Sequence record: PV467749.1
Direction: 5' to 3' (one strand)
Source: a phage
Length of the DNA stretch: 64,000 nt
In this document: one piece after another, positions 1-64,000 of the stretch
Layout of the letters: each line of letters starts with the position of its first letter
Position numbering within the stretch: the first letter of the stretch is position 1
Notes under the pieces: generated by a model
Told to the model about the DNA's origin: nothing
Seen by the model: the letters and a program-made list of their open reading frames with translations, nothing else
Database searches by the model: none
Position numbers and translations under genes: made by a program

Positions 1-1806
<1,806 letters not shown>

Positions 1807-1822
1807 TCACTTTCCCAGATTT

Positions 1823-1830
1823 GATAAATA
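1823..1830 (+). promoter_or_regulatory. late-promoter-like box GATAAATA (copy 1 of tandem TTGATAAATAATAT motif)
   Basis: TTGATAAATAATATCATA resembles the extended late promoter seen upstream of capsid gene. Confidence 0.35.
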
Positions 1831-1886
1831 ATATCATAGAGATCAGGGAATATTGCCTTAAATTTAAATGTGGTTTATATTTTTTG

Positions 1887-1894
1887 ATAAATAA
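1887..1894 (+). promoter_or_regulatory. late-promoter-like box GATAAATA (copy 2), about 45 nt upstream of structural gene 1940
   Basis: TTGATAAATAATATTAAG; spacing to ATG like other late promoters in window. Confidence 0.4.
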
Positions 1895-1939
1895 TATTAA
1901 GCAGGGTGTTCCTGCACAAAATTTGACAAGGAGATTTTT

Positions 1940-2539
1940 ATGAGTCTTAATTCTTTTAACCGTAACTATGGTATGTCTGCTACTGCTCGTGAATACTGGG
2001 GTGGTAACAATGGTTTCGTAACCATCGTTGTTGATCTACCAGCAGATGTTGAAGTTGGTACTACCGCTGTTACTTCTGACGGTTCCGAAATTCAAGATGA
2101 AGCACTACAAACTGCAATCAGCAATGCTCAATACAACCAATTCATGATTACCCAACTACTACAACAACGTGCAGTACTAGTTACTACTTCCGTACTAGCT
2201 CTAGACACCGCTGTTGTTATCCCTGCTGACTTTAAAACCGTTGGTGGTAACGTAATCGCGTTTGGTACTAGTGGTGCTGATGTTACAGGTGGTGCTGGTT
2301 CTGTTGCTCTAACCTTCATCTGTGAACGTCAAGACGTATTTGACAAACAAGAAGTTCGCCCAGGTGCTGCTTACTCTGTACCAGTTGATCCAACTGTTGA
2401 ACTAGCTAAAGCTATTGCACAAGCTAAATTCTTCCGTACCAAATCTTATGTTGCTCTAGGTACTGATGGTGTTGGTGATGCTGCTGCCGCTGACGCTGTT
2501 GCAATTAAAGTTCGTGCTGCTCTACCAGTACAACTATAA
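1940..2539 (+). CDS. putative virion structural protein, paralog A (Ala/Val/Thr/Gly-rich)
   Basis: ATG with GGAG RBS; strongly biased codon usage typical of highly expressed late genes; paralogous to next ORF (shared QQRAV..ATS and ER.NVFDK motifs). Confidence 0.7.
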   Translation: MSLNSFNRNYGMSATAREYWGGNNGFVTIVVDLPADVEVGTTAVTSDGSEIQDEALQTAISNAQYNQFMITQLLQQRAVLVTTSVLALDTAVVIPADFKTVGGNVIAFGTSGADVTGGAGSVALTFICERQDVFDKQEVRPGAAYSVPVDPTVELAKAIAQAKFFRTKSYVALGTDGVGDAAAADAVAIKVRAALPVQL

Positions 2540-2554
2540 TAGGGGGACTACAAT

Positions 2555-3244
2555 ATGTCTAATACTAATACTTCTTTTGAACGTATCAATGGTTATTCCT
2601 TTGATAAAATTCTAGGTTACTTCTGTGGCAAAAACGCCCTAGCATCTATCGCAATTAGTAAAATTGGTAATGTTAACGTGCGTGTTACTGGTGCAGTTGG
2701 TTCTTTCGCTGGTCTACAACGTTTCCTAAACACTGATGTAGCTGATGAAATCGTTGCATATCTAAACGAAAAAGGTATCATCCGTATCGATGGTACTCCA
2801 TTTGAAGCAGCAACTCTAGAAGCTGATTATAACGCTGCTTACGCTGCACAAACTAACGTTAAACGTATCGTTGATGTTGTTCAACAACGTGCAGTTATCA
2901 TCGCTACTTCCGAAATCGCTGGCAACGACGTTGAGCCATTTGCAGTTACTGGTTTTACCAACGCTGCTGACGGTATCCTAAGTGTTGGGTCTGTTGATAT
3001 CGCTAGTGCTTCAGTAGTTACTTTCCTCGTTGAACGTGCTAACGTATTTGATAAAGATATTCAATCTTTCCAAGGCGTTCCAAGTACTGAGATCGAAGAA
3101 GGCCGTCTACTAATTGATGACCTAACCGCAGTTCCACTACTCGCTAAAGATGGTGTTACTGAAGTTGTTCTACGTTCCCAAGCTGCTGATGCTGCTGGTG
3201 ACTTCGGTATCAAACTATTCAAATTCATCCCAGCGATGGTTTAA
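2555..3244 (+). CDS. putative virion structural protein, paralog B
   Basis: RBS AGGGGGA 7 nt upstream of ATG; paralog of 1940..2539; followed by strong terminator. Confidence 0.7.
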   Translation: MSNTNTSFERINGYSFDKILGYFCGKNALASIAISKIGNVNVRVTGAVGSFAGLQRFLNTDVADEIVAYLNEKGIIRIDGTPFEAATLEADYNAAYAAQTNVKRIVDVVQQRAVIIATSEIAGNDVEPFAVTGFTNAADGILSVGSVDIASASVVTFLVERANVFDKDIQSFQGVPSTEIEEGRLLIDDLTAVPLLAKDGVTEVVLRSQAADAAGDFGIKLFKFIPAMV

Positions 3245-3261
3245 TAAATTAAAGATAAAAG

Positions 3262-3291
3262 AAAAGGAGAGCTTTTGCTCTCCTTTTTTTA
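3262..3291. terminator. bidirectional intrinsic terminator between convergent genes
   Basis: AAAAGGAGAGC-TTTT-GCTCTCCTTTTTTT; A-run upstream, T-run downstream. Confidence 0.85.
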
Positions 3292-4014
3292 TTTGTATGA
3301 ACGGAACCCTTCAGGTAAACCAGGTAGATTCTCTAACCCTTCGTTCGCATTCACTAGCTTTACGTCATAATCATCACTGAAATCATCCGTAGCTAGTTTA
3401 CGCCCCATGTCTCTAACGAAGTTGTCAATAATTTCTTCTTCGTCATTACCTGGATGACCTTCCGCTTTTAACTTTTTCCAAAAGTATTCATTATAATCAA
3501 AAACAAATTCAACTTCATTTGTTTCTGGATTAAGTACTACATCCAAATCAATCCAAGGTTCTTTACGTAAAGTAAAGATTTCCTTTGAATACTCTTGTTG
3601 TGTAATCTCTTCATAACGATATGCAAACTCGATAGCTTTAAGACGTTTGTCATCACCATCAGGCATTAGTTCGATTACTTCCATATCATACTCTTTTTGA
3701 GTAATTGCACCAGTACTTAATTTAGCATCAAGTAATTTTACATTATACTCATCACGGGTAATCTTGGAATACTTCAATTGTACATCTGCCTGTGCTATTA
3801 GATAATCAAGAGTTTCTAATACATTGTATTTCTTTTTGATATCCAACTGTGCTACATCAACTTCATATGGTGTTAGATATGTAAGTTCTGCAACTAACAT
3901 ATCAGCTTCATAATCATCGTTATAGTAGTATGCTTTCGCAATCTCTTTCGCTTTACCAGAAAGTCCCCAATGAGCGGGGACCATCCAGAAAGGAATAAAC
4001 CTTTTTTTAGCCAT
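3289..4014 (-). CDS. hypothetical protein with three SHOCT-like repeats (IT.xEY...K..L)
   Basis: ORF track start is TTG at 4041; first in-frame ATG at 4014 (MAKKRF); repeats SKITRDEYNVKLL / GAITQKEYDMEV / EEITQQEYSKEI. Confidence 0.6.
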   Translation of the reverse strand: MAKKRFIPFWMVPAHWGLSGKAKEIAKAYYYNDDYEADMLVAELTYLTPYEVDVAQLDIKKKYNVLETLDYLIAQADVQLKYSKITRDEYNVKLLDAKLSTGAITQKEYDMEVIELMPDGDDKRLKAIEFAYRYEEITQQEYSKEIFTLRKEPWIDLDVVLNPETNEVEFVFDYNEYFWKKLKAEGHPGNDEEEIIDNFVRDMGRKLATDDFSDDYDVKLVNANEGLENLPGLPEGFRSYK

Positions 4015-4309
4015 TTGATTTCTTACCAAAAATTTCTTCAATTTTCATCACATAATATGTGTCTTCACCACCACCAAGATCTTCAGTGATAGGAGTGTTT
4101 AGTGATGAACGACCGAATACAACCATATCACCAACACAAATATTATGTTCTGCAATTTGCCCATTAGGTAGTACTTTACCTTCACCAACTGAAATCACCA
4201 TACCAACACATGGTGGTTCCACGTTTCCTAGGATAATACCACCAGTACTTTTATTCTGTGCTTCAATTTGACGAACCAGTACATAATCGTTAATCATTTT
4301 AATTTTCAT
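4007..4309 (-). CDS. GroES-like co-chaperonin (Cpn10; functional analogue of T4 gp31)
   Basis: INDYVLVRQIEAQNKSTGGIIL and GDMVVF align with E. coli GroES ([28 protein letters not shown]); start at in-frame ATG MKIKMINDY. Confidence 0.8.
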   Translation of the reverse strand: MKIKMINDYVLVRQIEAQNKSTGGIILGNVEPPCVGMVISVGEGKVLPNGQIAEHNICVGDMVVFGRSSLNTPITEDLGGGEDTYYVMKIEEIFGKKSNG

Positions 4310-4310
4310 A

Positions 4311-4517
4311 TCAGTAACCTCCAGTGTTTGCAAACCATTTACCACGGAAATAAAGATTAGCACCTTTATCACCAGGGGTAAAAACTTCCAACTTCATAGT
4401 CTTTTCACCATTACATTGAGGACAATCATGAGGTTCTTCACGATTGGCAATTTTTACAATCTTTTCTAAACTGTGTTTACATTCTTCTTTTTCACAACGA
4501 TATGTATATAATGGCAT
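4311..4517 (-). CDS. FmdB-family zinc-ribbon protein (68 aa)
   Basis: MPLYTYRCEKEEC...CPQC resembles FmdB-type CxxC..CxxC zinc ribbon; AAGGAAG RBS; late promoter upstream. Confidence 0.7.
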   Translation of the reverse strand: MPLYTYRCEKEECKHSLEKIVKIANREEPHDCPQCNGEKTMKLEVFTPGDKGANLYFRGKWFANTGGY

Positions 4518-4552
4518 TTTTGTCTTCCTTTACTTATTTTTAAATCAAAAAT

Positions 4553-4573
4553 TTGGGGAACTCCATGTTCCCC
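4553..4573 (-). other. stable hairpin in 5' UTR between late promoter and zinc-ribbon gene
   Basis: GGGGAAC-ATGGA-GTTCCCC on minus strand, directly downstream of TATAAATA at 4576..4583. Confidence 0.45.
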
Positions 4574-4575
4574 AT

Positions 4576-4583
4576 TATTTATA
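4576..4583 (-). promoter_or_regulatory. T4-type late promoter TATAAATA
   Basis: Exact TATAAATA on minus strand about 60 nt upstream of ATG at 4517. Confidence 0.6.
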
Positions 4584-5315
4584 TTAGCAACCAGTTACGT
4601 AAATCTTGTATACCGCAATACCAGTGTCTAGAGTTACGTTTAGCATACCAGTTTTTGTAATACCAAGGGTAACAGATTCTGCGTTAGAAACGCGGGATAG
4701 AGCTTGTAGAACACGATCAATGTTATAACCAAAACCAAGACCTAGTTCACCTTCAGTTTTAGAGAATGCTAGTGCACCAACGTGGTTACTTTTGTTCTTC
4801 TCACCAACGTGGAAGTAAAGAGTATCACCTTCAGTGTATGGAGTTACTAGAGAACTGAAAGATTTAAACACACCAGAGAAGCTTTTTAGTTCCTGAACTT
4901 TAGCTGCACTAGGTGTAACCTGTACGTCATATGGTTGTTCGTGGAAACGAGGCTGGGCTGGAATTAGTTTTTCTGGTTGAACCATGAAAGTAGTGCTTGC
5001 ATCTTCTGCTTTGAATGCTAGGCTCTTAACTGCACCATCTTTCAAATTAGAAGTGATAGTAGTTCCTTCAGTACTATAAGTTTTTAGAGACATTAGACCC
5101 TGTAGAAGACCTATGTTACCAAGACCAAAACGACCTTGAACTTCTGGTACGTCTTCTTTAGTGTGAGCACGCATAACTAGGGTGCGGTCATCGGTGTATG
5201 CTTCCATGTAAACACGCTGTCCATCACCACGGTCTTCACTGCTAACTGCGATACAAGAAAAGTCGATGCCGTTGGTAGTGTTAACTAGGTCACGTAGTAC
5301 GTTGCGTAGATCCAT
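4584..5315 (-). CDS. hypothetical protein; possible gp45-like sliding clamp (weak)
   Basis: 243 aa, ACGGAGAA RBS; N-terminal LRDLVNTTNGIDFS loosely resembles T4 gp45 LKNFATINSGIMLKSG; size and position near DNA polymerase fit a clamp; not verified. Confidence 0.55.
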   Translation of the reverse strand: MDLRNVLRDLVNTTNGIDFSCIAVSSEDRGDGQRVYMEAYTDDRTLVMRAHTKEDVPEVQGRFGLGNIGLLQGLMSLKTYSTEGTTITSNLKDGAVKSLAFKAEDASTTFMVQPEKLIPAQPRFHEQPYDVQVTPSAAKVQELKSFSGVFKSFSSLVTPYTEGDTLYFHVGEKNKSNHVGALAFSKTEGELGLGFGYNIDRVLQALSRVSNAESVTLGITKTGMLNVTLDTGIAVYKIYVTGC

Positions 5316-5382
5316 TATATAATTCTCCGTTTTATTTGTTAATCAAAAATGTTTTTGTATGCTTCAGATTACTACAAGCACC

Positions 5383-5412
5383 ATTATATCTCGTGAATGA
5401 TGCTTGTCTCAA
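5383..5412 (-). promoter_or_regulatory. sigma70-like promoter TTGAGA-N18-TATAAT
   Basis: Minus strand ttgagacaagcatcattcacgagaTATAATggtg upstream of gene 4584..5315. Confidence 0.5.
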
Positions 5413-5419
5413 TTTTTTA

Positions 5420-5722
5420 TCAGTATTTTGTGTTCCAACGTTTAAGGTACGGCTTATCAGCGTTTGCACCTGCACCAATGTTGAATTTGTAACGTAGATG
5501 TTCTAAGTCTTTTAACGTGTTAACATCTTCAACAATGACAACTTTGCGTTTCTTTTCAATAGAATAGACGTCAACAATCTCACCATCAATTTCAACAGAA
5601 CCAGTTCTGGTGAAACCAGCAGACATTAGAACAACTTCATCATCATTATTGTATGCAAGTACTGAATTTACGATAGTACTATCTTCCAGTACTGCACCAA
5701 CACGCTTATAGATATTTTCCAT
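5420..5722 (-). CDS. hypothetical protein (100 aa)
   Basis: Start moved to in-frame ATG (MENIYKR) preceded by AAGGAGAG RBS. Confidence 0.6.
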   Translation of the reverse strand: MENIYKRVGAVLEDSTIVNSVLAYNNDDEVVLMSAGFTRTGSVEIDGEIVDVYSIEKKRKVVIVEDVNTLKDLEHLRYKFNIGAGANADKPYLKRWNTKY

Positions 5723-5723
5723 A

Positions 5724-5864
5724 TTACTCTCCTTGGGATGCACTCCATAAAACGTACTGTTCCCACGCCTCGTTAACACTGTCCTCAGACAGTGCTAGTG
5801 ATTCATCAGAGAATACGTCATTTACTTCGTCATATTTTAGTTTAGTTTCGTCTGCAATAATCAT
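5724..5864 (-). CDS. small acidic hypothetical protein (46 aa)
   Basis: In-frame ATG (MIIADETK) with AAGGAAA RBS; start lies just upstream of the polymerase stop; track ORF has longer unlikely N-terminal extension. Confidence 0.4.
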   Translation of the reverse strand: MIIADETKLKYDEVNDVFSDESLALSEDSVNEAWEQYVLWSASQGE

Positions 5865-5874
5865 AATATTTTCC

Positions 5875-8800
5875 TTACCAGGTGAAGAATCCGTTATTAA
5901 CGGCTGCTGTACTTTTCTCATGAATACCAATATCCATATCCAGAATACCAAAAATGTTTTCTAATTTTTTAGTTAGAACTATTTCTTCCATTTTCTCTGT
6001 ATCAAATGGTAGTTCTAGGAACCATTCAGGTAGATATTCCACACAGTCAATTGGATAACCTACTGCTTTGATACCCATCGGGTTATCTTTTAAGTTACAT
6101 ACAATTACTTTTGTACCGTCAGTTACTTCAGGTACAGTTTTGTCATCATATACTTCACGTAGACGGTTCCATTGAATACCTGCTAATACATGACCAACTT
6201 TACATTTACCAGAAACTTCATATTCTGCTTCTAAGTTGGTATAGTTCTTAACAGTTTTCGGTGAACCCTTTTCGTGTACTGGCATGTCTTTAAATACCTC
6301 TTTAAAGTCACGTACACGCTGTTTAAGTTGAGCTTCAGACTCACCCACCAGCAATGCAATTAGAGTCTCTTCTAGGAAGTTCTGGATGTATTTTGGCGTA
6401 TCTGAACGTTTAATTTCAAGACCCATCGCTTTAATTTCACCAGGTTTACCATCAACATCTTTACGGAAACCATCTTCCCAGTACTTGAGAATTGCATAAC
6501 GCTTTTTCTTCAGGAATAGACCACGGGAACCGACCATCTCTAAGTCTGCACCAACAATCTTACCTTTCTCAATACCAGTATTGAACATTTCGTTCATGAA
6601 TGAAGGGAATGATTCACCAACTTCATCACCGATTTTGATATACATGTCAACGATTTCTTCTTTAGAAAGATTATATGGAATACCTTGTTCTTTCAGGTAA
6701 TGAGTTACACTGAAGTAAACGGAGTCAGTATCACCGTAAATCACAGAGCCACCTTGATGATTATAAACACCAGTAGTGATTTCATTGATACGGCTTGCCA
6801 TATGTTTAGTCATAGAACGACCAGTTAAGGTAACGGACTGACCTAAACGCTTATCAAAGAAACGTGAACCTTTGTTCAATAGTGCACCATATAGACTGTT
6901 TAGAAGAATCTTACGAATTTGCTGGTTCTGTTTCCAGAATGCACTTTGCTGTTTGAAGTAATTCTTATCTTCCGGTGCACAGAAAATACGACCATCTTTC
7001 AGTACTAAACCATTTTCCACAATGAGTTTTGCAACTTCTTCCCATTGACCTTTACCAATAGCAATACGTAATAGATAAACAGGATCATTGTCATGTAAGT
7101 TTGTACGGAACATTGTACCACTTGTGTAGTTAGATAGCAAAGGTTCAACCTTCTCAGAACCATTGAATTCCCACCCATCACTATACATGTGTTTGTAGTC
7201 GATTACCATTTTTTGTTGTGCTTTACGCTCAGAATACCATTGAGTAAGAATATCTGGAATTACACCATACTTAGACTTATCAAAAAGTGTTCCGTTAGCA
7301 CTTAGTACAATAGTACTGTCTTCAGCAAAGATAATATCATACAATTCTTTACCAGTTGCATTGAACGAACTACCATCTTCTAAATCAACAATCAAAGTTT
7401 TGTCAGATTTTTCATGAACCATTGTAAATTCTACAGCAGCAAATAAACCATGCCATGCAGCGGTCCAATCAGGTTCAAACGCTTTAGATTTGGATTTAGC
7501 TTTTTGCTCTTGTACTTTAGCAGCAAGATATGCATCAGTGTAGTCTTGACGAAGTTGTCCAAGAATACATTCAGTACTCATGCCAAGTGTACGTAGTACA
7601 GTTGGATACAATGAGTTAAAGTCTGTACATCCCAAATCGCTAACAAGGCCAAGAACTGGATCTTGAACCCATGCACCAGCAGCTTTTGCACTGATTTTCT
7701 CATCTTCTTCATCACCTTCTTCACCATAGTACTCCATCTCTGGATCTAACTCAAAATCATCCTTCGGTGCTTTGTTAAAAACAACTTCACCGCGTGAGTG
7801 AGCGAGGTTGATAATAGCAGTGTCGATTAGTGCAACAGAACCCATTGTGGTACTAATTAGTACACATTCTTTATGAGCAAGACGGTTATGCAGGTTGATA
7901 AAGTCACATTTAGCATCAATTTTCTTTAGAAGAATACTATCCTGCTTAGAATAACGCAAGAATGTAATGTAATCTTCTCGGTATAATTTATCCAAAGAAC
8001 CTTCATAGGATACTTTGTTTTCTTTAGTTACTTTTTCAGCAATATAATCTAGTTTGTACGACTGTTCAACTTGACCAGCATGTTTCTTATAAAGAGCAAG
8101 ATAGTCTAAGTGTACACGACCAATAAGATCATATGTTACTACAGTTTTACCAAAGTTATCAGCTTCACGAGCATTTGGTTTTTTATTCCACAAACACCAA
8201 CGAGCAGTAGTTGCTTCGTTGAAGATTTTCTTGGTACGGTTTACCATATATGGAATATCAAAGAATTCACTGTTCCAACCTGAAATTACATCAGAGTCAT
8301 CGATTAGACTAAAGAACTCCATAAACATTTCTTTCTCATCCGTATAAAGGATGACAGTACTGTTAGGGTCGTTAGTTTCTTCGTTTAACTGACGAACAAT
8401 ATCTTGTGCTTCGTACATTTCCATATCTGTTGGTGGCAAAGTAAGTACATAATCCTTACCAGTCCATGATTGATATAGAGAAATTGCAGTTACACGGTTG
8501 AATGGATCTGATGGTGGAGCATAACCAAACTTCTTATGGAAGTCGGTTTCGATATCGAAAAATGCTACGTTCAAATCCGGCGAACCTTTACCCATGTATT
8601 CTCTAGCCAACGTTTTGAAGGTAATGTTGCAATCACTTTCAAAAATACGCAGACCTTCATTTTTATGTTGCTCAACGCTTTTATTCATCTGTGATTGAGT
8701 TTCAAACTCCAAATGCTTTGCGTTAGTTCCATAAATTGTTTTGTGTTCACCAGTAGGACATTCAACATAATATTCATATACTGGGTCCAACTGACGTAGA

Positions 8801-8880
8801 ATACGTTTACCGTTTTTACGTTCTGCTACGTGCAAAATATCACCAGTACGTTTACGTTCCATATAAGCATCGATATACAT
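5875..8880 (-). CDS. DNA polymerase, family B (T4 gp43-like) with 3'-5' exonuclease domain
   Basis: Exo motif FFDIETD and polymerase motif VIYGDTDSVYF; 1001 aa; AAAGGAA RBS. Confidence 0.95.
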   Translation of the reverse strand: MYIDAYMERKRTGDILHVAERKNGKRILRQLDPVYEYYVECPTGEHKTIYGTNAKHLEFETQSQMNKSVEQHKNEGLRIFESDCNITFKTLAREYMGKGSPDLNVAFFDIETDFHKKFGYAPPSDPFNRVTAISLYQSWTGKDYVLTLPPTDMEMYEAQDIVRQLNEETNDPNSTVILYTDEKEMFMEFFSLIDDSDVISGWNSEFFDIPYMVNRTKKIFNEATTARWCLWNKKPNAREADNFGKTVVTYDLIGRVHLDYLALYKKHAGQVEQSYKLDYIAEKVTKENKVSYEGSLDKLYREDYITFLRYSKQDSILLKKIDAKCDFINLHNRLAHKECVLISTTMGSVALIDTAIINLAHSRGEVVFNKAPKDDFELDPEMEYYGEEGDEEDEKISAKAAGAWVQDPVLGLVSDLGCTDFNSLYPTVLRTLGMSTECILGQLRQDYTDAYLAAKVQEQKAKSKSKAFEPDWTAAWHGLFAAVEFTMVHEKSDKTLIVDLEDGSSFNATGKELYDIIFAEDSTIVLSANGTLFDKSKYGVIPDILTQWYSERKAQQKMVIDYKHMYSDGWEFNGSEKVEPLLSNYTSGTMFRTNLHDNDPVYLLRIAIGKGQWEEVAKLIVENGLVLKDGRIFCAPEDKNYFKQQSAFWKQNQQIRKILLNSLYGALLNKGSRFFDKRLGQSVTLTGRSMTKHMASRINEITTGVYNHQGGSVIYGDTDSVYFSVTHYLKEQGIPYNLSKEEIVDMYIKIGDEVGESFPSFMNEMFNTGIEKGKIVGADLEMVGSRGLFLKKKRYAILKYWEDGFRKDVDGKPGEIKAMGLEIKRSDTPKYIQNFLEETLIALLVGESEAQLKQRVRDFKEVFKDMPVHEKGSPKTVKNYTNLEAEYEVSGKCKVGHVLAGIQWNRLREVYDDKTVPEVTDGTKVIVCNLKDNPMGIKAVGYPIDCVEYLPEWFLELPFDTEKMEEIVLTKKLENIFGILDMDIGIHEKSTAAVNNGFFTW

Positions 8881-8903
8881 CGTTTGTATTCCTTTACGTT
8901 TAT

Positions 8904-8938
8904 TAAGTTAAAAATAAAGCCCCCATTCATTGGAGGCT
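8904..8938 (-). terminator. putative terminator between gene 8963..9268 and DNA polymerase
   Basis: Imperfect hairpin AGCCTCC-AATGAAT-GGGGGCT followed by TTTATTTTTAA on minus strand. Confidence 0.4.
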
Positions 8939-8962
8939 ATAAAGTTTAGTTTTTAGTACTTA

Positions 8963-9268
8963 TTAGTAATCGTCATCTGCTTGTGGCAAATTGTTAGTAA
9001 CACTTAGGATAGTTTCGATGTTATCGAGTTTGTTTTGTTTATCAAAGTAATCGCCTTTGTAGATACGTTGAGCGGCTTGTTTGATATCGGATGCATCAAT
9101 ACCTAGTTCATCAGAGATGGAACTAATGAAATCTGCATAGGATGCTTTGGTATCGTCAATAAAAGTAAGTTGTACTACTGCGTTGTTTAGTGCATCACCT
9201 AGACGTTTACGTTGTTCATCATTTAGGTCACGAATTTCAACTTTAACTTCTTTTTTAGCTTTTGCCAT
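8963..9268 (-). CDS. hypothetical protein (101 aa)
   Basis: ATG with GGAGAAG RBS; no recognisable motif. Confidence 0.6.
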   Translation of the reverse strand: MAKAKKEVKVEIRDLNDEQRKRLGDALNNAVVQLTFIDDTKASYADFISSISDELGIDASDIKQAAQRIYKGDYFDKQNKLDNIETILSVTNNLPQADDDY

Positions 9269-9291
9269 TTGTTTGCTTCTCCATGTGTTTT

Positions 9292-9327
9292 GAAAAAAAT
9301 GTCATCTCACAACCGCTGTAAGATGAC
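9292..9327 (-). terminator. intrinsic terminator downstream of tail fiber gene
   Basis: GTCATCT-13 nt loop-AGATGAC followed by TTTTTTT on minus strand. Confidence 0.7.
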
Positions 9328-9330
9328 TAC

Positions 9331-9360
9331 ATTGTATCACTACTTTAAAAGTTGTCTCAA
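9331..9360 (-). promoter_or_regulatory. sigma70-like promoter TTGAGA-N18-TACAAT overlapping terminator
   Basis: Minus strand ttgagacaacttttaaagtagtgaTACAAT; same TTGAGACAA -35 context as promoter at 5383..5412. Confidence 0.4.
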
Positions 9361-9367
9361 TATTTTT

Positions 9368-11077
9368 TTAATAACCAATTGTTGTCCAGTACACGCCCAG
9401 TCCACGTGGATTATCATCATTTGGGTTAGCTGCACCAACAGCAATCTGTGAGTTACTTAAAATATTACCATGTGATGCCCATGCAGCATCATTATCTGGA
9501 CGACCTGATACTCTACCAGTTACTTGTAGATTTAAACAAGCATTTGGGTATGGTATAGGTAATGTTACAGTTACATACGAGTCATCCCCTACTGCCAAGT
9601 ATCCCCACTGGGTTATCATACCAGTATTGTTATCTTTATACCAGCCATTTTGTGTCAACGACGCAGAAGTTGTTGTGGTAGATATAGTTACATTACCACT
9701 TGCATCTGCCGCAGTACCGTTAACTGAACGTACAATGTTTTTACCAGATACTGTTGCAGAGTTAGAACTAACAACCAACGATGGAGAAGTTAGTACACCA
9801 GATGAGTTAATTGTAACTTCCGAACCACCATTACTTCTCAAACGTAATGTATTGTTAGATGAACTATGATAAATTGCTGCACGTTCACCATCAGTAGCGT
9901 TACGGAAGTAAAGTACTAATGAAGTGTCATTTGAACGTATAGAAGCACTGTTAGCAATAGTCAATGAACCAGTCATTACATCACCAGTTTTAAGTACATA
10001 ACGGGTGTTTGCAACTTTTTCACTCAAAGCAACGTTGGACTCAGCAATGTTATATAAGTATGCCACATTGAAGTGTGGTACGTCAATATTACTAATTCCG
10101 TGGCTGTGTGCTTGACCACTACCAACGGTATTGGTTGAACCACTGAAACTATGCACGTGATCAGGTGCTTCGTTAATGTTATTAATTACAGTTGGGATTC
10201 CGTTGTCGTTACTGGATGTTAACGCATTAAGACCACTTCTGTCCATACCTTTTAGTGCCTGACTATGACCATGACGACCAGCAGCACCAGTAGTTCCACT
10301 GAAACTAAATGAGTGCGGTGGAAGTTGAGCAATTGATATCGCAGTACCACTAATTGATGCACTACTTGCAATCACACTATCAGTTTTAGTTACGCCTGAT
10401 GTGGTAATGCCTTTCAAGTATGCTTCTTGGTTAAGATTCGGAACTTGTTTTGTGATTGTACCATTTTCACCAACCCATTGCCACCACATTCCATCAGCAA
10501 AACACCAACCATCAGAAGTTTTCCACGGAGAACCTTGTGAACCATTACGACCACTTTGACCATTGGTTACACCAGACATCTGTTCACGAATACTAGCAAC
10601 AGTTTGTCCAGAAGTCAATGAGTACTGGGTAATTGCACCAGGCTTCATTGAAGTATAAAGACCTGTTGGGCCAGTACCGCTACTTGATGGAGTAGGGAAT
10701 ACGATATTTAAATTCGTACCACTAATGCTCGCACTTGGAACAGCACTACTACTATATGTTACAGTTTCAACTTTTAAATTCAGTTTACGGTTCACTTCAT
10801 CGAGTGAAATACGGATTGGTTCAAGAATTGTATCAGTATCGTATACTGCAATCCAACTTGTCCCGTTGTGGTATTTTAACACCAACTCATTTCTATCAAA
10901 TACCATCGCACCTTGCTCACCTGCTGGCAATGCCTGTACTGGTAAAATGACAGAAGATGAATTAAAACGAATAGGTCTTGGATTAGTTGGTGTACCACCA
11001 AGCACTATTAGTTCTAAAGATCCATTAGCACCAGTACTAGTCATAGTATCCAGTGGGTTATTAAAACTTATGCTCAT
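9368..11077 (-). CDS. tail fiber protein (Ser/Thr/Gly/Asn-rich, with HxH motifs)
   Basis: 569 aa fiber-like composition; HGHS, HVHS, HSHG motifs reminiscent of metal-binding HxH repeats in T4 gp37/gp12 fiber tips; terminator downstream. Confidence 0.8.
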   Translation of the reverse strand: MSISFNNPLDTMTSTGANGSLELIVLGGTPTNPRPIRFNSSSVILPVQALPAGEQGAMVFDRNELVLKYHNGTSWIAVYDTDTILEPIRISLDEVNRKLNLKVETVTYSSSAVPSASISGTNLNIVFPTPSSSGTGPTGLYTSMKPGAITQYSLTSGQTVASIREQMSGVTNGQSGRNGSQGSPWKTSDGWCFADGMWWQWVGENGTITKQVPNLNQEAYLKGITTSGVTKTDSVIASSASISGTAISIAQLPPHSFSFSGTTGAAGRHGHSQALKGMDRSGLNALTSSNDNGIPTVINNINEAPDHVHSFSGSTNTVGSGQAHSHGISNIDVPHFNVAYLYNIAESNVALSEKVANTRYVLKTGDVMTGSLTIANSASIRSNDTSLVLYFRNATDGERAAIYHSSSNNTLRLRSNGGSEVTINSSGVLTSPSLVVSSNSATVSGKNIVRSVNGTAADASGNVTISTTTTSASLTQNGWYKDNNTGMITQWGYLAVGDDSYVTVTLPIPYPNACLNLQVTGRVSGRPDNDAAWASHGNILSNSQIAVGAANPNDDNPRGLGVYWTTIGY

Positions 11078-11118
11078 GTATAAATCCCTTTAATGATTAA
11101 TATATACTATATTTATTA

Positions 11119-11427
11119 CTATAGCAAGTCGTTTTCCATATCGTCAAGAACAGAATCAACGATGTTCGCTGCTATCTTCTTAGGCATCTTGAACCACTCG
11201 GTGTTAGGTTGCCTTACTGCGTTCATTTGTTTTAGTCTTTTGTGAATTTCTTTCTCTGCTAAACGTGCATCTTCAAAGTGTACTTCATGGTATACCACAA
11301 AATCTCTAAAAGGTGTAGCAGTTTGATATGTCCTTAAACGTTCTGTCATTTCAGATTTACTGGTAAATCCTATCTTAACATAATCAGGCCACGCATCATT
11401 TACTATAACATAACATATCTGTGACAT
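11119..11427 (-). CDS. stand-alone GIY-YIG-like (T5orf172-type) nuclease domain protein
   Basis: ICYVIVNDAWPDYVKIGFT...R...Y fits GIY-YIG/T5orf172 pattern; start chosen at ATG with GGAGA RBS (track ORF starts 15 nt upstream). Confidence 0.65.
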   Translation of the reverse strand: MSQICYVIVNDAWPDYVKIGFTSKSEMTERLRTYQTATPFRDFVVYHEVHFEDARLAEKEIHKRLKQMNAVRQPNTEWFKMPKKIAANIVDSVLDDMENDLL

Positions 11428-11466
11428 AGAAAATATCTCCATCAGTAATATGAAGATATTTATTAA

Positions 11467-11817
11467 TCAAGTAATTCGGAAATTTACCCCAGCATCAATT
11501 AGGCGTTGGAATGGGTTTTGTGGCTCGAATTCAGAAGGAGTTTTTGAAATGTTCAGTACTGGAGCATCAGCATGTAACTTTGACATACGTTCTTTGTACT
11601 TATCTAAGTATTCTTCATATAACATATCTTCAGTGTTACTATCAAGTATGTCTTCAATAAATGAATCAATACTATAGTCCAGTCTATCATCATTATAATA
11701 CAAAGTTTCACTAGCTTCATCATAACCAACTAAAGTCCCGTATGGAACGTTAATCTCAATTTTTGAGTACTGACTCTTTAAGTACTCTTCTTTCTTAAAA
11801 ATGTATACAGTTAACAT
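11467..11817 (-). CDS. hypothetical acidic protein
   Basis: Track start is TTG; in-frame ATG (MLTVYIF) preceded by AAGGAG RBS. Confidence 0.55.
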   Translation of the reverse strand: MLTVYIFKKEEYLKSQYSKIEINVPYGTLVGYDEASETLYYNDDRLDYSIDSFIEDILDSNTEDMLYEEYLDKYKERMSKLHADAPVLNISKTPSEFEPQNPFQRLIDAGVNFRIT

Positions 11818-11840
11818 CCGTGTCAACTCCTTATGGTTGT

Positions 11841-12938
11841 TTACTTAAAAGTATTTACAATTTCTAAAACACTTTCAAGATACTTAGCATCAAAAGTTTC
11901 AGTAAATCCTGATGGCAACTCTTCAGTACTTACCACACCACTTTCAATGTATTTCTTTATGAACTTTTCCAACAGTAATGGTTGATTGCCATCTTCAAAG
12001 TAGCGTTCTATAAGTACTTCATGCTCGAACTCAGAATTGCGGCTTTGTTCGTTAACACGGCGTTTCATATCACCAGTGATCCCATATTTGTACACCGTCT
12101 TGTTATTGTTAGTTAGTTTTTGTACATAGAAATATCCAGGTTTTGATGGTTGATATCCATATTCACCACATGATGGACATCCTTTACCAGCCATATGTGC
12201 TTTTGGTTGTTGGGAGAAGACACCATGAGTCGGACATACAATATCAATATAATTCTCGCTTAAAGTATATTCAACCAAGCTATAATCATACTTATGGTTA
12301 TGGATAGGCGACACAAGTTCAATGAAACGTTCAGTGCTTCTTCCACCTTTACCAGAACATGTACCGCAGCCAGTTTTACCCTTCAATAAAGTTTGGGCTG
12401 AAACAGTCCATTCGTGTTTACCGCGTGTGCAATATACGGTAACTTCCGTTTTATTGTTAACATATTTGGTATTTGGAAATTCAAACGCACCACCATAGTT
12501 TTCTTTTACTTTTGCGATGAATGATTCAGTACTGTATGCTTCATTTTTATTACAGACAGGACATCCCCTACCAGAAAGAAATTTGTTTGGTGTAATTTCA
12601 AAGTAATCGTTATGGTCTTCATCAGTGCAAAATAGTGTTACTTTTGTTATAGCGTTAGTGTAATTTAGTTTATCAAATTTGAATTTATCTTTACCAAATT
12701 TAGTTTCTACAGTACTGATGAATGTGTCGTTGTTTGAACGCTGTGACATGTTTGAATAACATGATGCACATGTACATGCAATGTGACGAAGTGCAGACTT
12801 GGTGTTTTCTTTCCCACACTTGTTACATTTTACTGTTGTTTTACTTGCCTTGAATACTAAAGTACTGAAGTCAAATTCTCCATACTTAGCAGTCATTTGG
12901 TTAATAAACTCTTCTTTGTTGATACTTACGTTTGGCAT
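11841..12938 (-). CDS. homing-endonuclease-like protein: repeated Cys/His zinc-ribbon-like modules + C-terminal GIY-YIG-like (T5orf172) domain
   Basis: Four repeats of ...Y.....C..HG.F.Q.P..H..G.GC..C; C-terminal PGYFYV...KYGIT...R; consensus sigma70 promoter upstream. Confidence 0.8.
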   Translation of the reverse strand: MPNVSINKEEFINQMTAKYGEFDFSTLVFKASKTTVKCNKCGKENTKSALRHIACTCASCYSNMSQRSNNDTFISTVETKFGKDKFKFDKLNYTNAITKVTLFCTDEDHNDYFEITPNKFLSGRGCPVCNKNEAYSTESFIAKVKENYGGAFEFPNTKYVNNKTEVTVYCTRGKHEWTVSAQTLLKGKTGCGTCSGKGGRSTERFIELVSPIHNHKYDYSLVEYTLSENYIDIVCPTHGVFSQQPKAHMAGKGCPSCGEYGYQPSKPGYFYVQKLTNNNKTVYKYGITGDMKRRVNEQSRNSEFEHEVLIERYFEDGNQPLLLEKFIKKYIESGVVSTEELPSGFTETFDAKYLESVLEIVNTFK

Positions 12939-12970
12939 ATTTTTGTCTCTTTGATAGCGTGTATGTGCGT

Positions 12971-12999
12971 ATTATACATAACCAAAAACATCATGTCAA
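12971..12999 (-). promoter_or_regulatory. consensus sigma70 promoter TTGACA-N17-TATAAT
   Basis: Minus strand cattGACAtgatgtttttggttatgTATAATacg, just downstream of capsid terminator and upstream of endonuclease gene 11841..12938. Confidence 0.65.
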
Positions 13000-13009
13000 T
13001 GTTTTTAAT

Positions 13010-13034
13010 AAAAAAAGGGACTCCGAAGAGTCCC
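13010..13034 (-). terminator. strong intrinsic terminator downstream of major capsid gene
   Basis: GGGACTC-TTCG-GAGTCCC followed by TTTTTTT on minus strand. Confidence 0.85.
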
Positions 13035-13078
13035 TATTGTTTTTAATTTCTTGATTAAATCTTTTAAATCGATTATAA

Positions 13079-14254
13079 TTACATGAAAGTAACGTTTTTG
13101 ATAGCGATTTTGCTGTAGTAGTCAGCAGCGTTACCTAGTGAACTGGTGCTATCGGTCAACTGTACATAGCCATATCTGGTTAGAAAAGTTGTAACGAGTT
13201 CCCCAGTGTTAGGGTCCATTACAGTACCGGAAGCCATTAGTGGGATGTATGGGCAATAGAACACACCAGCATCAGTTTCAGCGTTACCTTTGTAACCAAT
13301 TAGGATATCTTCAACATCACTTGCATAGGTATCAACGAAGATACGCATGGTGCTGTTTAGAGTACCAACAAATTTAACGTTAGTTGGAGCTTCGAAAGTA
13401 CCTTCAGTAGTACGTGCAAAACTAGAAGTAGTTGCAGACTGTAGAATGGTTAGAGCGGTTGGAGAAACAACAGCCCAGTTCGCAGCACCACGTTTGGTAC
13501 GACGAGCAACTTCGTTCGCTTGACGGTTGATTAGGGTAGCTAGAGCAGCGTGCTCGTCACCAACGAAGGTCGCAACACCAGTAACTTTAGATTGGTCATA
13601 AGTTACAGCAGCAGCACCAGGTAGTGCACGTAGACGGCTTAGTAGCTCTTGGTCGATTTCAACGGTAACTTCTTGAGCGATTGCAGCCATTAGTTCAGCT
13701 TCAACGTCAATACCATGTTGGGATTGTGCATCTTGTGCAGATTCAACAGTCCAACGTGCAGATAGACGACGAGATTTCGCTTCAACAGTTTCACGTAGAA
13801 TACGGATGTTAACGCGACGACCCATAGTACCTTCTAGTTGGCTAGTAGGAGCAGCTTGTGGGTTGCTGTTGTCTGCGTTTAGGTCACCAGTATAAGACTT
13901 AGCGATTTTGTATGGAGAAAGCATTTCTTCACCAGCGATAACACCAGGAGCGTTGTCAGCATATTGAACACGTAGGGTGTGGATCTGACCAACTGGGCCA
14001 GTCATTGGCTGAACACCGATGATTTCGTTAGCGATTACGGTTGGCATAACACGACGCATAATTGGTAGAATCACTTTGTTTAGAGTAGCGATGTTACCAG
14101 CGGTGGTTGCACCAGAAGTAGCAGATTCGTTTAGCATTAGTTTACGATGGTTATCAAGTACGGTTTCCATTACGGACTTACGAGTACCTTGTAGACCTTC
14201 AACTAGTTTCTCTTTAACTGCTACCCATTTGGATTCATTTAGTAGTTGTGACAT
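13079..14254 (-). CDS. major capsid protein (T4 gp23-like)
   Basis: IIGVQPMTGPVGQ vs T4 gp23 ICGVQPMNSPTGQ; VEAKSRRL...SAQDAQSQHGIDVEAEL vs IEAKSRQL...LAQDLRAVHGMDADAEL; IGYKGNAETDAGVFYCPY vs VGYKGPNEMDAGIYYAPY; AAGGAGAT RBS, TATAAATA upstream, strong terminator downstream. Confidence 0.92.
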   Translation of the reverse strand: MSQLLNESKWVAVKEKLVEGLQGTRKSVMETVLDNHRKLMLNESATSGATTAGNIATLNKVILPIMRRVMPTVIANEIIGVQPMTGPVGQIHTLRVQYADNAPGVIAGEEMLSPYKIAKSYTGDLNADNSNPQAAPTSQLEGTMGRRVNIRILRETVEAKSRRLSARWTVESAQDAQSQHGIDVEAELMAAIAQEVTVEIDQELLSRLRALPGAAAVTYDQSKVTGVATFVGDEHAALATLINRQANEVARRTKRGAANWAVVSPTALTILQSATTSSFARTTEGTFEAPTNVKFVGTLNSTMRIFVDTYASDVEDILIGYKGNAETDAGVFYCPYIPLMASGTVMDPNTGELVTTFLTRYGYVQLTDSTSSLGNAADYYSKIAIKNVTFM

Positions 14255-14298
14255 TATTATCTCCTTAAAGATGTTATATTCGTTTTTCAGTATGATAT

Positions 14299-14306
14299 TA
14301 TTTATA
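14299..14306 (-). promoter_or_regulatory. T4-type late promoter TATAAATA for major capsid gene
   Basis: ttcagttcTATAAATAatatcatact about 45 nt upstream of ATG at 14254. Confidence 0.7.
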
Positions 14307-14344
14307 GAACTGAAAAATTTGATTATTAAAATGCTTTAAAATGT

Positions 14345-15460
14345 TTATTTTTTATTGATACCAGAAAGAACATCGAGTTCTTTTAGGAATGCCATATCGT
14401 CAGCGGTCATTTCTTCGCTTTCAACAATAGCCTGACGGTTGCCAGTGATTACTTTACCTTCTGCAAGAGTTCTCTTAGCGGAAGACTGAACTGCTTGACG
14501 AGTGGTAGCAGATTCATTTACTTTAGTACCGTTAAGTACTGACTTATGGTACTTGCTGAAATCGTCTTTAAGCTTTTCTGTAGGAGAAGTAGCTAGAAGG
14601 GATTCCATAATTTGTTTCTGTTGTGTAGTTAGTGGCTTAACTAGTTCAGACATAATCGCATTACGAGCTTGTGAATCTTCCATAATACGTAGTTTGGTTT
14701 TAGCAGCTTTAACTTCACTTACAGTTTCATTTAGTTCTTGTTTAACTTGTGCAATTTCGTCTTCTTTAGACTTAATTGATTCAGTTAGGGAACGTAGTAG
14801 TGAATTCTCATTAAATTGTTTGACATTAAACTCTTGAGCAAACGCTTCAAAGATTTTACGACCAAACATATTTTGTTTTGCTTCAACAAGATCTTCTTTC
14901 AAAGCGTATAGGTTTTTCTGAGTAGTTTCTGCAATATATTTAGCAGCACTTTCAGATGTACGTTTGATGAAGTTGTTACGTGCTTCAGCAATTTGACGGG
15001 AGCCTTCAGCTAGTAGTTTAACGCGAGTTTCAACTAGTTGACGTTTCTCGATGTGGAATTCTTTTAGCTCTTCTGCTAGGATACCGTTAGAGAAATTAAC
15101 GAATTTACCCATGCATTCTTGAAGATGCTTACGTTCTTTACGCATTTGTTTAACTTCTTCAGCCAAAACAGAGTTAGAAAACGCAGAGAAATTACTTAGG
15201 GTTTTACGGAGAGTTACACGATCTTCTACAAGACGTTTTTTCTCTTCATATACTGCACCCATTTCTTCAGCGATAACTTGAGTAACCATAGTATTTAGAC
15301 CTTCGGTTAGCTCAGACAAATCTTGTTTGTAGCGGCCTTTCATTTCTTCACGCATTTCTGCGGCAAGTGTGTTTTTTTCTTCATTCCATGCTTCCTGAAT
15401 TAGCTGTTTTGCCTCATCAGAAAGAGATGATTCTTTTAGAAGCTTTTCTAATTTAGACAT
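14345..15460 (-). CDS. prohead scaffold protein (T4 gp22-like, coiled coil)
   Basis: E/K/Q-rich coiled-coil protein between protease and capsid genes; AAAGGAGAG RBS; TATAAATA upstream. Confidence 0.8.
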   Translation of the reverse strand: MSKLEKLLKESSLSDEAKQLIQEAWNEEKNTLAAEMREEMKGRYKQDLSELTEGLNTMVTQVIAEEMGAVYEEKKRLVEDRVTLRKTLSNFSAFSNSVLAEEVKQMRKERKHLQECMGKFVNFSNGILAEELKEFHIEKRQLVETRVKLLAEGSRQIAEARNNFIKRTSESAAKYIAETTQKNLYALKEDLVEAKQNMFGRKIFEAFAQEFNVKQFNENSLLRSLTESIKSKEDEIAQVKQELNETVSEVKAAKTKLRIMEDSQARNAIMSELVKPLTTQQKQIMESLLATSPTEKLKDDFSKYHKSVLNGTKVNESATTRQAVQSSAKRTLAEGKVITGNRQAIVESEEMTADDMAFLKELDVLSGINKK

Positions 15461-15507
15461 TCGTTCTCTCCTTTAAGTACTGAAATATCTGTACTTCAAC
15501 ATACAAA

Positions 15508-15515
15508 TATTTATA
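15508..15515 (-). promoter_or_regulatory. T4-type late promoter TATAAATA for scaffold gene
   Basis: aaaaaTATAAATAtttg about 48 nt upstream of ATG at 15460. Confidence 0.65.
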
Positions 15516-15526
15516 TTTTTAAAATG

Positions 15527-16147
15527 TTAACCTTTTAATTTCTTGAAAAAATCGTAAATTTCAGAATCTACATTATTTACTGTTTTAGATTCTGTGATTT
15601 TTTTAGGACTATTACAAGGTGATCCGTACTTACTCATCAGAGATTCAAAAACCGCAGTAGGGTATGCCTCTGGAGCACTAGGTTGAGCAACAATATCAAT
15701 TGTGATAATTTCAAAATCAGAAACTATTCCATTGTAATCCACGTTACCGGAACCACGAGAACTTACACCAAGTTTCACACCAGCTTCTAGCATTTTACGA
15801 ATATTAGTACCATGAGCAGTATCAAGTAGTTTGATTTCTGCCATGCCGTTAGCACCTTCCATCCAGACCTTAGTAATCATTGCTGCTACACGGTCAAGGT
15901 TAATTGTTAGTGTTTCAGGGTGGTCACATTCAACTAGAATACTTTCACCTTTAGCCAAACGTTGAGCCATATTATTAACAGCTTTAGTAATTTCGGCTAA
16001 AGGGTAAATTCTCTCATTTAAATTTCTTTGATCGGCTTGAATAGCAATACCACGAAGATAGCAATCACGCCCACCAAGTCCATTATCACGATGTTCCAAA
16101 ACAACTTTAGAATCATTGAATGAAGACCATTCACGAATCATACTCAT
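15527..16147 (-). CDS. prohead core protease (T4 gp21-like)
   Basis: RNLNERIYPLAEITKAV vs T4 gp21 RNKRLYPKRILEKAV; GVSSRGSGNV vs GVSSRGLGSL. Confidence 0.9.
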   Translation of the reverse strand: MSMIREWSSFNDSKVVLEHRDNGLGGRDCYLRGIAIQADQRNLNERIYPLAEITKAVNNMAQRLAKGESILVECDHPETLTINLDRVAAMITKVWMEGANGMAEIKLLDTAHGTNIRKMLEAGVKLGVSSRGSGNVDYNGIVSDFEIITIDIVAQPSAPEAYPTAVFESLMSKYGSPCNSPKKITESKTVNNVDSEIYDFFKKLKG

Positions 16148-16178
16148 AATGATCTCCTTTCCTTTTCTTTATTTAGTG

Positions 16179-16994
16179 TTAGATTTTTGGTTGTGATTTT
16201 GGTAGTGGAGAACGAGATTTAGAAGCGGTATTTTTTGGCTTCGCAACATCTTTCATTTCGCCACGAGCATTTTTACCTAGGTCTTCATCAGTGTGGGACA
16301 TAGCATCTTCGTTTTCAAAATCATAATCTACTTGTTTTTCGGAAGCTTTAGCGAATTTCACTGGAGCAACACCTTGAACTGGAGATTTAGCTTCTGGTGC
16401 AACTGGGGACTTGGTATTAACGCCAGCTTTTTCTTTCTTATCAACCGCAGCAACTTGCTTAAGTTTGAAAGACTCACCAACTTTCTCATCACCGAATTGT
16501 ACATCAGCAAATTCGTCTTCAGATTCTTCACCATCAGCACCAACTTCAACTTCTTCGTCGTCAGAACCTAGGTCAACTTCATCACCACCGATTTCGTCAA
16601 ACATTTGTTGTAGGCCACGGAAAGCATCTTGAATAGATTCCCATTGGTCTTCGGAAGGAACTTCTGCACCAACTTCTGCTTCAGCGTCAACTTCTTCGCC
16701 ATCAGCATCAGCAGAGAATTCAACTTCTTCTTCTGCACTTTCATCTTCTTCACCTAGGGTGTATTCGATTTCAGCATTTAGACCAGCGTCTGGTTGAACA
16801 TCAAAGTCTTCGTCAAGTTTTTCTTCGTCTTTGACTTCAACTTCACATTCTTCTTCGTCCATGCTTTCTTCTAGTTCTTTATTGATTTCTTGAGCTTGCT
16901 CAACAAAGTACTTACGCATTTTTTTATCAGCAACATCTTGTTCGCCGTTTGCAAACGCTTCAATTGCTTCTTGTAGTAGTTTTAAATTCGCCAT
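16179..16994 (-). CDS. highly acidic prohead core protein (gp68-position)
   Basis: D/E-rich low-complexity protein between portal and protease; start chosen at ATG (MANLKLL) with GGAGGA RBS; internal ORFs on other frames are shadows. Confidence 0.65.
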   Translation of the reverse strand: MANLKLLQEAIEAFANGEQDVADKKMRKYFVEQAQEINKELEESMDEEECEVEVKDEEKLDEDFDVQPDAGLNAEIEYTLGEEDESAEEEVEFSADADGEEVDAEAEVGAEVPSEDQWESIQDAFRGLQQMFDEIGGDEVDLGSDDEEVEVGADGEESEDEFADVQFGDEKVGESFKLKQVAAVDKKEKAGVNTKSPVAPEAKSPVQGVAPVKFAKASEKQVDYDFENEDAMSHTDEDLGKNARGEMKDVAKPKNTASKSRSPLPKSQPKI

Positions 16995-17036
16995 TATATC
17001 CTCCATAGATATATTACATTCATATAAAGTATGATA

Positions 17037-17044
17037 TTATTTAG
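17037..17044 (-). promoter_or_regulatory. late-promoter-like box CTAAATAA within conserved 30-nt element
   Basis: aaatttttcagtacTAAATAATATCATACT nearly identical to capsid promoter region; about 45 nt upstream of acidic core protein ATG. Confidence 0.45.
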
Positions 17045-17094
17045 TACTGAAAAATTTCGCCATTTTTAAAAGCTTTAAAAAGTGCGATTTTTGT

Positions 17095-17322
17095 TTACAT
17101 TAATCCTGAACCATCACCGGATGGTGCTGCTGCATAAACAACAGCGACAACATTTTTGCGTCGTTGTTCTTCATTAGCTTTAAATTCACGGTACTTTCTT
17201 AAATTATTAAGTACTTGTAATGTTAGTTTTGGTTTTCTGGAATCAGTAATTTTATATACGTTCTGATCATCTTCAGGGTCGTATAAAGAATCACTGCTAG
17301 ATTCAAAGATGTCCTTTAACAT
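17095..17322 (-). CDS. small head-module protein (gp67-position), hypothetical
   Basis: 75 aa, AAAGGAGAT RBS, located between portal and acidic core protein genes. Confidence 0.6.
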   Translation of the reverse strand: MLKDIFESSSDSLYDPEDDQNVYKITDSRKPKLTLQVLNNLRKYREFKANEEQRRKNVVAVVYAAAPSGDGSGLM

Positions 17323-17346
17323 TTCATCTCCTTTGAATATGCATTA

Positions 17347-17374
17347 TAATGAGGGCAACTAATGTACCCTCATT
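17347..17374 (-). other. hairpin between portal stop and next gene, downstream of CATAAATA late-like box
   Basis: AATGAGGG-11 nt loop-CCCTCATT; no T-run. Confidence 0.35.
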
Positions 17375-17395
17375 CTTATACATTGTTATTTATGA

Positions 17396-19132
17396 TTAAA
17401 AAGAATCGCCTAAATTATTCGGGTTAAAACCTGCACTTCCTTGTTGTTCTTGGTATTCAGCATCGGCACTTTCTAAGTTACCGTCATCATCAATACCCAA
17501 ATCCATACCAGGATCGTTAGGAGCATCTATACCAACAGATTGCAACCCAGCAGCATCTTCTTCACCACTTGACGGAGCGGAACCATCTTGTGGATTTTCT
17601 TGGAGCCACATTTGCTCATTCTTAACAATATCAGCTTTAGAGAAGCCCATTTTTTCAAGAATAGTTTGTTTTGCCATATATGGCAGATCGTTAAGTGGGA
17701 GATAGGTGTTAATTAGTTTAGCATCTAGTTCCGCTTTACGATAAGAAGCCAAGTTAATAGGTGGATTCATAATTACTTCAAAAGATGAAGTACTAATGTT
17801 ATATCCATTTTTAACCATAAAACGTTTAAATTCTGCATCAAATAGTTTTGCAACTAAACGTTGATAACGCATACATTGGTTATTAAAACGTAATTCACTT
17901 GCCATTGCTTGTGTTGCACCATCACCAAATAGTGATACACCACCATCATCTGGACCTTGCGGTAGATATGAAGCTGGGATTTGCAAACCACGAATCAATT
18001 TATTGTTGAAGTAACGCAAGTCATCAATCTGACCTAAGTTATCACCACCAGGAAGTGTTTGTACATCTGAACCACGACCTTCAGAAGTTTGTGGGAAGAA
18101 GTAATCTTCTAGAATACTTAATGGATTATATGCTGCATCCATTAGTGAAGTACTGCCACCTTTATTTGAAGGAATACGTCTTTGGTGAATTTCATTTTTG
18201 AATCGTTCTACGTATGCCATTGCTTGGTGAGTTTGCATATCACCAACGTCGATTTTAAATACACGACGCTCTGGAGCACGTTGAACACGATAGATAATAA
18301 TACTATCTTCAAGTAATTCTTTTTGTTTATAGACTTTGAAAACATCTTCAAGTATACTAGTACCAAAAGGCCAAACTCCATCTTGTCCTGTATTTAGGGT
18401 TAGATGAATTACATGTTCTGCACCAACTGGAATAACATCAAGACGACCGTTAGTACTGAATGGGTCAGCAGAGTTTCCTTGGTTAGTAAAGCCAGATGCA
18501 CCACCTGCTGCTACTGAACCACCGCCACCTAATGTGGTAGGGATTGCACCAGGATATGCAGTTTTGTCAAAACCAACTTGCAAGTTACTAAACACTTTAT
18601 CTTTAAGATTCAAAGATACGTCACGGATATAATAAATTACAGGGGTTTTTCCGGTTGCTTCGTTAACGAATACTTGTTCAACGTTTTTTGGGCTTACCCA
18701 GTACCAGTCAAATGTTTCTGGGTCACGAATGAAGAATTGGTCACCGTATTTTAATAGGCCACGTACAATTTCATACATTCTGGTTTTAAAATCATTTTGT
18801 TCTGTCCATGCATCCAAACGGTCTTCAATAGTAGTTACTTCTGTATCACCAATATCATCTTTATATTTGATTTTATATGGAAGACCAAAATCTTCAGTAC
18901 TTTGTGTACAGAAGTCAGCAATGATATTAAGTGCTGTTCTAATTTCAGGATCTTGGTCCATCTGTTCATACTGACTATAACGTTCAGTACGGTTAGCTAA
19001 ACCATTGTATACTACTGGAAGATAGGAAGCGAAATTGGTTTTCGTTCCTGTTGATTTGTTGCTATTACTGGACTGATTAGGGACGACCGATAACTTCGAT
19101 CTCCCCATTGTCATATGTCGTTTCCAACTCAT
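17396..19132 (-). CDS. portal protein (T4 gp20-like)
   Basis: [21 protein letters not shown] vs T4 gp20 [39 protein letters not shown] vs DTLPGADNTGNMEDIRWF. Confidence 0.92.
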   Translation of the reverse strand: [578 protein letters not shown]

Positions 19133-19144
19133 TATTGTTCGTCC

Positions 19145-21343
19145 TTAACTGTTTCTCTCACCTTGGGTGTTTTCAGAGATAGTTCTTAGATAATTATTTG
19201 TCTGTTGTACAGCAGATAGTGATTGTTCATTAACATCGGCAAGCTTTTTGAGTATTTCTTTCATTTCATCAGAAATCGGTGCTGGTGGTCCAGTTCTCGA
19301 TGTCACTGCACTACCATTATTTATCATCTTCTTAATTGCCTCTGTATCGTCAGGTTTTGGCGGTACTGGTGGTTCACCTGGTGCCCATGCAGTTTTATCA
19401 AAATCTTTACGAGATACAGTTATTTCTGGAGCAACGTTATTGGTTTTTTCAATAACAGGACGAATACGTTCTACTCCTGGACGGTTGAATAAACTGTCAG
19501 CATAATCAGATGGTAGTGGTTTTGGTTCTTTGTAGTTACGTGAGGTGTTCCATTTGTTGAACTTATCCCACATCCCTGCAAAATAATCACTAACACTATT
19601 TACACCGTTGTCAATGATGTTGTTTACGCTTTCTGCTGGGGTTTCAGTACTGTTATTGAGTTTTATATCATTATCAGAACCACCACCGAACCAACTTTTA
19701 ACAGAATTCCATAGGTTACCAGGTAAATCCATTAAGTTATTCATAAAGGTATCAAATGCTTCTGACACTTTAGAGTAACCTGAACCGAATATATCTGCAC
19801 CCAATCCATCCAACCAAGCTGTAAATTCAGCACCAATACGATCAAGGTAAGCAATTGCATCTTTAGCAATAGGTACTAACCCAAATCCATCAAGAGCCAA
19901 TTCCCCAATAAACTCCCATGCACCATCAGTTCTGTCTGCAATGTCTGAAAGATAATCCACAATTGAATTTTGTGTATTAGCATACATTGTATTAAATGGT
20001 TCAGTGAATTCTTTACTAATCCACATATTGAAGCGGTTAGTAAATTGAGTTAATTTATCAGCGGGATTATTTTTAGGTTCATTTACGGTTGCTTCCATAT
20101 CCAATAGTTGTTGGTAGAAGGTTGCAGCAGTTGTGTTTCCTAATTGAATCTGGTTAAGCAAATCTTGCTTAATTAATTCTTTATTCTTTTTAACGAATTC
20201 TAATTGTTGGCGACGAATTTCTTGTGAATCAGTTACCCCACTACGTACAAGATTTTCACCTAAATCAGCGAACTGGTTCAGTACTGGAGTGAGTAGGTCA
20301 TCCGGTACGCCACCAATAGACAATCTGTGTGATATCAAACGGAGGAAATCTGCACCTGCATCACCCATTGCACCCGCAGCTTCGTTGAACGCCTTAGATG
20401 TTGCTACAGCAGCTTTACTGGATAGTCCAGAGTAGTTCTGCAATGCAATTTGCATAGAACGCGTATCGAGTGATTTATCTAGGTTTTGTGTTTTGTTTAG
20501 TAATGCATCTACGGATTCACCCATGCTTTTACTGAATTTAGTCATGCTCATGATGAATTGTTCAGTACTTTTAGCTTGGTCCATACTACGAAGAGCTTCA
20601 CGACCACCATATTGTTTTTGGAACTTAATGTTTCTTGCAGTTAAATCAGTTAATGTTTTTTGAGAAATACCATAAAGGCCAAGTTCATTTTGAGCTTGTT
20701 GAACAGTTCCTAATAATTTACCAAAGGTAGCAACACCATCACCATATGCACCATCCAATTGAGCTACTACAGAACTATGTGTTTGTAGAGCTTCACTGAA
20801 TGCATCCATACTCAACATAGATGCACCTGCACCTTTCAGTACTGAGCCATAACCTTCAGCCAATGCAACACCAGCACTGTTAATTCTGGTATAAACTTCC
20901 AATTGTGCATTAAGGGCATTGTATACCGCAAGACCAGCACCAGTAACGAGTTTAAACGCTGCTGCCGCTGCACCAATTGGACCTGGCATCATTGCTAATG
21001 AACCAGCAAATGATGATGCACTAACGCCTAATGAGTTTACTACAGTACTTACGTTGGTACTGGAGTTCATCATTGTTTTGCTTACATTAGAAACTTCAGA
21101 AGATAGTGATTTGAACAATTTACCAAATGCTTTCCCATCATCGGCTTGTGCACTTCCACGATTTCCACGATTACTGGAAGAACTGGAACTGGAACCATTC
21201 TTTTTACTATTTGAACCTGATTTTTTCTTATCATTCTTTATATTTTCAGCTAATAACTCACGGATAGCAGTCAAACTATCATTGTTATCTTTAGTTTGAT
21301 TAACCAACTGCTGTAGTAGGTAATCACTTGTATTGACAGCCAT
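19145..21343 (-). CDS. tape-measure-like / large internal virion protein
   Basis: Track ORF starts at GTG with implausible N-terminal extension; start moved to ATG (MAVNTS) with AAAGGGA RBS; Ala/Gly/Ser-rich with helical repeats typical of tape measure proteins; function not verified. Confidence 0.6.
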   Translation of the reverse strand: MAVNTSDYLLQQLVNQTKDNNDSLTAIRELLAENIKNDKKKSGSNSKKNGSSSSSSSNRGNRGSAQADDGKAFGKLFKSLSSEVSNVSKTMMNSSTNVSTVVNSLGVSASSFAGSLAMMPGPIGAAAAAFKLVTGAGLAVYNALNAQLEVYTRINSAGVALAEGYGSVLKGAGASMLSMDAFSEALQTHSSVVAQLDGAYGDGVATFGKLLGTVQQAQNELGLYGISQKTLTDLTARNIKFQKQYGGREALRSMDQAKSTEQFIMSMTKFSKSMGESVDALLNKTQNLDKSLDTRSMQIALQNYSGLSSKAAVATSKAFNEAAGAMGDAGADFLRLISHRLSIGGVPDDLLTPVLNQFADLGENLVRSGVTDSQEIRRQQLEFVKKNKELIKQDLLNQIQLGNTTAATFYQQLLDMEATVNEPKNNPADKLTQFTNRFNMWISKEFTEPFNTMYANTQNSIVDYLSDIADRTDGAWEFIGELALDGFGLVPIAKDAIAYLDRIGAEFTAWLDGLGADIFGSGYSKVSEAFDTFMNNLMDLPGNLWNSVKSWFGGGSDNDIKLNNSTETPAESVNNIIDNGVNSVSDYFAGMWDKFNKWNTSRNYKEPKPLPSDYADSLFNRPGVERIRPVIEKTNNVAPEITVSRKDFDKTAWAPGEPPVPPKPDDTEAIKKMINNGSAVTSRTGPPAPISDEMKEILKKLADVNEQSLSAVQQTNNYLRTISENTQGERNS

Positions 21344-21488
21344 AACATTCCCTTTTAATAGATGTATTATAGAAATATTTATGAATCTATAACGAATAAA
21401 AAAGACCCATCTATAACATTTGTCCAATTTGTCCCATTTTTTGGTAATAAATACTACAGAGACATTTATTACATGGAGATTTAATAAA

Positions 21489-22325
21489 ATGGCAATGAAC
21501 CCACTAGCTAAGTATACTAAAATTGAAGAACTTGGTACAAAATTGGTCACAAATGGCGTGATTCCTTATAAAGAAGGAGTTCTTGGCTCTAAAGGTATCA
21601 AATGTGGCATTTGTGCTCGTAGTGCACGCGATGAAATGACACTCAATACACCAGATATGCTTCTAAATGGTGATGCAATTGCTCGTGTTATTGAAAACTG
21701 CGTACCTAACGTACTTGATGCAGATGAACTTTATGTAAATGACGTAGAGCAACTACTTATCGCTATTAAAGTAGCTTCTAAAGAAGAATCATATGATATT
21801 AATGTGACATGTCCTGAATGTAACAAAGAAGGCCGTTTTGAGCGTAGCTTATCATATCTACTAGAAACAGCACATACTTTCAGTGAAGTTCCTACTGTAC
21901 AATTGGATAATGGACTAAGTTTAGAGTTTAGACCACTTACTTGGAAGGAATATTCTAACTTCGCAGAAAGAATGTTTACAGAACAACAAAAAACTAAATT
22001 CCTTGAAACTGCCGAAATGGAGCAGGAAGAAAAAGTTAAAGTGTTTGGTGAAGTATTTGAAAGTATGGCACAACTCAACTTTGATATGATCGCAGGAGTT
22101 ATTGCTAAAGTAATTACTCCTGAAGGTGATGAAGTAACTGAAAACGAATTCATTTCTGAATGGCTAGGTCAGCAGTCCAAAGGAACACTTAAAATAATTC
22201 GTGAAAAAATGGATGAAGTACTTGAAATTGGTGTTTCCCATACTATGGAAGTTGAATGCAGTGACTGTAATCATCAATGGGAAATTAATGGACTGAAATA
22301 TGACCCAAGTCATTTTTTCGCATAA
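21489..22325 (+). CDS. zinc-ribbon-containing protein (CGIC...CPEC...CSDC), hypothetical
   Basis: Start at ATG (MAMNPL) with GGAG RBS; three CxxC motifs. Confidence 0.65.
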   Translation: MAMNPLAKYTKIEELGTKLVTNGVIPYKEGVLGSKGIKCGICARSARDEMTLNTPDMLLNGDAIARVIENCVPNVLDADELYVNDVEQLLIAIKVASKEESYDINVTCPECNKEGRFERSLSYLLETAHTFSEVPTVQLDNGLSLEFRPLTWKEYSNFAERMFTEQQKTKFLETAEMEQEEKVKVFGEVFESMAQLNFDMIAGVIAKVITPEGDEVTENEFISEWLGQQSKGTLKIIREKMDEVLEIGVSHTMEVECSDCNHQWEINGLKYDPSHFFA

Positions 22326-22534
22326 TGCTTCTCCACTCATCTCCTGAAGAAATACAAGAAGTACTTAAGGAATTTGAGTTGAATAAGTCAGATATTAAAA
22401 CTGCATTAATGGAGTGTTCTGTTTATATGGAAAGTGTTGATTACGGAACACTACTTAATATGCCACTAATTGATAGAGACTTATTAGTTAAGTCTTTTAA
22501 TAAGAAAATTAAAAAACAAAACGAGAAGCACTAA
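22325..22534 (+). CDS. hypothetical protein (69 aa)
   Basis: ATG overlaps upstream stop (TAATG); followed by strong terminator. Confidence 0.5.
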   Translation: MLLHSSPEEIQEVLKEFELNKSDIKTALMECSVYMESVDYGTLLNMPLIDRDLLVKSFNKKIKKQNEKH

Positions 22535-22544
22535 CTCACAAGGA

Positions 22545-22572
22545 GCCAGCACATTGTTGCTGGTTTTTTTTT
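22545..22572 (+). terminator. intrinsic terminator after gene 22325..22534
   Basis: CCAGCA-CATTGT-TGCTGG followed by T9. Confidence 0.85.
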
Positions 22573-23372
22573 GGTTTTAAACTACAGAATTGATTGAATT
22601 GAATTATGAAAGGAATTAATTATTTTATAGTGAACTCATCTAACTCATTTCATTCGTTAGCTGAAGAATATTCGTTACTACGTAACTCATATTCATTTCT
22701 TATAATTAATTATAAAGAACTTTAAAAGATTTAATACTTGACGGGATTTGTTGAAGACATTTTCATCCCCCCGCAGGGGAATGAAGACAATAAAAAAGAG
22801 ACAATTAAGTCTCTTAATTCTTGACGCTGATGGTTTCAGCATTTATTGTATTGCGAATTTCTTAAAATTCATTAAGAACGAAAGCGGGTTGCTCTGTTTC
22901 TCTCTATCGCAGTCATGTGCAACGGTCGTCAGTCTTAATCATCCTGACACTCACCTGAAAGTCTATACAATCAAACTTCAGGCTGTTTATTAAATCACTT
23001 AATAAACTCCCTTAGCAAATCTGGTAAGGTGCGATCCTTATACATCTATCGAGGAACTCTCTGTATGCTTATCGGAGTTCTTTATTGAGCCGTGTCGCCG
23101 TGAGGGGTTCAAACTATGCCCACATCTAACGGGTTTCTTCTGCTCATCGCACTGTTGAACTGCTCATCTGCCATCTACATTTTCGATAGGATCAGGTTCT
23201 AATTTATATGCATTTCTGCATTCAACAGGATTGTCATCACTACAATTAACATTATAGCACCAAATTCAAAAGTGTCTCACTATTATGATAAAAAATTTAT
23301 AAAAAGTACATAATTCTTGAACATTGAAGTAACGCATAAATATTTTGATAAGAATTAGTTTAGTGGGGATTT

Positions 23373-23858
23373 ATGAAGAAAAGATTAAAAGATAGTAAAG
23401 AAGCTGCAAACTATCGAAATGAATTACTAAAGAAGCAAAAAGGAATTGATCCTATAATTAAGGAACCAATAACTAAGCCAGTACTTGATCACTATCACTT
23501 CGAGAATCAACATTGTCGCGGAGTACTCCAGAATGAGATAAACGCCTTTGAGGGTAAGGTTTCCAACGCATGGAACCGATATGGAAAGCATTTAACTGAT
23601 ATGCCATTACATGAAGTACTAAGAAACCTTGCAGATTATCTTGAAAAGAACAATAATATCCCACTGGAAGAACAGGTGATTCATCACACGGCACTAACTG
23701 TGGATGTAAACAAGTTTAAAAGGCTCCCTGCAACGCGTCAGAACGAGATATTGGGGTTATGCGGTATAGAGCCATTACCTAATACAAAAGAACGCTCAAA
23801 GAGAGCTAGAGAGCTTATTAAGAAAGGAATTCTCAATATAAATGAATACAAAAAATGA
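23373..23858 (+). CDS. Endonuclease VII-family protein (T4 gp49-like resolvase)
   Basis: LDHYHFENQHCRGVLQNEINAFEG aligns with T4 endo VII LDHDHELNGPKAGKVRGLLCNLCNAAEG; HEVLRNLADYLEK vs YLEWLENLLTYL; zinc-ligand cysteines apparently absent. Confidence 0.7.
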   Translation: MKKRLKDSKEAANYRNELLKKQKGIDPIIKEPITKPVLDHYHFENQHCRGVLQNEINAFEGKVSNAWNRYGKHLTDMPLHEVLRNLADYLEKNNNIPLEEQVIHHTALTVDVNKFKRLPATRQNEILGLCGIEPLPNTKERSKRARELIKKGILNINEYKK

Positions 23859-24546
23859 TATTTTTATAGATAAAGCAAATATAAAACATAACAACAAATA
23901 TGAATATACATTAGTTGAGTATGTAAATAATTACACTAAAGTTAAAATTATATGTAAGAAACATGGTATGTTTTCACAAACTCCAAATCACCATTTAAAA
24001 GGAAGTGGATGTAATGAATGTTACTTAGAAAGCAAGCACGATACTAAAGATGACTTCATAAAAAAATCCATGAAAGTTCATGGTGAATTATATGATTACT
24101 CAAATGTGATATATAAATCTTCAAAGAAAAAAGTTGAAATTATATGCAATAAACATGGTTCTTTTTATCAGAGGCCACATGAACATATATCAGGTAAAGG
24201 TTGTTCAGAATGTGGAGTTGGTGGTTACAAGAGAAGTAAACCAGGTCGTTTATATGTATATGAAGTTTTACAAGACGACAAAACTATAGCATACAAATAC
24301 GGAATAACTAATGGTACTATTAATAATAGAAAATATTACCATGAGTATCACTCTAACTTAAAATTTAATTGTGTTTATGAACTATATGATGAAGATGGTA
24401 ATGTTCCATATAATATAGAAAAAGCAATAAAAGCTGGCATGAAAAGTGTTTTTTTATCAAAAACTATTTTAGAAGTTGGGTATACCGAAACGATAGAACC
24501 GTCTTTATATGAAGATTTGATTAATATAATAAAAAAAGGGAGCTAA
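23842..24546 (+). CDS. homing-endonuclease-like protein: two zinc-ribbon-like modules + GIY-YIG-like (T5orf172) domain
   Basis: Repeats YEYTLVEYVNNYTKVKIICKKHGMFSQTPNHHLKGSGCNEC and YDYSNVIYKSSKKKVEIICNKHGSFYQRPHEHISGKGCSEC; C-terminal PGRLYVYEV...KYGIT. Confidence 0.8.
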   Translation: MNTKNDIFIDKANIKHNNKYEYTLVEYVNNYTKVKIICKKHGMFSQTPNHHLKGSGCNECYLESKHDTKDDFIKKSMKVHGELYDYSNVIYKSSKKKVEIICNKHGSFYQRPHEHISGKGCSECGVGGYKRSKPGRLYVYEVLQDDKTIAYKYGITNGTINNRKYYHEYHSNLKFNCVYELYDEDGNVPYNIEKAIKAGMKSVFLSKTILEVGYTETIEPSLYEDLINIIKKGS

Positions 24547-24562
24547 GGCTCCCTTTCCTTTT
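24531..24562. terminator. bidirectional terminator between convergent endonuclease and gp46-like genes
   Basis: A7-GGGAGC-TAAG-GCTCCC-TTTCCTTTT; stop codon of plus gene lies in the loop. Confidence 0.75.
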
Positions 24563-24564
24563 AA

Positions 24565-26712
24565 TTAGAAAACATCATCCAGAGTTGTATACTCAACAGT
24601 ACTGAAACCATCCTCTTTAACTACTTTTAGGATTTTCTCAGTCTTAGAAAGCAATTCTTCTCTGTGAGAAATGGCATATACATTCTTACCACGCACAGCA
24701 GCCATATCTTGGAAGATAGACCACACGCGAAGAACACCACTTGAATCAAGACCTTGGTCAATCATCTCATCAATGATAAGAATATTGATACTTTGATACA
24801 ATGACTCATATGTATCACGGAAAGCACAAGATAAAGCAATGTTTACCCTTGTACGCTCACCACGACTAAGCTGTTTATAGTCAAAGTACTGACCACTTTT
24901 CTCAATTTCTACACTCAAATCATTCAAGAACACAACATTATGTTCAGAACCACACATATCAATGTAATATTGAAGACGTGTATTCAGATACGAAATGTTT
25001 TGTTCAATAATACGCTTACGGACATAAGAATCCTTGTTTAACAACAATTTAACCAAGAAATCTTGGTGATTTGCCATCTTATCAAGGTTATTATAGTCAC
25101 TATAGTCGATTGGTACTAATGAATCGGTCGTAAGTGTATTAATTTGTCCAATAAATGTGTTAGTAGTTTTCAATTCACGATCTAATTGCTGTGATAATGA
25201 AGTTACTGTCATTTCTAACTCTTTTACTTCAGATTTATTCAATGTATCTGGTACTTCTTGAAGAACATGTGCGTTCAGTTCTTCATATGATGACATAAGT
25301 TCATTAGCATAGATGTTAATTTGCTCTTCTTCACTCTTTTTAATAAGTTCTTGAAGCTTATGCTCATGCATTTGTGCTTCAGTTAGTGTAGAATAGAATG
25401 TCACAGGCTTAGGTGGCATATCAAAAATCTCAATACTATCAATTTCCTGAAGTATTGTTTCAATTTCAGAAGTGGAACTATCAATTTTCGATTGAAGTTC
25501 ATTAATAGTATTTTGAATTTTATCTTTAATAGACGAAGTATGTTCATTATGTTCTAATTCGGACATACAAAGTGGACATTTACTACTCTCCACTGTTGCT
25601 AATTTGTCCACCTCAGCACGTAACGAACTCTCATGACCATTTAAAGCCACCTTTAATGCGTTAAGTTTTTGTTCTTTGAAACGTTTTTGGTTATTATTCT
25701 CTTTTAGAATACCCTCCAACTGTTTCCATATCTCCAACTCATTGTGATTTTCTAATTCAGTACTGATATCAATAGTTTTTAGCTTATCAATACTTACATT
25801 TAATGCTAATTTTGCTGTTGCTAGTTCACGGTCATATGCATCATACTTCAAAGCTAACTCTTGCACACGTCTTTCTATTTGATCACGAGCAGCATTATGA
25901 ATAAGAGCTTTCTCTTTCACTTCTGCCAAATCATAGAGATCGTTGAAGTCTAAAGTTTTGTAGATATTCAATTCTTCAGTCAACTTAGATACTCTATTAT
26001 TTTTATCAATCTCAAATTGGTTAGCTTGTTCTTGTAATGATTCAATACTTTTTTGAATACGTTCATTACTTGCAGCCACAGTTTCAATTTTGAACTTTTC
26101 TTGTTCAGCTAAACGTTTAGAATCTTTATACATATCCTTTAATAGTTCAGCTTTCTCTGTTAATTGTGTGATGCCCAGAAGTTCCTCAATCATATCACGT
26201 TGTTTCTGTGATGATAATGCAAGAAACGGCTCTACGTTAGCATTAAGTACTACAATATGTTCAAATAGTAGTTGAGAAATCCCAAGAATCTCGTTTAGAT
26301 CTTCTTGTGTATCTTTCTTCTCCCCTCTTGACTCATCTTCGACCTTATTATCTTTACCTAATGTAATAAAGTTGAAATACGTGGGACTTCTCCCACGCTC
26401 GACGAGATATTGTACACCATCTTTCTCGAACTCAACAGATACTTCACAGTTTTTAGCATTAGTTTTATTAACTAAGTTTGGAATTTTGATATCGTTACCA
26501 ATACTTTTTCCAAACAAACCAAAAACTAAACCTTGAATGATGGCACTTTTACCAACACCATTACGGCGACCGGAACTATCACCACCTTCAATAACTGCAT
26601 CATTGTTTTGACCAAGAACTAACGATATATCAGCACCAGACAAATCAATTACTTGTGGTGCATTGCCAAATGAAAAGAAGTTCCTCATTGATATACGTGT
26701 AATGTTTAGCAC
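24565..26712 (-). CDS. recombination/repair exonuclease subunit, SbcC/Rad50-like ATPase (T4 gp46-like)
   Basis: N-terminal Walker A GVGKSAI, long coiled-coil middle, C-terminal ABC signature region; N-terminus parallels T4 gp46; track start is GTG with AAGGGAAA RBS. Confidence 0.9.
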   Translation of the reverse strand: MLNITRISMRNFFSFGNAPQVIDLSGADISLVLGQNNDAVIEGGDSSGRRNGVGKSAIIQGLVFGLFGKSIGNDIKIPNLVNKTNAKNCEVSVEFEKDGVQYLVERGRSPTYFNFITLGKDNKVEDESRGEKKDTQEDLNEILGISQLLFEHIVVLNANVEPFLALSSQKQRDMIEELLGITQLTEKAELLKDMYKDSKRLAEQEKFKIETVAASNERIQKSIESLQEQANQFEIDKNNRVSKLTEELNIYKTLDFNDLYDLAEVKEKALIHNAARDQIERRVQELALKYDAYDRELATAKLALNVSIDKLKTIDISTELENHNELEIWKQLEGILKENNNQKRFKEQKLNALKVALNGHESSLRAEVDKLATVESSKCPLCMSELEHNEHTSSIKDKIQNTINELQSKIDSSTSEIETILQEIDSIEIFDMPPKPVTFYSTLTEAQMHEHKLQELIKKSEEEQINIYANELMSSYEELNAHVLQEVPDTLNKSEVKELEMTVTSLSQQLDRELKTTNTFIGQINTLTTDSLVPIDYSDYNNLDKMANHQDFLVKLLLNKDSYVRKRIIEQNISYLNTRLQYYIDMCGSEHNVVFLNDLSVEIEKSGQYFDYKQLSRGERTRVNIALSCAFRDTYESLYQSINILIIDEMIDQGLDSSGVLRVWSIFQDMAAVRGKNVYAISHREELLSKTEKILKVVKEDGFSTVEYTTLDDVF

Positions 26713-26724
26713 AATAAATTTCCC

Positions 26725-27756
26725 TTATAGTGATCTGTAAATTTGGATTAGAAGATTTTTATCGAACATAGGTGAATCAATTTCCATGATTTGTTGTAAC
26801 ACAATCTCATCAACTGACTCAGTACTTTCAAAGCTTTCACCATCTTCAATAAGTTCTTTGATACTTTGCTTGCTAGTAACAACGTTAAACTCACGAATGT
26901 TATAAAGTTTAGTAAAAGTATCACGAATAAAACTAATCTCATCAGTAGTGATAGCAATATCAACTTGAACCTTTGAAATAGTATTGTCTTGAAGATAATA
27001 ACTTGGATCTGTTAATAGTTCTGAAAGTGTAAATGTTCTATATTTTGGTGCTTCTGACCAAGAATGGAAAGTTGGTTCTTTACCATGTTCTAAAATCATC
27101 ACACCTCTTGCATCATCCCATGTATCAGAAAAGTTATGTGGGAAACAGTTACCTGTGTAAATTACACGAGTTCCTTTGGATGTTGTTTTTGCTTGTCTCT
27201 TGTGGAAATGCCCACTAAAAACATACTCACAACCACCAAAAGAACCTTCAGTCTCTTTACCATGATCTGGCATCTCAACCATTTTATTGAGCAAGTAGCC
27301 AGGTAACTCTAAGTGACCAAAAACATACTTACTTTTAAGTTGAGGTAGAACTTTGTATTCATCTTCAATCATAAATGGAATGAAAGTACAATCATCAAAT
27401 GTTGTGATTTCATTAATGAACTCGATGTTCTCATAAACTTGTGCCATATTAATACTAGTAATGTCACGTTTATTTTTATGATACATGTCATGGTTCCCAA
27501 CTAAGAAGTAAACCTTATCAAAGTTGTCATTTAGTAATTGTAGAATTTGTAAACCATAGTTTAATGTTTGAATGTTAATATTACTGCGGTTATGGAAGTA
27601 ATCTCCCATAAACACGCATACAGTAATACCATTTTTCTTAGCAAGTTCAATCATAAACTTGATGAAGTTCAAACAATCTTCGTTGTGCTGCTTGCTGTTA
27701 TTCTTTAATCCTAAATGAATATCAGTAAATGTAATTGCTTTATCAAATAGAGCCAT
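26725..27756 (-). CDS. recombination/repair nuclease subunit, SbcD/Mre11-like phosphoesterase (T4 gp47-like)
   Basis: N-terminal FTDIHLG and GDYFH, GNHD phosphoesterase motifs; start moved from TTG to ATG (MALFDK) with AAAGGAAA RBS. Confidence 0.9.
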   Translation of the reverse strand: MALFDKAITFTDIHLGLKNNSKQHNEDCLNFIKFMIELAKKNGITVCVFMGDYFHNRSNINIQTLNYGLQILQLLNDNFDKVYFLVGNHDMYHKNKRDITSINMAQVYENIEFINEITTFDDCTFIPFMIEDEYKVLPQLKSKYVFGHLELPGYLLNKMVEMPDHGKETEGSFGGCEYVFSGHFHKRQAKTTSKGTRVIYTGNCFPHNFSDTWDDARGVMILEHGKEPTFHSWSEAPKYRTFTLSELLTDPSYYLQDNTISKVQVDIAITTDEISFIRDTFTKLYNIREFNVVTSKQSIKELIEDGESFESTESVDEIVLQQIMEIDSPMFDKNLLIQIYRSL

Positions 27757-28582
27757 CTTCGTTTTTCCTTTCAATCATGTTCATTTCAATTTCGATTTGA
27801 CGAGTGTGTGATGGTGTAAAACCATGCATCTCAAGTAAATCGTCTCGGATGTTACGAACATTTTTCTCACTATTAAGAATCGAACGGAAACTATTGTTAA
27901 CGAACGAAGTATAGTAAGAGAAAGGATTCAACTGTACTGCTGGTTTATCTTTTTTGTAAAGAATACTCTCTTTAAAGAGAAGTGCGTTTTTAACTAATTG
28001 TATTCTGGCATCACCCATCATTTCATCCAAATATGTATAGTTTCTATAGTTGGATTTGTGTGAGATTTCCTCTGCCAGTTTAATGAACATTTTACCTAGT
28101 TCATTAGTGATTTTACCATGAACAGTGCTGAATTCTCCGTCTTCAAGATCACCTTTCCAGTGAGAACGAACGACTTCGTACAGAATACCTTCTTCATCTA
28201 CAATGTAATGTTTGAATGGTTCAAAATTAACTCTTGTATCTGCTGGGATATGTTCATCGGTAATTACACGAATAACCACCTCATCGATAGGTACATCAGT
28301 CAGTACTAAATTGTGCTCATCTGCGTATTCCTTCGCTTTCTTCGCACTCATACCTTCTTTTTCACGAATTGCATCAAGCATTTCATTGTTGAGACGTTTA
28401 ATACGTGCTGCTTTAGCTTTATCTAAAAGTTCTGCTGTGATTTCGGATTCATCAAAAACGATATAATCGTACATACTGTAGCACTTATCAAGTAACCAGC
28501 AATATGAGATTTTACTTTTTTGTATCTCACGAAGTAAATCAGCATTGTTAAGATACTTTTTACGCTTCGGCCTATTTGTCAT
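27743..28582 (-). CDS. late-transcription sigma factor (T4 gp55-like) with large internal insertion
   Basis: KYLNNADLLREIQKSK vs T4 gp55 KYNYVNNKELLQAIIDWK; NPFSYYTSFVNNSFRSILNSEKN vs [23 protein letters not shown]; start at ATG (MTNRPKRKK) with GGAGAG RBS. Confidence 0.8.
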   Translation of the reverse strand: MTNRPKRKKYLNNADLLREIQKSKISYCWLLDKCYSMYDYIVFDESEITAELLDKAKAARIKRLNNEMLDAIREKEGMSAKKAKEYADEHNLVLTDVPIDEVVIRVITDEHIPADTRVNFEPFKHYIVDEEGILYEVVRSHWKGDLEDGEFSTVHGKITNELGKMFIKLAEEISHKSNYRNYTYLDEMMGDARIQLVKNALLFKESILYKKDKPAVQLNPFSYYTSFVNNSFRSILNSEKNVRNIRDDLLEMHGFTPSHTRQIEIEMNMIERKNEDGSI

Positions 28583-28639
28583 TATTTCAACTCTCCATGT
28601 TTTAAATCCAATAGGTACATTCCTTGTACCATCAATGTT

Positions 28640-28668
28640 ATTATAGCACCAAAAACGTCTTTGTCCCA
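28640..28668 (-). promoter_or_regulatory. sigma70-like promoter with extended -10 (TGCTATAAT) upstream of gp55-like gene
   Basis: Minus strand gggacaaagacgtttttggTGCTATAAT; same GTGCTATAAT -10 context as rnh promoter. Confidence 0.45.
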
Positions 28669-28670
28669 CG

Positions 28671-28678
28671 TATAAATA
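28671..28678 (+). promoter_or_regulatory. T4-type late promoter TATAAATA for baseplate operon
   Basis: cacgTATAAATAcatc about 35 nt upstream of ATG 28714; divergent from gp55 promoter. Confidence 0.65.
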
Positions 28679-28713
28679 CATCAAATGTTCCCTTCTTATG
28701 GAGAATCAAAAAG

Positions 28714-29445
28714 ATGATTGATCGTAGAATCCGATTAAGACCTAAAACCGCAGGTGCTAACTATGTGTATGGTGATTTTGGCAACAGTTCAGAGCCAACA
28801 TTGCTGTCGTTTCTGCGTCCAACAAATGGTTTGGTTTGGACTGTAACCCCAACTGTAACTGAACAAAGGTCGGTTCAATATGAAACACAGTCCCCTATAC
28901 ATACTAACAGTAACTACAACAACTACAAGAATACAACAAACACAATTTTCACTATCCAAGGTGAGTTTTATGCAAACACTGCTGCTGAAGCAATGTATGC
29001 ATTGGCTTGTGTTCATTTTATTCGTTCCGTGTCCTTAATGGACTTTGGTCGTCAAGCAGCATCTGCTAATAATCCCGAACTAGCAATTGCAGGTGCACCA
29101 CCGCCAATTTTACTATTAAGTGGGTATGGTCGTTATACATATAATGATATTCCTGTTATTTTGAAAGCATATAATTTTACATATCCAAATGATGTTTCTT
29201 ACATTCAGGTTCCATTGAATAGTAGTGATAGTACTTTTAATTTATCTGATATGGATAGTCGTCAATTCTTCGAACAGCTTAGAAGTACTGGATATATGAA
29301 TCCACAAGATGAGGTATGGGTTCCACAGAAAATATCTGTAATGCTTCAACTTGAAGAACAACCAACATCTGATTACATGACTAAAAAGTTCAACCTAAAT
29401 GCATTTAAGCGTGGTGAACTATTACGTAATGGAGGATTTATCTAA
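28714..29445 (+). CDS. putative baseplate protein
   Basis: Start at ATG (MIDRRIRL); TATAAATA about 35 nt upstream; first gene of baseplate operon; family not determined. Confidence 0.6.
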   Translation: MIDRRIRLRPKTAGANYVYGDFGNSSEPTLLSFLRPTNGLVWTVTPTVTEQRSVQYETQSPIHTNSNYNNYKNTTNTIFTIQGEFYANTAAEAMYALACVHFIRSVSLMDFGRQAASANNPELAIAGAPPPILLLSGYGRYTYNDIPVILKAYNFTYPNDVSYIQVPLNSSDSTFNLSDMDSRQFFEQLRSTGYMNPQDEVWVPQKISVMLQLEEQPTSDYMTKKFNLNAFKRGELLRNGGFI

Positions 29446-29759
29446 TGTCCAATTATAGTCAATACTCTCCTTATGCAAAGGTTAAACAAACGTGGTATCT
29501 TGGTTACAATTTACCACGTGATATGGTTCCTGCTGATACTGACGACTTCTATGTAATTCCATTGAAGTATGAGCATCAACCTTGGCGTTTAGCATACGAA
29601 ATGTATGGTAATGAACGTCTGTATTATGTATTTGCCCTATTGAATCCTGATATATTAGGAGAAGACCCAATATACAATTTTAATAGTGGTATCACAATTC
29701 GTGTTCCCTCAAATCAACGAGTGCAAAACTATTTGAACGGTACTCGTAACATAGGTTAA
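29445..29759 (+). CDS. hypothetical small baseplate-operon protein
   Basis: ATG overlapping upstream stop; 104 aa. Confidence 0.55.
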   Translation: MSNYSQYSPYAKVKQTWYLGYNLPRDMVPADTDDFYVIPLKYEHQPWRLAYEMYGNERLYYVFALLNPDILGEDPIYNFNSGITIRVPSNQRVQNYLNGTRNIG

Positions 29760-29770
29760 TGGAGTAAAGT

Positions 29771-32026
29771 ATGGCAGATTTACAAAGTTCTGTTGATAAT
29801 TTTAAAAATGATATTTCAAACATCACAAGTTCTGCAAAGGCAGCAAAAGAAACTGCAACAAGTACTATTGAAAGCTTAAAAGCCACTGCTAATACTTTGC
29901 AAAATGATCTTGAAAAAGTAAAAAACAATTTTAAAGCTAAGGTTAGTAACGTACAGTCTTTACCAAAGCAAAGTGCAAGCGTTGACCAAGTGTATGAAGA
30001 CTTGGATCTAAGTGAGTTTGTTATTCCTTATGACAATAAATTGTTAAAGTATGACAATCCAACTTGGCACTTTTCCCTTTTCGCATTAGACAAGGATGAT
30101 TTCAAAAACTTCTGGCTTTACCCAGATGCTGAAGTTCAACGTCATGTCATCTCTGAAAGTGGTGTAACTGGAAAGTATAATATCACAAGTGTTCAGATGA
30201 CACAAGCTGGTCCTTCAACTCCAGGGATGACAACCAACTATTGCTTCAACACAGCAGTACTGAACCTTTCAGAAAACAATAGTATGAGTTTATATGATGA
30301 ACTAATTTCTTTAAGTAATAAACTAAGGTATCATAAGTTCATGGACTTACCTTTGATATTAGAATTGAAATTTATTGGATTCAATACTAATGGTGTACCT
30401 GAAACTATACCAGAAACAACTCGTAGATGGTCCGTGAAGATTAACAGTGTTACCGCTAGTGCATCACAAAGTGGTAGTACTATGCTGTATTCTATGAGTC
30501 TTGTTCATAACCGTGCGGCTCTAGTGGATAATGTGGAATGGACTCTTAAAGAACCATTTACCTGCACAGCAGAAAACTTTGGTGATTTTTGTTTTGATTT
30601 GGAAGATAAATTGAATCAAATGGCAGACCAGCAATATGGTTATTTGCGTTATAAATTTGGTGAGTTAGCAGAAGGGAAGTTCTTTGAATTCAAAGTTGCA
30701 CCAGATTTACAGGATTTGTTTATAAACTATGATTCTAAACAGATGGCAGAAGCTGGAGCTACAAAAAGTGGTGCACAGGGTTCTAAAAACTTTTCATGGA
30801 ATCCAAGTACTCCAATTTCTCGAATTATCGATGACGTAATAGATACCTGTACTGTACAGGCTGATGATAGTACTAGTGTTCGTCAATTTGTTAATATAAT
30901 CCCACTTAAACAGTATGTTGGATTTGATAATTACCGAAACACGTCAGTTTATAAAGTTGTTTTCTATATAGTTCGTTTTAAAATTGGTGATATTGTTCAT
31001 GAATCCGATTTACAGCCAGAAAACTTTACATTTGAGTATTTCTTTGAAAATGCCGAGAAATATGTAGACCCAAATGACCAAAAACCAAAGATTAACATGA
31101 AAACTTACAATTATCAGTTTAGTGGACTCAATAGTGAGATTCTAGACCTTGATTTGAAGTTTGATCAGCAATTCTTTGTAGCTACAACTCGTAACCCTGG
31201 TCCAATACAGGACGTTGCGAACCATGCTGGTACACACACATCACAAGAATTGAATATCCAAGGTGTTCAGTACAACAGTATACCAGATGCGTGGGCAAAA
31301 ACAAGTGATTTACGCGTCACACGTGATCTTGGTGGTATATTAACACAGGCACAAGAGCAACTTTTAAATCGAGTAGAAACTTTAGCAAGAGAACAAATGC
31401 AGGTTGGTAATGCTGAAGAACAGGATCGTTATAATAACTATCAAGTAAACGTTCTACCACAGTATATTGAAGATTATGTAACCACATATGAAGAAAATGA
31501 CGGTGGAACCGATGGAATTGGTCATCGATATGGTGAAGTATTCACAATGCCAACTGAAGCAACCAATAATGAAACAACATTATCTGCATCATTGAACGAT
31601 AACAGTAGTACATATGAAATGGACCGCCGTAAAATTCGTGACAACTATTACAATCGTCCATTCTTGTGTAAATTGGATATGCGTGTAGTTGGTGACCCAT
31701 ATTGGTTAGGTTGGAGTGATTATTCATATATCCAATATCTTGAACAGGTAATTAATGGAGAAGATATGGAAATTAATCCAGAAGATTACCATGTAGCAAA
31801 CTACATTACATCTGAAGCATATCTTTTATTGAAATTACAACCTGTAGTTTCTATAAATGATAACACTGGTGTTCTTGATATTAATACCCCAACTACATTT
31901 AACCAAACTGTTTATCGTGTAAACAAAATTGTTCATGATTTTGGTGCAGGTGGTTCATTTACACAACAAATTCAGGCTGCAATTGTAATTCGTGCACTCA
32001 AACGTCACGATAGTATAATTGAATAA
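29771..32026 (+). CDS. large structural protein with N-terminal coiled coil (baseplate hub region)
   Basis: GGAG RBS; 751 aa; lies directly upstream of gp5-like gene; no motif-level assignment. Confidence 0.7.
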   Translation: MADLQSSVDNFKNDISNITSSAKAAKETATSTIESLKATANTLQNDLEKVKNNFKAKVSNVQSLPKQSASVDQVYEDLDLSEFVIPYDNKLLKYDNPTWHFSLFALDKDDFKNFWLYPDAEVQRHVISESGVTGKYNITSVQMTQAGPSTPGMTTNYCFNTAVLNLSENNSMSLYDELISLSNKLRYHKFMDLPLILELKFIGFNTNGVPETIPETTRRWSVKINSVTASASQSGSTMLYSMSLVHNRAALVDNVEWTLKEPFTCTAENFGDFCFDLEDKLNQMADQQYGYLRYKFGELAEGKFFEFKVAPDLQDLFINYDSKQMAEAGATKSGAQGSKNFSWNPSTPISRIIDDVIDTCTVQADDSTSVRQFVNIIPLKQYVGFDNYRNTSVYKVVFYIVRFKIGDIVHESDLQPENFTFEYFFENAEKYVDPNDQKPKINMKTYNYQFSGLNSEILDLDLKFDQQFFVATTRNPGPIQDVANHAGTHTSQELNIQGVQYNSIPDAWAKTSDLRVTRDLGGILTQAQEQLLNRVETLAREQMQVGNAEEQDRYNNYQVNVLPQYIEDYVTTYEENDGGTDGIGHRYGEVFTMPTEATNNETTLSASLNDNSSTYEMDRRKIRDNYYNRPFLCKLDMRVVGDPYWLGWSDYSYIQYLEQVINGEDMEINPEDYHVANYITSEAYLLLKLQPVVSINDNTGVLDINTPTTFNQTVYRVNKIVHDFGAGGSFTQQIQAAIVIRALKRHDSIIE

Positions 32027-32039
32027 GGAATAATTTAAG

Positions 32040-34703
32040 ATGGCAGATACAAGTAAGAAATATGCCCAACAACAGTTGGGTCGTTTTGACCCTTCGTATC
32101 CACAACTAGCAACCGTGATGGATAACCGTGACCCAACTAAATCCGGTAAGCTAAAAGTGTGGATTCAAGGTTCACAAAGTGATAAAAATTCAAAAGAGTC
32201 ATGGATTGAAGCATCATACATGTCTCCATTCGCTGGTAAAACTCCAGGGATACCAAGTGCTGATGCTTATGGTCAATATCCAAAGGGATATGGTTTTTGG
32301 GCGGTTCCACCTGATGTCGGATGTACTGTTGTTGTTATATTTGCACAAGCAAGAACATTCCAAGCGTATTGGATTGGTTGTGTTTATGACCAACGTATGA
32401 ATACGATGGTTCCTGGGATGGCTACTGAAATAAGCAATTATGCAGGTACTGATATGCCATTACCCGTAACTGATTATGACCGTAATACAATTTCTACCAG
32501 TACTCAAGACAAATATGCAAACGTTCCAATTATTGCAGGTCTGAAAAAACAAAACTTACTTTATGATGAGGAAGCGGGTGTTGCTAACCGTAGTAGTACT
32601 CGCCAGACCACCAGTACTGTTTATGGTCTTTCCTCACCTCGTGGTAACAGTTTTATTATTGATGATGGTTACACAGAAGAAGAATTAACAGCACCTACAT
32701 GGGATCAAGATCCAGATGGTTATCAGGATACCCAATTCAATAACCCAGTGAACGATACTCGTGTTGGTTCTCGTAAAAATGAAGGCGTTGTAATTAAAAC
32801 ACGTAGTGGTGCACAGTTGTTGTTATCTGAAGCCTCTGGTGATGTTCTTTTAATTAACCGTGATGGTACTGCACGTATTAAATTCACTGGTGAAGGTGAT
32901 ATTGAAATGCACTGTGATAAGAATATTAACATTCGTGCAGGTCAAGATATTAACATGGTTGCTGGACGCTCATATAATATTGAAAGTGGAGCAGACTTCA
33001 ATGCTCGTGTTGGTGCAAACACTAAACTAGATTTGGTTGGTGCATTGGATGCTAAAGTTGGTGGTCAGGTTGTTATTAACGCTGGAGCAGATTTACGTTT
33101 AGTAACAGCAGCTTCATTACGTATGCAAAGTGGTAGCAGTACTGATATAACTGCTGGTTCTAATGCGTCAATCTCTGCTGCTACCAGTGCTAATCTTATT
33201 GGTTCTTCATCAGCTATTATTAGTGGTGGTGGTCAAACCCTTACTGTTAACAGTGGTGGTAATAGTGGTACTGCTGAATTTAATGCACCAAACTTCCGCA
33301 CCCCATCTGCTGGCTTGAATGATCATATACATGATATATCGGCTTGGGTTGATGCAGAGAATCACGGCAGTACTGTTGAACCTCCACGTCAAGGTGGTGG
33401 TAGTGGGAATAGTGAATCCCCAGTTCAACCTGAACCTGCTAATGATGTAGCTCCAACTTTAGCTCCAGTACAGGACACTGAAGCAATTCAATATGTAAAT
33501 TATACAACAGAAACAGAACAAGTTCAAACACAAGATTTAATGACTTCTGATCCTAGTATGACTGGTTATAGCATTACTTATGAAGGTCTTCATATGTTCA
33601 TGCCGTGTAGTGGAACCATTCGCCAATACGGTTATTGGGGGAAAGGTGTCCCGACTAGTGGTGGTGGTAAAGCTGATAGAAGTGGCTGGGAAATACAGTG
33701 CAAGGGTGATGTTGTAGCTCCAGATGGCGGTGTAGTTGTTATCACTAATGGTGCTTTATTGGTTCAACATAAGTCTGGATATAAATCTGTATTTTATAAT
33801 ATTCAATCAGATTTGCTCAATAAAGACGTTGTTCAAAAAGGTCAAGTTATCGGTAAAGCTAATGGTGTTATTCAATTTGAAATAAGAGTCACCTCTGCCA
33901 ACGTACTAGGATTTAGTGGTTCTGTTGACCCTGGATTATTCTATGCATCCCAGACTGGTACAGGTTCTGAAGCGGGAAATAAAACATTAATTGCAGGACA
34001 AGCAACGAACCAAGCAGCACCGAAAGCTGTTGTTCAACCTTCTGTTGATAGTGATGAATTAGTTGTAACAACTAAAATTAAAACTATCGGTACTGGGTAT
34101 TCTCAACGTGGTTCTCGTCATGTCCCTCGTCGTAGAAGAACACAACGTTCAGGTGGTACTCCAGCACCTACTGCACAAGAATCATACAATGTGGGTAATG
34201 TTGATAAGACTGCAATTGATTGGAAAGTTGTTCCGGGTGATTCACAATTTATTTCTGAATTGAAAGAATATGAAGGAACAATGGCGTATCAACAAGCTAA
34301 AGGATATTACCGCAATGGTAAATTTTGGAGATATTTGGATAGTCGTGGATTCCCAACTATTGGTTACGGTCACTTGATTGTTGGTGGTGAAAACTTCTCT
34401 GGTGGGATTACCGAACAGGAAGCCAATGATATGTTGGTGCGTGATAGTAGTAAGGCTATATATGACGCAAAATCCATTTACGCTTCTTATAAGATGAAAA
34501 CACCTTACATGGCACAACAAGTTCTATGTCAAATGGTATTCCAGATGGGTAAAGGTGGTGTAATGAAATTTAAGTCAATGCTATCTGAAATGGCTAAAGG
34601 TAACTACAAGCAAGCTGCTGCTCAAATTCGAAATTCAGCTTGGTATCGTCAAACTACACGCCGTGCTGAATTAATGGCACGTAGATTAGAGGCATGTCAA
34701 TAA
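32040..34703 (+). CDS. baseplate hub/puncturing protein (T4 gp5-like) with C-terminal GH24 lysozyme domain
   Basis: N-terminal OB-like region (KLKVWIQG...GCTVVVIFA) resembles gp5 N-domain; beta-helix-like Ser/Gly/Ala repeats; C-terminal CQMVFQMGKGGVMKF...SAWYRQTTRRAELM matches T4 lysozyme INMVFQMGETGVAGF...SRWYNQTPNRAKRV. Confidence 0.9.
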   Translation: MADTSKKYAQQQLGRFDPSYPQLATVMDNRDPTKSGKLKVWIQGSQSDKNSKESWIEASYMSPFAGKTPGIPSADAYGQYPKGYGFWAVPPDVGCTVVVIFAQARTFQAYWIGCVYDQRMNTMVPGMATEISNYAGTDMPLPVTDYDRNTISTSTQDKYANVPIIAGLKKQNLLYDEEAGVANRSSTRQTTSTVYGLSSPRGNSFIIDDGYTEEELTAPTWDQDPDGYQDTQFNNPVNDTRVGSRKNEGVVIKTRSGAQLLLSEASGDVLLINRDGTARIKFTGEGDIEMHCDKNINIRAGQDINMVAGRSYNIESGADFNARVGANTKLDLVGALDAKVGGQVVINAGADLRLVTAASLRMQSGSSTDITAGSNASISAATSANLIGSSSAIISGGGQTLTVNSGGNSGTAEFNAPNFRTPSAGLNDHIHDISAWVDAENHGSTVEPPRQGGGSGNSESPVQPEPANDVAPTLAPVQDTEAIQYVNYTTETEQVQTQDLMTSDPSMTGYSITYEGLHMFMPCSGTIRQYGYWGKGVPTSGGGKADRSGWEIQCKGDVVAPDGGVVVITNGALLVQHKSGYKSVFYNIQSDLLNKDVVQKGQVIGKANGVIQFEIRVTSANVLGFSGSVDPGLFYASQTGTGSEAGNKTLIAGQATNQAAPKAVVQPSVDSDELVVTTKIKTIGTGYSQRGSRHVPRRRRTQRSGGTPAPTAQESYNVGNVDKTAIDWKVVPGDSQFISELKEYEGTMAYQQAKGYYRNGKFWRYLDSRGFPTIGYGHLIVGGENFSGGITEQEANDMLVRDSSKAIYDAKSIYASYKMKTPYMAQQVLCQMVFQMGKGGVMKFKSMLSEMAKGNYKQAAAQIRNSAWYRQTTRRAELMARRLEACQ

Positions 34704-34716
34704 ATATTTCAGTACT

Positions 34717-34724
34717 ATAAATAA
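34717..34724 (+). promoter_or_regulatory. T4-type late promoter TATAAATA for endolysin
   Basis: atttcagtacTATAAATAataatgagg about 17 nt upstream of ATG 34741. Confidence 0.7.
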
Positions 34725-34740
34725 TAATGAGGAAATCTTT

Positions 34741-35229
34741 ATGAGTAAATGGGAAATCAAAAATACCGACGAACAATTTTTTAAAGAAATTAAAGAATTT
34801 GAAGGTACTATTGCGTATCAGAAAAAACTTGGTTATTTTAAAAATGATAAGTTTTGGGTATATAAAGACAGTCTAGGTCTTGATACCATTGGTTACGGTC
34901 ACCTTGTACTTAAGGGTGAAAGTTTCAAAAATGGACTCACTGAAGCAGAAGCTGATGCTCTCCTTATAAAAGATGCTCAGACCGCTTACAATGACGCAAA
35001 ATCAATCTATGATCAATTTGGAATGACTGCTCCAGTACAGGTTCAGCGTGTATTGTGGTTTATGGTGTTCCAAATGGGTAAATCAAAAGTTTTAAATTTC
35101 AAAAAAGCGATGGCTGCTCTCGGTCGTGGTGATTATAAAACTGCTGGTAAAGAAATGCGTGATAGTTCGTGGTACAAACAAACCACATCCAGAGCGGAGA
35201 AGATGGCTCGCATCGTCGAATCCGTATAA
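34741..35229 (+). CDS. endolysin, T4-lysozyme-like (GH24)
   Basis: EFEG...DTIGYGH...WFMVFQMGKSKVLNF...SSWYKQTTSRAEKM; RBS GAGGA; TATAAATA about 17 nt upstream of ATG. Confidence 0.9.
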   Translation: MSKWEIKNTDEQFFKEIKEFEGTIAYQKKLGYFKNDKFWVYKDSLGLDTIGYGHLVLKGESFKNGLTEAEADALLIKDAQTAYNDAKSIYDQFGMTAPVQVQRVLWFMVFQMGKSKVLNFKKAMAALGRGDYKTAGKEMRDSSWYKQTTSRAEKMARIVESV

Positions 35230-35244
35230 TAAAGGAAACACATA

Positions 35245-35640
35245 ATGGCAATTGTTTTTAAAGGTTTTTCAACTCCAGTAGTTGGAAGAACTGAAACATT
35301 GTATGACAGTGAATTGGTTCGTCAGGATTTAATGAATCATTTCAATACAAAAAAAGGTGAACGTGCATTTGATGCTGATTATGGGTTCATTGCGTGGGAT
35401 TTGCTATTTGAATTGGATGGTTATAATACAATCAACCTTTTGGAAGCAGATGCCCGTAGAATTATTAGCTTGGACCCACGTTTAAGCTTAAAGAAACTTC
35501 AAATATCAAGAATTGAGTACGGTTATCAGATGGATATAGTACTTGAATATGTTGTTCTCAATACTCTTGAAGAATTAACTATAGTTTTTGATGCAAGAAG
35601 TAACAACAGAATGGCTACCTATTCTGTATCATCTTTGTAA
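35245..35640 (+). CDS. baseplate wedge protein (T4 gp25-like)
   Basis: GERAFDADYGFIAWDLLFE vs T4 gp25 GSRPFDPEFGCDLSDQLFE; 131 aa; terminator downstream. Confidence 0.85.
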   Translation: MAIVFKGFSTPVVGRTETLYDSELVRQDLMNHFNTKKGERAFDADYGFIAWDLLFELDGYNTINLLEADARRIISLDPRLSLKKLQISRIEYGYQMDIVLEYVVLNTLEELTIVFDARSNNRMATYSVSSL

Positions 35641-35645
35641 ATTAT

Positions 35646-35675
35646 AAAAGCACTCTTCGGGGTGCTTTTCTTTTT
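35646..35675 (+). terminator. intrinsic terminator after gp25-like gene
   Basis: AAAAGCACTC-TTCG-GGGTGCTTTT with UUCG-type tetraloop, then T-run. Confidence 0.8.
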
Positions 35676-35712
35676 GGATAAATATTTCTATATATAATTT
35701 ATAGGATGATGT

Positions 35713-36477
35713 ATGAAATATGCAACAACCAGATCAACAAAATACAAATTTGTAACCAACGCCATTAGAGTGCATGGTATGCGTTATGATTATAGTATGG
35801 TTAAATATCATAATGCTAAAACAAAGGTGTGGATCGGATGTGAGAAGCATGGGTTTTTCCTACAAACACCAAATGACCATACATGTGGCAAAGGATGCAT
35901 GGAATGCTCGGTTGAGTATAATGCGAATCGTCAGAAAAGTCCACAGAACTTTATAAATTTTCTTAATAAGGCTAATTTAAAGTTTAGAAATAAATTTGAT
36001 TATAGCACAGTAGAATATGTTAATAATAAAACTCACATATCCATAATATGCCCAACACATGGGTCTTTTTTACAAAGACCTGATAATCATTTGTCAAGTA
36101 AGTATGGTTGTGAGAAATGTATGATTGAATCAACGCAATCAAAAGCAGTAACTGATATTGAAAAAATGATATCTTTCACTAATTATGTTAAAGAAAAGCG
36201 TTTTGATGATTGTAGAAACATATTAACTTTGCCATTTGATTTTTATATTGAAGATTTAAACTTGTGTATTGAATATGATGGTGAACAACACTTTCGATGT
36301 TCTGAACATTGGGGTGGTGACAAATCGCTAAAACAAACTCAACACAATGATAAAATTAAAAACACGTACTGTGCTGACCATGATATTAACTTACTTCGTA
36401 TCAAATACGATGAAGATCATATCATCGTACTAAAAAAGTACTTTTATGATAATTTTAACATAATATTAAAGGATTAA
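35713..36477 (+). CDS. homing-endonuclease-like protein: two zinc-ribbon-like modules + C-terminal PD-(D/E)xK (DUF559/Vsr-like) nuclease domain
   Basis: Repeats YDYSMVKYHNAKTKVWIGCEKHGFFLQTPNDHTCGKGCMEC and FDYSTVEYVNNKTHISIICPTHGSFLQRPDNHLSSKYGCEKC; C-terminal LCIEYDGEQHF...LLRIKYDE. Confidence 0.8.
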   Translation: MKYATTRSTKYKFVTNAIRVHGMRYDYSMVKYHNAKTKVWIGCEKHGFFLQTPNDHTCGKGCMECSVEYNANRQKSPQNFINFLNKANLKFRNKFDYSTVEYVNNKTHISIICPTHGSFLQRPDNHLSSKYGCEKCMIESTQSKAVTDIEKMISFTNYVKEKRFDDCRNILTLPFDFYIEDLNLCIEYDGEQHFRCSEHWGGDKSLKQTQHNDKIKNTYCADHDINLLRIKYDEDHIIVLKKYFYDNFNIILKD

Positions 36478-36481
36478 TACA

Positions 36482-39400
36482 ATGTCACAACAAAAAAGAC
36501 AGTCTAATTTATATAGTGGTGAGGATTGGACTCAAGTATATGAAAGTTTCTATAAAATCAATCTTACGGCATATGATTTTGATACCATTCGTCAAAGTAT
36601 GATTGATTATCTACGTGCTACGTACCCCGATTCTTTCAACGATTGGATCGAAAACGACCAGTTTATCTTTATTCTAGATACCATTTCTATGCTAGGCCAG
36701 AACTTAGCATTCCGCATGGACTTAAACACCCGTGAGAACTTCCTAGATACTGCTACTCGTCGTGCATCAGTACTGAAACTCGCAAAAATGATTTCTTACT
36801 CTCCACGCCGTTCATATCCAGGTCGTGCAGTTGCTAAATTAACAGAAATAAAAACCAACCAAGACGTTCGTAATAGTTTTAACGAATCACTTAAGGATAA
36901 AATCATTCGTTGGAATGACCCAATGGACACAAACTGGTATGAGAACTTCATTCTAGTTATGAACAGTTCATTTGTCAGTACTAACCAGTTTGGTAATCCG
37001 GTTAAACGTATCGATATCAATGGTGTTTCTCGTCAGCTATATCGTATGAATACAATTCCAATGTCAGCACCAAGTCTTCCATTCACAGCTACAGTTAATG
37101 GTGAATCGATGACATTTGAAGTTGTCAACCCTGATATTACCGCAGTTGGTGTTGAAGAGCGTCACCCTGAACCACAAGAGCAAAAATATATCGTTTATCA
37201 GAATGATGGTAACGGATTTAGTTCTCCAAATACTGGTTTCTTCGTTTATTTTGTTCAAGGGACATTGACATACCAAGATTACCAATATAATATTCGTGAA
37301 GAAAACCGTATCCAAGACATCAACGTAGATAATATCAACGAAACTGATGTTTGGGTTCAGGAAATCAACGAAGATGGTATTGTACGTACTAAATGGACCA
37401 AAGTTCCATCTATGGAAAGTATCGCATACAATACTGTTAACCGTCAACTAAAAACAATCTTTGCTGTCACAACTCGTGATAAAGACCAGATTACTATTAA
37501 GTATCCTGATTCTCGTAGTGGTGTTGTTCCTCGTGGGACATATCGTGTATGGTATCGTGTTAGTAATGGTGAAACATACAACATTAAAACGTCTGAAATC
37601 CAGAACAAAAGTGTAAAATACACCTATAGAACCAAAACACAATCAAGCTACGAATCCAGTACTTTGGATATTCGTTTCACATTGCAATATGAATCAGATC
37701 GTGCACAAAGTGCAGAAACAATTGAACAAATTAAGGCTCGTGCTCCACAAATGTATTACACTCAAAACCGTTTTGTTAACGGCGAAGACTATAACATTGC
37801 TCCGTTGAGTTTGGGTAACACAGTTCTTAAATCTAAAGCAATTAACCGTTTATATAGTGGACAGTCACGATTCATTGATATTAATGATCCAACTGGTAAG
37901 TATCAAAACACTGATGTGTTTAGTGATGATGGATCAATGTATCAAGAAAACACACAATTTAATAAATCTTTACAATTACCAACTACCAAAACAAATGCTA
38001 GTATTGTAATTGATAATATTCAGCCATTGATTGGTGAGAATGCTGTAATCCAACGTTATCAAGCATATCCACCGAATACAATTGGTATTGAAATTCAACA
38101 AAAATGGACACCTGAATACAATTCTAATTACGCAACTAATACGTATGGTCGTATTATGGGGGCAACAGGTAACGTATTCGGAAATTATCAAGTTGGTACG
38201 TTGATTAAGTTTTCAAATGCCGGAACTACTGTGTGGGCTAGTATTGTTAGTGTTCTTGATAATGGATATTACGTTCTAAGTACTTCAGTTTCATCAAATA
38301 TGCAAGCACAAGAGTACATTTTACAATACAGAACACGTTTTAATAGTGTCGAAGTGCAAGCAATCGCCGCAATGCTTGATAAAAAGACAGATTTTGTTAT
38401 TATTCATGATAAAGAAACAACTTCTTGGATTCCATTAGAAATCAGTACTGATGAAGATACTATTTCTTATAATGGAAATGAAGTTCTTGTTATGATTAAC
38501 ATCAAATATACTGCTGAAACATGGGAATTTGATGCGAATGGCGTTGAATATGTGTTCGTTGGTGGTGATAAAGTTCGTTTTTACTTCGTTTCTTCTAAAA
38601 AGATAACTGATATTAGTACTGGTAGTGTTCAAAGTGACAAAATTGAAATTTTATCATCAAATACCACAAGCAATAGTAATGCTGGGTTGACAAGTAACAT
38701 AGATTTCCAAATTTATGACACAATTCAACAAGAAAACGGGTATCTTGATGGTTCTCGTGTGGTTATCACCTCTGAAAACGTTGATAGTAATGGAATCCCA
38801 CTAGAACCTAATCAATTCAGAGAAATTGTACCAAATTGGACTGGTGAAGATTCAGTTAAATATGGTGGTATATTGGTTTTCCAAGAAAACGATGATTTCA
38901 CTATATCAGTACTGTCATTACCGAACGATACTTTCACTATTCTTGATTCTTCATGGGCTTATACAATGGATCAGGCACTTGCAGAAACTAATGCGTATAA
39001 GAGAAGTGAATTTGTTCGCAACAATGCTATTCGCTCAACAACATTGAGTGGTATCTATAGTAAAGGTTCAGGCTTTATGGTTGGCTTTAAATATGATGGT
39101 AAATATTACTTCATTGAACAAACTGTTGGTAATAATAATGACCGTTTAAACCAATTAATTGAGAACTTGACCTATTCTGATGATACAACTGCTGCAACTC
39201 CTGAACTTGCGTTTTATCGTGCTATTGTTAATATCGGTACTAATGCTGATGTTAACCAAAAGTTAGATTATTATGGTTATAAAGATGTAACTTCACAATA
39301 TACCGTAAAAACGAATGCAAGAACTGGTATTGATTTCCACTGGAAACATTATGCACCAGATGATAATCGCATTGACCCAAGTAGAACAAACTTGATTGAC

Positions 39401-39943
39401 ATGTATGTATTAACCAATTCATACAAAACTGAAGTTGATGTATGGTTGAAGAATGGAACACAAGGTAATATGCCTAAACCGCCAACATCTGTTGAATTGA
39501 AAGACATTTTTAAAGAAGTTGAACAAAAAATAGTCATCAGTGACAGTATTATTTGGCATAGTGCAGAATATCTACCATTATTTGGTGCGAGTGCTGCTGA
39601 AGATTATAAAGCAGATTTCAAAGTCGTCAAATTGCCTAACAGTACAATGAGTGATGATGAAATTCGTCAAAATGTCGTAGCACTAACTAACGAGTATTTT
39701 AATGTTGACAACTGGGATTTTGGTGAAAGTTTCTATTACACAGACTTGTGTACATACATTCACTCCCAATTAGGACGACATATTAGTACTATTGTTATCG
39801 TAGCTCAAAACCCTAACTCTAAATTTGGTTCACTATTTGAAATACCTTCACGTTCTGACCAGATTTTCTTAAGTACTGCATCAGTTGATAACGTACAGAT
39901 AGTCAATTCCTTGGCTAAGAGTAACATTAACATTGGTTCATAA
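36482..39943 (+). CDS. baseplate wedge protein (T4 gp6-like N-terminus), 1153 aa
   Basis: N-terminal YDFDTIRQSMIDYL region resembles T4 gp6 YDFEGSRLNVLCDLL; follows gp25-like gene; terminator downstream. Confidence 0.8.
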   Translation: MSQQKRQSNLYSGEDWTQVYESFYKINLTAYDFDTIRQSMIDYLRATYPDSFNDWIENDQFIFILDTISMLGQNLAFRMDLNTRENFLDTATRRASVLKLAKMISYSPRRSYPGRAVAKLTEIKTNQDVRNSFNESLKDKIIRWNDPMDTNWYENFILVMNSSFVSTNQFGNPVKRIDINGVSRQLYRMNTIPMSAPSLPFTATVNGESMTFEVVNPDITAVGVEERHPEPQEQKYIVYQNDGNGFSSPNTGFFVYFVQGTLTYQDYQYNIREENRIQDINVDNINETDVWVQEINEDGIVRTKWTKVPSMESIAYNTVNRQLKTIFAVTTRDKDQITIKYPDSRSGVVPRGTYRVWYRVSNGETYNIKTSEIQNKSVKYTYRTKTQSSYESSTLDIRFTLQYESDRAQSAETIEQIKARAPQMYYTQNRFVNGEDYNIAPLSLGNTVLKSKAINRLYSGQSRFIDINDPTGKYQNTDVFSDDGSMYQENTQFNKSLQLPTTKTNASIVIDNIQPLIGENAVIQRYQAYPPNTIGIEIQQKWTPEYNSNYATNTYGRIMGATGNVFGNYQVGTLIKFSNAGTTVWASIVSVLDNGYYVLSTSVSSNMQAQEYILQYRTRFNSVEVQAIAAMLDKKTDFVIIHDKETTSWIPLEISTDEDTISYNGNEVLVMINIKYTAETWEFDANGVEYVFVGGDKVRFYFVSSKKITDISTGSVQSDKIEILSSNTTSNSNAGLTSNIDFQIYDTIQQENGYLDGSRVVITSENVDSNGIPLEPNQFREIVPNWTGEDSVKYGGILVFQENDDFTISVLSLPNDTFTILDSSWAYTMDQALAETNAYKRSEFVRNNAIRSTTLSGIYSKGSGFMVGFKYDGKYYFIEQTVGNNNDRLNQLIENLTYSDDTTAATPELAFYRAIVNIGTNADVNQKLDYYGYKDVTSQYTVKTNARTGIDFHWKHYAPDDNRIDPSRTNLIDMYVLTNSYKTEVDVWLKNGTQGNMPKPPTSVELKDIFKEVEQKIVISDSIIWHSAEYLPLFGASAAEDYKADFKVVKLPNSTMSDDEIRQNVVALTNEYFNVDNWDFGESFYYTDLCTYIHSQLGRHISTIVIVAQNPNSKFGSLFEIPSRSDQIFLSTASVDNVQIVNSLAKSNINIGS

Positions 39944-39949
39944 CACATT

Positions 39950-39976
39950 AAGGCGTTCTTCGGAACGTCTTTTTTA
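39950..39976 (+). terminator. intrinsic terminator after gp6-like gene
   Basis: AAGGCGTTC-TTCG-GAACGTCTT followed by TTTTT. Confidence 0.8.
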
Positions 39977-39979
39977 TAT

Positions 39980-39987
39980 CATAAATA
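39980..39987 (+). promoter_or_regulatory. late-promoter-like box CATAAATA upstream of giant ORF
   Basis: atatCATAAATAaatc about 36 nt upstream of ATG 40024. Confidence 0.4.
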
Positions 39988-40023
39988 AATCAAATGAATG
40001 AACGAATTATATGGAGTCCAAAA

Positions 40024-43000
40024 ATGACTAATAATTTTAAGTTTCAACCTACACAGATGGCTGAAGCAGTACAGAAGAAGCTTTTCATAAAAAGATTGCC
40101 TGAGTGGATGCAAGGCTTAGAAGATATTCAGAAAGTCAGTGATGATGTTATCCAACAATGGTTTAATCCGGCTGAAAACGAATTAGTTGACGGCTACATT
40201 GGTGACATGGGTTCTCCGGCAGCAGCAGGGAACATCTTCTTACACGAGTCAACAGTCGCACGTCAACTATATCAGTTGTCCACTGCGTATGTCTCAAGAA
40301 ATGATGACTCCAGCATTCGTTCAATTCAATTTTATGATGATCTAGTTGGCTATATGAATCATTACGGGGCACTAACCGAAAATGAAAGCCGTTTGTTTAA
40401 TGGTAAGTTCTATTCATGGACCCCACCAATTAACCCTAACAAAATGAACAACTACAGTTCATATCTATGGGATTCCAAGAATAGCTATAATATCGCAACT
40501 CCAGATTATATTGTAATGGAACGTGGTGCAGAAAATGGAAACACTTGGTCACTACAAAACTTCTGGTACACATTAGGTGAAACTTTAGAAGATGGTACAA
40601 TCCTAACTGAAGAACTAATGCAAGATTCCCGTTTTGTTCGTGCTCGTGCTCCAATTATCGAATACAATAAAAATATCGAACTAATGAACTACGGTACTAA
40701 ATTCCGTGGGACAGTTGATTTGTTCTCTGATATTATTAAACCTGAAGATATCGTACAAAAAGATATTAACAGCGGTATACGTATTGATGGTATTATTCCA
40801 CAAGATGGTATGCGTATTCTTTTCACCAGTATTGGTAACAATGGTGAAAACAACCGAATTTATAAAGTATATGTTAAACGTATGCAAGATGGAACACGTG
40901 TGTATGGTCTAGCATTAGACCCAGACGAAGAATCTGAAAGCCGTCCGAGTGGTGAACCACAAGATGGTGACGTAGTTCTTATTATCAAAGGTAATGAATT
41001 TGGTAACAGTTCCATGTATTGGGACGGTTCTCATTGGATTCAAGCACAGTCTAAAACTTCTGTGAACGTATTTCCACAATTCCAATTGTATGACCGTAAT
41101 GGTGTTAAACTAAACAACACTACTACCTATCCATCAAGTACTTTTACTGGTTCTTCATTATTTGGTTTTAAAATTAACTATAATTATGCAACCGATAGCG
41201 TTTATGGTTATAACATTGAACTGGGTGATTACAATTATTACACCTATGAGAATTTCCTACAATCAACTCGTTATACCTACGAGCATTTGGGTGTGGAAGT
41301 TGAAATTGATGGACTATATTACTATAACGTAATTGGTGAAGGTAATACAATGAACCTAGAAACTGATTGGGTTCGTAGTACTGAATACTCCAAACAATAT
41401 GTTAAACAAACTCCACAGGTTGAACGTACAGTAATGTTCCGCGTGTTCAGTACTGTTTATGACATGGAAAGTTTCAAAGATCCAGTTGAAGGAATGTATG
41501 CTTATGTAATTGAAGTTGACAGAACTTATCAATATTACAAAGCAGAACGTGAAACATATCTTGATTGGCATGTTATCGTTGGTGATGGGGTACAAAGCGT
41601 TAAGTACAATCATACATTTGAATTGGCACAAAAAGTACTAGATAATTCTGATGATATTATCGAACTAGTTGTTGATGGTGTGGAAATAAAAGAATACACC
41701 AAAACTGTAGTTAATAATCAAGTACAAAGTATTACAATTGATAGCTCTGTTGATTTGGATGAAGATTCTGTTGTACAAATAAGAACTTATAGTAGCACTA
41801 TCACTCCTAATAAAGAGTTGGGTGCATATGAAGTTCCAATTAACCTACAAAATAACCCATATAATTCAAACATTGAATACATCAATCAAGGTGATTACAC
41901 CCTGCACTTCCAAGATATTATTCAAAAGAATATTACATCTGGTTCTGCTGATGACTTTAACAATTACGAAGAACGTTTGGCTGCTGGTTTGGTTAATAAT
42001 GGTGTAGGCACTAAAATTATTCAAAACGAAGCGTCCATGTTACCACTAATGGCACATACCGCTAATGAAGATATTGATTTGTTTGAATCAATCATGTTTA
42101 TGCAAGCAGAATACTTCCGCTTCATTAACAAGTTCAACACTCAAATGCTTCGTTTGTATGAAGAAGACCCAAGTGCTTTTCTTGGTAATAGTGCATCAAA
42201 CATCGTAGATGCGATTCTAACAGCTATTAATATGGGACGTGATAGTTCATTCCCATTCTACTATGACAACGTTGCAAGCACTGCTGGGTTTATTCGTGCA
42301 TTTGTCCCACCAACTCCACAGTTCTTGGGTATTTTGCAAGCTTATACACCACAAAAAGCAACATTCTTAACTGCTGGTAGTAAATCTAGCTGTTATAATA
42401 TCAGTCATACTGGTGTTATTTCAAAAGCATACCGTGTTATCAATGGTGTTGATAAAATGGATGACGTAGTTTTTGAATTGGAAAATCGTATCTTTAATAG
42501 TATTGACCTTACTTTCAAGGATATTGATTATAAACCAGTACTAAACAGTGAAGACCTATTCCCAACTCCATATTTCACTGGTACTGATTATAGTGCAGAA
42601 GAAAAGAAAACTCTATTACTACGTGGTTACATTAACTTCACAGCAACCAATGGTATTAGTAACAGTACTCATGATTATGATGCAAATAACTGGAGAACTT
42701 GGAACTATACTGGTAGTTATTATGTTGTTGATGGTCAACGTACTGAAATTCCTGCTCGTGGTTCATGGCGTGCAATCTATACTGACCAATATGGCACATA
42801 TCGTCCAGCAACCCATCCGTGGGAAATGATGGGCTTCTCTCAACGTCCTACTTGGTGGAACCAAGAATACGAACCAACCGCAGTTCAAGTTGGTGAACGT
42901 GAGGGTGATGTTGTTTATGTGTATGAAGCACTAGTAATGAATGAAAATGGTGATTTGGTCCCAAGTGGATTGTGGGATATTGATGGTACTATCGGTGACA

Positions 43001-46000
43001 GCAGCACTGGTACTATTTTGTCCGGTGAACGCCGTGGTCAATATGACAAATACAAGCGTTTCGGTGTACAGCCATTTAAAATCACTAAGACTGGCGAGAA
43101 AACCAGTACTGGTATTGATATTTGTGAAGTTGAGTATATTGCACCTGAAGTTTTAGGTCTTGTTAGTGGTAATTTAGATCATCGTGCAGAACCGTGGGCT
43201 TATGGTGACATGGGTGACATGGAATTCACTTACATGAACACTGCGATGTTTGCTTATGACCAAATGCTTCTTCTATACAAAGCAAAACCAGCACAGTTTG
43301 CAAACTATTACTGGGATACCCGTAATGATAACCTTAAACCAGTTTATACTGATGGTTCACAGTTCCTTTATGGTGAAACCCGTAAGCGTCTAAACTTTGA
43401 CAGTGCTACATTAGTACATGGTGAGAAAAATACCCGTACTATCGGTTATCAAATGTTTGTTAGTGACTATTTGATGTATCAGAATAAGAACATTACCACC
43501 AAATACGGTGACGTTGTTCGTTCTTCTTATGTCAATGTCGCTCACAAAATTGGTGGCTTTACTAAAGCAGACCAATTGACATTCACTGCTAAATCTTTCG
43601 GTTTGATTTCACAAGAAAACCAAACTATCGGTCTAGTTCGTTCCAATAACATTCGCGATGAGCAAATGAGTGCAGTAAAAATTACTTGGAATGGTAGTGC
43701 ATATCAAATTGATGGTTATGATTTAGTTGGTGCTAAATTTAAATATAAAATTCCAGTTAAAAATGGAAGAAAAGTAACTCTTAAATTGGAAGACAGAACT
43801 GTTGTTCATTACAATGAATGGAAATCTGAAGGTACATTAGAATATGGTAAAATATTCAATACATACCAAGAAGTTTATACTTTCATTTGTGGATATGGTG
43901 AATATCTAAAAGAACATGGCTGGATTTTTGAAGATGTAAATGATAGTGGTGCTCAACAAGACTGGACAACTATTGCTAAAGACTTTGTTATTTGGAGTCA
44001 GAATAATTTAAGTACTGGTGAGTTCATCTCCTGTACTCCAAGTGCAGCTAATGCTAAATTTGGTGCAGATTTTGGTTCAGTTCAATCTGTTACACAGAAC
44101 AGTGGTGGTGTTTGGTCACTACTCGATGATGAAAACCAAGGTATCCGTCAATATGAAATCGAAACTTCGCGTATCGGTAACGTATTCACAGTGAGAACTA
44201 CATCTGAATCACAAAAACGTATGGCGTTGATTCGTTTGAGCCTAAGTTCATATGAACACGCAGTTGTTTTTGATGATAAAACTATCTTTGGTGATTACAT
44301 TTACCAACCAACTTATGGTGCTATTCAAGAATTGATTAAAATGTATGGTTACATTACTGGGGCATGGACTGGTCGCCTACAAGCACCTGGTTTCATTATC
44401 CTAGAAGCAGGAACTTTACCATCATTTGAAAAATTAGTAACTGATTTTGAATTATATTATAATAGTGAAACTCCTGTGAGTGATGTTCAGCTTCAAGAGT
44501 TATCAAATCACTTGATTGGCTATCAAACTCGTGATTATCTACAACGTATGATTAGTAGTGATGTTAGTCGTGTTGATTTCTATAAAGGATTCATTCATGA
44601 CAAAGGTACTAACCAAGTAATGGAAAAAGTACTACGCGTTTCTAAATCTTACGACACTGATGAATATAAAGCACTACAGGAATGGGCATTTAAGATTGGC
44701 ACTTATGGTAATATCAATGGTAAGAAAAATCTACAATTTAAACTAATCAATGACCAATTTAAACAACAACCACAGATGGTTTCGTTTGATGTTAATGCTA
44801 CATCAAATGGTACTGGTAATGGTATTGTTTATTACGGTGAACAAGGGGTTGACTCACGCTGGATTACTCGTCCAAATGGTAAGTTTTCATTCCCAATGCG
44901 TAGTGGAAGAAGTGAGAATATCCAACTTCCAGACATTGGCCCAGTAACACTAGATGAAATTTCATACGTTACTAAAGATTTCAGTACTGCATATAATGAT
45001 CGTATCAATTATATGAATAACAGTGGTGAAATACCAGATTCTGTATGGATGTTTAAAGATGGTAATGATTTGTGGAATATTTTCGAACTAGTAGACACTG
45101 AAGTTGAGATGCTCTCTATCGTTCCAATTGAAAATACCGATGTATATGCAGAACAATTCTGTAAAGTAACTCTAAGTGATGATATCCCACTAAATGATGG
45201 TGATTATTATTACTTTGTTGATGAAACTAACTTTATGCCAGATACATTGACTATAGAAAGTCAATATTATACTGCGGGTAATGACCCTAGAGTTATGGTA
45301 GTTCCGTTTGACACTTCAATAACTATTGACTTCACTGATCCTGATACTCGCCCACGCTTGTATCGTTATGTTTCACGATTCAGTACTGAAGAGATGCGTC
45401 AGGAATACATTGACAGAAAATATAGTTTTAAAGCTCCACAAAGTACTTTGTTTGACCGCCCAACCACATATGATGAGCGTACTAACATTACTGCGTTGTA
45501 CCTAAACGTGTTTGACCCAATCAACGGTGTTATTCCTGGTGCAGCGATGCAGAACGTTACCTACACATCTCCAGTTGACCCAGCACAATACAACAGCAAT
45601 GGTGAATTGATTCAAGCATGGGGTGCTGATAAAGTTGGTCAGGTTTGGTGGAACACCAGCACTGCTTTCTACTTAGATTACACTCGTGCAATCTATGATG
45701 CTGATGGTAATGTGGATGTTGATGCAACAAATGAATATAAACGTTATAACTGGGGCAGATTGCTACCGCACAGTACTGTTGATGTTCTTGAATGGGTATG
45801 TTCGCCAGTGGAACCATATAACTGGGACAAATACTGTAAAGACGTTGCTAACAAAAATAAAAACAATACTATGTACCTACCAAGCGGAACCGCATTGGAA
45901 GATAATTATAGTACGTTCTTAGAATATGATAGCACAACTGATACTTATGTTACAAAATACTATTTCTGGGTTCGTGATACAATCTATGTACCACCATTGC

Positions 46001-49000
46001 ATTCCAGAACTAAATCTTGTACTGATATTGCTCGTATTATTAAAGAACCAGCACAGCTTAACATTCCTTGGTTTGCACCAATCAATGAAAGCTCGTTCAT
46101 TCTAAGTAATATGCAATTTGAAGTCAACGATGACACAAGTATTTTAACTGTTTCTTATTACATGGATAATACTGAAGTTATTAAACATGACCAGTATCAA
46201 TTATGTAAAGAAGGTGATAGCTATAACTTCAATCCATCAATCTGGACTTCTATGTGGAATTCTATGATTGGTCAAGAAACTACTGAATCAGGAACTGTTA
46301 TTGATTTACTATATCCTTTAGTACCAAACGGTTTAGGTTCTAATAAGACTTGGTTCCAAGATGTAATTGAAGCTCGTAGAAACTTTGTAGAAAGTGCAAA
46401 TAACTATTATCGCTCACAGAATATAACAACTAACACTGTTCTAATGGACGAAGTGTTTAATGTTAAAACTACTGAAGTTAACCCGAATGAAGTATCATAT
46501 CGTGTACTAACTTACAATAGTGAATTAGTCATTGCACCTGAAAGTGACAAGTTCAAAGAAAACGACGCAGTACTAGTAAGTACTAGTGGTGTATTACCTA
46601 ACCCACTATCAACTAGCTCTGTATATTTTGTGCATATTGATGCTAATGGTTATATTCATCTAATGAATAGTCCATCAAGTGCTGGTAGTGTGGTTACCAT
46701 TACATTGGAAAACCGTGGTGAAGGTCAACAGAAAATGATTAAACAATCAGACTATGTTGAAGCACTAGGAACTTCATTGGACATGACCCAGTACTGGTCA
46801 CTAGCAGATTGGTATGATATTGGTTACGATAAAAATACTGCATATACACAAGAATCCAGCCTAGAAGATGCAAACACTAAGAACTATCAAGTTGGTGACA
46901 TTATCAGAATTACAGATGTTGATGGCATCTGGACATTGTACATTAAAGCACAATCACGTGATTCAGTTTACTGGAAAGCAATTGGTCGTGAAAATAGTAC
47001 AGTTGAATTGAATGATATGTTATACGCTGACTATACAGTTCGTGATGCTAATGGTTCGTTGAGTAATCGTGAGATTAACGTTCGTAAAGCACTAGCTTTA
47101 TTGAAGAACTCATTCGACTTACATCAGAGTGAAATTGTGTTTGATATGGTTAAGTATGTTCACGTAGAACAAAGCGTTGTTGATTGGGTATTCAAAACAT
47201 CTTACATTTATATTGTAGGTTTAGAACAATCATTAGTACAGAACTATTCCAACGACAACTTGATTAATCAAATCGTTGAGTACTTTGAAGAAGTTAAACC
47301 ATATAGAACTAAGATTCGTTCCCAGATTGAACAGAAAACATCAGATGATGATTTAATTAAAGGTTTGTGTAATGATTTAGATCCTAATGGCTATATATTT
47401 GCAGATGGGACTTGGGTTAAAACGGAAAAAGACATTTGGGATTATGAATATGCTCAATTCAATGAGGTAACTCAACGTTGGGAGCAAGTTGGTGAATTGC
47501 CAAGTGATTTCGTAACACCTAATCGCCGTTTCCAAGAAATTGATGTTATCATGCACTACGACAACACTCAATGTAAACCAAATGATAATTTGGCAAGTGT
47601 TGATGTATTGGAAGAAGTGAATAAGAAATATCAATCTAATGCACAAGATGTTGTTAGTAATTTTGAATTACAACGTTACAAATATACATTCCCAGAATAC
47701 AGTGATGAAGATTTCGACCTATTGGTTGCTTATCAGATGCAATTGTATTACCCAGAATTGAACGTAACTCTAGGGATTGCTTACGGTGTTAACCAATGGT
47801 ATGCAGACCATGCAGATGATTTGGTAGCAACCGCAGAATTCACAGAAACGTTGAATCGTGTATATAAAGAATCAACACAAAATGAAATGTTTAATGACGT
47901 AAATCATTACGTTCAGTATAACACACTCTCTAACCGTTTGAAATTGTACACAGGTGCAGATGATGAAGTAATTCATGATGAAGTTGGATGTGGATTTAGT
48001 GGGTTAACCTATGATGATAATCCAAGCACCAGACTACCGTTTGGTTATGCATCCAGTACTGATTATAACTTTGGTTACTTTGAAGTTAGTAGTGAGTTGT
48101 ATAAAAAGTATGTTTCTTTAATTAAAGAAAACAATACTACTGCAACTGATGATGAAGTTAGAATTATACTTGAAGTTGAATATGGTGTTTATTCATATCG
48201 CCATGTAGATGAAGATGGAAATCAACGATTCTACAATGACGCAATTCATGTATTGTCCGGTATGCGTGGTTTGTATGACAAAGATGCTACCGACCATTAT
48301 GAAAAGGCTGAAGAAATACTAAGTAGAATGCCTATTGATATTCATGCATTTACTATGATGCCACGAAAATATGTTTATGTTAATGTTAATGGTGTATACG
48401 AGAGTATCCCAGATGACCAAAGCATTGATGATTTCATGGAAGACAAATTCATAACTGACGGTCAACTAGTTCAATTGGCAGAAATAAATCTTGATGACTT
48501 ACCTCTTGATAGAAATAACCCAATGTACAGTGATTATCAGCACATCCTAGATAGCATCACCGATGCTAAGTACTACGATGATATGAATGCATTTGATAAC
48601 CTAGCACTTGAATCACAAACTTCCGAGTTAAAATGGGAAGTTGAAGGTGACGAAGTAGATCCGTACATAATCGACATTTCTGATATTAACCCATCAGGAA
48701 GAAAGATTGGTCAGATTCGCTTCACAGTTGATGGTTATGGATTCAATAGTGTTTCACTAGTTCAATTGAGAGACAATAGTAGATATAAAACTGAAGGTAT
48801 GGTTATTATCAACCCTTATAAAACAACAGAAGCAATTGTTAGTATTCCTTCTTACGCTAAGATTGAAAATGATATTAGTAAATCATACAGTAAGTATGAT
48901 GAAAAATACTTCTATAAAATTAAATCAATTGTTAGTGATACAGAAGCTGAAGTAATTGACAATACCCTATCTGATGGTGATAAGGTTATGATATTCACAA

Positions 49001-49995
49001 CTGATGGTGAAGATTATGTGAGATACCAAAACAATGCATGGGAAACCATCTTGAGTGTATCAAAAATCAAAACTGACACCACACCAACCTTGTACACAGT
49101 AAGAAACACTGCGAACGGAACTGTAGAACTACTAGATAGTACTGGAGTTGTACTTCGTTATGATAACATCACTAAACAACAACAAAATGAACCAGCAATA
49201 CCTCTAGCATTGAACATCGTTCGTATTAGAACCTTTGCTGATCCAGAATTCTTGGTTGATGGTGTTAAGTTGTATGAAACAAATAGAAACTATGCTATCG
49301 ACGCAATGAACTATGAAGTATTCTACGACACAACACTATACGGTGGTTCTTATAATGATGGAATTACACCAGATGACGTTGATGTTTGGGTAGTGTCTAA
49401 CGAGATATTTGAAGTTGATGGTGTTACCATTGATAACGGATATAACTTACCAATTACTGGTGCAGGTGTTCTTAGTGAGTTAGTGAGAACCAAAATGACT
49501 GATAGTGTGGAAATTAACGTGTTCGAGTATGATGTTGGTATTATTCAACCAGTACTGAATACTGAAGGGGTATGGGAATATGCATATCCACTAGTTAGTG
49601 ATACATATATTGGTGTAGTTGGTGGAACAGTAACTAACATTACTGCTATCAGTGAAGAAAATGCTACTTATGTTTCACAACCAGATTCAGTTAGTCCATA
49701 TAGTGTTACTAATAATGTTCTATCTGGTGCTGGTGCAAGTATGAATGATATTATTTCTCTTGGTTTTGAAAAAGTTGAAGTACGATTTGCAAATAACTTA
49801 CTCCGTGGGGTAATGTATAGTGCAGAACACGACTTTAAAGAGAATGTGACATATTCATTTAATGGCTTGAACTTAGGTAAAGTTAATTTACTAAAACGTT
49901 ATAGTGTTAACAGTTATCCAATCGAACTATCTGTTTACTCCGATAGTTTGCAAATAAGTGGTAATGACATTAAAAATCTATTAGAAGTTAAATAA
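40024..49995 (+). CDS. giant virion-associated protein (~3,320 aa), probable baseplate/tail component
   Basis: Uninterrupted ~10-kb ORF; start chosen at ATG (MTNNFKF) with GGAG RBS and CATAAATA late-like box about 36 nt upstream; track ORF starts 30 nt earlier without RBS. Confidence 0.85.
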   Translation: MTNNFKFQPTQMAEAVQKKLFIKRLPEWMQGLEDIQKVSDDVIQQWFNPAENELVDGYIGDMGSPAAAGNIFLHESTVARQLYQLSTAYVSRNDDSSIRSIQFYDDLVGYMNHYGALTENESRLFNGKFYSWTPPINPNKMNNYSSYLWDSKNSYNIATPDYIVMERGAENGNTWSLQNFWYTLGETLEDGTILTEELMQDSRFVRARAPIIEYNKNIELMNYGTKFRGTVDLFSDIIKPEDIVQKDINSGIRIDGIIPQDGMRILFTSIGNNGENNRIYKVYVKRMQDGTRVYGLALDPDEESESRPSGEPQDGDVVLIIKGNEFGNSSMYWDGSHWIQAQSKTSVNVFPQFQLYDRNGVKLNNTTTYPSSTFTGSSLFGFKINYNYATDSVYGYNIELGDYNYYTYENFLQSTRYTYEHLGVEVEIDGLYYYNVIGEGNTMNLETDWVRSTEYSKQYVKQTPQVERTVMFRVFSTVYDMESFKDPVEGMYAYVIEVDRTYQYYKAERETYLDWHVIVGDGVQSVKYNHTFELAQKVLDNSDDIIELVVDGVEIKEYTKTVVNNQVQSITIDSSVDLDEDSVVQIRTYSSTITPNKELGAYEVPINLQNNPYNSNIEYINQGDYTLHFQDIIQKNITSGSADDFNNYEERLAAGLVNNGVGTKIIQNEASMLPLMAHTANEDIDLFESIMFMQAEYFRFINKFNTQMLRLYEEDPSAFLGNSASNIVDAILTAINMGRDSSFPFYYDNVASTAGFIRAFVPPTPQFLGILQAYTPQKATFLTAGSKSSCYNISHTGVISKAYRVINGVDKMDDVVFELENRIFNSIDLTFKDIDYKPVLNSEDLFPTPYFTGTDYSAEEKKTLLLRGYINFTATNGISNSTHDYDANNWRTWNYTGSYYVVDGQRTEIPARGSWRAIYTDQYGTYRPATHPWEMMGFSQRPTWWNQEYEPTAVQVGEREGDVVYVYEALVMNENGDLVPSGLWDIDGTIGDSSTGTILSGERRGQYDKYKRFGVQPFKITKTGEKTSTGIDICEVEYIAPEVLGLVSGNLDHRAEPWAYGDMGDMEFTYMNTAMFAYDQMLLLYKAKPAQFANYYWDTRNDNLKPVYTDGSQFLYGETRKRLNFDSATLVHGEKNTRTIGYQMFVSDYLMYQNKNITTKYGDVVRSSYVNVAHKIGGFTKADQLTFTAKSFGLISQENQTIGLVRSNNIRDEQMSAVKITWNGSAYQIDGYDLVGAKFKYKIPVKNGRKVTLKLEDRTVVHYNEWKSEGTLEYGKIFNTYQEVYTFICGYGEYLKEHGWIFEDVNDSGAQQDWTTIAKDFVIWSQNNLSTGEFISCTPSAANAKFGADFGSVQSVTQNSGGVWSLLDDENQGIRQYEIETSRIGNVFTVRTTSESQKRMALIRLSLSSYEHAVVFDDKTIFGDYIYQPTYGAIQELIKMYGYITGAWTGRLQAPGFIILEAGTLPSFEKLVTDFELYYNSETPVSDVQLQELSNHLIGYQTRDYLQRMISSDVSRVDFYKGFIHDKGTNQVMEKVLRVSKSYDTDEYKALQEWAFKIGTYGNINGKKNLQFKLINDQFKQQPQMVSFDVNATSNGTGNGIVYYGEQGVDSRWITRPNGKFSFPMRSGRSENIQLPDIGPVTLDEISYVTKDFSTAYNDRINYMNNSGEIPDSVWMFKDGNDLWNIFELVDTEVEMLSIVPIENTDVYAEQFCKVTLSDDIPLNDGDYYYFVDETNFMPDTLTIESQYYTAGNDPRVMVVPFDTSITIDFTDPDTRPRLYRYVSRFSTEEMRQEYIDRKYSFKAPQSTLFDRPTTYDERTNITALYLNVFDPINGVIPGAAMQNVTYTSPVDPAQYNSNGELIQAWGADKVGQVWWNTSTAFYLDYTRAIYDADGNVDVDATNEYKRYNWGRLLPHSTVDVLEWVCSPVEPYNWDKYCKDVANKNKNNTMYLPSGTALEDNYSTFLEYDSTTDTYVTKYYFWVRDTIYVPPLHSRTKSCTDIARIIKEPAQLNIPWFAPINESSFILSNMQFEVNDDTSILTVSYYMDNTEVIKHDQYQLCKEGDSYNFNPSIWTSMWNSMIGQETTESGTVIDLLYPLVPNGLGSNKTWFQDVIEARRNFVESANNYYRSQNITTNTVLMDEVFNVKTTEVNPNEVSYRVLTYNSELVIAPESDKFKENDAVLVSTSGVLPNPLSTSSVYFVHIDANGYIHLMNSPSSAGSVVTITLENRGEGQQKMIKQSDYVEALGTSLDMTQYWSLADWYDIGYDKNTAYTQESSLEDANTKNYQVGDIIRITDVDGIWTLYIKAQSRDSVYWKAIGRENSTVELNDMLYADYTVRDANGSLSNREINVRKALALLKNSFDLHQSEIVFDMVKYVHVEQSVVDWVFKTSYIYIVGLEQSLVQNYSNDNLINQIVEYFEEVKPYRTKIRSQIEQKTSDDDLIKGLCNDLDPNGYIFADGTWVKTEKDIWDYEYAQFNEVTQRWEQVGELPSDFVTPNRRFQEIDVIMHYDNTQCKPNDNLASVDVLEEVNKKYQSNAQDVVSNFELQRYKYTFPEYSDEDFDLLVAYQMQLYYPELNVTLGIAYGVNQWYADHADDLVATAEFTETLNRVYKESTQNEMFNDVNHYVQYNTLSNRLKLYTGADDEVIHDEVGCGFSGLTYDDNPSTRLPFGYASSTDYNFGYFEVSSELYKKYVSLIKENNTTATDDEVRIILEVEYGVYSYRHVDEDGNQRFYNDAIHVLSGMRGLYDKDATDHYEKAEEILSRMPIDIHAFTMMPRKYVYVNVNGVYESIPDDQSIDDFMEDKFITDGQLVQLAEINLDDLPLDRNNPMYSDYQHILDSITDAKYYDDMNAFDNLALESQTSELKWEVEGDEVDPYIIDISDINPSGRKIGQIRFTVDGYGFNSVSLVQLRDNSRYKTEGMVIINPYKTTEAIVSIPSYAKIENDISKSYSKYDEKYFYKIKSIVSDTEAEVIDNTLSDGDKVMIFTTDGEDYVRYQNNAWETILSVSKIKTDTTPTLYTVRNTANGTVELLDSTGVVLRYDNITKQQQNEPAIPLALNIVRIRTFADPEFLVDGVKLYETNRNYAIDAMNYEVFYDTTLYGGSYNDGITPDDVDVWVVSNEIFEVDGVTIDNGYNLPITGAGVLSELVRTKMTDSVEINVFEYDVGIIQPVLNTEGVWEYAYPLVSDTYIGVVGGTVTNITAISEENATYVSQPDSVSPYSVTNNVLSGAGASMNDIISLGFEKVEVRFANNLLRGVMYSAEHDFKENVTYSFNGLNLGKVNLLKRYSVNSYPIELSVYSDSLQISGNDIKNLLEVK

Positions 49996-49996
49996 C

Positions 49997-50030
49997 AAAA
50001 AGGAGAGCATTTGCTCTCCTTTTCTTTTTT
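49997..50030. terminator. bidirectional terminator between giant ORF and ClpA gene
   Basis: AAAAAGGAGAGC-ATTT-GCTCTCCTTTTCTTTTTT; near-identical stem to terminator at 3262. Confidence 0.8.
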
Positions 50031-52317
50031 ACGCAATAACTTTTTCTACTGCTTTAGTTCGTTTAGGTTTGATAGCCAATTTACCATCAATCACATCAAA
50101 CGTTACGTTACCACCATTAACCAGAGAACCACACAACATCTCTTTAGCTAGTGGAACACGGATGTTTTGCTCAATAGTGCGTTTCATTGGACGTGCACCC
50201 ATCCCAACTTTAACACCATTTGTTGCCAACCACTCACGTGCCGCTTTGGTTAGTGAAACTTTAACTTTGCGGTCTTTGATTTGTTCATTCAAACTTCCCA
50301 TGAACTTATCAATGATGCTGTCAATCGCTTCGCTGCTTAGGTCTTTGAATGTCACAATACTATCGATGCGGTTGATGAATTCAGGTGGCAAGAATGCTTT
50401 AATCGCTTTATCTTGTGCTGTATCACTACCGCTCATCCCAATACTACGCTTGGTTGAATCTGCTGCACCAAGGTTAGTTGTCATAATAACAGTTACGTTA
50501 TTGAAGTAAACAGTTTTACCTTGTGAACCAGTCAAACGTCCTTCGTCCAGAACCTGTAGGAAGGTTAGTAGTACTTTACGATCAGCTTTTTCGATTTCAT
50601 CAAGCAACAGTACTGCATTCGGGAACTGCTCAATCTTGTCGAGTAGCAGACCGTTACCGGAATCGTGACCAACATAGCCTGGAGGTGAACCAATCAGTTT
50701 AGCAACAGTATGTTCCTGTGAAAACTCGGACATATCGAAACGAATCAGTTCAGAGCCAGTTGCATCAGCCAGTGCTTTGGTAATTTCAGTTTTACCAGTA
50801 CCAGATGGCCCAACAAACATGAATGCACCTTGAACACTTGATTTATCACGCAGACCAGCACGAGCTACCATCACGTTATCAACCAGTTTCTGTACTGCTT
50901 CTTCTTGACCGTATACACGAGAACGTAGTGCATCTGGTAGATTACGCATACGCTCACTTTCAGTGCAAGCAACCACGTTAATATCTAGGTTTGCGATACC
51001 TGCAACAACTTCTTGAATCAGTGCAACAGTGATGATGTTATCATCAGTTTCACGAGAACGTACTTTCGCTGCCGCCGCATCCATTAGGTCGATTGCTTTG
51101 TCAGGGAAGTGTTTGTTCTTCAGGAACTTATCACTTAGTGTAATAACTGCATCCATTGCTTCAGTACTGAACTCTACGTTATGGAAAGTTTCATAAGTAG
51201 ATTTCAAACCATTCACAATCGCACGGGTTTCATCAATTGTTGGCTCAACTACATCAATTTTCATGAAACGGCGAGTTAGTGCACTATCTTTTTCGATGTT
51301 TTTACGATATTCATCGTAAGTTGTTGCACCGATTACACGAATCTCACCACGAGATAGTGCAGGTTTGAGCATGTTACTCATATCCATAGAACCGTTGCTT
51401 GCTGAACCAGCACCAACCATAATATGGATTTCATCGATGAACACAATAGTGTTTTCACGTTTCTTCAGTTCTTTGAGTAGGTTATCGATACGTTCTTCGA
51501 ACTCACCACGGTACTTAGTACCAGCAGTCAGTGCACCTACGTTCAGAGACAGAATTTCAACATCTTTAAGATGCTCTGGTACTTCACCATCAGCGATTGC
51601 CTGTGCTAGACCATCAATGATTTGAGTTTTACCAACACCAGCTTCACCAGTCAGGATGGCATTCTTCTTAGTCTTACGGGCCAGAGTTTCAATCAGTGCA
51701 GAAAGCTCTTTCTGGCGACCAATCATTGGGTCAAGTTTACCTTCTTTTGCAAGTGCGGTTAGGTTAGTGGTGTAATCTTCTAAACCTTTTTGTTTGGACG
51801 ATGGTTGCTGTTGTGCCACTTTTTTCTCCCCAGTTGGCTCATCACTAATGCTTTGAAGGTTGATTCCGTTGTCGATTGCTTCTACGTGCTTCTGTAGAGT
51901 TCGTGCTGCTTCAGTACAAGTGATACCCTCTTCACGCAATGCTGCTTCTAGTGCAGTATTTGGGAAGGACAAACACTCAAACAGTACAAAATAAGCATCA
52001 ATTGAGAAATCATCACGTTTAAGTTGCTCAATTACTGATTTCTTAGAAAGTTCCTGAACTACACGGTTCACGAGAAGTGATGTGCGGTTCGCTTCATCAC
52101 CATCAGCACTTTTAGGTGCATGTGGGAATGTTGTATTCTTCAGATATGCAATCAAACGACTGTGTAGGTTGTCTGCATCGATGTTCATATCTTCAAATAC
52201 TGCTTTGATGCTATCGATTGTCAGTACTGTAGCACTTAGATGGTCAATAGTCAAGAATGTATGACCCAGAGAAGTTGCCAGTTCGTCGCTTTTTTTGAAT
52301 AATTGGGTAAGATTCAT
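50029..52317 (-). CDS. clpA: ClpA-family AAA+ unfoldase (two ATPase domains plus N-domain)
   Basis: Walker A GEAGVGKT and GPSGTGKT; SIGM loop at the position of the ClpA IGL ClpP-docking loop; C-terminal MGARPMKRTIEQNIRVPLAKEMLCGSLVNGG matches E. coli ClpA; start at ATG (MNLTQLF) with AGGAGA RBS; consensus sigma70 promoter upstream. Confidence 0.9.
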   Translation of the reverse strand: MNLTQLFKKSDELATSLGHTFLTIDHLSATVLTIDSIKAVFEDMNIDADNLHSRLIAYLKNTTFPHAPKSADGDEANRTSLLVNRVVQELSKKSVIEQLKRDDFSIDAYFVLFECLSFPNTALEAALREEGITCTEAARTLQKHVEAIDNGINLQSISDEPTGEKKVAQQQPSSKQKGLEDYTTNLTALAKEGKLDPMIGRQKELSALIETLARKTKKNAILTGEAGVGKTQIIDGLAQAIADGEVPEHLKDVEILSLNVGALTAGTKYRGEFEERIDNLLKELKKRENTIVFIDEIHIMVGAGSASNGSMDMSNMLKPALSRGEIRVIGATTYDEYRKNIEKDSALTRRFMKIDVVEPTIDETRAIVNGLKSTYETFHNVEFSTEAMDAVITLSDKFLKNKHFPDKAIDLMDAAAAKVRSRETDDNIITVALIQEVVAGIANLDINVVACTESERMRNLPDALRSRVYGQEEAVQKLVDNVMVARAGLRDKSSVQGAFMFVGPSGTGKTEITKALADATGSELIRFDMSEFSQEHTVAKLIGSPPGYVGHDSGNGLLLDKIEQFPNAVLLLDEIEKADRKVLLTFLQVLDEGRLTGSQGKTVYFNNVTVIMTTNLGAADSTKRSIGMSGSDTAQDKAIKAFLPPEFINRIDSIVTFKDLSSEAIDSIIDKFMGSLNEQIKDRKVKVSLTKAAREWLATNGVKVGMGARPMKRTIEQNIRVPLAKEMLCGSLVNGGNVTFDVIDGKLAIKPKRTKAVEKVIA

Positions 52318-52355
52318 GTATTCTCCTAAATGAGTAGTCACTCTAATTAATAAAC

Positions 52356-52383
52356 ATTATATCACATTCTTTGCGTTTGTCAA
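52356..52383 (-). promoter_or_regulatory. consensus sigma70 promoter TTGACA-N16-TGTGATATAAT for ClpA gene
   Basis: Minus strand ccTTGACAaacgcaaagaatgTGaTATAATgtt about 40 nt upstream of ATG 52317. Confidence 0.65.
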
Positions 52384-52425
52384 CAAGGTAAATAAAGATA
52401 TACCCGATTTATTTTGGAGACAAAC

Positions 52426-53922
52426 ATGGCATATAGAATGTGGAAAAAAGGTAGAACCAATGATTACAAGTTCATTGACTCTGCCATAGCAGAACAATAC
52501 AACATCGGTGGTGTTGACATGTGGCTTTATGCCTATGTCGGACCAAAACAAGTCGCTGATAACACTGATTTATCATACGGCGGTGATTATTATGGATCAG
52601 ATAGTACCGTTGTGTCAAGCATTGGTGATTTAATTTTTGGTGACACTCCAAGTCGTAACTATAATCTCGAAGCTATCACCTTAAGTTGCGTCTACCAAGT
52701 CCAAGAAGCAACTCCTGACTTGAAAATCCCAGGATTGTTCTTCAATTTTAACACAATGGACATCACAATTCATTATAACACAATGATTCAGCGTTTGGGA
52801 AGAAAAATTATGCCAGGTGACGTAATCGAACTTCCTAACTTACGTGATTTTGATGTACTTGGTAAAGATTCTGGTTTAAACCGCTTCTATGTAGTACAAG
52901 ATGGGTTTAGAACGTCAGAAGGTTACTCAGTTACATGGCAACATCACATTTACAAACTCCGTGTTAAACCTCTTACTGATTCACCAGAGTACTCTGACCT
53001 TCTAGGTAACAATAACTACCCTGATGACCCAGATGATCCAAACAACGGCAATGGTAATACTGATGATGGCTCTTCAGAGAACAGCAGTTATGGTAATGAA
53101 ATGGATATTATGAACCGTATCATTATGCAAGCTGATGATGAAGTACCATACATTCATTTTACTAACGAACACTTGTTCGATGACAGACCAGATACTGTTG
53201 ATTTGTCTAAGTATATGCTAAATGGATACGAATTACCAGAGGAACCGGCAAATAAAATGTATTTCCTCAAGAAAACTTACCCAGTACTGAAAGAACTATC
53301 TAATGATACATGGATTTCTGTAGAAGTCAAGCGTGGAACAATCTTTCCTCGCAAACCGATGGATGGTGACTTCTTCTTTAAAGAAAACGAGGCTGATGTC
53401 ACTGGCTTCTCATTGTATCAATACGATAAATCTGCCAAAAAGTGGCTAAATTGTGATGTTGAGTATACTACAGAAAGCACACCACCACAAGGGGTTGATG
53501 ATTTTTATATTGAATACAAAGAACCACACATTTATCAGTACTTAAATGGTAAATGGGGAGAACCAGAAGTAACTTACGTTAATGACCCATTCACTTCTAA
53601 TAGTGTTTATGGAAATATCGATTCACAACAAGATTATCGTCCTAAGATTCCTCCAGCACGAGGTACAGTTCCTGAAGGTAACATGTTCCCAAGTGATGCA
53701 GTTGATGGTGATTACTACTATCGTACCGATTATACACCAGTAACCCTATGGGAATACAGTGCGTCCAAGAATTCTTGGGTGATTTTCGATTACGGTGGTA
53801 GAAAACCGTGGGAAGGTGCAGATCTTGCTCTAACAGAATTTGTTAATAGCCCGAACCGTGTGCCATTACATGATGCAGTTAAACCTAATACAGTGTATCG
53901 TATACATAAGGATTCAGAATGA
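52426..53922 (+). CDS. putative neck/tail-completion structural protein (position of gp13/gp14)
   Basis: Start at ATG (MAYRMWKK) with GGAGA RBS; track start is an upstream TTG; immediately precedes gp15-like gene. Confidence 0.65.
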   Translation: MAYRMWKKGRTNDYKFIDSAIAEQYNIGGVDMWLYAYVGPKQVADNTDLSYGGDYYGSDSTVVSSIGDLIFGDTPSRNYNLEAITLSCVYQVQEATPDLKIPGLFFNFNTMDITIHYNTMIQRLGRKIMPGDVIELPNLRDFDVLGKDSGLNRFYVVQDGFRTSEGYSVTWQHHIYKLRVKPLTDSPEYSDLLGNNNYPDDPDDPNNGNGNTDDGSSENSSYGNEMDIMNRIIMQADDEVPYIHFTNEHLFDDRPDTVDLSKYMLNGYELPEEPANKMYFLKKTYPVLKELSNDTWISVEVKRGTIFPRKPMDGDFFFKENEADVTGFSLYQYDKSAKKWLNCDVEYTTESTPPQGVDDFYIEYKEPHIYQYLNGKWGEPEVTYVNDPFTSNSVYGNIDSQQDYRPKIPPARGTVPEGNMFPSDAVDGDYYYRTDYTPVTLWEYSASKNSWVIFDYGGRKPWEGADLALTEFVNSPNRVPLHDAVKPNTVYRIHKDSE

Positions 53923-55262
53923 AAATAGATTATTATTATGATGGTCAATTTCGTCGAGTACTGAAACATCTTATCAGAGTGTTTGGTGAATTTCAAGTAC
54001 AAAATGGTGTTGATGCTGACGGAAAACCAAAATATAAGAAAGTTCCTTGCCGCTATGCAGATATTTCACGTATGGCAGCAGCAATTATTAATGGTAACAG
54101 TGAGAACGTGCTTCCAACAGCACCAATCATGACCATTAGTGTAAACCAACTTAAACTAGATCGCAAGTCAGTTCGTTCAAACGCAAATGAAACATTGGTT
54201 ATGGGGACTAACAAGTCCCCTGGAATTAACGAATATACTAAAGACTTAGATAAACAGTATAAAGTAACTCGTCATAACCCAGTACCTTGGACATTTACTT
54301 TTGATGTTAATATTTGGGTTACACAAACACAAACCAAAATGGAACTATTTGAGCAAATTTCAACATTGTTTGCTCCTAGTATTCAATTACAACTCTCCGA
54401 GAACCCATTGGATTGGACATCATTGAGTGATGTGGAGTTAATTGACTGTCAATTTACTACTCGTGGTTTCCCACAAGGAACCGATAGTGATTTGGATATA
54501 ATGGTTTTGACATTTGAAACAACAATTTGGTTCTCTTTGCCAGCTATTGTTGAGAAACCAAAACTTATTCAACAAATTACCACCAATATTAAAGGTGCTC
54601 GTGATGAACTTGATTTTGAAATTGGTAATTACTCGGATATCATTACTGATGTATTCACACCAAAGAACTTATGTATTAAAGTTGATGAAATAACAAACTC
54701 TGAACTTAATATTCCAGATACTTACCAACTCACTCTTGTTAGTCAATCACTATCAGAAACATCACCAAATGGTGGAATTTATTCATGGGAAAAATACCTT
54801 AAGTACTTGGACCCAGAATATGAAGACAAGACGGTTGGTATCAAATTCCAACAAGCTATAGAAGAGGACAACCCACTAAAAGGACACATCTCTTCATTTG
54901 GTGAAGGTGCTGAATCTAACAAGATTGTAGTTCAGCTTGATAATAGTAATTATACTGTTGATTATACAATACATGGATTCATTAGTAAAAGCTCTTTGTT
55001 ATATAACGCACTGCCTGAACAATATTATGTAAATAATAGCATACATAACATCATTTACAAAGAGACTGAAATCCCAGCGAACTATTTGTTTAAAATTACC
55101 AATGATGGAGCAGAACTTATTGAGCCATCACTAGTACACAACTATGTTTATAATATGGAAGATAGTGGGTATTATAGATATAATGACAAATTCAAATGGC
55201 ATAAGAGTATTATGTCAGTATATCGTCAGGGGTATTGGAAAATAACTTTCACTGACAAATAA
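53919..55262 (+). CDS. tail sheath stabiliser / tail completion protein (T4 gp15-like)
   Basis: YYYDGQFRRVLKHLIRVFGEFQVQ vs T4 gp15 YFYNSSFRRYATLMGDLFSNIQIK; ATGA start/stop overlap with upstream gene. Confidence 0.8.
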   Translation: MKIDYYYDGQFRRVLKHLIRVFGEFQVQNGVDADGKPKYKKVPCRYADISRMAAAIINGNSENVLPTAPIMTISVNQLKLDRKSVRSNANETLVMGTNKSPGINEYTKDLDKQYKVTRHNPVPWTFTFDVNIWVTQTQTKMELFEQISTLFAPSIQLQLSENPLDWTSLSDVELIDCQFTTRGFPQGTDSDLDIMVLTFETTIWFSLPAIVEKPKLIQQITTNIKGARDELDFEIGNYSDIITDVFTPKNLCIKVDEITNSELNIPDTYQLTLVSQSLSETSPNGGIYSWEKYLKYLDPEYEDKTVGIKFQQAIEEDNPLKGHISSFGEGAESNKIVVQLDNSNYTVDYTIHGFISKSSLLYNALPEQYYVNNSIHNIIYKETEIPANYLFKITNDGAELIEPSLVHNYVYNMEDSGYYRYNDKFKWHKSIMSVYRQGYWKITFTDK

Positions 55263-55274
55263 GGAGGTGTTGTT

Positions 55275-55739
55275 ATGAATGAAGCAGTAGGTGCTATATT
55301 TTTATCTAAAAGTACTGGACACATGATGTTAAACTTGAGATCAGAAAGAAGTACGTATTCTAACAACTGGGCATTTGTTGGTGGGAAGCTTGAGTATAAT
55401 GAAACTCCTTTACAGGGTCTTATGCGTGAGATTAAAGAAGAACTAGGTGATTCTATTCCAACGATAATAGATATTATACCATTTGATGTGTTCTGCACTA
55501 AGAATGGTAAATTTAAATACTATTCATTTGTCATTGTAGTTGAAAATGAATTCGTACCTACTTTAAATCATGAGAGTTCTGGTTATGCATGGGTTAAGAT
55601 TGGCTCATGGCCTAAACCGTTACATCCTGGTGCAAAAAACACATTACTCAACGCAAATTTAATGAAGGATTTTTATTCATTGTGGGAAAGTATACGACAA
55701 GGTACACAGTTTGTCAACAGCTTACCATATCGATATTAA
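55275..55739 (+). CDS. NUDIX hydrolase
   Basis: Nudix box GGKLEYNETPLQGLMREIKEELGD; RBS AAGGAGG. Confidence 0.85.
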   Translation: MNEAVGAIFLSKSTGHMMLNLRSERSTYSNNWAFVGGKLEYNETPLQGLMREIKEELGDSIPTIIDIIPFDVFCTKNGKFKYYSFVIVVENEFVPTLNHESSGYAWVKIGSWPKPLHPGAKNTLLNANLMKDFYSLWESIRQGTQFVNSLPYRY

Positions 55740-55741
55740 TA

Positions 55742-55775
55742 AAAAAAGGAGCCATTGGCTCCTTTTTTCTTTTTA
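55742..55775. terminator. bidirectional terminator between NUDIX gene and minus-strand tail cluster
   Basis: AAAAAAAGGAGCC-ATTG-GCTCCTTTTTTCTTTTT. Confidence 0.8.
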
Positions 55776-56873
55776 TACCCCAATCAGTGGGATACCTGTT
55801 ATATTAAGTAGAACAGATGCTTGAAGCTTAACTGACTCACCTGCCGAAAGGTTGTTTACTATACCATCGACGCGGAACCCTAAGTTTTTATTAGAGTTGA
55901 GAGAGTTAATCACCCAGTTTTCGTAATCCGCTTTTGTAATACCATTCGGATTTGGGAGAGTTGGGTCAACATCATTAATTACCATAGAAACATCCCAATT
56001 CGGGCGACTACTTGTAATTACATCCTTGATTGATTCTAGTTGTGTAATGCGACGTGGATCTGGAATCTGACTTGCACCAATTGAACCAGGAACAAATGTA
56101 CCTTGATTATCAACATAGAACTGACCTTTAATGAAAAATGTTTTTGAATTATACGGAAGAGAAACAATTTCACCTGATGAATCACTAACTTCACGAATCA
56201 TAATTTTCAATTCATAAAAATAGTTACTACCAAATTCAAACACACCAGTACCATTTGTGAATGTTGTCCAGTTATTTGAATCAACCTGTGAAGTACCACC
56301 CATATTGAAGTACGCTAATGGCTTAGTACTGTTACTTTGTGTAAATTCAATATATTTCTTACCTGTATCATAGTTGATATCAAGTAGTGTGGAGTACTCT
56401 TTATTTTCTGGACGAGATGTTTGAATTTCACGCCATTCTTTATTTTTCATTAGGACACGAAGGGAATCACCATTACTGGTAAGAACCATACGACCCATAA
56501 TACTATTTTCACCATCTGGTACTGTGTTGAAAATTGAAATCATTGGGATAGATGCCCAGTCAGCTTCAGATGCAGTATCTACTGGCTGACGAGCATTATC
56601 AACTAATGCAAGAAGTAGTTCGCCAGTGTTGCCAGTATTTCTGTACCAAATCTGACCATTAACGTTACCACGAGGTGCAGTAGCTCCACTGAAGTTCTCA
56701 ACCAAGTGGAGGAAGTTTTCGTTCCATGCTTGACCGTAACCAACTTTATTTCGACCTGCAAAGTTTAACGGTACTGGGTTACTACCAGGTTGGTTTGGTC
56801 CTAATATTACGTTATTTGGAATGGTAGCATAAACGCTACCATTACTTCTATAAATTGTATAACTTACACTCAT
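55773..56873 (-). CDS. putative baseplate/tail fiber-associated structural protein (366 aa)
   Basis: Complete ORF with RBS; in minus-strand three-gene tail cluster; no motif-level assignment. Confidence 0.7.
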   Translation of the reverse strand: MSVSYTIYRSNGSVYATIPNNVILGPNQPGSNPVPLNFAGRNKVGYGQAWNENFLHLVENFSGATAPRGNVNGQIWYRNTGNTGELLLALVDNARQPVDTASEADWASIPMISIFNTVPDGENSIMGRMVLTSNGDSLRVLMKNKEWREIQTSRPENKEYSTLLDINYDTGKKYIEFTQSNSTKPLAYFNMGGTSQVDSNNWTTFTNGTGVFEFGSNYFYELKIMIREVSDSSGEIVSLPYNSKTFFIKGQFYVDNQGTFVPGSIGASQIPDPRRITQLESIKDVITSSRPNWDVSMVINDVDPTLPNPNGITKADYENWVINSLNSNKNLGFRVDGIVNNLSAGESVKLQASVLLNITGIPLIGV

Positions 56874-56885
56874 ATCATCACCTTA

Positions 56886-57494
56886 TTATTGTAGTTGGAC
56901 ACGAACTGTGTATTTGATTTGCAAAACACGGTTAGCACTTTTCTCAACTGGGTGAAAAATAATATGGGTAAGTGGAATACCGCTATCACCATTTGTATAT
57001 AAACCCAATTCGTCAAATACATATGTCCCATCCATGCTAGTACCAGAGCTAACACCTTGGTCAGATGGCTCACCTAAACCTAATGTACAAATACAGACGA
57101 TATCAGTGTAAGCTTGACCTGGAATGTGAACAGTTGTAATGTTGTTATATTGTGAATCAATACCAGCAGAGATACGTGGGTTGATTTTTTTCAGATAAGT
57201 CTGAGAATATAGACCACCGAAAGAAGTAACGCGTGGTTTCTTGTATGTGATACGACCAGTACTCAAAACTACTGTTCCACCATTACCAAAACGCATCTCA
57301 CTAATAGATCCAATAGGAATACCAGTACTATCTTGATTATAAGCCAACGCATTAGCAATAGCAGTACTCATATTTTCAGGGTGAATTGCGTTTGATTTAT
57401 CCAAAACGATTTTTTGGTTAGATGGATCAGTAACGTCAGTAATTAGTACATGACCCTTAACAAATAGTTTTGGTTGTTCTGTTTCTAATTTCAT
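56886..57494 (-). CDS. putative tail structural protein (202 aa)
   Basis: ATG with AAGGA RBS; co-oriented with flanking tail genes. Confidence 0.7.
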   Translation of the reverse strand: MKLETEQPKLFVKGHVLITDVTDPSNQKIVLDKSNAIHPENMSTAIANALAYNQDSTGIPIGSISEMRFGNGGTVVLSTGRITYKKPRVTSFGGLYSQTYLKKINPRISAGIDSQYNNITTVHIPGQAYTDIVCICTLGLGEPSDQGVSSGTSMDGTYVFDELGLYTNGDSGIPLTHIIFHPVEKSANRVLQIKYTVRVQLQ

Positions 57495-57503
57495 TTCTAA
57501 TCC

Positions 57504-58001
57504 TTAGTAGTTAATTAAAATTTGTTCTAACTTACCAGCTAAACTTTTTTGTACATCAGATGGATACTTGCTAATGTAATCACGGTCAATACCAACTTTC
57601 AGATAGGTAAAGTTTCCGGTTAAGGTTTCAGCGAATGTACCAGTTGTACCTTGTTCTCTAATAAGGTCGCCGCCATTTGGGTTAAGAATGACATTATCAG
57701 TAAATTCAAGATAGAAGTTGCAGCTTTCGGTAAATTTAATTGGGAACCAATCATCGTCAGATGGATTACTTGCCAGTGTAGCGAGTACGTAAATTCTACC
57801 AATGAAGTTACGTAGGGTAAAGGATATTGTATGTAATCCTGTAGTACTACCATAATAGCCGCCACTAGCTAATGGTAATGTTTGTTCGTTCCAATGATAA
57901 TCTAAGTTAGCAGGATACCAGCTATCTGATTCAGGAAATTCTTGCCATGAACCATCTTTAGTTTTTCTTTTGAAGAGGAAGTCTTTTGATCTTAATGCCA
58001 T
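57504..58001 (-). CDS. putative tail structural protein (165 aa)
   Basis: ATG with AAAAGGG RBS; first gene of minus-strand tail cluster. Confidence 0.7.
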   Translation of the reverse strand: MALRSKDFLFKRKTKDGSWQEFPESDSWYPANLDYHWNEQTLPLASGGYYGSTTGLHTISFTLRNFIGRIYVLATLASNPSDDDWFPIKFTESCNFYLEFTDNVILNPNGGDLIREQGTTGTFAETLTGNFTYLKVGIDRDYISKYPSDVQKSLAGKLEQILINY

Positions 58002-58110
58002 TGTTAAGCCCTTTTAGTAGTGAACTTTCATTTATTTATTAATGGCAACGAAATGTATTTTGTACTGATAAATATTGGTATATGACATTAACTCATACAA
58101 GGGAAATATT

Positions 58111-59238
58111 ATGACAATTTCATTCAACAATGGGTCAGGTGGTTCATGTAATAATTCTGGCATCAAAAGTTTAGTTATTAACGCTGCTGGACATTTAATT
58201 GTAACCTATTCCGACAATACAATCCAAGACCTAGGTCTAGTGGTTGGACAAAATGGTGCTAACGGTAGAAACTTTTATCCAAATGAGATAGGTTTTGAAG
58301 TTCCTAATGAACTCTTCCGTGTTGGTGAAGAACTAGGGTGGTGTTATCTTAGTCTTGCAAACGGCACTAGTACTTTATATTTTAAATCAAACGATGCCCA
58401 AGAAACAATTAGTACTTGGAACCGTGTAGAGTTTGGTAAAGGTGATACTGGTGAAGCTGGTAAACCATTCCACATTGACAGTTCTGGTACGGCGTTTCCA
58501 ACAACTGGTCTTTTCGATAATTACACATTCTATAATACTGAAGATGGTAAATTATATTTCTATCAAAGCGTAACTGCAACATGGAGTGATGGTATTCCTT
58601 TCCGTGGTGAACAAGGTCTACGTGGTCGTTTCCATATTGATAGTACTGGTAGTCAATTCCCAAGCATTGATAATCTACCACAAGATTATTGCTTCTATAA
58701 CACGACAGATGGTAATTTGTATTATGTCGATATCGTAACTACATCATCAACCCCAACTAAAGAGTGGAGTGCTGGTATCTTATTCCGTGGAAAAGACGGT
58801 GAAGAAGGTAAGCAAGGTGAACAAGGTATTCAGGGTGAACCAGGTAAAGATACAGTTGTTATTATCAACACTATTGATCATTCATGGACTAACGCATTGT
58901 TAGTTATTGGTACATGCCCTGCTGGATACCTAGTAACTAATATCGAAGTTGATATTAACCAAGCATATGATGAACCAGTAAATGAAATGTTTGTACGTTT
59001 CGGTGGTGAAGCACAAGAAGATATTGGTGGTACTGTAATTGCACCTGTTGATTATTTCGATATCAACCGCAAAATGCGTTACATTGTTAACGAAACCAAC
59101 CACGAAGTATCAAGTAAAGATGAAATCATTTCTTGTGTATTCAATGATTCCGTAAACAACAGTTCATTTGGTGAAATGAAGATCGTTTGTACTTTATCAT
59201 GGCAAGCACCTATTCAGCCTATTCAAGATAACATTTAA
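58111..59238 (+). CDS. tail fiber protein with collagen-like Gly-X-Y repeats
   Basis: Start at ATG (MTISFNNG) with AAGGGAAA RBS; GEAGKPF, GEQGLRGRF, GKDGEEGKQGEQGIQGEPGKD repeats. Confidence 0.8.
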   Translation: MTISFNNGSGGSCNNSGIKSLVINAAGHLIVTYSDNTIQDLGLVVGQNGANGRNFYPNEIGFEVPNELFRVGEELGWCYLSLANGTSTLYFKSNDAQETISTWNRVEFGKGDTGEAGKPFHIDSSGTAFPTTGLFDNYTFYNTEDGKLYFYQSVTATWSDGIPFRGEQGLRGRFHIDSTGSQFPSIDNLPQDYCFYNTTDGNLYYVDIVTTSSTPTKEWSAGILFRGKDGEEGKQGEQGIQGEPGKDTVVIINTIDHSWTNALLVIGTCPAGYLVTNIEVDINQAYDEPVNEMFVRFGGEAQEDIGGTVIAPVDYFDINRKMRYIVNETNHEVSSKDEIISCVFNDSVNNSSFGEMKIVCTLSWQAPIQPIQDNI

Positions 59239-59252
59239 AAGAGGGTTGATAA

Positions 59253-59288
59253 ATGGCAGTTTTTTCCAATTTAGAAGGGACCATGATG
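59253..59288 (+). repeat. direct repeat (copy 1) covering start of tailspike gene
   Basis: atggcagttttttccaatttagaagggaccatga; about 32/34 identical to copy at 61409. Confidence 0.75.
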
Positions 59289-61394
59289 CCAACATTCAAG
59301 TTGGGTAAACGTGGTGCTTCTATTAATTTTGTAAACGATTCTGTCGCAATCAAAGACTTTTTAGGCGAAACGTTCCTACCTGTTAAGGTGGGAACTCCTA
59401 ATGACGATGATTCCGCAGTAAACGTTAGGTATCTTGAAGATAACCCAAATGCTTTATTTGGCGTACTTCCACCAACAAATGACATTGGTAAAAATAACAA
59501 CACTTATTTTCAAGTTGATTCTGAGGGTATTGTTGATATCTTTGCAAAAACAAATGATGTTTGGGTAAAATCATTATACATTAATAAAAATGTCCTTTCC
59601 AGTGTTAACGGTGCTGATTATATCGGACTTATTACTGGAGGAACACTTCAACAGGCACAGTTTTACATAACTCCAGAAGAGTTTGGTGCAAAAGGTGATG
59701 GCATCACTGATGACACGGCGGCGGTTAACGCATGTGCAGTTTATGCTAAAGAACACAAAATCCAAATTCAAGCTGGTGGTAATTATCGTATCAGAACTGC
59801 TGTTTATTTGAATGATATTCAATGGTTTGGTGGTACAATCACTGGTAACGGTGGCACAATGGTATCGGTACTGAATAGTACAATCCAACAAGCAACATTA
59901 ACAGGATGTTATTTAAAATTCTTTGGTGGTAATGGTAAATTTTATTTTAATAAATTTATTAATATTACAAGTACTGCTGCATTTCTAATGCAAGGTATGA
60001 CTGAATCAGGTACTATCGACTTCTGCTTTAATGAAATGACACAATGTAAGTACGGTGTTCTTCAGCAAGGCACTGGTGAGAAAATGACCGTTGGGCGTTA
60101 TTCATACAACCACATCCATGATATATATGGTGATGCAATTGAATTGAACGTAGTCAACTCACATTACCCAGACGGATTTGTAATAGAAGGTAACTTGATT
60201 GAAAACGTAGATGGTACAAATGCACCAATTCCTCTTTCAAACTGGGGTATTGGTATCGGTGTTGCAGGTTCTGGTCCTTATGATGTGAATGCTGATGATT
60301 CACAATATGTAAAAAAATTCGTTATAAAAAATAACCGCTTGTACAATGTCCGTCAATGTATTCACGTTGAGTTGGGTAAAGACTTTAAAATTCTCAATAA
60401 TGAAGTTTATCCATCAACGTTGGTATCAATTGGTACTGGTTTGACAACCGCTGGTGTAATTACTTATGGTTCTGTTGATTTTATTATTGATGGCCTATCT
60501 GGGCATCTATTAAATGATCCATCAGTAACTAACCGTATGGTTTCTATTAACTGGGGCGTAACATCTGGTAAATTTGCTGGTCCACCACGAAACTTTAAAT
60601 TATGTAATCTCCACATTCCTGAGTCGTCTATTATTGTGTATACTTCAGGCTCTGATAATTGGCTAAATACTACTGAACTTTCTAATATTACATGTAGTAG
60701 AATTCAATGGCGTGGATTGCCGTCATCTTCCAAGTTTAATAATATCAGTACTAAAGAACTTGATGTTATTGGACAACACCTTGCAACTGAAGGTGAAGGA
60801 GGGGGCTTATATACTCGCTCTAAATATACATATACCAACTGGACTAATTGTGTTGTTCAAGATGATTGTAACATATCAAAATATAGTTTCTCAAGAATGT
60901 ATGTTGACCGTATTGACCAATCATCTAATAACTTTAAAGTAACCACTGCAATTGATGGAACGGGTCATCGTGGACCTGTAGTAATACCTGTAGTTGAACA
61001 GTATTACGTGCCTTATGATGTTTTTCCTGGTGGGAGATATTTCCCAGCAGGAACAATTATCCATAAACAATCAGGTGGAAAATTTATTGTTACAGTAGGT
61101 GGTTCTTTCTTTGGTCGATATGACACAATTAGACAAACAGTTGCAGGACAAACTTATATCGAAGCATTGGGTGTATCATGGGGTGATAATCAATATGCTA
61201 AAGCTGCTGGAACCGAAATCCTAATCACAGGAGCAGGGGAAAATGGCGAAGATTTAAAAACATATATCACTAGAGCAGTTTATGTTGTTAATAATGCGTA
61301 TCGTATCGATATTGCCGATCCGATTGTTACTGCTACCGCAGCAGGGGCATTATTGAAAGCTGCTCAACCAATAACATATATCACCCTATCTTAA
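59253..61394 (+). CDS. tailspike with pectate-lyase-like beta-helix (putative polysaccharide depolymerase)
   Basis: FGAKGDGITDDTAAVNA motif typical of pectate lyase superfamily tailspikes; conserved N-terminal anchor MAVFSNLEGTM shared with next gene. Confidence 0.8.
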   Translation: MAVFSNLEGTMMPTFKLGKRGASINFVNDSVAIKDFLGETFLPVKVGTPNDDDSAVNVRYLEDNPNALFGVLPPTNDIGKNNNTYFQVDSEGIVDIFAKTNDVWVKSLYINKNVLSSVNGADYIGLITGGTLQQAQFYITPEEFGAKGDGITDDTAAVNACAVYAKEHKIQIQAGGNYRIRTAVYLNDIQWFGGTITGNGGTMVSVLNSTIQQATLTGCYLKFFGGNGKFYFNKFINITSTAAFLMQGMTESGTIDFCFNEMTQCKYGVLQQGTGEKMTVGRYSYNHIHDIYGDAIELNVVNSHYPDGFVIEGNLIENVDGTNAPIPLSNWGIGIGVAGSGPYDVNADDSQYVKKFVIKNNRLYNVRQCIHVELGKDFKILNNEVYPSTLVSIGTGLTTAGVITYGSVDFIIDGLSGHLLNDPSVTNRMVSINWGVTSGKFAGPPRNFKLCNLHIPESSIIVYTSGSDNWLNTTELSNITCSRIQWRGLPSSSKFNNISTKELDVIGQHLATEGEGGGLYTRSKYTYTNWTNCVVQDDCNISKYSFSRMYVDRIDQSSNNFKVTTAIDGTGHRGPVVIPVVEQYYVPYDVFPGGRYFPAGTIIHKQSGGKFIVTVGGSFFGRYDTIRQTVAGQTYIEALGVSWGDNQYAKAAGTEILITGAGENGEDLKTYITRAVYVVNNAYRIDIADPIVTATAAGALLKAAQPITYITLS

Positions 61395-61408
61395 AGGAGA
61401 TTATAAAA

Positions 61409-61444
61409 ATGGCAGTTTTTTCTAATTTAGAAGGAACCATGAAG
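61409..61444 (+). repeat. direct repeat (copy 2) covering start of next fiber gene
   Basis: atggcagttttttctaatttagaaggaaccatga. Confidence 0.75.
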
Positions 61445-62308
61445 AAGACCTTCATACTTGGTAAAAATGGTGCACAAATTGCCACTAATGGTAATGTTGT
61501 TCAAATCCAGAACTACACGGGTACACAACTTCTTCCTGTTTCAGCAGGTGACCCAACCGCAAATACACACTTGGTTACATTGGGTTATTTGAATACACAT
61601 AGCGGTGGCGGTGGTGGTTCCGGTATTTTACGTGGAACTATTGCACCATCTGAATCAATCGGTGTAGATGGTGACGCTTACTTCTTAGTTGACAGTACTA
61701 ATATTATTCAGATCTATATTAAAGACCTTGGTGTTTGGAAGCCTCTCCAAAGCACAACTCCAGGTACTGATAGTTCTTACGTTACTACTGAAATCGTTCC
61801 TGTATCGGCATTTACATTAGTTCCTGGAACAACTGATCAATATACTTATTCTTTACCTGAATCAGTACATGGTCGTGGACCAGATATTATGGTTCAGCTA
61901 CAGGGTGATCCTGGTAACATCCCACTTGACACTGTATTCCAAACTAACGTCACTGTGAGTGGTATTGGTGACATTACGATTGATGTTATTGGTCAAATCA
62001 CTGAATATACAAGTGTCAAAGTCAACATCATAGGAGCAACAACAATGACAGTACCTTATAGTAAATTAATTAATATAGCAGATTGGGTAGCATCTGGTGA
62101 TGATTACACCATTACTGTTCCAGCGTCAGAACATAACCAAACACCTGACAATTTGTATATTTCTATATATTCAAATAAAACACCAGGCAGTACAGCAGCA
62201 TCACCATTTGAACTGGTAATAACCGAAACTCAAATTGATGCAAGTGGTAATGTTACATTTACTTCTGACGAAGCGTTTAGTGGTAAAATAGTAATTTCCG
62301 GTAAATAA
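61409..62308 (+). CDS. tail fiber/spike protein sharing the N-terminal anchor module
   Basis: N-terminus MAVFSNLEGTMKKTFILGKNGA near-identical to 59253 gene at DNA level for about 34 nt; AAGGAG RBS; terminator downstream. Confidence 0.8.
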   Translation: MAVFSNLEGTMKKTFILGKNGAQIATNGNVVQIQNYTGTQLLPVSAGDPTANTHLVTLGYLNTHSGGGGGSGILRGTIAPSESIGVDGDAYFLVDSTNIIQIYIKDLGVWKPLQSTTPGTDSSYVTTEIVPVSAFTLVPGTTDQYTYSLPESVHGRGPDIMVQLQGDPGNIPLDTVFQTNVTVSGIGDITIDVIGQITEYTSVKVNIIGATTMTVPYSKLINIADWVASGDDYTITVPASEHNQTPDNLYISIYSNKTPGSTAASPFELVITETQIDASGNVTFTSDEAFSGKIVISGK

Positions 62309-62315
62309 AAAAAAT

Positions 62316-62350
62316 AGTCCAGACTATGATTCATCTAGTCTGGATTTTTT
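62316..62350 (+). terminator. intrinsic terminator after fiber gene 61409..62308
   Basis: TCCAGACTA-TGATTCATC-TAGTCTGGA followed by TTTTTT. Confidence 0.8.
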
Positions 62351-62426
62351 ATATCAATAACTAAATATATGTATATTAACAAGGTCAAATGTATTTTATG
62401 CTTTTTGCCTATTTGGAGGGAACTAA

Positions 62427-64000
62427 ATGTACTCGATTAAAACAGATCTCGATATAACTGGTGGTGCAACGGTTGCTAAAGATCTTCTTGTGAAAGGCGA
62501 TGCAGTATTCAATAAAAATCTAACAGTTAATGGAACTGTAACTTTTGCTGACGCTGTATTCACTGCAATTGAAGCAGAAACTGTAGACATTTCATCTACA
62601 CTAGATGTTGCTGGTAAAGCATCATTGAATGGTGGAATTGAAGTTCATGGTAATTCCGTAATTGGTAATTTGCCTGTTGGTTCTGATACTGCAACGATTA
62701 ATTCCAATGCACAATTCCAAAGCCCAGTATCAATGGCAGGTAACCTAACACAAACCGCTGGCACTGCTGTACTAAAAGATACCCAAGTGGCATCAATGGA
62801 TGTTCTTGGAACTTCTTCATTTAAAGGTAATATTACTGCTGAAACTGGCACTACCGCAGCATTTGACAAAATAACTGCAACTGATGCAACATTCACAAAC
62901 ACTGCAACTACTGATATCACATCAACTGGAACTGCAAACTTTAAAGATGTGAATATTTCCGGTACACTAGGTGGAACATTTAGTCTATCTGATGTTAATG
63001 CAACAACTCTAACTGTTTCTGGTTTAACCAGTCTACAAGGTGGTGTTACATTAGGTTCCAACATTACTGGTGTGAATAGTAGTGCAAACTTCCGTGATAT
63101 TAAAATTGGTTCCAATGCTGCAAACACTAACTACCGTTTGAGCTTTAACTATTCTGCTCCAAGTCTTCGTCCAACTGTAATTCTACAGAACGAAATCCAA
63201 TCAGAATTGATGTCTCCAGCTACCCTAAGTGTATTGAAAACTGCATCTTTTGGTGATTCGTCACTATCCACTTTTGGTATTACTGGTAATGGTCTAAACA
63301 AACTAGATTACCTAACAGTATCTGGTAACTCTGTTCAAGATCCAACAACTCCACTATTACAAGTAACTTCAGGTAAAACTAAAGTTCATGATTTCGAAGT
63401 AACAGGAACTGCAACTATTCCTAACATTGAAAGTACTGGTACTGCTAATTTTAATAACATCAACGTATCTGGTACACTCGGTGGTACTTTCAGTCTTGAT
63501 GATATTGAAGCAAACACTCTAACTGTTTCTGGATTAACTAGCCTTGTTGGTGGTGTAACTTTAGGTGCTGATATTTCCGGTGCTAATAGTACTGCTAATT
63601 TTAAAGCAGTAAGTTTAGGACAAAACGCAGCCGATGCTAACGTTAAGTATGGTTTTGCTTATTCTGCCCCTGGTGCTCGCCCAACTGTAATTCTACAAAA
63701 TGAAATTCAGTCTGAGCTAGTATCTCCAGCAGTACTTAATGTACAAAAAACTGCAACCTTTGGTGATGCATCTCTTGCAACCTATGGTATCACAGGTAAC
63801 GGTCTAAACAAACTAGATTATCTATCTATTACTGGTAATGGTACACAAAGTCCAGCTACCCCACAACTACAAGTTGCTGGTAAATCAGTACTAAATGATG
63901 TTGAATTCACTGGTACTGTAACTGGTCTAACTGTTGATGTAAGTGGGCAAGACCTAACTCCTAAATCAGTAGTTGCTGCTGAAGCAATCAAAGGTCAAAC
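62427..64000 (+). CDS. long repetitive tail fiber protein (3'-truncated by window end)
   Basis: ATG with GGAGGG RBS; open to window end; Thr/Gly/Asn/Val-rich with two ~150-aa internal tandem repeats; absent from ORF track because incomplete. Confidence 0.7.
   Translation, partial: MYSIKTDLDITGGATVAKDLLVKGDAVFNKNLTVNGTVTFADAVFTAIEAETVDISSTLDVAGKASLNGGIEVHGNSVIGNLPVGSDTATINSNAQFQSPVSMAGNLTQTAGTAVLKDTQVASMDVLGTSSFKGNITAETGTTAAFDKITATDATFTNTATTDITSTGTANFKDVNISGTLGGTFSLSDVNATTLTVSGLTSLQGGVTLGSNITGVNSSANFRDIKIGSNAANTNYRLSFNYSAPSLRPTVILQNEIQSELMSPATLSVLKTASFGDSSLSTFGITGNGLNKLDYLTVSGNSVQDPTTPLLQVTSGKTKVHDFEVTGTATIPNIESTGTANFNNINVSGTLGGTFSLDDIEANTLTVSGLTSLVGGVTLGADISGANSTANFKAVSLGQNAADANVKYGFAYSAPGARPTVILQNEIQSELVSPAVLNVQKTATFGDASLATYGITGNGLNKLDYLSITGNGTQSPATPQLQVAGKSVLNDVEFTGTVTGLTVDVSGQDLTPKSVVAAEAIKGQ
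62931..63890 (+). repeat. in-frame tandem duplication (two units of about 450-510 nt) inside the terminal fiber gene
   Basis: Protein repeats TGTANFKDVNISGTLGGTFSLSDVNATTLTVSGLTSL... and TGTANFNNINVSGTLGGTFSLDDIEANTLTVSGLTSL...; DNA segment ggtctaaacaaactagatta recurs about 510 nt apart. Confidence 0.75.

Follow-up and report, generated by a model that had tools for sequence, protein, structure and literature searches.

An old tandem pair of GH24 lysozymes, one in the tail spike and one free-standing, in an Asteriusvirus jumbo coliphage

In bacteriophage T4, one GH24 lysozyme domain is part of the spike protein gp5 and serves for entry, and a free soluble paralogue, the product of gene e, is expressed late. 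The lysozyme domain of gp5 and T4 lysozyme are about 43% identical. In gp5 the lysozyme separates the OB fold from the beta-helix, and the PAAR protein gp5.4 caps the tip of the spike; gene e is distant from gene 5. Other spikes, such as P2 gpV and those of the phi92 gp138 type, have an Fe-binding HxH apex, and the role of HxH in spike apex domains has been described in a preprint on P2 gpV (bioRxiv 10.1101/2023.02.25.529910). The 'evolved' VgrG-3 of V. cholerae is a protein of type VI secretion, and its C-terminal domain is not GH24. The closest described system is that of Pectobacterium phage CBB: in CBB_238, CBB_239 and CBB_240, Buttimer et al. (2017) recognised a gp25-like protein, a lysozyme of the T4 type and a hub, of which Rak2-like jumbo phages have homologues (PMC5259590). 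The CBB hub was reported to begin with a gp5 OB domain and to end in a lysozyme, possibly with an M23 domain in the centre, and its architecture was noted as unlike that of T4 gp5 (PMC5259590).

The window, by which we mean the whole stretch of 64,000 nucleotides that was analysed, originates from an Asteriusvirus (Rak2-like) jumbo coliphage, a myophage, and shows 99.7% nucleotide identity to deposited, annotated genomes (Escherichia phage vB_Ec-M-J and relatives). It contains the same three genes as CBB, with no difference in kind, and stands closer to the E. coli phages. More than 30 deposited Asteriusvirus genomes have the hub and lysozyme gene pair annotated; the 887-aa hub protein is 100% identical to cluster P0001. 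Both open reading frames were found as the earlier note had given them. The genes and the domains of the hub are as follows.

32040-34703, + strand: central spike/baseplate hub, 887 aa (end-to-end match to phrog_13211, Pfam matches)
32106-32387, + strand: OB fold, Phage_base_V PF04717, hub residues 23-116 (29.8 bits against a cut-off of 23.8)
32772-33299, + strand: beta-helix-like repeats, DUF2345 PF10106, hub residues ~245-420
33324-33332, + strand: invariant HxH, H429-I-H431, at the end of the beta-helix
33582-34019, + strand: degenerate M23/LytM-fold domain, hub residues ~515-660 (pLDDT 85-93)
34089-34220, + strand: basic disordered linker, hub residues 684-727, GYSQRGSRHVPRRRRTQRSGG... (pLDDT 37-47)
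34221-34700, + strand: C-terminal GH24 lysozyme domain of the hub, residues 728-887, catalytic E745, D767 and T773
34741-35229, + strand: free-standing GH24 lysozyme, 162 aa, catalytic E21, D43 and T49
35245-35640, + strand: gp25-like baseplate wedge protein, 131 aa, 3' of the lysozyme gene (PF04965, 34.7 bits; PHROG)

According to Pfam and the structure model, the domains of the hub follow each other in the order OB fold, predicted beta-helix, HxH, LytM-like domain and GH24 lysozyme. The model has a mean pLDDT of 78 with distinct domain blocks and represents a monomer, not a trimer, so that neither the geometry of the tip nor the placement of the C-terminal domains is given by it. The order in T4 gp5 is OB fold, lysozyme, beta-helix, and this order is not found here. 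The position of the lysozyme after the beta-helix repeats, which the earlier note had contrasted with T4, is confirmed, since Pfam places it after both PF04717 and PF10106; it lies C-terminal, past the helix and HxH, with the LytM-like domain interposed. The pairs of T4 and of the window share the Glu/Asp/Thr catalytic set and a spike with an OB fold, followed in the window by a probable beta-helix, whereas the free copy, distant in T4, is the next gene in the window. The basic linker preceding the lysozyme domain has the consensus GYSQRGSRxVPRR. Orthologues of the hub were detected in virions by mass spectrometry in phAPEC6 (gp241, 7 peptides; PMC7247149) and in CBB (CBB_240; PMC5259590). Sequence searches of the PDB for a solved structure of a close homologue gave only matches of the lysozyme domain to T4L and gp5, and the phiKp24 cryo-EM paper gives no description of the hub. 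As a candidate for a PAAR-like cap, the 104-aa ORF at 29445-29759 was examined, and it is gp53-like instead.

H429 and H431 are present in all 79 hub homologues, and H442 is nearly invariant (74/79). The succession of OB fold, predicted beta-helix and HxH corresponds to that in P2 gpV and the phi92 gp138-type spikes, and from this likeness we infer that HxH in the hub is a histidine-cage, apex-like site. With HxH closing the predicted helix, the two domains that follow it, LytM-like and lysozyme, would constitute a C-terminal extension past that site. In P2 gpV, where HxH makes up the tip, ~12 residues separate it from the C-terminus, whereas in the hub 456 residues with two folded domains follow, and it is therefore not a near-C-terminal tip motif. 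This distance, which differs from that in the known apex domains, speaks against the explanation that we favour below.

For the region of about residues 500-640, the earlier note had proposed a further domain, either a second muralytic one or lipoyl-like. The domain is real and confidently modelled, and the proposal was fair as a description of the fold, which is M23/LytM; what is absent is the M23 active site. The zinc and catalytic positions are all substituted (R547, E551, N587 and, in the segment V610-I-Q612, V610 and Q612), the consensus of the hub family at these positions is R...I, D/G/N and non-His, and the full M23 set occurs in 0 of 79 hub homologues. A related metagenomic spike, P0105, retains HxxxD (HPGVD), YGH and HxH (HCH) at the same positions. 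The PF01551 score of the domain, 18.1 bits, is under the gathering threshold of 28.7, and EnvC, DipM and SpoIIQ, LytM factors that are not catalytic, are among its best matches in structure and profile. Therefore, owing to the missing active site, the middle domain is probably not a second muralytic enzyme, and it is highly improbable that it is an active M23 endopeptidase that would give the spike two catalytic activities in the manner of the phi29 tail-tip protein gp13, where the M23 domain is catalytically active and the protein is not a beta-helical spike. A dN/dS of 0.03 means that the domain is strongly constrained. Most likely the dead LytM domain would be a peptidoglycan-binding or docking module. 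EnvC, NlpD, DipM and SpoIIQ are degenerate LytM regulators or scaffolds of bacteria, involved in amidase activation and the sporulation channel, and here such a domain forms part of a phage spike. It could also be imagined as an EnvC/NlpD-like regulator that restrains the attached lysozyme until contraction, or that recruits or activates periplasmic amidases of the host. This is very unlikely, but if true it would be a new route for a phage tail through the cell wall.

The hub C-terminus and the next gene had been described in the earlier note as encoding very similar lysozymes, and this holds: the peptides quoted there are present verbatim, and BLASTP aligns hub residues 728-886 with residues 4-162 of the small protein without gaps, with 80 of 159 positions identical (50%), 70% positives and an E value of 7e-57, which puts the similarity well outside chance. 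Phage_lysozyme PF00959 matches both (41.6 bits for the hub and 37.3 bits for the 162-aa protein; gathering score 22.3), phmmer gives matches to chains of T4 lysozyme and of gp5 (1e-9 to 1e-11), and the T4-lysozyme fold can be assigned. Within the window, tblastn found these two lysozyme copies and no third. E745, D767 and T773 of the hub and E21, D43 and T49 of the small protein align with E11, D20 and T26 of T4L. The catalytic Glu and Asp, the possible loss of which from the hub domain had been a concern, are consequently intact in both proteins, together with Thr. Among the hub homologues, E745 and D767 are each present in 78 of 79; at position 773, 53 have T, 19 have D and 4 have S. Compared with T4L, both lysozymes have an insertion of ~15 residues after the catalytic Glu and are devoid of the 35-55 loop. 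Between the two Asteriusvirus clades dN/dS is 0.056 for each copy, and both copies are thus under purifying selection.

The duplication that produced the pair is ancient and is conserved across the Rak2-like phage group. The earlier note had suggested a recent duplication or gene conversion, and the adjacency of the genes, their common orientation and the ungapped alignment over 159 residues are in line with a recent tandem event or homogenisation. The divergence of the copies is not: their nucleotide identity is 56%, falling to 41.5% at third codon positions, dS is saturated at ~3.0, no identical run exceeds 15 nt, and the most similar stretch of 30 nt reaches 83% identity. In a neighbour-joining tree, the hub domain of the window pairs with the hub domain of K64-1 (98% bootstrap) and the small lysozyme with the small lysozyme of K64-1 (100%); orthologues thus group by gene type and not by genome. 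The pair is syntenic across the genera Asteriusvirus, Alcyoneusvirus and Eneladusvirus, in Xanthomonas phage XaC1 and on two metagenomic contigs, the hubs of which are 38-43% identical to that of the window. The deep support of the tree is poor (54% for the hub clade, 28% for the small-lysozyme clade), with the metagenomic lineages L006-L008 unresolved; hence the tree cannot date the duplication relative to these lineages, and it is synteny that carries the argument for age. One of them, L006, has no small lysozyme gene at this site. The copies are more alike in Erwinia phage pEa_SNUABM_47 (62%) than in the window (52%) or XaC1 (45%), and therefore occasional exchange is possible in some lineages. 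For the genome of the window, recent duplication or conversion is ruled out by the saturated dS and the orthologue-wise grouping, and as a general account of the two lysozymes it has next to no probability.

The small lysozyme gene has the spike gene as one neighbour and the gp25-like and gp6-like baseplate genes as the others, and the order hub, lysozyme, gp25-like, gp6-like is kept in relatives ranging from Escherichia phages to Xanthomonas phages, metagenomic ones included. The sites that could be related to its transcription are listed below.

27743-28684, - strand: gp55-like late sigma gene, divergent from the + strand baseplate operon
28671-28678, + strand: TATAAATA late-promoter-like site, 35 nt upstream of the ATG at 28714 of the first gene of the baseplate operon that contains the hub gene
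34716-34723, + strand: TATAAATA late-promoter-like site in the 37-nt gap between hub and lysozyme genes, 17 nt before the ATG
34729-34733, + strand: GAGGA, between TATAAATA and the ATG of the small lysozyme gene
35646-35679, + strand: terminator-like hairpin, a 10-bp stem followed by a T run, directly 3' of the gp25-like gene

The small gene does possess the TATAAATA site of its own that the earlier note had indicated, and the motif is of the T4 late type. Four of the five TATAAATA sites of the window are fully intergenic; with intergenic DNA making up only 6.6% of the window, the probability of four or more out of five is 9e-5. Each of the five is directed towards a start codon at a distance of 17-58 nt, and the genes downstream include that of the major capsid protein. 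The motif is not over-represented in the window (5 found against 7.5 expected), and it is the placement alone that is non-random. A scan of the window for sigma-70-type promoters remained at background level (36 found against 34.4 expected). The site before the small lysozyme gene is kept in phAPEC6 and is present upstream of the K64-1 orthologue. XaC1, L007 and L008, with a gap of 3-12 nt between the genes, have no such site, and this absence, as well as the lack of over-representation, argues against a promoter. A similar late motif, ATAAATA, has been reported for phages CBB and GAP32 (PMC5259590). Between the hub and lysozyme genes no terminator-like site was found, the strong one being located after the gp25-like gene. 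We regard the TATAAATA site before the small gene as a plausible late promoter.

What function does the small lysozyme perform? No hydrophobic segment was found in the 162-aa protein, the maximal hydropathy over 19 residues being 0.84 within the catalytic core, and with no such segment at the N-terminus it would fit a soluble muralytic protein without an export signal. Its orthologue LysUE1, from phage UE-S1, caused lysis of cells in vitro, and EDTA strengthened the effect (PMC12805682). A third GH24 paralogue, with a membrane anchor and LysM, is encoded outside the window (Ecwhy_1 190720-191646, L009) and has its hydrophobic segment at residues 12-31. The published endolysin candidate is this third lysozyme, with the arrangement TM, LysM-like, lysozyme (CBB_187, 121Q gp532, Rak2 gp506 and GAP32 gp180; PMC5259590). 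All three paralogue types retain Glu and Asp and have in common the insertion after the catalytic Glu that is absent in T4 lysozyme.

To call the 162-aa protein the endolysin is unproven, and the literature searched contained no genetic data on whether it is required for lysis. Several points stand against a lysis role: the membrane-tethered LysM lysozyme may suffice for lysis, there is no adjoining holin or spanin gene and no lysis cassette around the gene, and the gene is kept inside the baseplate module even in very divergent relatives, which makes a baseplate-linked role possible. In the L006 lineage the small gene is dispensable, as judged from its absence at the site. The small protein could instead be a low-copy virion or baseplate-assembly protein, docked for example on the dead LytM domain, and act at entry rather than lysis. 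On the one hand, its place between the spike and gp25-like genes is strictly conserved in most relatives, it shares one transcription unit with the gp25-like gene, degenerate LytM domains are known as protein-docking modules (EnvC, SpoIIQ and DipM being top structural matches), and another paralogue is already on hand for lysis. On the other hand, the orthologue was not detected in phAPEC6 virions (PMC7247149), nor was the small lysozyme in CBB virions (PMC5259590), while the hub was found in both and the gp25-like protein in CBB, although little weight attaches to a negative from shotgun mass spectrometry when the protein is small and low-copy. In addition, the absence from the L006 lineage and the active-looking lysozyme domain of the hub itself speak against it, and overall we consider this role rather unlikely.

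The explanation that we favour, with a probability of about 0.6 for the whole of it, is that of a trimeric spike carrying lysozyme cargo, accompanied by an old soluble paralogue that serves as an auxiliary endolysin. The 887-aa protein would form the trimeric central tail spike, the N-terminal OB fold of which docks to the baseplate hub. The beta-helix would be the needle, closed by HxH, after which a Pro/Gly-rich linker would lead to the C-terminal cargo, consisting of the catalytically dead LytM-fold domain and then the GH24 muramidase, which is predicted to be active. Upon tail contraction, the virion-borne muramidase would open peptidoglycan locally for the tail tube. The 162-aa protein, an old paralogue of the spike lysozyme domain, would be soluble and not packaged; its gene would be transcribed late together with the gp25-like gene, by read-through of the baseplate operon as well as from a TATAAATA late promoter of its own. 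The protein would then act from the cytoplasm after the membrane has been breached, as a T4 e-like (auxiliary) endolysin, and the membrane-anchored third paralogue may also act in lysis. In this scheme the role of the LytM domain, the activity of the promoter and the lysis role of the small protein are the parts that we infer.

The gene trio and its architecture were already described in 2017 (Buttimer et al., PMC5259590), and for the small lysozyme there is an orthologue that others have expressed and assayed. Since the duplication is ancient, conserved across the Rak2-like group and already described and annotated, the finding is an ordinary one, and its importance, that of a correct reading of a known gene pair, is small. 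Four aspects are added to this reading. First, the duplication goes far back and purifying selection acts on both copies; second, GH24 paralogues of a single subfamily occur in these phages in three forms, in the spike, soluble, and anchored in the membrane; third, the M23-like domain is a degenerate LytM domain; fourth, an invariant HxH lies inside the spike protein instead of at its C-terminus. The degenerate LytM domain and the internal HxH lead us to ask where on a supposedly sharp needle the three ~45 kDa C-terminal copies have their place.

The hub, a gp5-like central tail spike protein of 887 aa, and the small lysozyme, a free-standing GH24 protein of 162 aa encoded by the next gene, carry paralogous lysozyme domains. 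Residues 728-886 of the hub align with residues 4-162 of the small lysozyme without gaps (BLASTP: 80/159 identities, 50%; 70% positives; E 7e-57), each protein scores above the Pfam gathering cut-off of Phage_lysozyme (PF00959), and the catalytic Glu and Asp are kept in both. The domain identities read in the earlier note, and its hub architecture with a C-terminal lysozyme after a beta-helix, are borne out; its "recent" duplication and "second muralytic" domain are not. The tandem feature is already known and annotated. In Pectobacterium phage CBB, Buttimer et al. (PMC5259590) described a gp25-like protein (CBB_238), a T4-type lysozyme (CBB_239) and CBB_240, whose gp5 OB domain is N-terminal and whose lysozyme is C-terminal, with a possible M23 domain between them; they expressly pointed out that this last architecture is unlike T4 gp5.

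The region is 99.7% identical in nucleotide sequence to Escherichia phage vB_Ec-M-J, 97.3-99.6% to nine more coliphages (including BF17, fEgEco12, EC.P1 and Ecwhy_1) and about 84% to the PBECO4/121Q/phAPEC6 clade. The genus of these relatives is Asteriusvirus, with genomes of 350-385 kb in the 99% clade. The surrounding genes make up a baseplate module, in this order:

27743-28684, minus strand: gp55-like late sigma factor, divergent
next: 243-aa virion protein
next: gp53-like protein
next: 751-aa virion protein
32040-34703, plus strand: hub, 887 aa
34741-35229, plus strand: small lysozyme, 162 aa
next: gp25-like protein
35713-36477, plus strand: HNH/homing endonuclease, 254 aa (phrog_559, E 2e-55)
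next: gp6-like wedge protein
39994-49995, plus strand: single ORF of 3333 aa, PHROG virion structural protein (phrog_10938)

The orthologue of the 3333-aa protein, phAPEC6 gp245 (382 kDa), has been seen in virions (PMC7247149). The HNH endonuclease is missing from its site in all relatives at least 97% identical (Ecwhy_1, vB_Ec-M-J, BF17, EC.P1, fEgEco12 and others); the other Asteriusvirus clade has it at this position (121Q gp584, JNE01, JP4) with 84-86% nucleotide identity, a sporadic pattern typical of a mobile homing endonuclease.

The family phrog_13211 covers the hub end to end (887/887 positions). The domain layout of the hub was derived from an alignment of 79 homologues (36-87% identity, BLASTP) and an AlphaFold model (mean pLDDT 78.3):

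residues 1-240: OB fold and N-terminal region (Pfam Phage_base_V at 23-116)
residues 245-420: repetitive beta-strand region (Pfam DUF2345, beta-helix repeats)
after the beta-strand region: H429-x-H431, invariant, and H442, nearly invariant, in the 79-homologue alignment
residues 445-476: Pro/Gly-rich linker
residues 477-499: strand and helix
residues ~515-660: middle domain, well folded in the AlphaFold model
residues 684-727: basic, disordered, conserved linker, beginning GYSQRGSRHVPRRRR
residues 728-887: lysozyme domain

Spikes without HxH, such as T4 gp5, have a PAAR cap instead, and trimer registration in tail fibres is another role of HxH cages (bioRxiv 10.1101/2023.02.25.529910). Since the HxH is internal in the hub, the LytM-like and lysozyme domains would form an extension beyond this apex-like site.

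For the middle domain, a profile built from residues 497-662 matches M23/LytM-type structures in the PDB (LasA, E 1.3e-6; SpoIIQ, E 5.6e-6; more weakly DipM, E 9e-5, and EnvC, E 0.06), and a Peptidase_M23 match at residues 550-607 falls under the Pfam threshold. Both the zinc ligands and the catalytic histidines of M23 are missing from this domain. R547 and E551 occupy the HxxxD positions (placed by Pfam profile coordinates), N587 takes the place of the YxH histidine, and V610 and Q612 those of HxH (these three confirmed by pairwise alignment with P0105); the full residue set occurs in 0 of 79 hub homologues. P0105 itself, a shorter homologous spike of metagenomic origin (619 aa; its N-terminal half aligns at 26% identity), terminates in an M23 domain whose motifs are all intact (HPGVD, YGH, HCH); the muralytic C-terminal cargo of this spike family is therefore modular. 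The middle domain of the hub is strongly constrained (dN/dS 0.03). "Degenerate LytM domain" is the most fitting name for it, and binding or docking is more likely than catalysis.

The divergence of the two lysozymes lends no support to a recent duplication or to gene conversion. Codon-wise nucleotide identity is 56% (60%, 67% and 41.5% at positions 1, 2 and 3), Nei-Gojobori dN is 0.50 with a saturated dS of 3.0, and no identical run exceeds 15 nt. Hub, small lysozyme, gp25-like and gp6-like genes keep this order in Klebsiella phage K64-1, Erwinia phage pEa_SNUABM_47, Xanthomonas phage XaC1 and two metagenomic contigs (hubs 38-43% identical to that of the window). In a neighbour-joining tree, weakly supported at its deeper nodes, each lysozyme domain of the window groups with its K64-1 counterpart of the same gene type (98% and 100% bootstrap), and each copy has a dN/dS of 0.056 between the two Asteriusvirus clades. 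Taken together, these observations indicate that the duplication is old and that selection maintains both copies. In one metagenomic relative (L006:6001-9004; hub P0080, 40% identical) the gp25-like gene directly follows the hub without a free-standing lysozyme, so the gene was either lost in that lineage or is younger than it. Identity between the two domains is 52% in the window, 45% in XaC1 and higher, 62%, in pEa_SNUABM_47; the copies may have diverged more slowly, or exchanged some sequence, in the Erwinia phage lineage. In K64-1, four small hypothetical ORFs, two per strand, are inserted between the two genes (L003:4211-5994), and ATATAAATA still lies about 45 nt upstream of the small lysozyme.

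With the small lysozyme as tblastn query, each of the six Rak2-like genomes listed shows three matching places. The third lies outside the window (phAPEC6 gp293c; Ecwhy_1 190720-191646) and encodes a paralogue of ~300-311 aa, located in stretches of related genomes as follows:

L002:36101-37027, minus strand
L009:1459-2385
L010:250-1152
L011:316-1245
L012:232-1167

Residues 12-31 of this paralogue form a hydrophobic segment (mean Kyte-Doolittle hydropathy 1.6-2.0 in 4/5 phages), a LysM-like stretch follows, and a GH24 domain makes up the C-terminus. The paralogue forms its own clade in the neighbour-joining tree (100% bootstrap) and occurs in 71 phage records, whose hosts are all those of the Rak2-like group. 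Where its downstream neighbour is annotated (four of the five genomes inspected), that neighbour is a ribosome-hibernation-factor-like gene, labelled "ribosome-associated inhibitor A" or "sigma 54 modulation protein". Catalytic Glu and Asp are kept in all three paralogue types, as is Thr with rare exceptions. Unlike T4 lysozyme, all three carry extra residues behind the catalytic Glu (EGTxxYQ...G..RNGKF) and lack the T4L 35-55 loop. All three types are members of one subfamily.

The 37-nt gap between hub and small lysozyme holds a late-promoter-like TATAAATA and GAGGA (34729-34733). The sites of TATAAATA in the window are:

4576-4583, minus strand
14299-14306, minus strand
15508-15515, minus strand
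28671-28678, plus strand
34716-34723, plus strand, in the gap

Their count is not enriched (5 against 7.5 expected), although their placement is non-random: a start codon lies 17-58 nt downstream of all five, and four are fully intergenic (P = 9e-5 for at least four by chance, because only 6.6% of the window is intergenic). Genes downstream include the major capsid gene (13079-14254, minus strand), the gene at 14345-15460 (minus strand) and the first baseplate-operon gene (start 28714). This placement is consistent with a late promoter of the T4 type, recognised by the gp55-like sigma factor. The site before the small lysozyme is conserved in phAPEC6 and present upstream of the K64-1 orthologue; it is absent from the gap, there 3-12 nt, in XaC1, L007 and L008. 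No terminator-like hairpin was found between the two genes, and a strong one (35646-35679, plus strand; 10-bp stem AAAAGCACTC/GGGTGCTTTT, then a T run) directly follows the gp25-like gene and immediately precedes the inserted HNH ORF. Given these signals, the small lysozyme and gp25-like protein are probably expressed both by read-through and from an internal late promoter.

What function, then, does each lysozyme perform? Virion presence of orthologues, the intact active site and the analogy with T4 gp5 suggest that the hub is most likely the central spike of the virion, whose muramidase would digest the wall locally at entry. Of the CBB trio, only the gp25-like protein and the hub were found in virions (PMC5259590), and mass spectrometry of phAPEC6 virions detected gp241 (the hub), while gp242, orthologous to the 162-aa protein, and gp293 went undetected (PMC7247149). 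The conserved position of the small lysozyme in the baseplate module speaks for the main rival reading, a low-copy baseplate-associated protein, which we consider rather unlikely. A cloned orthologue, LysUE1 of phage UE-S1, has muralytic activity in vitro, which EDTA enhances (PMC12805682). As endolysin, Buttimer et al. nominated another protein (CBB_187, 121Q gp532, Rak2 gp506, GAP32 gp180), roughly 35 kDa in size, in which a transmembrane segment at the N-terminus and a lysozyme at the C-terminus flank a LysM-like domain (PMC5259590). The small lysozyme would be a soluble, unpackaged paralogue made late; its probable role, beside the membrane-anchored LysM paralogue, is that of an endolysin like T4 e, either holin-dependent or auxiliary.

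Follow-up and report, generated by a model that had tools for sequence, protein, structure and literature searches.

What is an endonuclease gene doing between two conserved baseplate genes of a jumbo phage, and how is the gene downstream of it expressed? The question is raised by a 64,000-nt stretch of phage DNA (sequence record PV467749.1, hereafter the window), whose region 34700-37500 matched 35 phage records, all of the Escherichia/Salmonella Asteriusvirus type and with a top identity of 98.5%, which places its source among the Asteriusviruses, E. coli jumbo phages of the 121Q/PBECO4 group. All features of this locus lie on the plus strand. The conserved upstream neighbour is a gp25-like baseplate wedge gene (35245-35640, 131 aa; Pfam GPW_gp25, E = 1.5e-8; phrog_43; 100% identity to Ecwhy_1), on whose 3′ side an intrinsic terminator-like hairpin, AAAAGCACTC-TTCG-GGGTGCTTTT (35646-35669), and a T-run (together 35646-35675) are kept in every relative examined. 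The conserved downstream neighbour is a gp6-like baseplate wedge gene (36482-39943, 1153 aa; phrog_10646, E = 0; phrog_219, E = 3e-21), which is also the probable carrier of the target site. The endonuclease ORF lies between them and runs from ATG to TAA (35713-36477, 254 aa), preceded by a putative Shine-Dalgarno-like AGGA (35703-35706) located 6 nt 5′ of the ATG. Its TAA (36475-36477) is separated from the gp6-like ATG at 36482 by the 4-nt spacer TACA. The original prediction of an endonuclease ORF wedged between the gp25-like terminator and the gp6-like ATG, with a gap of about 4 nt, held in coordinates, neighbours and gap.

The same prediction had called the enzyme DUF559-type, a description that agrees at the level of the fold and fails at that of the family: the protein had no match to Pfam DUF559 (PF04480) at E ≤ 0.1, and a single one of 52 homologues matched it (E = 0.0064). 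The only significant Pfam match was DUF723 (PF05265; aa 84-136, E = 1.2e-7, 31.9 bits against a cut-off of 20.9), accompanied below threshold by a weak DUF4379 match (aa 30-66) and by DUF5889 and DUF2726, which like DUF559 are PD-(D/E)xK-type domains. Among the 52 homologues, DUF4379 was matched by 46, DUF723 by 43, DUF5889 by 21 and DUF2726 by 15. In the alignment of these homologues, the ligands of repeat 1 (C43, H46, H56, C62 and C65) and repeat 2 (C113, H116, H126, C133 and C136) were invariant, and these residues, the Pfam matches and an AlphaFold model with a pLDDT of 91.9 together delineate two tandem DUF723/DUF4379 treble-clef zinc-finger modules (aa ~6-74 and ~77-141; 35728-36135), predicted to form the DNA-binding part. 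Modules of this kind make up the DNA-binding arrays of T5orf172 homing endonucleases (PMC10448857), and those of the window protein presumably read DNA sequence as well.

The remainder of the protein (aa ~144-248; 36142-36456) was assigned to a Vsr-like, EDxHD-type nuclease domain, in which D176, E187, G190, H193, D213 and K216 were invariant in the same alignment and D189 nearly so. The best fold matches of the protein were Vsr and the homing endonuclease I-Bth0305I, and Foldseek also returned 1vsr. At the level of sequence, similarity to Vsr or I-Bth0305I (3r3p) was not detectable, and PDB sequence searches with the single protein and with the 52-sequence profile returned no meaningful match. 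An hhalign comparison of the family profile with E. coli Vsr was non-significant (E = 0.51) and paired D176 with D51, E187 with F62 and G190 with G65; the pairing agrees with the literature and, given its E value, was accorded little weight. The fold match and this non-significant alignment tentatively suggest that the catalytic residues are equivalent to those of Vsr. EDxHD homing endonucleases, a family that includes I-Bth0305I (Dassa 2009, PMC2677866; Taylor 2011, PMC3239194) and also takes in the free-standing Hef enzymes of T4-related phages (PMC3239194), have a Vsr-like fold, equivalents of Vsr Asp51, His69 and Asp97, and, where Vsr has Phe62, an invariant Glu (PMC2677866, PMC3239194). 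The corresponding composite active site (Glu plus Asp/His/Asp, Vsr D51/H69/D97) can be built from E187, D176, H193 and D213 in the window protein, and the N-terminal NUMOD2/helix-turn-helix typical of the family, a trait that does not clearly define it, is absent, with the two DUF723/DUF4379 zinc-finger modules in its place. The protein is thus best modelled as a zinc-finger array followed, at the C-terminus, by an EDxHD-type nuclease resembling Vsr. Since Vsr itself is a nickase, double-strand cutting by this nuclease is an assumption.

The family is large: it comprised 384 clusters of homologous proteins at E ≤ 1e-5, and tblastn found matches to it in 1005 phage records. Several JGI entries call it a 'very-short-patch-repair endonuclease', and NCBIfam returned nothing for the protein or for the other endonuclease-like ORFs of the window. 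The gene is under strong purifying selection, with a dN/dS of 0.08-0.11 against the 121Q and JNE01 copies in both the zinc-finger and the nuclease parts.

The junction between gp25 and gp6 was polymorphic. Only four of the 35 phage records carry the gene there, representing three phages, 121Q (two records), JP4 and JNE01, whose copies share 82-86% nucleotide identity with that of the window. Beyond the phage records, junction copies were found in three metagenomic or assembly contigs: Logan contig L006 has an intact copy with 99% amino acid identity; Logan contig L024, with a RaK2-like gene order, has an intact 262-aa copy with 64% identity and the same 4-nt spacing; and the 121Q-like contig L023 has the ORF split into 63 and 182 aa. 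The last was considered as a decaying intermediate and set aside, as its three indels lie in or beside homopolymers and may be sequencing errors. About 30 relatives are without the gene, some of them with flanks ~99-100% identical to those of the window, and the empty-site sequence of 95 nt is identical in 25 records. Ten records 96-98.5% identical to the window match its flanks only; nine of these are empty, and the tenth, TH47, carries at the same site an unrelated 235-aa ORF (phrog_314, 'homing endonuclease') with a GIY...YIG-like N-terminus. This ORF was found in no other phage record, and the leader on its 5′ side is the same as that before the 121Q gene. The comparison of relatives, which the original prediction had called for, shows that presence of the gene varies rather than that one gene occupies one site throughout, and polymorphism among near-identical relatives, a different endonuclease in TH47 and the foreign tract described below bear out the predicted footprint of a homing endonuclease between conserved genes. 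Similar polymorphism among relatives, the usual behaviour of selfish elements, is seen in several more endonuclease-like genes of the window.

The sites that lack the gene are not virgin spacer. In RaK2, the 248-nt intergenic region encodes ...LLRIRYDENHISVLIQHFKNTFNIILKE*, which tblastn aligned with the C-terminal 28 residues of the protein (E = 8e-10), and in two IMG/VR contigs (L014 and L015) a mini-ORF consists of a start and the last ~20 codons (E = 4e-6). The 43-nt spacer of gene-less Asteriusviruses aligned with the L014 remnant at a z of 9.5, a score reached by 0 of 1000 shuffles, and with the end of the 121Q gene at a z of 5.9. The spacers of GAP32 (75 nt) and Yen9-04 (67 nt) showed no similarity. 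These comparisons indicate, as a new finding, that the gene-less sites are 3′ remnants of the same gene, of which only the last ~43 nt are left in most relatives, and point to a site history of long occupation and decay. In the window, the putative Shine-Dalgarno sequence of gp6-like, AAGGA (36469-36473), lies inside the final endonuclease codons (L-K-D-stop), 8 nt before the gp6 ATG, and a homologous AAGGA is retained in the remnant of the gene-less relatives, where the remnant appears to supply the gp6-like ribosome-binding site in most cases.

Comparison with the gene-less Ecwhy_1 delimited what the window phage had acquired. Upstream of the gene, there were 0 differences over 1320 nt (34380-35699); within gp6-like, there were 24 differences at nt 18-249 versus 10 in the next 2230 nt (Fisher p = 4e-17), and past nt 250 the identity was ~99.5%. 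The gene and the first ~250 nt of gp6-like (36482-36730), the latter probably co-converted, thus form a foreign patch of ~1.05 kb in an otherwise Ecwhy_1-identical background. In gp6, the initial 60 nt of the window match those of 121Q at 100% of positions and those of JNE01 at 98%; the gene-bearing lineages as a group share 98-100% identity over these 60 nt and ~86% over the remainder. Deeper in the tract the window has alleles of its own, which points to an unsampled lineage as the donor. TH47 has a separate tract at gp6 nt 18-288, 94.6% identical to JNE01. As one remnant is common to all gene-less Asteriusviruses, the ancestor of the window clade was gene-less and the gene was regained in the window lineage, and the sequence comparisons give good support to a recent copying of the gene into the window phage. 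As a separate observation, eight silent differences from Ecwhy_1 are clustered at 34325-34379; a check for gene conversion from the paralogous lysozyme gene was ambiguous.

Early in gp6-like lies a cluster of six substitutions (36499-36516), at gp6 nt 18, 21, 24 and 33-35, the last producing Ala12Ser, arranged around a central AAATTT and associated with presence of the gene. At gp6 nt 16-38, all four gene-bearing lineages have AGACAGTCTAAT...AGTGG in common, the three Asteriusvirus lineages reading AGACAGTCTAATTTATATAGTGG and L024 reading AGACAGTCTAATCTTTTTAGTGG; the prevailing gene-less allele reads AGGCAATCAAATTTATACGCTGG, and GAP32 and Yen9-04, which belong to never-invaded genera, have CAATC(A/C) and GCT at the same positions. 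The combination of G21, T24 and an AGT codon 12 (Ser12) occurred in 4/4 gene-bearing lineages versus 1/11 others, the lineages being few and phylogenetically non-independent. Between the closely related 121Q and PBECO4, the six changes are the sole differences within the first 60 nt of gp6. Ecwhy_1 and PBECO4 represent gene-less clades that diverge by 16%; over 5 kb, the longest stretch they share without a difference measures 106 nt, and its extent coincides with that of the promoter motif, the remnant and gp6 nt 1-41 together. RNA structure was rejected as the cause of this invariant block: two AGTACT palindromes give the remnant a 7-bp hairpin, and with z between −0.7 and −1.8 the folding energies are like those of shuffled sequences. 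The gp6 allele and the presence of the gene do not correspond strictly one to one, the exceptions being phAPEC6, the mosaics UE-S1/ph0011 and EJP2, which has G21; phAPEC6, which resembles a 121Q-type genome, combines the gene-type gp6 allele with a remnant only. In view of these exceptions, we put forward gp6 nt 18-35 as a candidate recognition or cleavage region, present in the window in a presumed resistant form. Substitutions on both sides of AAATTT would suit a dimeric nuclease.

The original prediction had further held that expression of gp6-like would be forced to depend on read-through or reinitiation. A late-promoter role in RaK2-like phages has been suggested for ATAAATA (PMC5259590), and in the window 15 of its 19 copies lie 10-70 nt 5′ of a same-strand ORF start versus 0.4 expected, with seven matches to the extended motif ATAAATATTTCTATA versus 0.84 expected. 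One copy (35678-35684; extended form 35678-35692), with predicted promoter activity, lies 3′ of the gp25 terminator and 35 nt ahead of the endonuclease ATG, and the same motif precedes gp6-like in gene-less relatives and in GAP32. As there is no ATAAATA between the endonuclease gene and gp6-like, the latter is most likely transcribed late as a second cistron, on a message that runs through the endonuclease ORF. A terminator-like hairpin at 36050-36064 was discarded as an internal terminator, since it overlaps the conserved CPxHG codons and is not preserved in 121Q. With its own AAGGA Shine-Dalgarno sequence, gp6-like would not require reinitiation, although translational coupling to the endonuclease is possible. 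The predicted promoter 3′ of the terminator and the separate Shine-Dalgarno sequence therefore speak against the proposed dependence.

Taking these observations together, we assign a probability of about 0.8 to an intact free-standing homing endonuclease gene that is mobile by homing into gene-less relatives. The endonuclease would borrow the ATAAATA promoter of gp6-like for its late transcription, and upon co-infection with a gene-less relative the enzyme would cut the relative's genome near the gp25|gp6 junction, most likely at about nt 18-35 of gp6-like, within its conserved 5′ end. The break would then be repaired by recombination from the gene-bearing genome, copying the gene and the adjacent gp6 sequence into the recipient, while the carrier genome would be protected by its variant target (A21G, A24T and Ala12Ser in gp6-like). 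Placed between the promoter and gp6-like and ending in AAGGA, the gene would leave gp6-like expressed as a second cistron.

Parts of this pattern could arise in other ways. The foreign patch could have come from ordinary homologous recombination without a targeted break, and the dS between gene copies is similar to that of the flanking genes, so vertical inheritance over long periods within each clade, combined with repeated losses, can explain part of the distribution. Carried to its full extent, this becomes the view that the gene is an old resident passed on by vertical descent and lost repeatedly, that the patch came from ordinary recombination, and that the protein is perhaps inactive in homing or otherwise used. 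Its dS values (0.8-1.2 among the window, 121Q and JNE01 copies, similar to 1.0-1.6 for gp25 and gp6) and the remnants in several genera, which imply an ancient presence, agree with such descent, and the genomes are mosaic elsewhere, identity to Ecwhy_1 falling to 94-95% in other parts of the window. However, the single remnant common to the Asteriusviruses makes the ancestor of the window clade gene-less, with the gene regained; the tract starts exactly at the gene and ends ~250 nt into gp6; in TH47, another tract of comparable length arose independently next to an endonuclease gene of a different kind; and the zinc-finger and nuclease parts are under strong purifying selection with invariant catalytic residues, all of which makes pure vertical residence unlikely.

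We consider it more improbable still that the nuclease has been domesticated, that is, kept for a benefit to the phage such as late cutting of competitor or host DNA or tuning of gp6-like through translational coupling, with mobility incidental. A dN/dS of about 0.1, the predicted expression from a late structural promoter, and the conservation of the 4-nt spacing and of the Shine-Dalgarno sequence in the last codons from Asteriusvirus to the RaK2-like L024 would fit such a role, but ~30 viable close relatives do without the gene and have gp6-like on the same promoter with only the 43-nt remnant between, an unrelated endonuclease can take its place in TH47, and several other endonuclease-like genes of the window are equally polymorphic. 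Existing annotation offers one more alternative, that the ORF specifies an HNH enzyme or an endonuclease carried by a group I intron: PHROG 559 is labelled 'HNH endonuclease', as is the 121Q orthologue gp584 in RefSeq, with the note 'protein associated with group I intron'. Against these labels, neither the protein nor any of the 52 homologues matched an HNH Pfam family, the fold of the nuclease resembles that of Vsr, an Rfam scan of 35200-36900 found no intron, and the gene has a start and stop of its own and is intergenic, both flanking ORFs being complete. We rejected the HNH label and the group I intron, and regard this reading as a whole as the most improbable of the alternatives, with very little chance of being correct.

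The free-standing homing endonuclease favoured here resembles I-Bth0305I and the EDxHD family in joining an N-terminal DNA-binding region to a C-terminal Vsr-like nuclease, in its conserved Asp/His/Asp and invariant Glu at the Vsr Phe62 position, and in being phage-borne within a family that has free-standing members. It differs from them in its predicted mode of DNA binding, through two treble-clef zinc-finger modules rather than NUMOD2/helix-turn-helix, and from I-Bth0305I in the longer helix that bears D213, in the lack of detectable sequence similarity to 3r3p and in a gene that is intergenic rather than inside an intron; activity of the window enzyme is a prediction. With the T5orf172 homing endonucleases (Barth et al. 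2023, PMC10448857) it shares the repeated zinc-finger DNA-binding modules and a position beside essential structural genes at which recombination boundaries are marked, whereas its nuclease is Vsr-like and not T5orf172/GIY-YIG-like. The window itself carries two genes of the T5orf172 zinc-finger type (23842-24546 and 11841-12938), and the protein looks like a domain swap that placed a Vsr-like nuclease on a T5orf172-type DNA-binding scaffold. E. coli Vsr, by contrast, nicks DNA in repair, lacks a zinc-finger array and has another genomic context.

The T4 free-standing endonucleases SegF, SegG and MobE carry out intronless homing, and in T4-related phages endonuclease genes replace each other at one site, as with SegH/Hef and MobC/MobE. 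The locus studied here is reminiscent of these systems in its intergenic gene between conserved essential genes, its target presumed to lie in the neighbouring gene, its co-conversion of flanking markers and its different endonuclease families at one site (TH47 versus the window). It is unlike them in belonging to RaK2-like jumbo phages, in the architecture of the enzyme and in being known here from sequence comparison.

Homing of this kind is familiar from T4-type phages, and the gene is in that respect a fairly ordinary example of a known element; our current understanding is not overturned, and known principles are extended to a phage group and a combination of domains that are new. For annotation, the label 'HNH endonuclease' of PHROG 559 and RefSeq is wrong here, the better description being a DUF723 zinc-finger scaffold that carries a Vsr-like nuclease of EDxHD type. 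The candidate target at gp6 nt ~15-40 is now concrete for a class of enzyme with I-Bth0305I as the one biochemically characterized relative considered here. A bolder reading, which we offer tentatively and consider rather doubtful, takes this locus as the first worked example of an uncharacterized homing architecture, a treble-clef zinc-finger array plus a Vsr-like nuclease, which would be common across jumbo phages under the wrong label HNH, with its decayed 3′ end co-opted as the gp6-like 5′ UTR and ribosome-binding site in most Asteriusviruses, and with a dimerising nuclease that might recognise a ~20-bp pseudo-palindrome centred on AAATTT in gp6-like. If that were true, a zinc-finger array with a dimerising Vsr-type nuclease would provide a compact, re-targetable nuclease scaffold. 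For the phages themselves, one junction appears to display the life cycle of a homing endonuclease in jumbo phages, with sites that appear never invaded (GAP32, Yen9-04), intact, decayed, re-invaded (the window) and replaced (TH47), and the translation signals of an essential baseplate gene appear, in most Asteriusviruses, to be an exaptation derived from the tail of a dead selfish gene.

At junctions between the gp25-like and gp6-like baseplate wedge genes that lack the Vsr-like homing endonuclease gene, a 106-nt block (positions 2479–2584 of the Ecwhy_1 region, L001) is 100% identical between Ecwhy_1 and PBECO4, whose clades show 16% divergence outside it; its central 95 nt are identical in 25 records. 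The block contains the promoter motif, the 43-nt remnant of the Vsr-like gene end and nucleotides 1–41 of gp6. Such identity could arise if the 5′ UTR is under constraint, if the gene-less allele spread recently or if the block serves as a homing site. A hairpin predicted within the block had no statistical support.

In phage TH47 (L003, MT446416.1), the same junction is occupied by a 235-aa GIY-YIG-like ORF of phrog_314 (2512–3219), which is preceded by the leader TCATGGAGTGATGT, as is the Vsr-like gene in 121Q and JNE01, and ends with GAGGAATAAATT-ATG, as at the remnant sites. This arrangement looks like a precise ORF-for-ORF replacement, and the TH47 ORF was absent from all other phage records. 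A 121Q-like copy of the Vsr-like gene with 97% nucleotide identity was located at 2313–3049 of contig JBPBSK010000028.1, which belongs to an assembly labelled E. coli (GCA_050939295.1). This copy is broken into ORFs of 63 and 182 aa by indels of +1, +1 and −2, in or beside homopolymer runs, reflecting either real decay or an assembly error.

The heptamer ATAAATA occurs at 19 sites in the window, 15 of which sit 10–70 nt upstream of a same-strand ORF start (0.4 expected), a placement consistent with a T4-like late promoter. Examples include 11116 (−), 21382 (−), 23336 (+), 34700 (+), 34717 (+), 35678 (+), 39981 (+) and 58068 (+). The endonuclease VII-like gene has a copy upstream, as does the small T5orf172 gene. 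The copy at 39981 precedes a single 3333-aa ORF (39994–49995, +) directly downstream of the gp6-like gene, presumably encoding a giant baseplate or tail-fibre-complex protein.

Upstream of the gp25-like gene lies the gene for an 887-aa gp5-like hub/lysozyme protein (32040–34703). A distinct 162-aa gene (34741–35229) comes after it and carries a second copy of the protein's C-terminal lysozyme domain (phrog_13211 positions 727–885), and the pair is kept in all relatives. Eight third-position differences from Ecwhy_1 are tightly clustered at 34325–34379, in the part of the 887-aa gene that encodes the lysozyme domain, in sequence otherwise identical to Ecwhy_1. Several of these changes go towards the 162-aa paralogue, with a 15-nt identical run, ATTGGTTACGGTCAC, and the cluster may be a small gene-conversion patch.

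A 234-aa phrog_681 ORF (23842–24546, +), flanked by the endonuclease VII-like gene (23373–23858) and an SbcC-like gene, combines two zinc-finger modules of the DUF4379/DUF723 type with a C-terminus resembling T5orf172/GIY-YIG. Not one of 48 related phage records spanned it, and each aligned in two segments to only ~64% of the query. Among sequenced relatives, the ORF seems to be an endonuclease insertion that only this phage carries. The major capsid gene (13079–14254) is adjoined by two ORFs. The longer, of 365 aa (11841–12938, −; phrog_681, E = 1e-76), has several zinc-finger modules and a T5orf172-like end; the other is a 107-aa T5orf172/MUG113 ORF (11119–11442, −). Of the 58 records that match here, only 13 span the entire region, so the two ORFs are another polymorphic endonuclease island next to an essential gene.

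Follow-up and report, generated by a model that had tools for sequence, protein, structure and literature searches.

The wedge of the T4 baseplate is a (gp6)2-gp7 heterotrimer in which the N-terminus of the third subunit lies in a bundle, as it does in a second solved wedge. The wedge of A-1(L) has the composition (gp31)2-gp32, with residues Met1-Asp107 of gp32 located in a helical bundle and with gp32 numbered directly after the gp6-like gp31 (PMC10966104). Solved contractile baseplates have wedges built from a pair of gp6-like proteins plus a third subunit, which in myophages comes from the gene following the gp6-like one and contributes its first ~100 residues to the bundle (PMC10966104). 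In RaK2-like genomes gp6, gp25, and gp53 have been recognized but gp7, gp8, gp10, and gp11 have not (CBB table, PMC5259590), so that the third wedge subunit is unaccounted for in this group. The same paper used the "largest ORF" as a landmark with which to orient all RaK2-like genomes (PMC5259590). No gene is larger than this one in any RaK2-like jumbo phage, and it takes up ~3% of the genome. Neither a solved RaK2-like baseplate structure nor a role for the encoded giant protein beyond "structural protein" was found in the literature.

The giant gene was analyzed here in a stretch of phage DNA of 64,000 nucleotides (sequence record PV467749.1), referred to as the window. Its product resembles the T4 gp7 class (T4 gp7, TssG, P2 gpI, and A-1(L) gp32) in that the gene lies directly after a gp6/TssF/gpJ-like gene and in being a late virion protein which forms a non-repetitive multi-domain chain with a predicted helical N-terminus. 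However, no sequence, profile or fold similarity to this class was detected, and the giant protein is three times larger than T4 gp7, itself the largest wedge protein of T4 (1032 aa).

Orthologs and presence in virions

By megablast of the gene, the window was found to belong to a RaK2-like jumbo coliphage, with nucleotide identities of 99.2–99.5% to phages WPEC5, Ecwhy_1, vB_Ec-M-J, fEgEco12, and CMSTMSU and of 82% to the Asteriusvirus phages 121Q, PBECO4, and phAPEC6. The giant protein shares 86% amino acid identity with its 121Q ortholog, gp582, which is annotated as "virion structural protein," and nothing material separates it from the "largest ORF" protein of RaK2-like phages in general (121Q gp582, phAPEC6 gp245, CBB_236, PA5oct gp128, Atu_ph07 gp180). 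An end-to-end match was obtained with phrog_10938 (E = 0, 5477 bits; residues 11–3330 of a 3333-aa form against positions 1–3324 of a profile of 3324), a family filed by PHROG under 'head and packaging'. The ortholog in EJP2 (OQ411014) is named 'D-alanyl-D-alanine carboxypeptidase', a name for which the analysis gave no support.

Presence in the virion was established by MS for orthologs in three phages (phAPEC6, CBB, and PA5oct). CBB_236 was detected with 21 peptides (PMC5259590) and phAPEC6 gp245 with 17 (PMC7247149), while PA5oct gp128 is annotated as ESI-MS/MS-detected. The phAPEC6 protein is listed at 381.88 kDa, which is a predicted mass (PMC7247149), and its MS coverage was 7.6% compared with 24.2% for the gp6-like protein (PMC7247149), values which are not quantitative but would fit one copy of the giant protein per wedge. 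Given these earlier depositions and MS detections of orthologs, the existence of the gene and its association with the virion are already known. The analysis bears out the original prediction that the baseplate cluster encodes a late virion protein.

Reading frame and start codon

One frame on the plus strand is open over 39994..49995, corresponding to 3333 aa when counted from the first ATG (ORF listing). At the base composition of the window (G+C 0.32–0.42, about 0.36), a stop-free run of 3333 codons has a chance probability of ~1e-102. The gene and its flanking signals are as follows:

39950..39977, plus strand: intrinsic terminator of the gp6-like gene, hairpin plus T-run (terminator scan)
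39980..39987, plus strand: CATAAATA box, candidate T4-type late promoter element of the NATAAATA class (position and conservation)
39994..39996, plus strand: upstream in-frame ATG, the mechanical ORF start, 6 nt past the promoter-like box and without an SD
40013..40016, plus strand: GGAG ribosome-binding site, 7 nt 5' of ATG 40024 (sequence read)
40024..49995, plus strand: giant gene, 3323 aa plus stop; virion structural protein, ortholog of 121Q gp582, phAPEC6 gp245, and CBB_236
49997..50024, both strands: bidirectional intrinsic terminator immediately behind the stop codon (two sites in the scan against 0 expected)

ATG 40024, the second in-frame ATG of the frame, is likely to be the real start codon, as GGAG is found 7 nt upstream, the annotated start in 121Q is the homologous codon and the phrog_10938 match begins at residue 11 of the 3333-aa long form. 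It is favored again by the position of the promoter-like box, since T4-like initiation a few bases past this box would leave ATG 39994 leaderless; the upstream ATG is probably unused. The product from 40024 has 3323 aa, with a computed mass of 380.3 kDa and pI of 4.5.

At least 80% of the gene is covered by 35 phage records, mostly as a single ORF (megablast), and the protein aligns to that of 121Q without gaps (3323 vs. 3323 aa). Synonymous sites are saturated between the two genes (dS ~1.05), with a dN of 0.087 and a dN/dS of 0.08 overall; values per 200-codon bin range from 0.02 to 0.13 and are slightly higher in the last 700 codons. Judged from these codon comparisons, purifying selection acts on the gene over its entire length. 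In some GenBank records the ortholog is split, with 11 ORFs in MH494197 (CMSTMSU), nine in NC_027399 (K64-1), and three in OR699182 (SD-6_S16), which would be in keeping with a frame produced by joining several genes via collapsed frameshifts, an outcome considered in the original prediction. However, dozens of independent genomes and hundreds of metagenomic contigs carry the gene in one piece, the alignment to 121Q is not only gapless but low in dN/dS in all bins, and the phAPEC6 protein detected by MS is the one listed at the predicted full mass. The likelihood of such an artifact is negligible, the intact copies and the constrained alignment effectively refuting it, and the uninterrupted ~10-kb ORF first noticed in the sequence is confirmed as one real gene. 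As intact copies are so many, the split records of CMSTMSU, K64-1, and SD-6_S16 probably reflect errors (frameshifts) in those records.

Transcription signals

The late promoter of T4 is TATAAATA, which NATAAATA resembles. NATAAATA occurs 19 times in the window, and 15 of these copies were found 15–60 nt upstream of a gene start, defined as an SD and ATG opening an ORF of at least 80 aa, compared with 0.48 expected (binomial P ~4e-21). This signal is visible only once position relative to gene starts is considered, as the sites are not over-represented in number; plain counting of TATAAATA in the window likewise gave no enrichment, nor did that of the CATAAATA octamer (4 against 5.95 expected). 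Based on its placement, NATAAATA, whose first base varies, appears to be the late promoter motif, T4-type, used by this phage, and the late-promoter-like box reported earlier in front of the giant gene could be located as the CATAAATA at 39980-39987. A gp55-like late sigma factor is encoded in the clade (121Q annotation; also the Atu_ph07 paper). Examples of NATAAATA occur at 1886, 21446, 23335, 28671, 34716, 35677, 39980, and 58067 on the plus strand and at 58040, 21383, 15515, 14306, 11464, and 11117 on the minus strand.

The segment from about 39952 to 40035, which spans the terminator stem, promoter box, SD, and first codons, differs from 121Q (L001 11959-12042) by a single base, which converts a G-T to a G-C in the terminator stem at 39950..39977 such that it still pairs. 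Such near-identity beside coding DNA with a dS of ~1 suggests that the regulatory region is strongly constrained. The terminator at 49997-50024 is common to the giant gene and the convergent ClpA/B-like gene. Promoter box, SD, and terminators would together define an independent late transcription unit.

Gene order around the giant gene

The genes of the surrounding module are listed below:

Upstream of the giant gene, first in order: gp53-like gene (Pfam 20.8 bits, borderline against a cutoff of 21)
Next after the gp53-like gene: 751-aa gene, no family match; 121Q ortholog annotated as virion structural protein
32040-34703, plus strand: gp5-like hub gene, OB fold and C-terminal lysozyme domain (family search)
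34741-35229, plus strand: second, separate lysozyme-family gene, 162 aa, after the gp5-like gene
35245-35640: gp25-like gene (PF04965)
35713-36477, plus strand: HNH/DUF723 homing-endonuclease gene between the gp25-like and gp6-like genes
36482-39943: gp6-like gene, 1153 aa (phrog_10646/phrog_219)
50029-52341, minus strand: ClpA/ClpB-like gene encoding two AAA+ domains, converging on the giant gene

Past the ClpA/B-like gene lie a gene for a 502-aa virion protein and a gp15-like gene. The giant gene does follow gp25-like and gp6-like genes, as had been proposed, with the HNH gene between those two. In 121Q the HNH gene carries the annotation 'protein associated with group I intron', whereas PA5oct, Atu_ph07, XacN1, and the Tara contig lack it at that position.

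The order gp25-like, gp6-like (roughly 970–1320 aa), giant was found to be kept in 121Q, PA5oct, Atu_ph07, XacN1, and a Tara Oceans contig, with protein identity of 22–27% in the most distant of these. It is thereby firmly supported that the giant gene accompanies the gp6-like wedge gene throughout a very wide clade, as an obligate partner. PA5oct has a gp10-like gene three genes (two small ORFs) downstream of the giant gene, echoing the T4 order 6-7-8-9-10. The Tara scaffold (L006 10001-23680) is syntenic with the coliphage and carries, in order, a gp53-like gene, a 754-aa gene, gp5-like, gp25, a gp6-like gene with DUF8360, the giant gene, and a Collar-domain fiber gene. The ClpA/B-like gene lies within the tail/baseplate module only in the enterobacterial members examined; it is conceivable that its product could serve as a chaperone for large virion proteins.

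Family breadth and protein anatomy

A homologous-protein search returned 230 relatives of 2800–5600 aa, while an exhaustive phmmer search with aa 1–450 extended the family to 845 or more clusters at 50% identity (637 with E ≤1e-10). Members of the family are about 3000–7300 aa in length, the longest having 7307 aa, and are found in phages RaK2, K64-1, CBB, GAP32, BF, fHe-Yen9-04, and Vibrio 2.275.O, and further in PA5oct, Atu_ph07, Phosso, SCTP-2, XacN1, and RsoM2USA. The family spans the whole RaK2-like superclade and reaches from jumbo phages of enterobacteria into metagenomes of the ocean. No short, annotated distant relative was present among the best 150 phmmer matches, all of which were giant members or fragments. 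The following regions of the protein were distinguished:

aa 1-2450 (40024..47373, plus strand): core conserved family-wide, ~2450 aa (homolog alignment, occupancy)
aa 21-46 (40084..40161, plus strand): N-terminal helices, low-confidence in the monomer model (AF2 secondary structure, pLDDT)
aa 450-580 (41371..41763, plus strand): beta-rich insertion, in only about 55–60% of members (occupancy profile, AF2 secondary structure)
aa 1412-1529 (44257..44610, plus strand): highly conserved yet with pLDDT 30–41, helical (conservation profile, AF2)
aa 1701-1816 (45124..45471, plus strand): variable linker, site of large marine insertions of FG-GAP repeats (occupancy, alignment)
aa 2451-3323 (47374..49992, plus strand): lineage-specific, faster-evolving C-terminal third (alignment, dN/dS, C-terminal search)

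The core consists of blocks at aa 1–450, 580–950, 1050–1700, 1800–2150, and 2250–2450, with variable or insertion-prone sites near aa 150 and at 450–580, 1250–1270, 1700–1816, and 2150–2250. Parts of the aa 1412–1529 stretch rank among the most conserved; as modeled, the stretch is a possible protein-protein interface which may fold only against a partner. The C-terminal 874 aa match solely the same gene, collinear, in 72 enterobacterial RaK2-like phages, at 38–77% identity when ten near-identical relatives (at least 99%) are left out. In these alignments evolution is faster in the C-terminal third than in the core, without the shuffling usual for receptor-binding domains. No paralogous domains were found by BLAST of the giant protein against all other ORFs of the window.

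Marine homologs of 4500–7300 aa (P0094, P0099, P0197, and a Tara scaffold) carry CBM_5_12 and FG-GAP insertions at variable sites. The CBM_5_12 matches scored 32–41 bits against a cutoff of 26.2, and that of P0094 falls near the 1250–1270 site by mapping of BLAST coordinates; the FG-GAP repeats sit within the 1700–1816 insertion. A sub-threshold match to the T7-tail-fiber N-terminal domain was also obtained in these homologs. The insertion of such modules suggests that the variable sites are exposed.

Structure prediction and similarity searches

AlphaFold2 (AF2) models were obtained for aa 1–1200 (pLDDT 84.3, pTM 0.77) and aa 1201–2400 (pLDDT 77.9, pTM 0.48) from alignments of 23 sequences each, both being multi-domain, beta-rich bodies with helical segments. 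At the N-terminus, aa 1–70 have a pLDDT of 26–69, and helices are predicted at aa 21–46, 78–82, 104–113, and 121–124 of the monomer.

Foldseek with the aa 1–1200 model gave no match at E ≤0.001, the best being 7rfv with E 0.1. T4 gp7 was absent from every structure-match list, and there was no fold similarity to solved structures of the gp7 class. The best fold matches, all weak, were to N-terminal domains of tailspikes and fibers, namely CBA120 TSP4 (7rfv) and T7 gp17. The match to the N-terminal region of TSP4 covers <10% of the model and may represent a generic small domain shared by chance. That region comprises an anchor domain plus T4 gp10-like domains, according to the RaK2 adsorption-complex paper (PMC10253068). 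No significant structural or sequence relation was found to phiKZ gp87 and gp27 (PDB 9xqs, 9xqd) or to the DUF4815 protein of phi812 (9euf), which at 900–1100 aa are far from the 3300 aa of the giant protein; phiKZ and phiKp24 belong to clades other than the RaK2-like one.

Sequence searches of Pfam, NCBIfam, and PDB, in which the protein alone and a profile of 18 sequences served as queries, returned nothing significant; the best hit, to GCN5 (E 0.13), was taken as chance. For five diverse members, the first 250 aa had no match in Pfam or NCBIfam at E up to 10. With hhalign, a 28-sequence family profile gave a probability of 0.4% against T4 gp7 and nothing against T4 gp10. For the modeled aa 1–2400, a fold without relative among solved structures is firmly supported at the level of prediction. 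The original prediction had envisaged a possible fusion of several wedge or fiber-network functions, with domain-by-domain searches and a self-comparison for repeats as the means of checking it. No recognizable constituent emerged from Foldseek, hhalign or the profile searches, and self-BLAST detected no internal repeats. The fusion is not demonstrated, as no constituent T4 protein was recognized, the one weak TSP4 match aside.

Proposed role in the baseplate wedge

Taken together, the synteny, the solved wedges, and the lack of a recognized gp7 single out the giant protein as the leading candidate for the third subunit of the wedge, and its huge conserved body as that for the material of the enlarged outer baseplate. 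It is proposed, with a probability of roughly 0.5, that it is this subunit, the positional counterpart of gp7, present once per wedge and building an enlarged outer baseplate. Wedge location, stoichiometry, gp7 equivalence, and docking role are what we infer. A late promoter of its own, of the NATAAATA type, would drive the gene, with transcription stopping at its own terminator, and the resulting 380-kDa multi-domain, non-repetitive virion protein would take the position of T4 gp7 (TssG, P2 gpI, A-1(L) gp32). Its N-terminal helical arm (about aa 20–125) would bundle with the enlarged gp6-like protein, present in two copies; the helices at aa 21–46 are a candidate for the arm joining the gp6-like pair, judging from the analogous (gp31)2-gp32 wedge in A-1(L). 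The conserved body of ~2400 aa, with a single copy in each wedge and six in the virion, would form the intermediate and peripheral baseplate of very large tails, with the variable loops and the C-terminal third facing outward to dock the fiber apparatus. In distant relatives these outward sites would carry the carbohydrate-binding modules.

It is possible, though doubtful, that the giant proteins are a highly divergent gp7-class family whose single-chain core of ~2400 aa, made up of folds without solved relative, replaces all the intermediate and peripheral baseplate proteins of T4 (gp7, gp8, gp9, gp10, and gp11). If true, complex baseplates would have been reached by a second architectural route, independent of that of T4.

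A baseplate component need not be a gp7 equivalent, and the giant protein could instead be a clade-specific peripheral add-on which decorates a conventional wedge containing an unrecognized small gp7-like subunit. The lack of any fold or sequence link to gp7 would fit this, as would the virion proteins of 251 aa, 751 aa, and 502 aa without assigned role held in the same module. However, strict adjacency to the gp6-like gene persists in very distant relatives, and gp7-class proteins are notoriously divergent outside a short N-terminal segment, which makes an add-on rather improbable. A role as a fiber, tail decoration or receptor-binding protein, such as that of forming the base of branched fibers or the 'hairy' whiskers of CBB and phAPEC6, is suggested by the tailspike and fiber domains among the weak fold matches (CBA120 TSP4, T7 gp17), by the CBM_5_12, FG-GAP, and sub-threshold T7-tail-fiber matches of the marine homologs and by the faster evolution of the C-terminal third. 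The features of a trimeric fiber or tailspike (a repetitive or beta-helical shaft, a shuffled C-terminus) are not those of the giant protein, whose C-terminus is collinear within the family and not shuffled with receptor-binding proteins of other phages, whose 2450-aa core is conserved in phages of hosts as far apart as E. coli, Agrobacterium, and marine bacteria and which has no repeats, fiber Pfam family or coiled-coil-like signature. Its compact, confident AF2 monomer (pTM 0.77, pLDDT 84), without repeats, fits a monomeric scaffold and not a trimeric fiber. As the family occurs in phages both with and without whiskers, and the fibers of RaK2 have been assigned to gp098 and gp526-534 (PMC10253068), a fiber role is unlikely.

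Giant size, presence in the virion, and the PHROG category 'head and packaging' could be reconciled with an internal or ejected protein in the manner of the giant virion RNA polymerase of N4, or with a tape measure acting as tail-length ruler. Such a role is very improbable: the AF2 models are globular, beta-rich, and multi-domain with no long helix, no polymerase or other enzyme family was matched in Pfam or NCBIfam, and the gene is located inside the baseplate operon. Measured tails are ~110–130 nm, and under the length-per-residue rule for helical tail rulers a 3323-aa helical ruler would give several times that. The ejected-enzyme and tape-measure readings were rejected on the globular models, the lack of an enzyme match, and a tail far too short.

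Should the giant protein turn out to take the place of gp7, this would reveal how baseplates of contractile tails are scaled up for 350-kb phages and would identify the platform on which the branched multi-depolymerase fibers of RaK2 and K64-1, which are of therapeutic interest, are docked. The breadth of the family, the definition of the 2450-aa core, and the confident models without solved relative were absent from the literature searched, and confident AlphaFold models with no PDB relative make the protein a good target for cryo-EM. For annotation, the analysis provides the start codon at 40024, a late-promoter motif, and a warning on fragmented deposited records.

Follow-up and report, generated by a model that had tools for sequence, protein, structure and literature searches.

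The window, a 64-kb stretch of phage DNA, carries on its minus strand a clpA-like coding sequence of 762 amino acids at positions 50029–52317 (ATG to stop codon, the latter included), recognised in the ORF list and by its matches to TIGR02639, PHROG 4871, the solved structure 1ksf and the protein cluster P0001. The ATG is preceded at 4 nt by a Shine-Dalgarno sequence (AGGAGA, 52322–52327, minus strand), and a GGAG-type Shine-Dalgarno sequence occupies the equivalent position in the relatives. A GTG at 52341 offers an alternative start leading to a product of 770 residues; this start would be some 8 nt away from where transcription is predicted to begin and is devoid of a Shine-Dalgarno sequence, and the 762-residue start is the one chosen in the annotated relatives. 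The open reading frame of this length with two AAA+ modules, which a preliminary description of this DNA had reported, was confirmed on the minus strand, with GEAGVGKT at residue 224 and GPSGTGKT at residue 503.

The source of the window is an Asteriusvirus (121Q/PBECO4-like) jumbo coliphage, 99.6–99.7% identical to EC.P1 and fEgEco12 and, in the aligned segments, 97–99% identical to TH47. The ClpA copy of the window is 99.9% identical to those of EC.P1 and fEgEco12, the public cluster P0001 is 100% identical to the 762-residue product, and dozens of database records already annotate the same protein as ClpA-like. Annotated ClpA-like relatives include 121Q gp581, phAPEC6 gp246c, RaK2_00069, CBB gp235, Atu_ph07 gp292 and the protein of GAP32, and the gene has been described as "highly conserved in most Rak2-like phages" (PMC6102473). 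The clpA gene itself is therefore nothing new for annotation, being already known in this phage group; compared with the Rak2-like representatives it is the same gene, with the same neighbours, promoter type and terminator, and differs in nothing essential. The earlier remark that T4 lacks a gene of this kind has little bearing, since the window is not T4-like but 121Q/PBECO4-like and the gene is conserved and annotated there.

The clpA transcription unit

A sigma70 promoter lies upstream of the coding sequence on the minus strand (52356–52383). It comprises a -35 hexamer TTGACA (52383–52378), a 16-nt spacer, a TG extension (52364–52363) and a -10 hexamer TATAAT (52361–52356), with transcription predicted to start near 52349. 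The promoter scores 12/12 and TGA stands directly 5' of TATAAT; the window has two such perfect sites, whereas shuffled sequences gave an expectation of 0.13. The consensus promoter of the preliminary description therefore holds, and only its notation, TTGACA-N16-TGTGATATAAT, was slightly off, since the 16 nt separate the two hexamers. The extended -10 element is kept 35–48 nt 5' of the clpA ATG in 121Q, Muenster, 7t3, CBB and BF.

At the other end lies the bidirectional intrinsic terminator that had been proposed (49997–50024, both strands), common to clpA and to the convergent gene for a 3333-residue virion protein. Its hairpin, with energies of -16.6 and -17.7 kcal/mol on the two strands, starts 4 nt past the stop codon of clpA and 2 nt past that of the convergent gene, and each of the six relatives examined has an equivalent hairpin after its clpA. 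The gene is monocistronic, again in agreement with the preliminary description, because the virion genes on either side of it are both on the plus strand and no other minus-strand gene lies between them. Hence clpA is an autonomous transcription unit with its own promoter and terminator, an organisation kept in the relatives. Its neighbours, a gene for a virion protein of about 3300 residues on one side and virion-protein/tail-sheath-stabiliser genes on the other, are strictly conserved in fEgEco12, Muenster, CBB, 121Q, 7t3, BF and phAPEC6.

Family, domains and origin of the product

The NCBIfam ClpA profile TIGR02639 matches the product in a single uninterrupted stretch (residues 3–741, 4.4e-226), and the ClpB, ClpV, ClpK and ClpG profiles match it in two. 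The TIGR02639 score (752.5) stays below the equivalog cutoff of 993.15 and that of NF008263 (649.5) below its cutoff of 1350. Judged by these profiles, ClpA is the best-matching family, yet the product is not an equivalog of bacterial ClpA and is assigned to a diverged phage subfamily, PHROG 4871, which it matches with E=0. The best match among solved structures is E. coli ClpA (1ksf, 4e-178 by HMMER), aligned without large gaps, and the AF2 model (pLDDT 79) superposes on the ClpA chains of ClpAP complexes with target TM values of 0.84–0.90. The domain order (N-domain, D1, D2 and D2-small, with no M-domain) is that of E. coli ClpA (1ksf, 6w1z, 7uiv), and all the Walker, pore-loop, arginine-finger and sensor motifs of the latter are present, with the putative docking loop at the same position. 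None of the catalytic and pore motifs varies among 27–45 homologues (alignments of 27 and of 45 sequences).

The N-domain (residues 1–150, 51868–52317, minus strand) is assigned as a double Clp repeat from Clp_N PF02861 and the AF2 model. The first repeat matches PF02861 at residues 11–59 with 23.6 bits, above the cutoff of 20.7, the second is too diverged for Pfam, and the model displays eight helices in two sets. This domain is only 20% identical to that of E. coli ClpA, from which it also differs by a longer insert between the repeats and a longer linker to D1, whereas identities inside the phage clade reach 41–86% and the phage N-domains have a common motif, FVLFECLSFPNTALEAAL. In the HMMER alignment to 1ksf, Glu23 and Glu28 of E. 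coli ClpA, which we take to be ClpS contacts, are aligned with Thr20 and Asp25 of the phage protein. The D1 module (about residues 179–440, 50998–51783, minus strand; Pfam AAA and AAA_lid_9, with motifs seen in 27 sequences) contains its Walker A at 51625–51648, the pore loop KYRG at residue 268, the Walker B FIDEIH at residue 293 and the arginine fingers RRF, and is 50% identical to D1 of E. coli ClpA. D2 with D2-small (about residues 441–750, 50068–50997, minus strand; AAA_2 3e-49, ClpB_D2-small 1e-21) contains its Walker A at 50788–50811, the pore loop GYVG at residue 547, the Walker B LLLDEIEK at residue 570 and the sensor-2 motif GARPM, with 45% identity to the E. coli D2. Both pore loops are kept across the clade.

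The profile search proposed earlier matched every domain named (N-domain, AAA, AAA_2 and ClpB_D2-small). With ClpB/Hsp104 and ClpC the product shares the class I Hsp100 architecture of two AAA+ rings, and it matches them strongly in profile and structure; ClpB, however, has a coiled-coil M-domain and no ClpP loop, the phage protein being opposite on both counts, and ClpC has a short M-domain and uses MecA, whereas the phage protein has no insertion in D1. Assignment to ClpB or ClpC was ruled out, since the M-domain is missing (the AF2 model has no D1 insertion, and the match to the ClpA profile is unbroken) and a putative docking loop is present. Among the findings that the preliminary description had held to speak against its reading, universal presence in the relatives was borne out, but neither a known assembly role nor assignment to a family that does not dock on ClpP, such as ClpB, was found. 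The product is a full-length ClpA-type double-ring AAA+ unfoldase with its motifs intact.

That the gene could be a recently captured host clpA, a passenger with no phage-specific role, is very improbable, and the recent capture that the preliminary description wanted checked by phylogeny was rejected: family resemblance speaks for it and nothing beyond. The product is 43% identical to E. coli K-12 ClpA, the GC3 of the phage gene is 0.32 against 0.57 for host clpA, and database matches drop from the phage clade (at least 53% identity and at least 838 bits) straight to cellular ClpA at about 40%. The phage clade is monophyletic in the tree; within it the window ClpA is 93% identical to that of 121Q, 74–75% to those of Klebsiella phages and 61% to those of CBB, BF and GAP32. 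Phages of six host genera have clpA, with position, promoter and terminator likewise conserved. By sequence and model, then, the product appears to be a catalytically competent ClpA-subfamily Hsp100 unfoldase of an old clade specific to jumbo phages.

Phage ClpP and the putative docking interface

The absence of a ClpP gene noted in the preliminary description is true of the 64-kb window and untrue of the genome: ClpP is missing because the window ends there, and the near-identical genomes of TH47, EC.P1 and fEgEco12 encode it about 87 kb from clpA. That distance was counted against a pairing of the two products. TH47 ClpP (231 residues; Pfam CLP_protease PF00574, 1.3e-41) shows 36% identity to its E. 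coli counterpart; EC.P1 has the same protein (100% identity) and fEgEco12 a version of 99.6% identity, and the Ser-His-Asp triad (S97, H122, D171) is kept in six phage ClpP lineages. The gene lies among metabolic genes and its product aligns with bacterial ClpP over the full length. The RefSeq label "head maturation protease", derived from PHROG 94, was dropped because a separate T4-type prohead protease adjoins the capsid genes, whereas ClpP lies amid metabolic ones. TH47 encodes one Clp ATPase and one clear ClpP, and searches of its genome by tblastn and phmmer found no ClpX, ClpS or PA5oct-type DnaJ. Unlike E. coli clpA, the phage gene is monocistronic under a phage promoter and has no clpS adjacent to it or, by the TH47 searches, elsewhere in the phage genome. 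Across the enterobacterial jumbo phages clpA and clpP occur together, the two proteins matching nearly identical sets of records, which for ClpA and ClpP number 33 and 34 for Escherichia, 11 and 10 for Klebsiella, and 8 and 8 for Erwinia; in Pseudomonas phage records, at most three have a ClpP match against 11 with ClpA.

In fEgEco12 the clpA and clpP promoters are near-identical (T[TA]GACA-16-TGTGATATAAT), and clpP of 121Q and Muenster has the same promoter type as clpA; in the E. coli and Klebsiella phages clpP thus stands behind a clpA-type promoter, whereas clpP of 7t3, CBB and BF is without a promoter of its own. Terminators follow clpP in fEgEco12 and Muenster. TH47 has 23 strong promoters of the clpA/clpP type, against about one expected, and all of them are on the strand of clpA and clpP.

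The putative ClpP-docking tripeptide of the phage ClpA lies within S-I-G-M at residues 625–628 (50434–50445, minus strand), where HMMER and MAFFT alignments bore out its proposed correspondence to the ClpA IGL loop. IGM (residues 626–628) falls exactly on IGL 617–619 of E. coli ClpA ("krsigmsgsd" against "rksiglihqd", HMMER), and residues 624–630 have low pLDDT and are flexible in the AF2 model. The methionine at the third position, where E. coli ClpA has leucine, is by sequence a conservative change, so the tripeptide appears compatible with ClpP binding and docking on host ClpP is possible. Across the phage lineages the tripeptide is IGM, IGV, MNM, LGM or VGM, with a range in the relatives from IGF/IGL to MNM; PA5oct-like phage ClpA has the canonical IGF, whereas in the 7t3 group the glycine is lost and the tripeptide reads MNM or MSM.

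Twelve residues of the ClpP pocket, as listed in bioRxiv 10.1101/820209, are in contact with the IGL loop. The phage ClpPs match E. coli at only two to five of the 12 and differ between lineages, with changes such as Y60T, F82S, F112L and L114G, most replacements being hydrophobic or small. Beyond the pocket-lining strand the phage ClpPs have a conserved C-terminal extension, about 22 residues long. Since both the loop and the pocket vary in sequence, the data fit an interface that would be drifting on both sides instead of being fixed by host ClpP. The pocket identity is similar to the overall ClpP identity of about 36%; alternatively, the phage ClpP could accept no IGL-type loops.

Possible partners and functions of the phage unfoldase

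Phage ClpA and phage ClpP probably form, although we hold this with modest confidence, a ClpAP protease of the phage's own, in which the docking interface and the N-domain have diverged. Phage ClpA would assemble as hexamers that thread substrates by means of the KYR and GYVG pore loops, and the IGM loop would dock on the ClpP encoded far off in the same genome. Both genes, with their one class of extended -10 promoter, would be read by the host's sigma70 RNA polymerase, presumably ahead of the late transcription of virion genes or independently of it. The diverged but clade-conserved N-domain may pick the substrates; regulatory or defence proteins of the host are candidates, as are, in a quality-control function, members of the phage's very large proteome. 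Since a ClpP with its triad intact is present in near-identical genomes, the phage ClpP would be a more economical partner than that of the host. Against the ClpAP reading count, besides the distance between the genes, the missing clpP promoter of 7t3, CBB and BF and the PA5oct-like phages, which keep ClpA with a canonical loop while ClpP matches are few; moreover, a single peptide of CBB ClpP was present in virion mass spectrometry, and docking might be dispensable in the 7t3 group with its glycine-less loop.

The preliminary description had instead assumed that the unfoldase, for want of a phage ClpP, pairs with host ClpP, in a hybrid protease for early remodelling of the proteome or removal of defence or regulatory proteins. 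The premise rested on where the window ends, and for this phage the proposal now seems unlikely. It is consistent with IGM, which fits the docking consensus [LIV]-G-[FLM] and aligns on IGL, and with the consensus promoter, which implies unmodified host polymerase; it does not account for an active-looking phage ClpP co-conserved with clpA under the same promoter type, nor for a docking tripeptide that drifts between lineages, even losing its glycine. Enterobacterial host ClpP, in contrast, is highly conserved. Somewhere in the wider phage family, however, host ClpP is probably used, because PA5oct-like phages have ClpA with IGF and, by match counts only, mostly lack a phage ClpP match. A third reading, of which we are similarly doubtful, makes ClpA a peptidase-independent unfoldase or chaperone in virion morphogenesis, for instance acting on giant structural proteins such as the baseplate-associated virion protein of 3333 residues encoded next to it. 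Its strictly conserved position amid virion genes in seven phages, the DnaJ-like chaperone gene adjoining the clpA homologue in PA5oct and Atu_ph07, and the missing loop glycine of the 7t3 group point in this direction, and a chaperone, translocase or assembly role has been proposed for Rak2-like phage ClpA-like proteins (Iyer et al. 2021, PMC7824862). The conserved position, however, may merely reflect collinearity of the structural module, and there is no co-transcription with the flanking virion genes because clpA runs the other way, between a sigma70 promoter and a terminator of its own. Moreover, most lineages keep the putative docking loop, and a stand-alone ClpB-type protein has an M-domain and no loop, whereas the phage protein has no M-domain. 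A virion or ejected protein was considered and found unsupported, since phAPEC6 gp246c does not figure among the virion proteins listed from mass spectrometry and the PA5oct homologue is unflagged in the virion data of that phage.

Other large phages combine an unfoldase with ClpP, as here: phage G (ClpXP) and the Agrobacterium phage Atu_ph07 (seven Clp-family genes). Knowledge of both comes solely through annotation or proteomics, no mechanism having been worked out. In phage G, ClpX and ClpP are encoded by adjacent genes and both proteins are present in virions, unlike the arrangement described here, with a ClpA-type ATPase, genes about 87 kb apart and the ATPase undetected in virions (phAPEC6 list). 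The searchable literature yielded no characterised phage-encoded ClpA/ClpP pair and no Asteriusvirus transcriptome; on phage ClpA and ClpP function it offered comparative-genomics remarks only, with no interaction, expression or phenotype data found for this clade, and the text of the PA5oct RNA-seq paper does not mention the ClpA homologue gene. The phage ClpP, the shared promoter class and the diverged interface now replace a vague use of host ClpP by a testable pairing hypothesis. If the pair is real, giant phages would bring their own regulated proteolysis machine, beyond hijacking or inhibiting host proteases, and from the substrates one could learn which host functions need removal or which phage proteins need turnover.

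A stronger form of the phage ClpAP reading, which we regard as rather improbable, supposes a self-contained system orthogonal to that of the host. The loop, the pocket and the ClpP C-terminal extension would have co-diverged, insulating the phage pair from host ClpX, ClpA and ClpP, the N-domain would direct it to defence or regulatory targets, and the promoter would be of an early class. If true, this would be a phage-encoded targeted-degradation system acting in host takeover. TH47 has 23 strong promoters of the clpA/clpP type, against about one expected, and all of them are on the strand of clpA and clpP.

The clpA gene and its product

The DNA around clpA is 99.6-99.7% identical to that of the Escherichia phages EC.P1 and fEgEco12, and about 84% identical to that of 121Q, PBECO4 and phAPEC6. 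The relatives of the window are jumbo phages of 350-385 kb from the genus Asteriusvirus, in the Rak2-like group, and not T4, to which the preliminary description had compared it. The ClpA protein shows 100% identity to the sequence that represents a public cluster of 69 members (P0001). ClpA and ClpX have been placed among the AAA+ chaperones of jumbo phages, with possible translocase or assembly roles (Iyer et al. 2021; PMC7824862); a literature search for experimental work on the protein itself found none. The gene and its conservation were already in databases and literature.

In the ORF list clpA occupies 50029-52317 of the minus strand and codes for 762 amino acids, with GEAGVGKT at residue 224, GPSGTGKT at residue 503 and SIGM at residues 625-628. 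A ribosome-binding site, AGGAGA, lies 4 nt upstream of its ATG, which is the start used in the annotated relatives; an alternative GTG at 52341, giving 770 amino acids, lies about 8 nt past the predicted transcription start and is devoid of a ribosome-binding site. The sigma70 promoter at 52383-52356 (minus strand) matches the consensus at 12 of 12 positions, TTGACA being separated by 16 nt from a TATAAT with TG extension. The consensus promoter reported in the preliminary description stands; its notation, TTGACA-N16 followed by a further sequence, is corrected because the 16 nt fall between the two hexamers. Counting both strands, the 64-kb window holds only two such 12/12 sites, versus 0.13 expected from shuffles, and both are intergenic and properly positioned ahead of a gene. 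A hairpin at 49997-50024, common to clpA and to the convergent gene of a 3333-residue protein, scores on both strands as a terminator (-16.6 and -17.7 kcal/mol). Since ORF, motifs, promoter and terminator were all found, the earlier observation is confirmed: clpA is genuine, codes for an unfoldase of the ClpA type, is intact and had been accurately described.

Pfam recognizes AAA, AAA_lid_9, AAA_2 and ClpB_D2-small in the protein, and the first repeat passes Clp_N when the N-terminal fragment is run alone. The NCBIfam ClpA model covers residues 3-741 in one stretch (4.4e-226); those of ClpB, ClpV, ClpK and ClpG each match in two separate stretches, because their middle domain is absent from the window ClpA. 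The ClpA score falls under the curated equivalog cutoffs (752 versus 993), so that the protein stands for a divergent subfamily (PHROG 4871) and does not count as an equivalog of the bacterial one. Its top solved-structure match is E. coli ClpA (4e-178), with krSIGMsgsd aligned on rkSIGLihqd, the region of the IGL loop that docks onto ClpP. In the AlphaFold2 model (pLDDT 79) the N-domain consists of eight helices, the M-domain is absent and residues 624-630 form a disordered loop; the model superimposes on the ClpA chains of ClpAP cryo-EM complexes with a target TM of 0.84-0.90 at 46-47% identity. A ClpB-like protein devoid of the docking loop, the alternative raised beforehand, is rejected by the lack of an M-domain and by the position of SIGM on SIGL. 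Homologue alignments of 27 and 45 sequences show no variation in Walker A and B, the KYR and GYVG pore loops, the arginine fingers or sensor-2. From these profiles, structure matches and intact motifs, the protein is predicted to be an active ClpA-type unfoldase.

Origin and transcription of clpA

Over its whole length the protein is 43% identical to E. coli K-12 ClpA, a value that falls to 20% for the N-domain and reaches 50% for D1 and 45% for D2; GC3 is 0.32 in the phage gene versus 0.57 in host clpA and 0.26 in the adjoining phage gene. A search of 5.8 billion proteins gave an unbroken run of matches from 100% to 53% identity, many on contigs of about 350 kb, below which they fall sharply to 45% and then to about 40%, where the cellular gammaproteobacterial ClpA proteins lie. 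By tblastn, 121Q-type phages have the gene at 93% identity, Klebsiella phages at 74-75%, Salmonella 7t3 and Erwinia Hallingskeid at 69%, CBB, BF and the Yersinia, Erwinia and Xanthomonas phages at about 61%, and PA5oct-like phages at 41%. The neighbour-joining tree contains one jumbo-phage ClpA clade on a long stem, with PA5oct and one metagenomic sequence at its base. The overall identity, GC3, the gap in the matches and the tree rule out that clpA is a passenger recently captured from the host; it is an old phage gene, inherited vertically.

In fEgEco12, 121Q, phAPEC6, Muenster, 7t3, CBB and BF, the position of clpA is constant: it is antisense, with a virion gene on either side. One of the two codes for a protein of about 3300 residues; the other codes for one of about 500 and has the tail-sheath-stabiliser gene after it. 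All these phages keep an extended -10, TGnTATAAT, 35-48 nt upstream of the clpA ATG (-35 agreement from 3/6 to 6/6) and a hairpin flanked by A/T runs right after the stop codon; the rest of the intergenic DNA has diverged. The retention of both signals despite that divergence indicates that the stand-alone clpA transcription unit is under selection. In PA5oct, clpA instead comes after a DnaJ-like gene with which it shares a strand, an adjacency likewise reported for Atu_ph07.

The ORFs that flank clpA in the window can be assigned. The 3333-residue ORF at 39994-49995 (plus strand), which adjoins clpA in all enterobacterial relatives, has a full-length match to PHROG 10938 ('virion structural protein') and is the counterpart of phAPEC6 gp245 (382 kDa), seen in virions by mass spectrometry. 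The 498-residue protein transcribed divergently from clpA (52426-53922, plus strand) matches PHROG 11591, 'virion structural protein', and carries a structural label in 121Q and CBB; the virion mass-spectrometry list of phAPEC6 lacks the homologue, gp247.

Promoters of the clpA type also precede clpP, the phage gene for the ClpP peptidase, in fEgEco12, 121Q and Muenster, and a terminator hairpin follows it in fEgEco12 and Muenster. The fEgEco12 clpP promoter (TAGACA, a 16-nt spacer including TG, TATAAT) has the 11-mer TGTGATATAAT in common with the clpA promoter. The whole genome of TH47, a near-identical phage, holds 23 promoters that combine an extended -10 with a -35 of 5/6 or better, versus about 1 expected, all scattered along the clpA/clpP strand; the 13 copies of TGTGATATAAT lie, without exception, on that same strand. 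Within the TH47 block at 275-300 kb the clpA promoter is the sole one of the extended -10 class. Some virion-module genes of the window carry instead T4-late-like TATAAATA motifs, which suggests that late promoters form a class of their own, apart from the sigma70 one to which clpA belongs. Exact copies at 28671 and 34716 (plus strand) and at 15515 and 14306 (minus strand) lie 18-48 nt upstream of four such genes. In PA5oct, host RNA polymerase is needed throughout infection and early transcription comes almost exclusively from one strand (PMC7318152). The shared promoter class, the strand bias, the late-like motifs elsewhere and this precedent make early or middle expression of clpA by host polymerase a reasonable prediction.

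A proposed phage-encoded partner for ClpA

The preliminary description had found no ClpP gene and proposed pairing with host ClpP, a premise that only reflects the end of the 64-kb window, since TH47, EC.P1 and fEgEco12 encode a ClpP elsewhere in their genomes. The unannotated TH47 genome, on which the window maps at 97-99% over aligned segments, was assembled and searched with E. coli proteins. Its ClpP (27276-27971; in fEgEco12, 6001-6696, about 87 kb from clpA) has 231 residues, 36% identity to E. coli ClpP (2e-34) and a Pfam CLP_protease match of 1.3e-41. It is 100% identical to that of EC.P1, 99.6% to fEgEco12, 96% to 121Q and PBECO4, 70-75% to Klebsiella phages and 67-70% to CBB, GAP32, BF and Erwinia phages. 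The catalytic Ser97, His122 and Asp171 are kept in six of six aligned phage ClpPs, and matches to ClpA and ClpP per host genus are 33/34 in Escherichia, 11/10 in Klebsiella, 10/8 in Salmonella and 8/8 in Erwinia. No ClpX, ClpS or second Clp ATPase was found in the TH47 genome, which leaves it with a single unfoldase and a single clear ClpP. RefSeq labels the phage ClpP 'head maturation protease', a name that derives from PHROG 94 and was not taken over; the T4-type prohead protease of these phages is a separate gene beside the capsid genes, and clpP neighbours DNA ligase, phosphatase and dCMP deaminase genes.

In fEgEco12, two more genes for peptidases are found within a few kb of clpP: 9628-10236 codes for a very diverged ClpP-like protein (PHROG 26024), barely above the Pfam CLP_protease cutoff at 20.6 bits, and 10586-11179 for an HslV-family peptidase (PHROG 1040, 2.6e-22) starting with MTCIIAH.

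The E. coli ClpP residues that receive the IGL loop are L23, L48, F49, A52, Y60, Y62, F82, I90, M92, F112, L114 and L189 (Lopez et al.; bioRxiv 10.1101/820209). Phage ClpPs retain 2-5 of these 12, the fEgEco12-type changes including Y60T, F82S, F112L and L114G, and the pocket residues vary from one phage lineage to another. All six aligned phage ClpPs have a conserved C-terminal extension, about 22 residues long (...LVKRRGGVEEWV; ...GPRNEEGKYLVKRRGGVEEWV), which begins directly after the strand lining the docking pocket in E. coli ClpP. The ClpA tripeptide differs by lineage: the window phage and 121Q have IGM, the Klebsiella phages IGV, the 7t3 group MNM or MSM, and the group of CBB, BF and GAP32 has LGM, VGM or MGM, whereas PA5oct and cellular ClpA have IGF. 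The hosts of these phage lineages have near-identical ClpP. Tripeptide and pocket both change across the same phage lineages, a pattern that we take to favour phage ClpP as the partner of ClpA. It is anecdotal, because the independent lineages are few and identity within the pocket does not fall below that of the protein as a whole. PA5oct-like phages, which keep IGF and in which ClpP was matched in at most three Pseudomonas records versus 11 with ClpA (match counts), would fit such partner logic. In the Salmonella 7t3 and Erwinia Hallingskeid homologues (P0044 and P0053, alignment A1), MNM or MSM amounts to loss of the otherwise conserved glycine; 7t3 still has a ClpP with intact triad (18664-19341) despite it.

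The mechanism that we infer as best for clpA is a phage ClpAP protease. ClpA would be its ATPase half, transcribed from an early-class promoter by host polymerase, and the N-domain, conserved in the clade yet unlike that of the host, would pick the substrates. Pairing with host ClpP is possible, although less economical in a phage that has its own. A peptidase-independent chaperone role in the assembly of the giant virion proteins is backed to some extent by the conserved position of clpA and by the DnaJ adjacency of distant relatives. ClpA as a virion protein is not supported: the 62 proteins that mass spectrometry found in phAPEC6 virions include gp245 and gp248 but not the ClpA homologue next to them, gp246c, and that of PA5oct carries no ESI-MS/MS flag beside flagged structural proteins. 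For the CBB ClpP homologue the evidence from virions is weak (single peptide, 4.5% coverage).

Putative mobile insertions in the window

Three ORFs, at 11841-12938 (minus strand), 23842-24546 and 35713-36477 (both plus strand), match the HNH/homing-endonuclease families PHROG 681 and 559 (E 1e-76 to 4e-50). They sit exactly at the window segments devoid of a TH47 counterpart, the remainder being 97-99% identical, and by this distribution they look like mobile insertions. The ORF at 35713-36477 lies between the gp25-like and baseplate-wedge genes, where fEgEco12 has a short gap. The other perfect promoter of the window (12971-12999, minus strand; TTGACA-17-TATAAT) drives the ORF at 11841-12938, which is missing from TH47.
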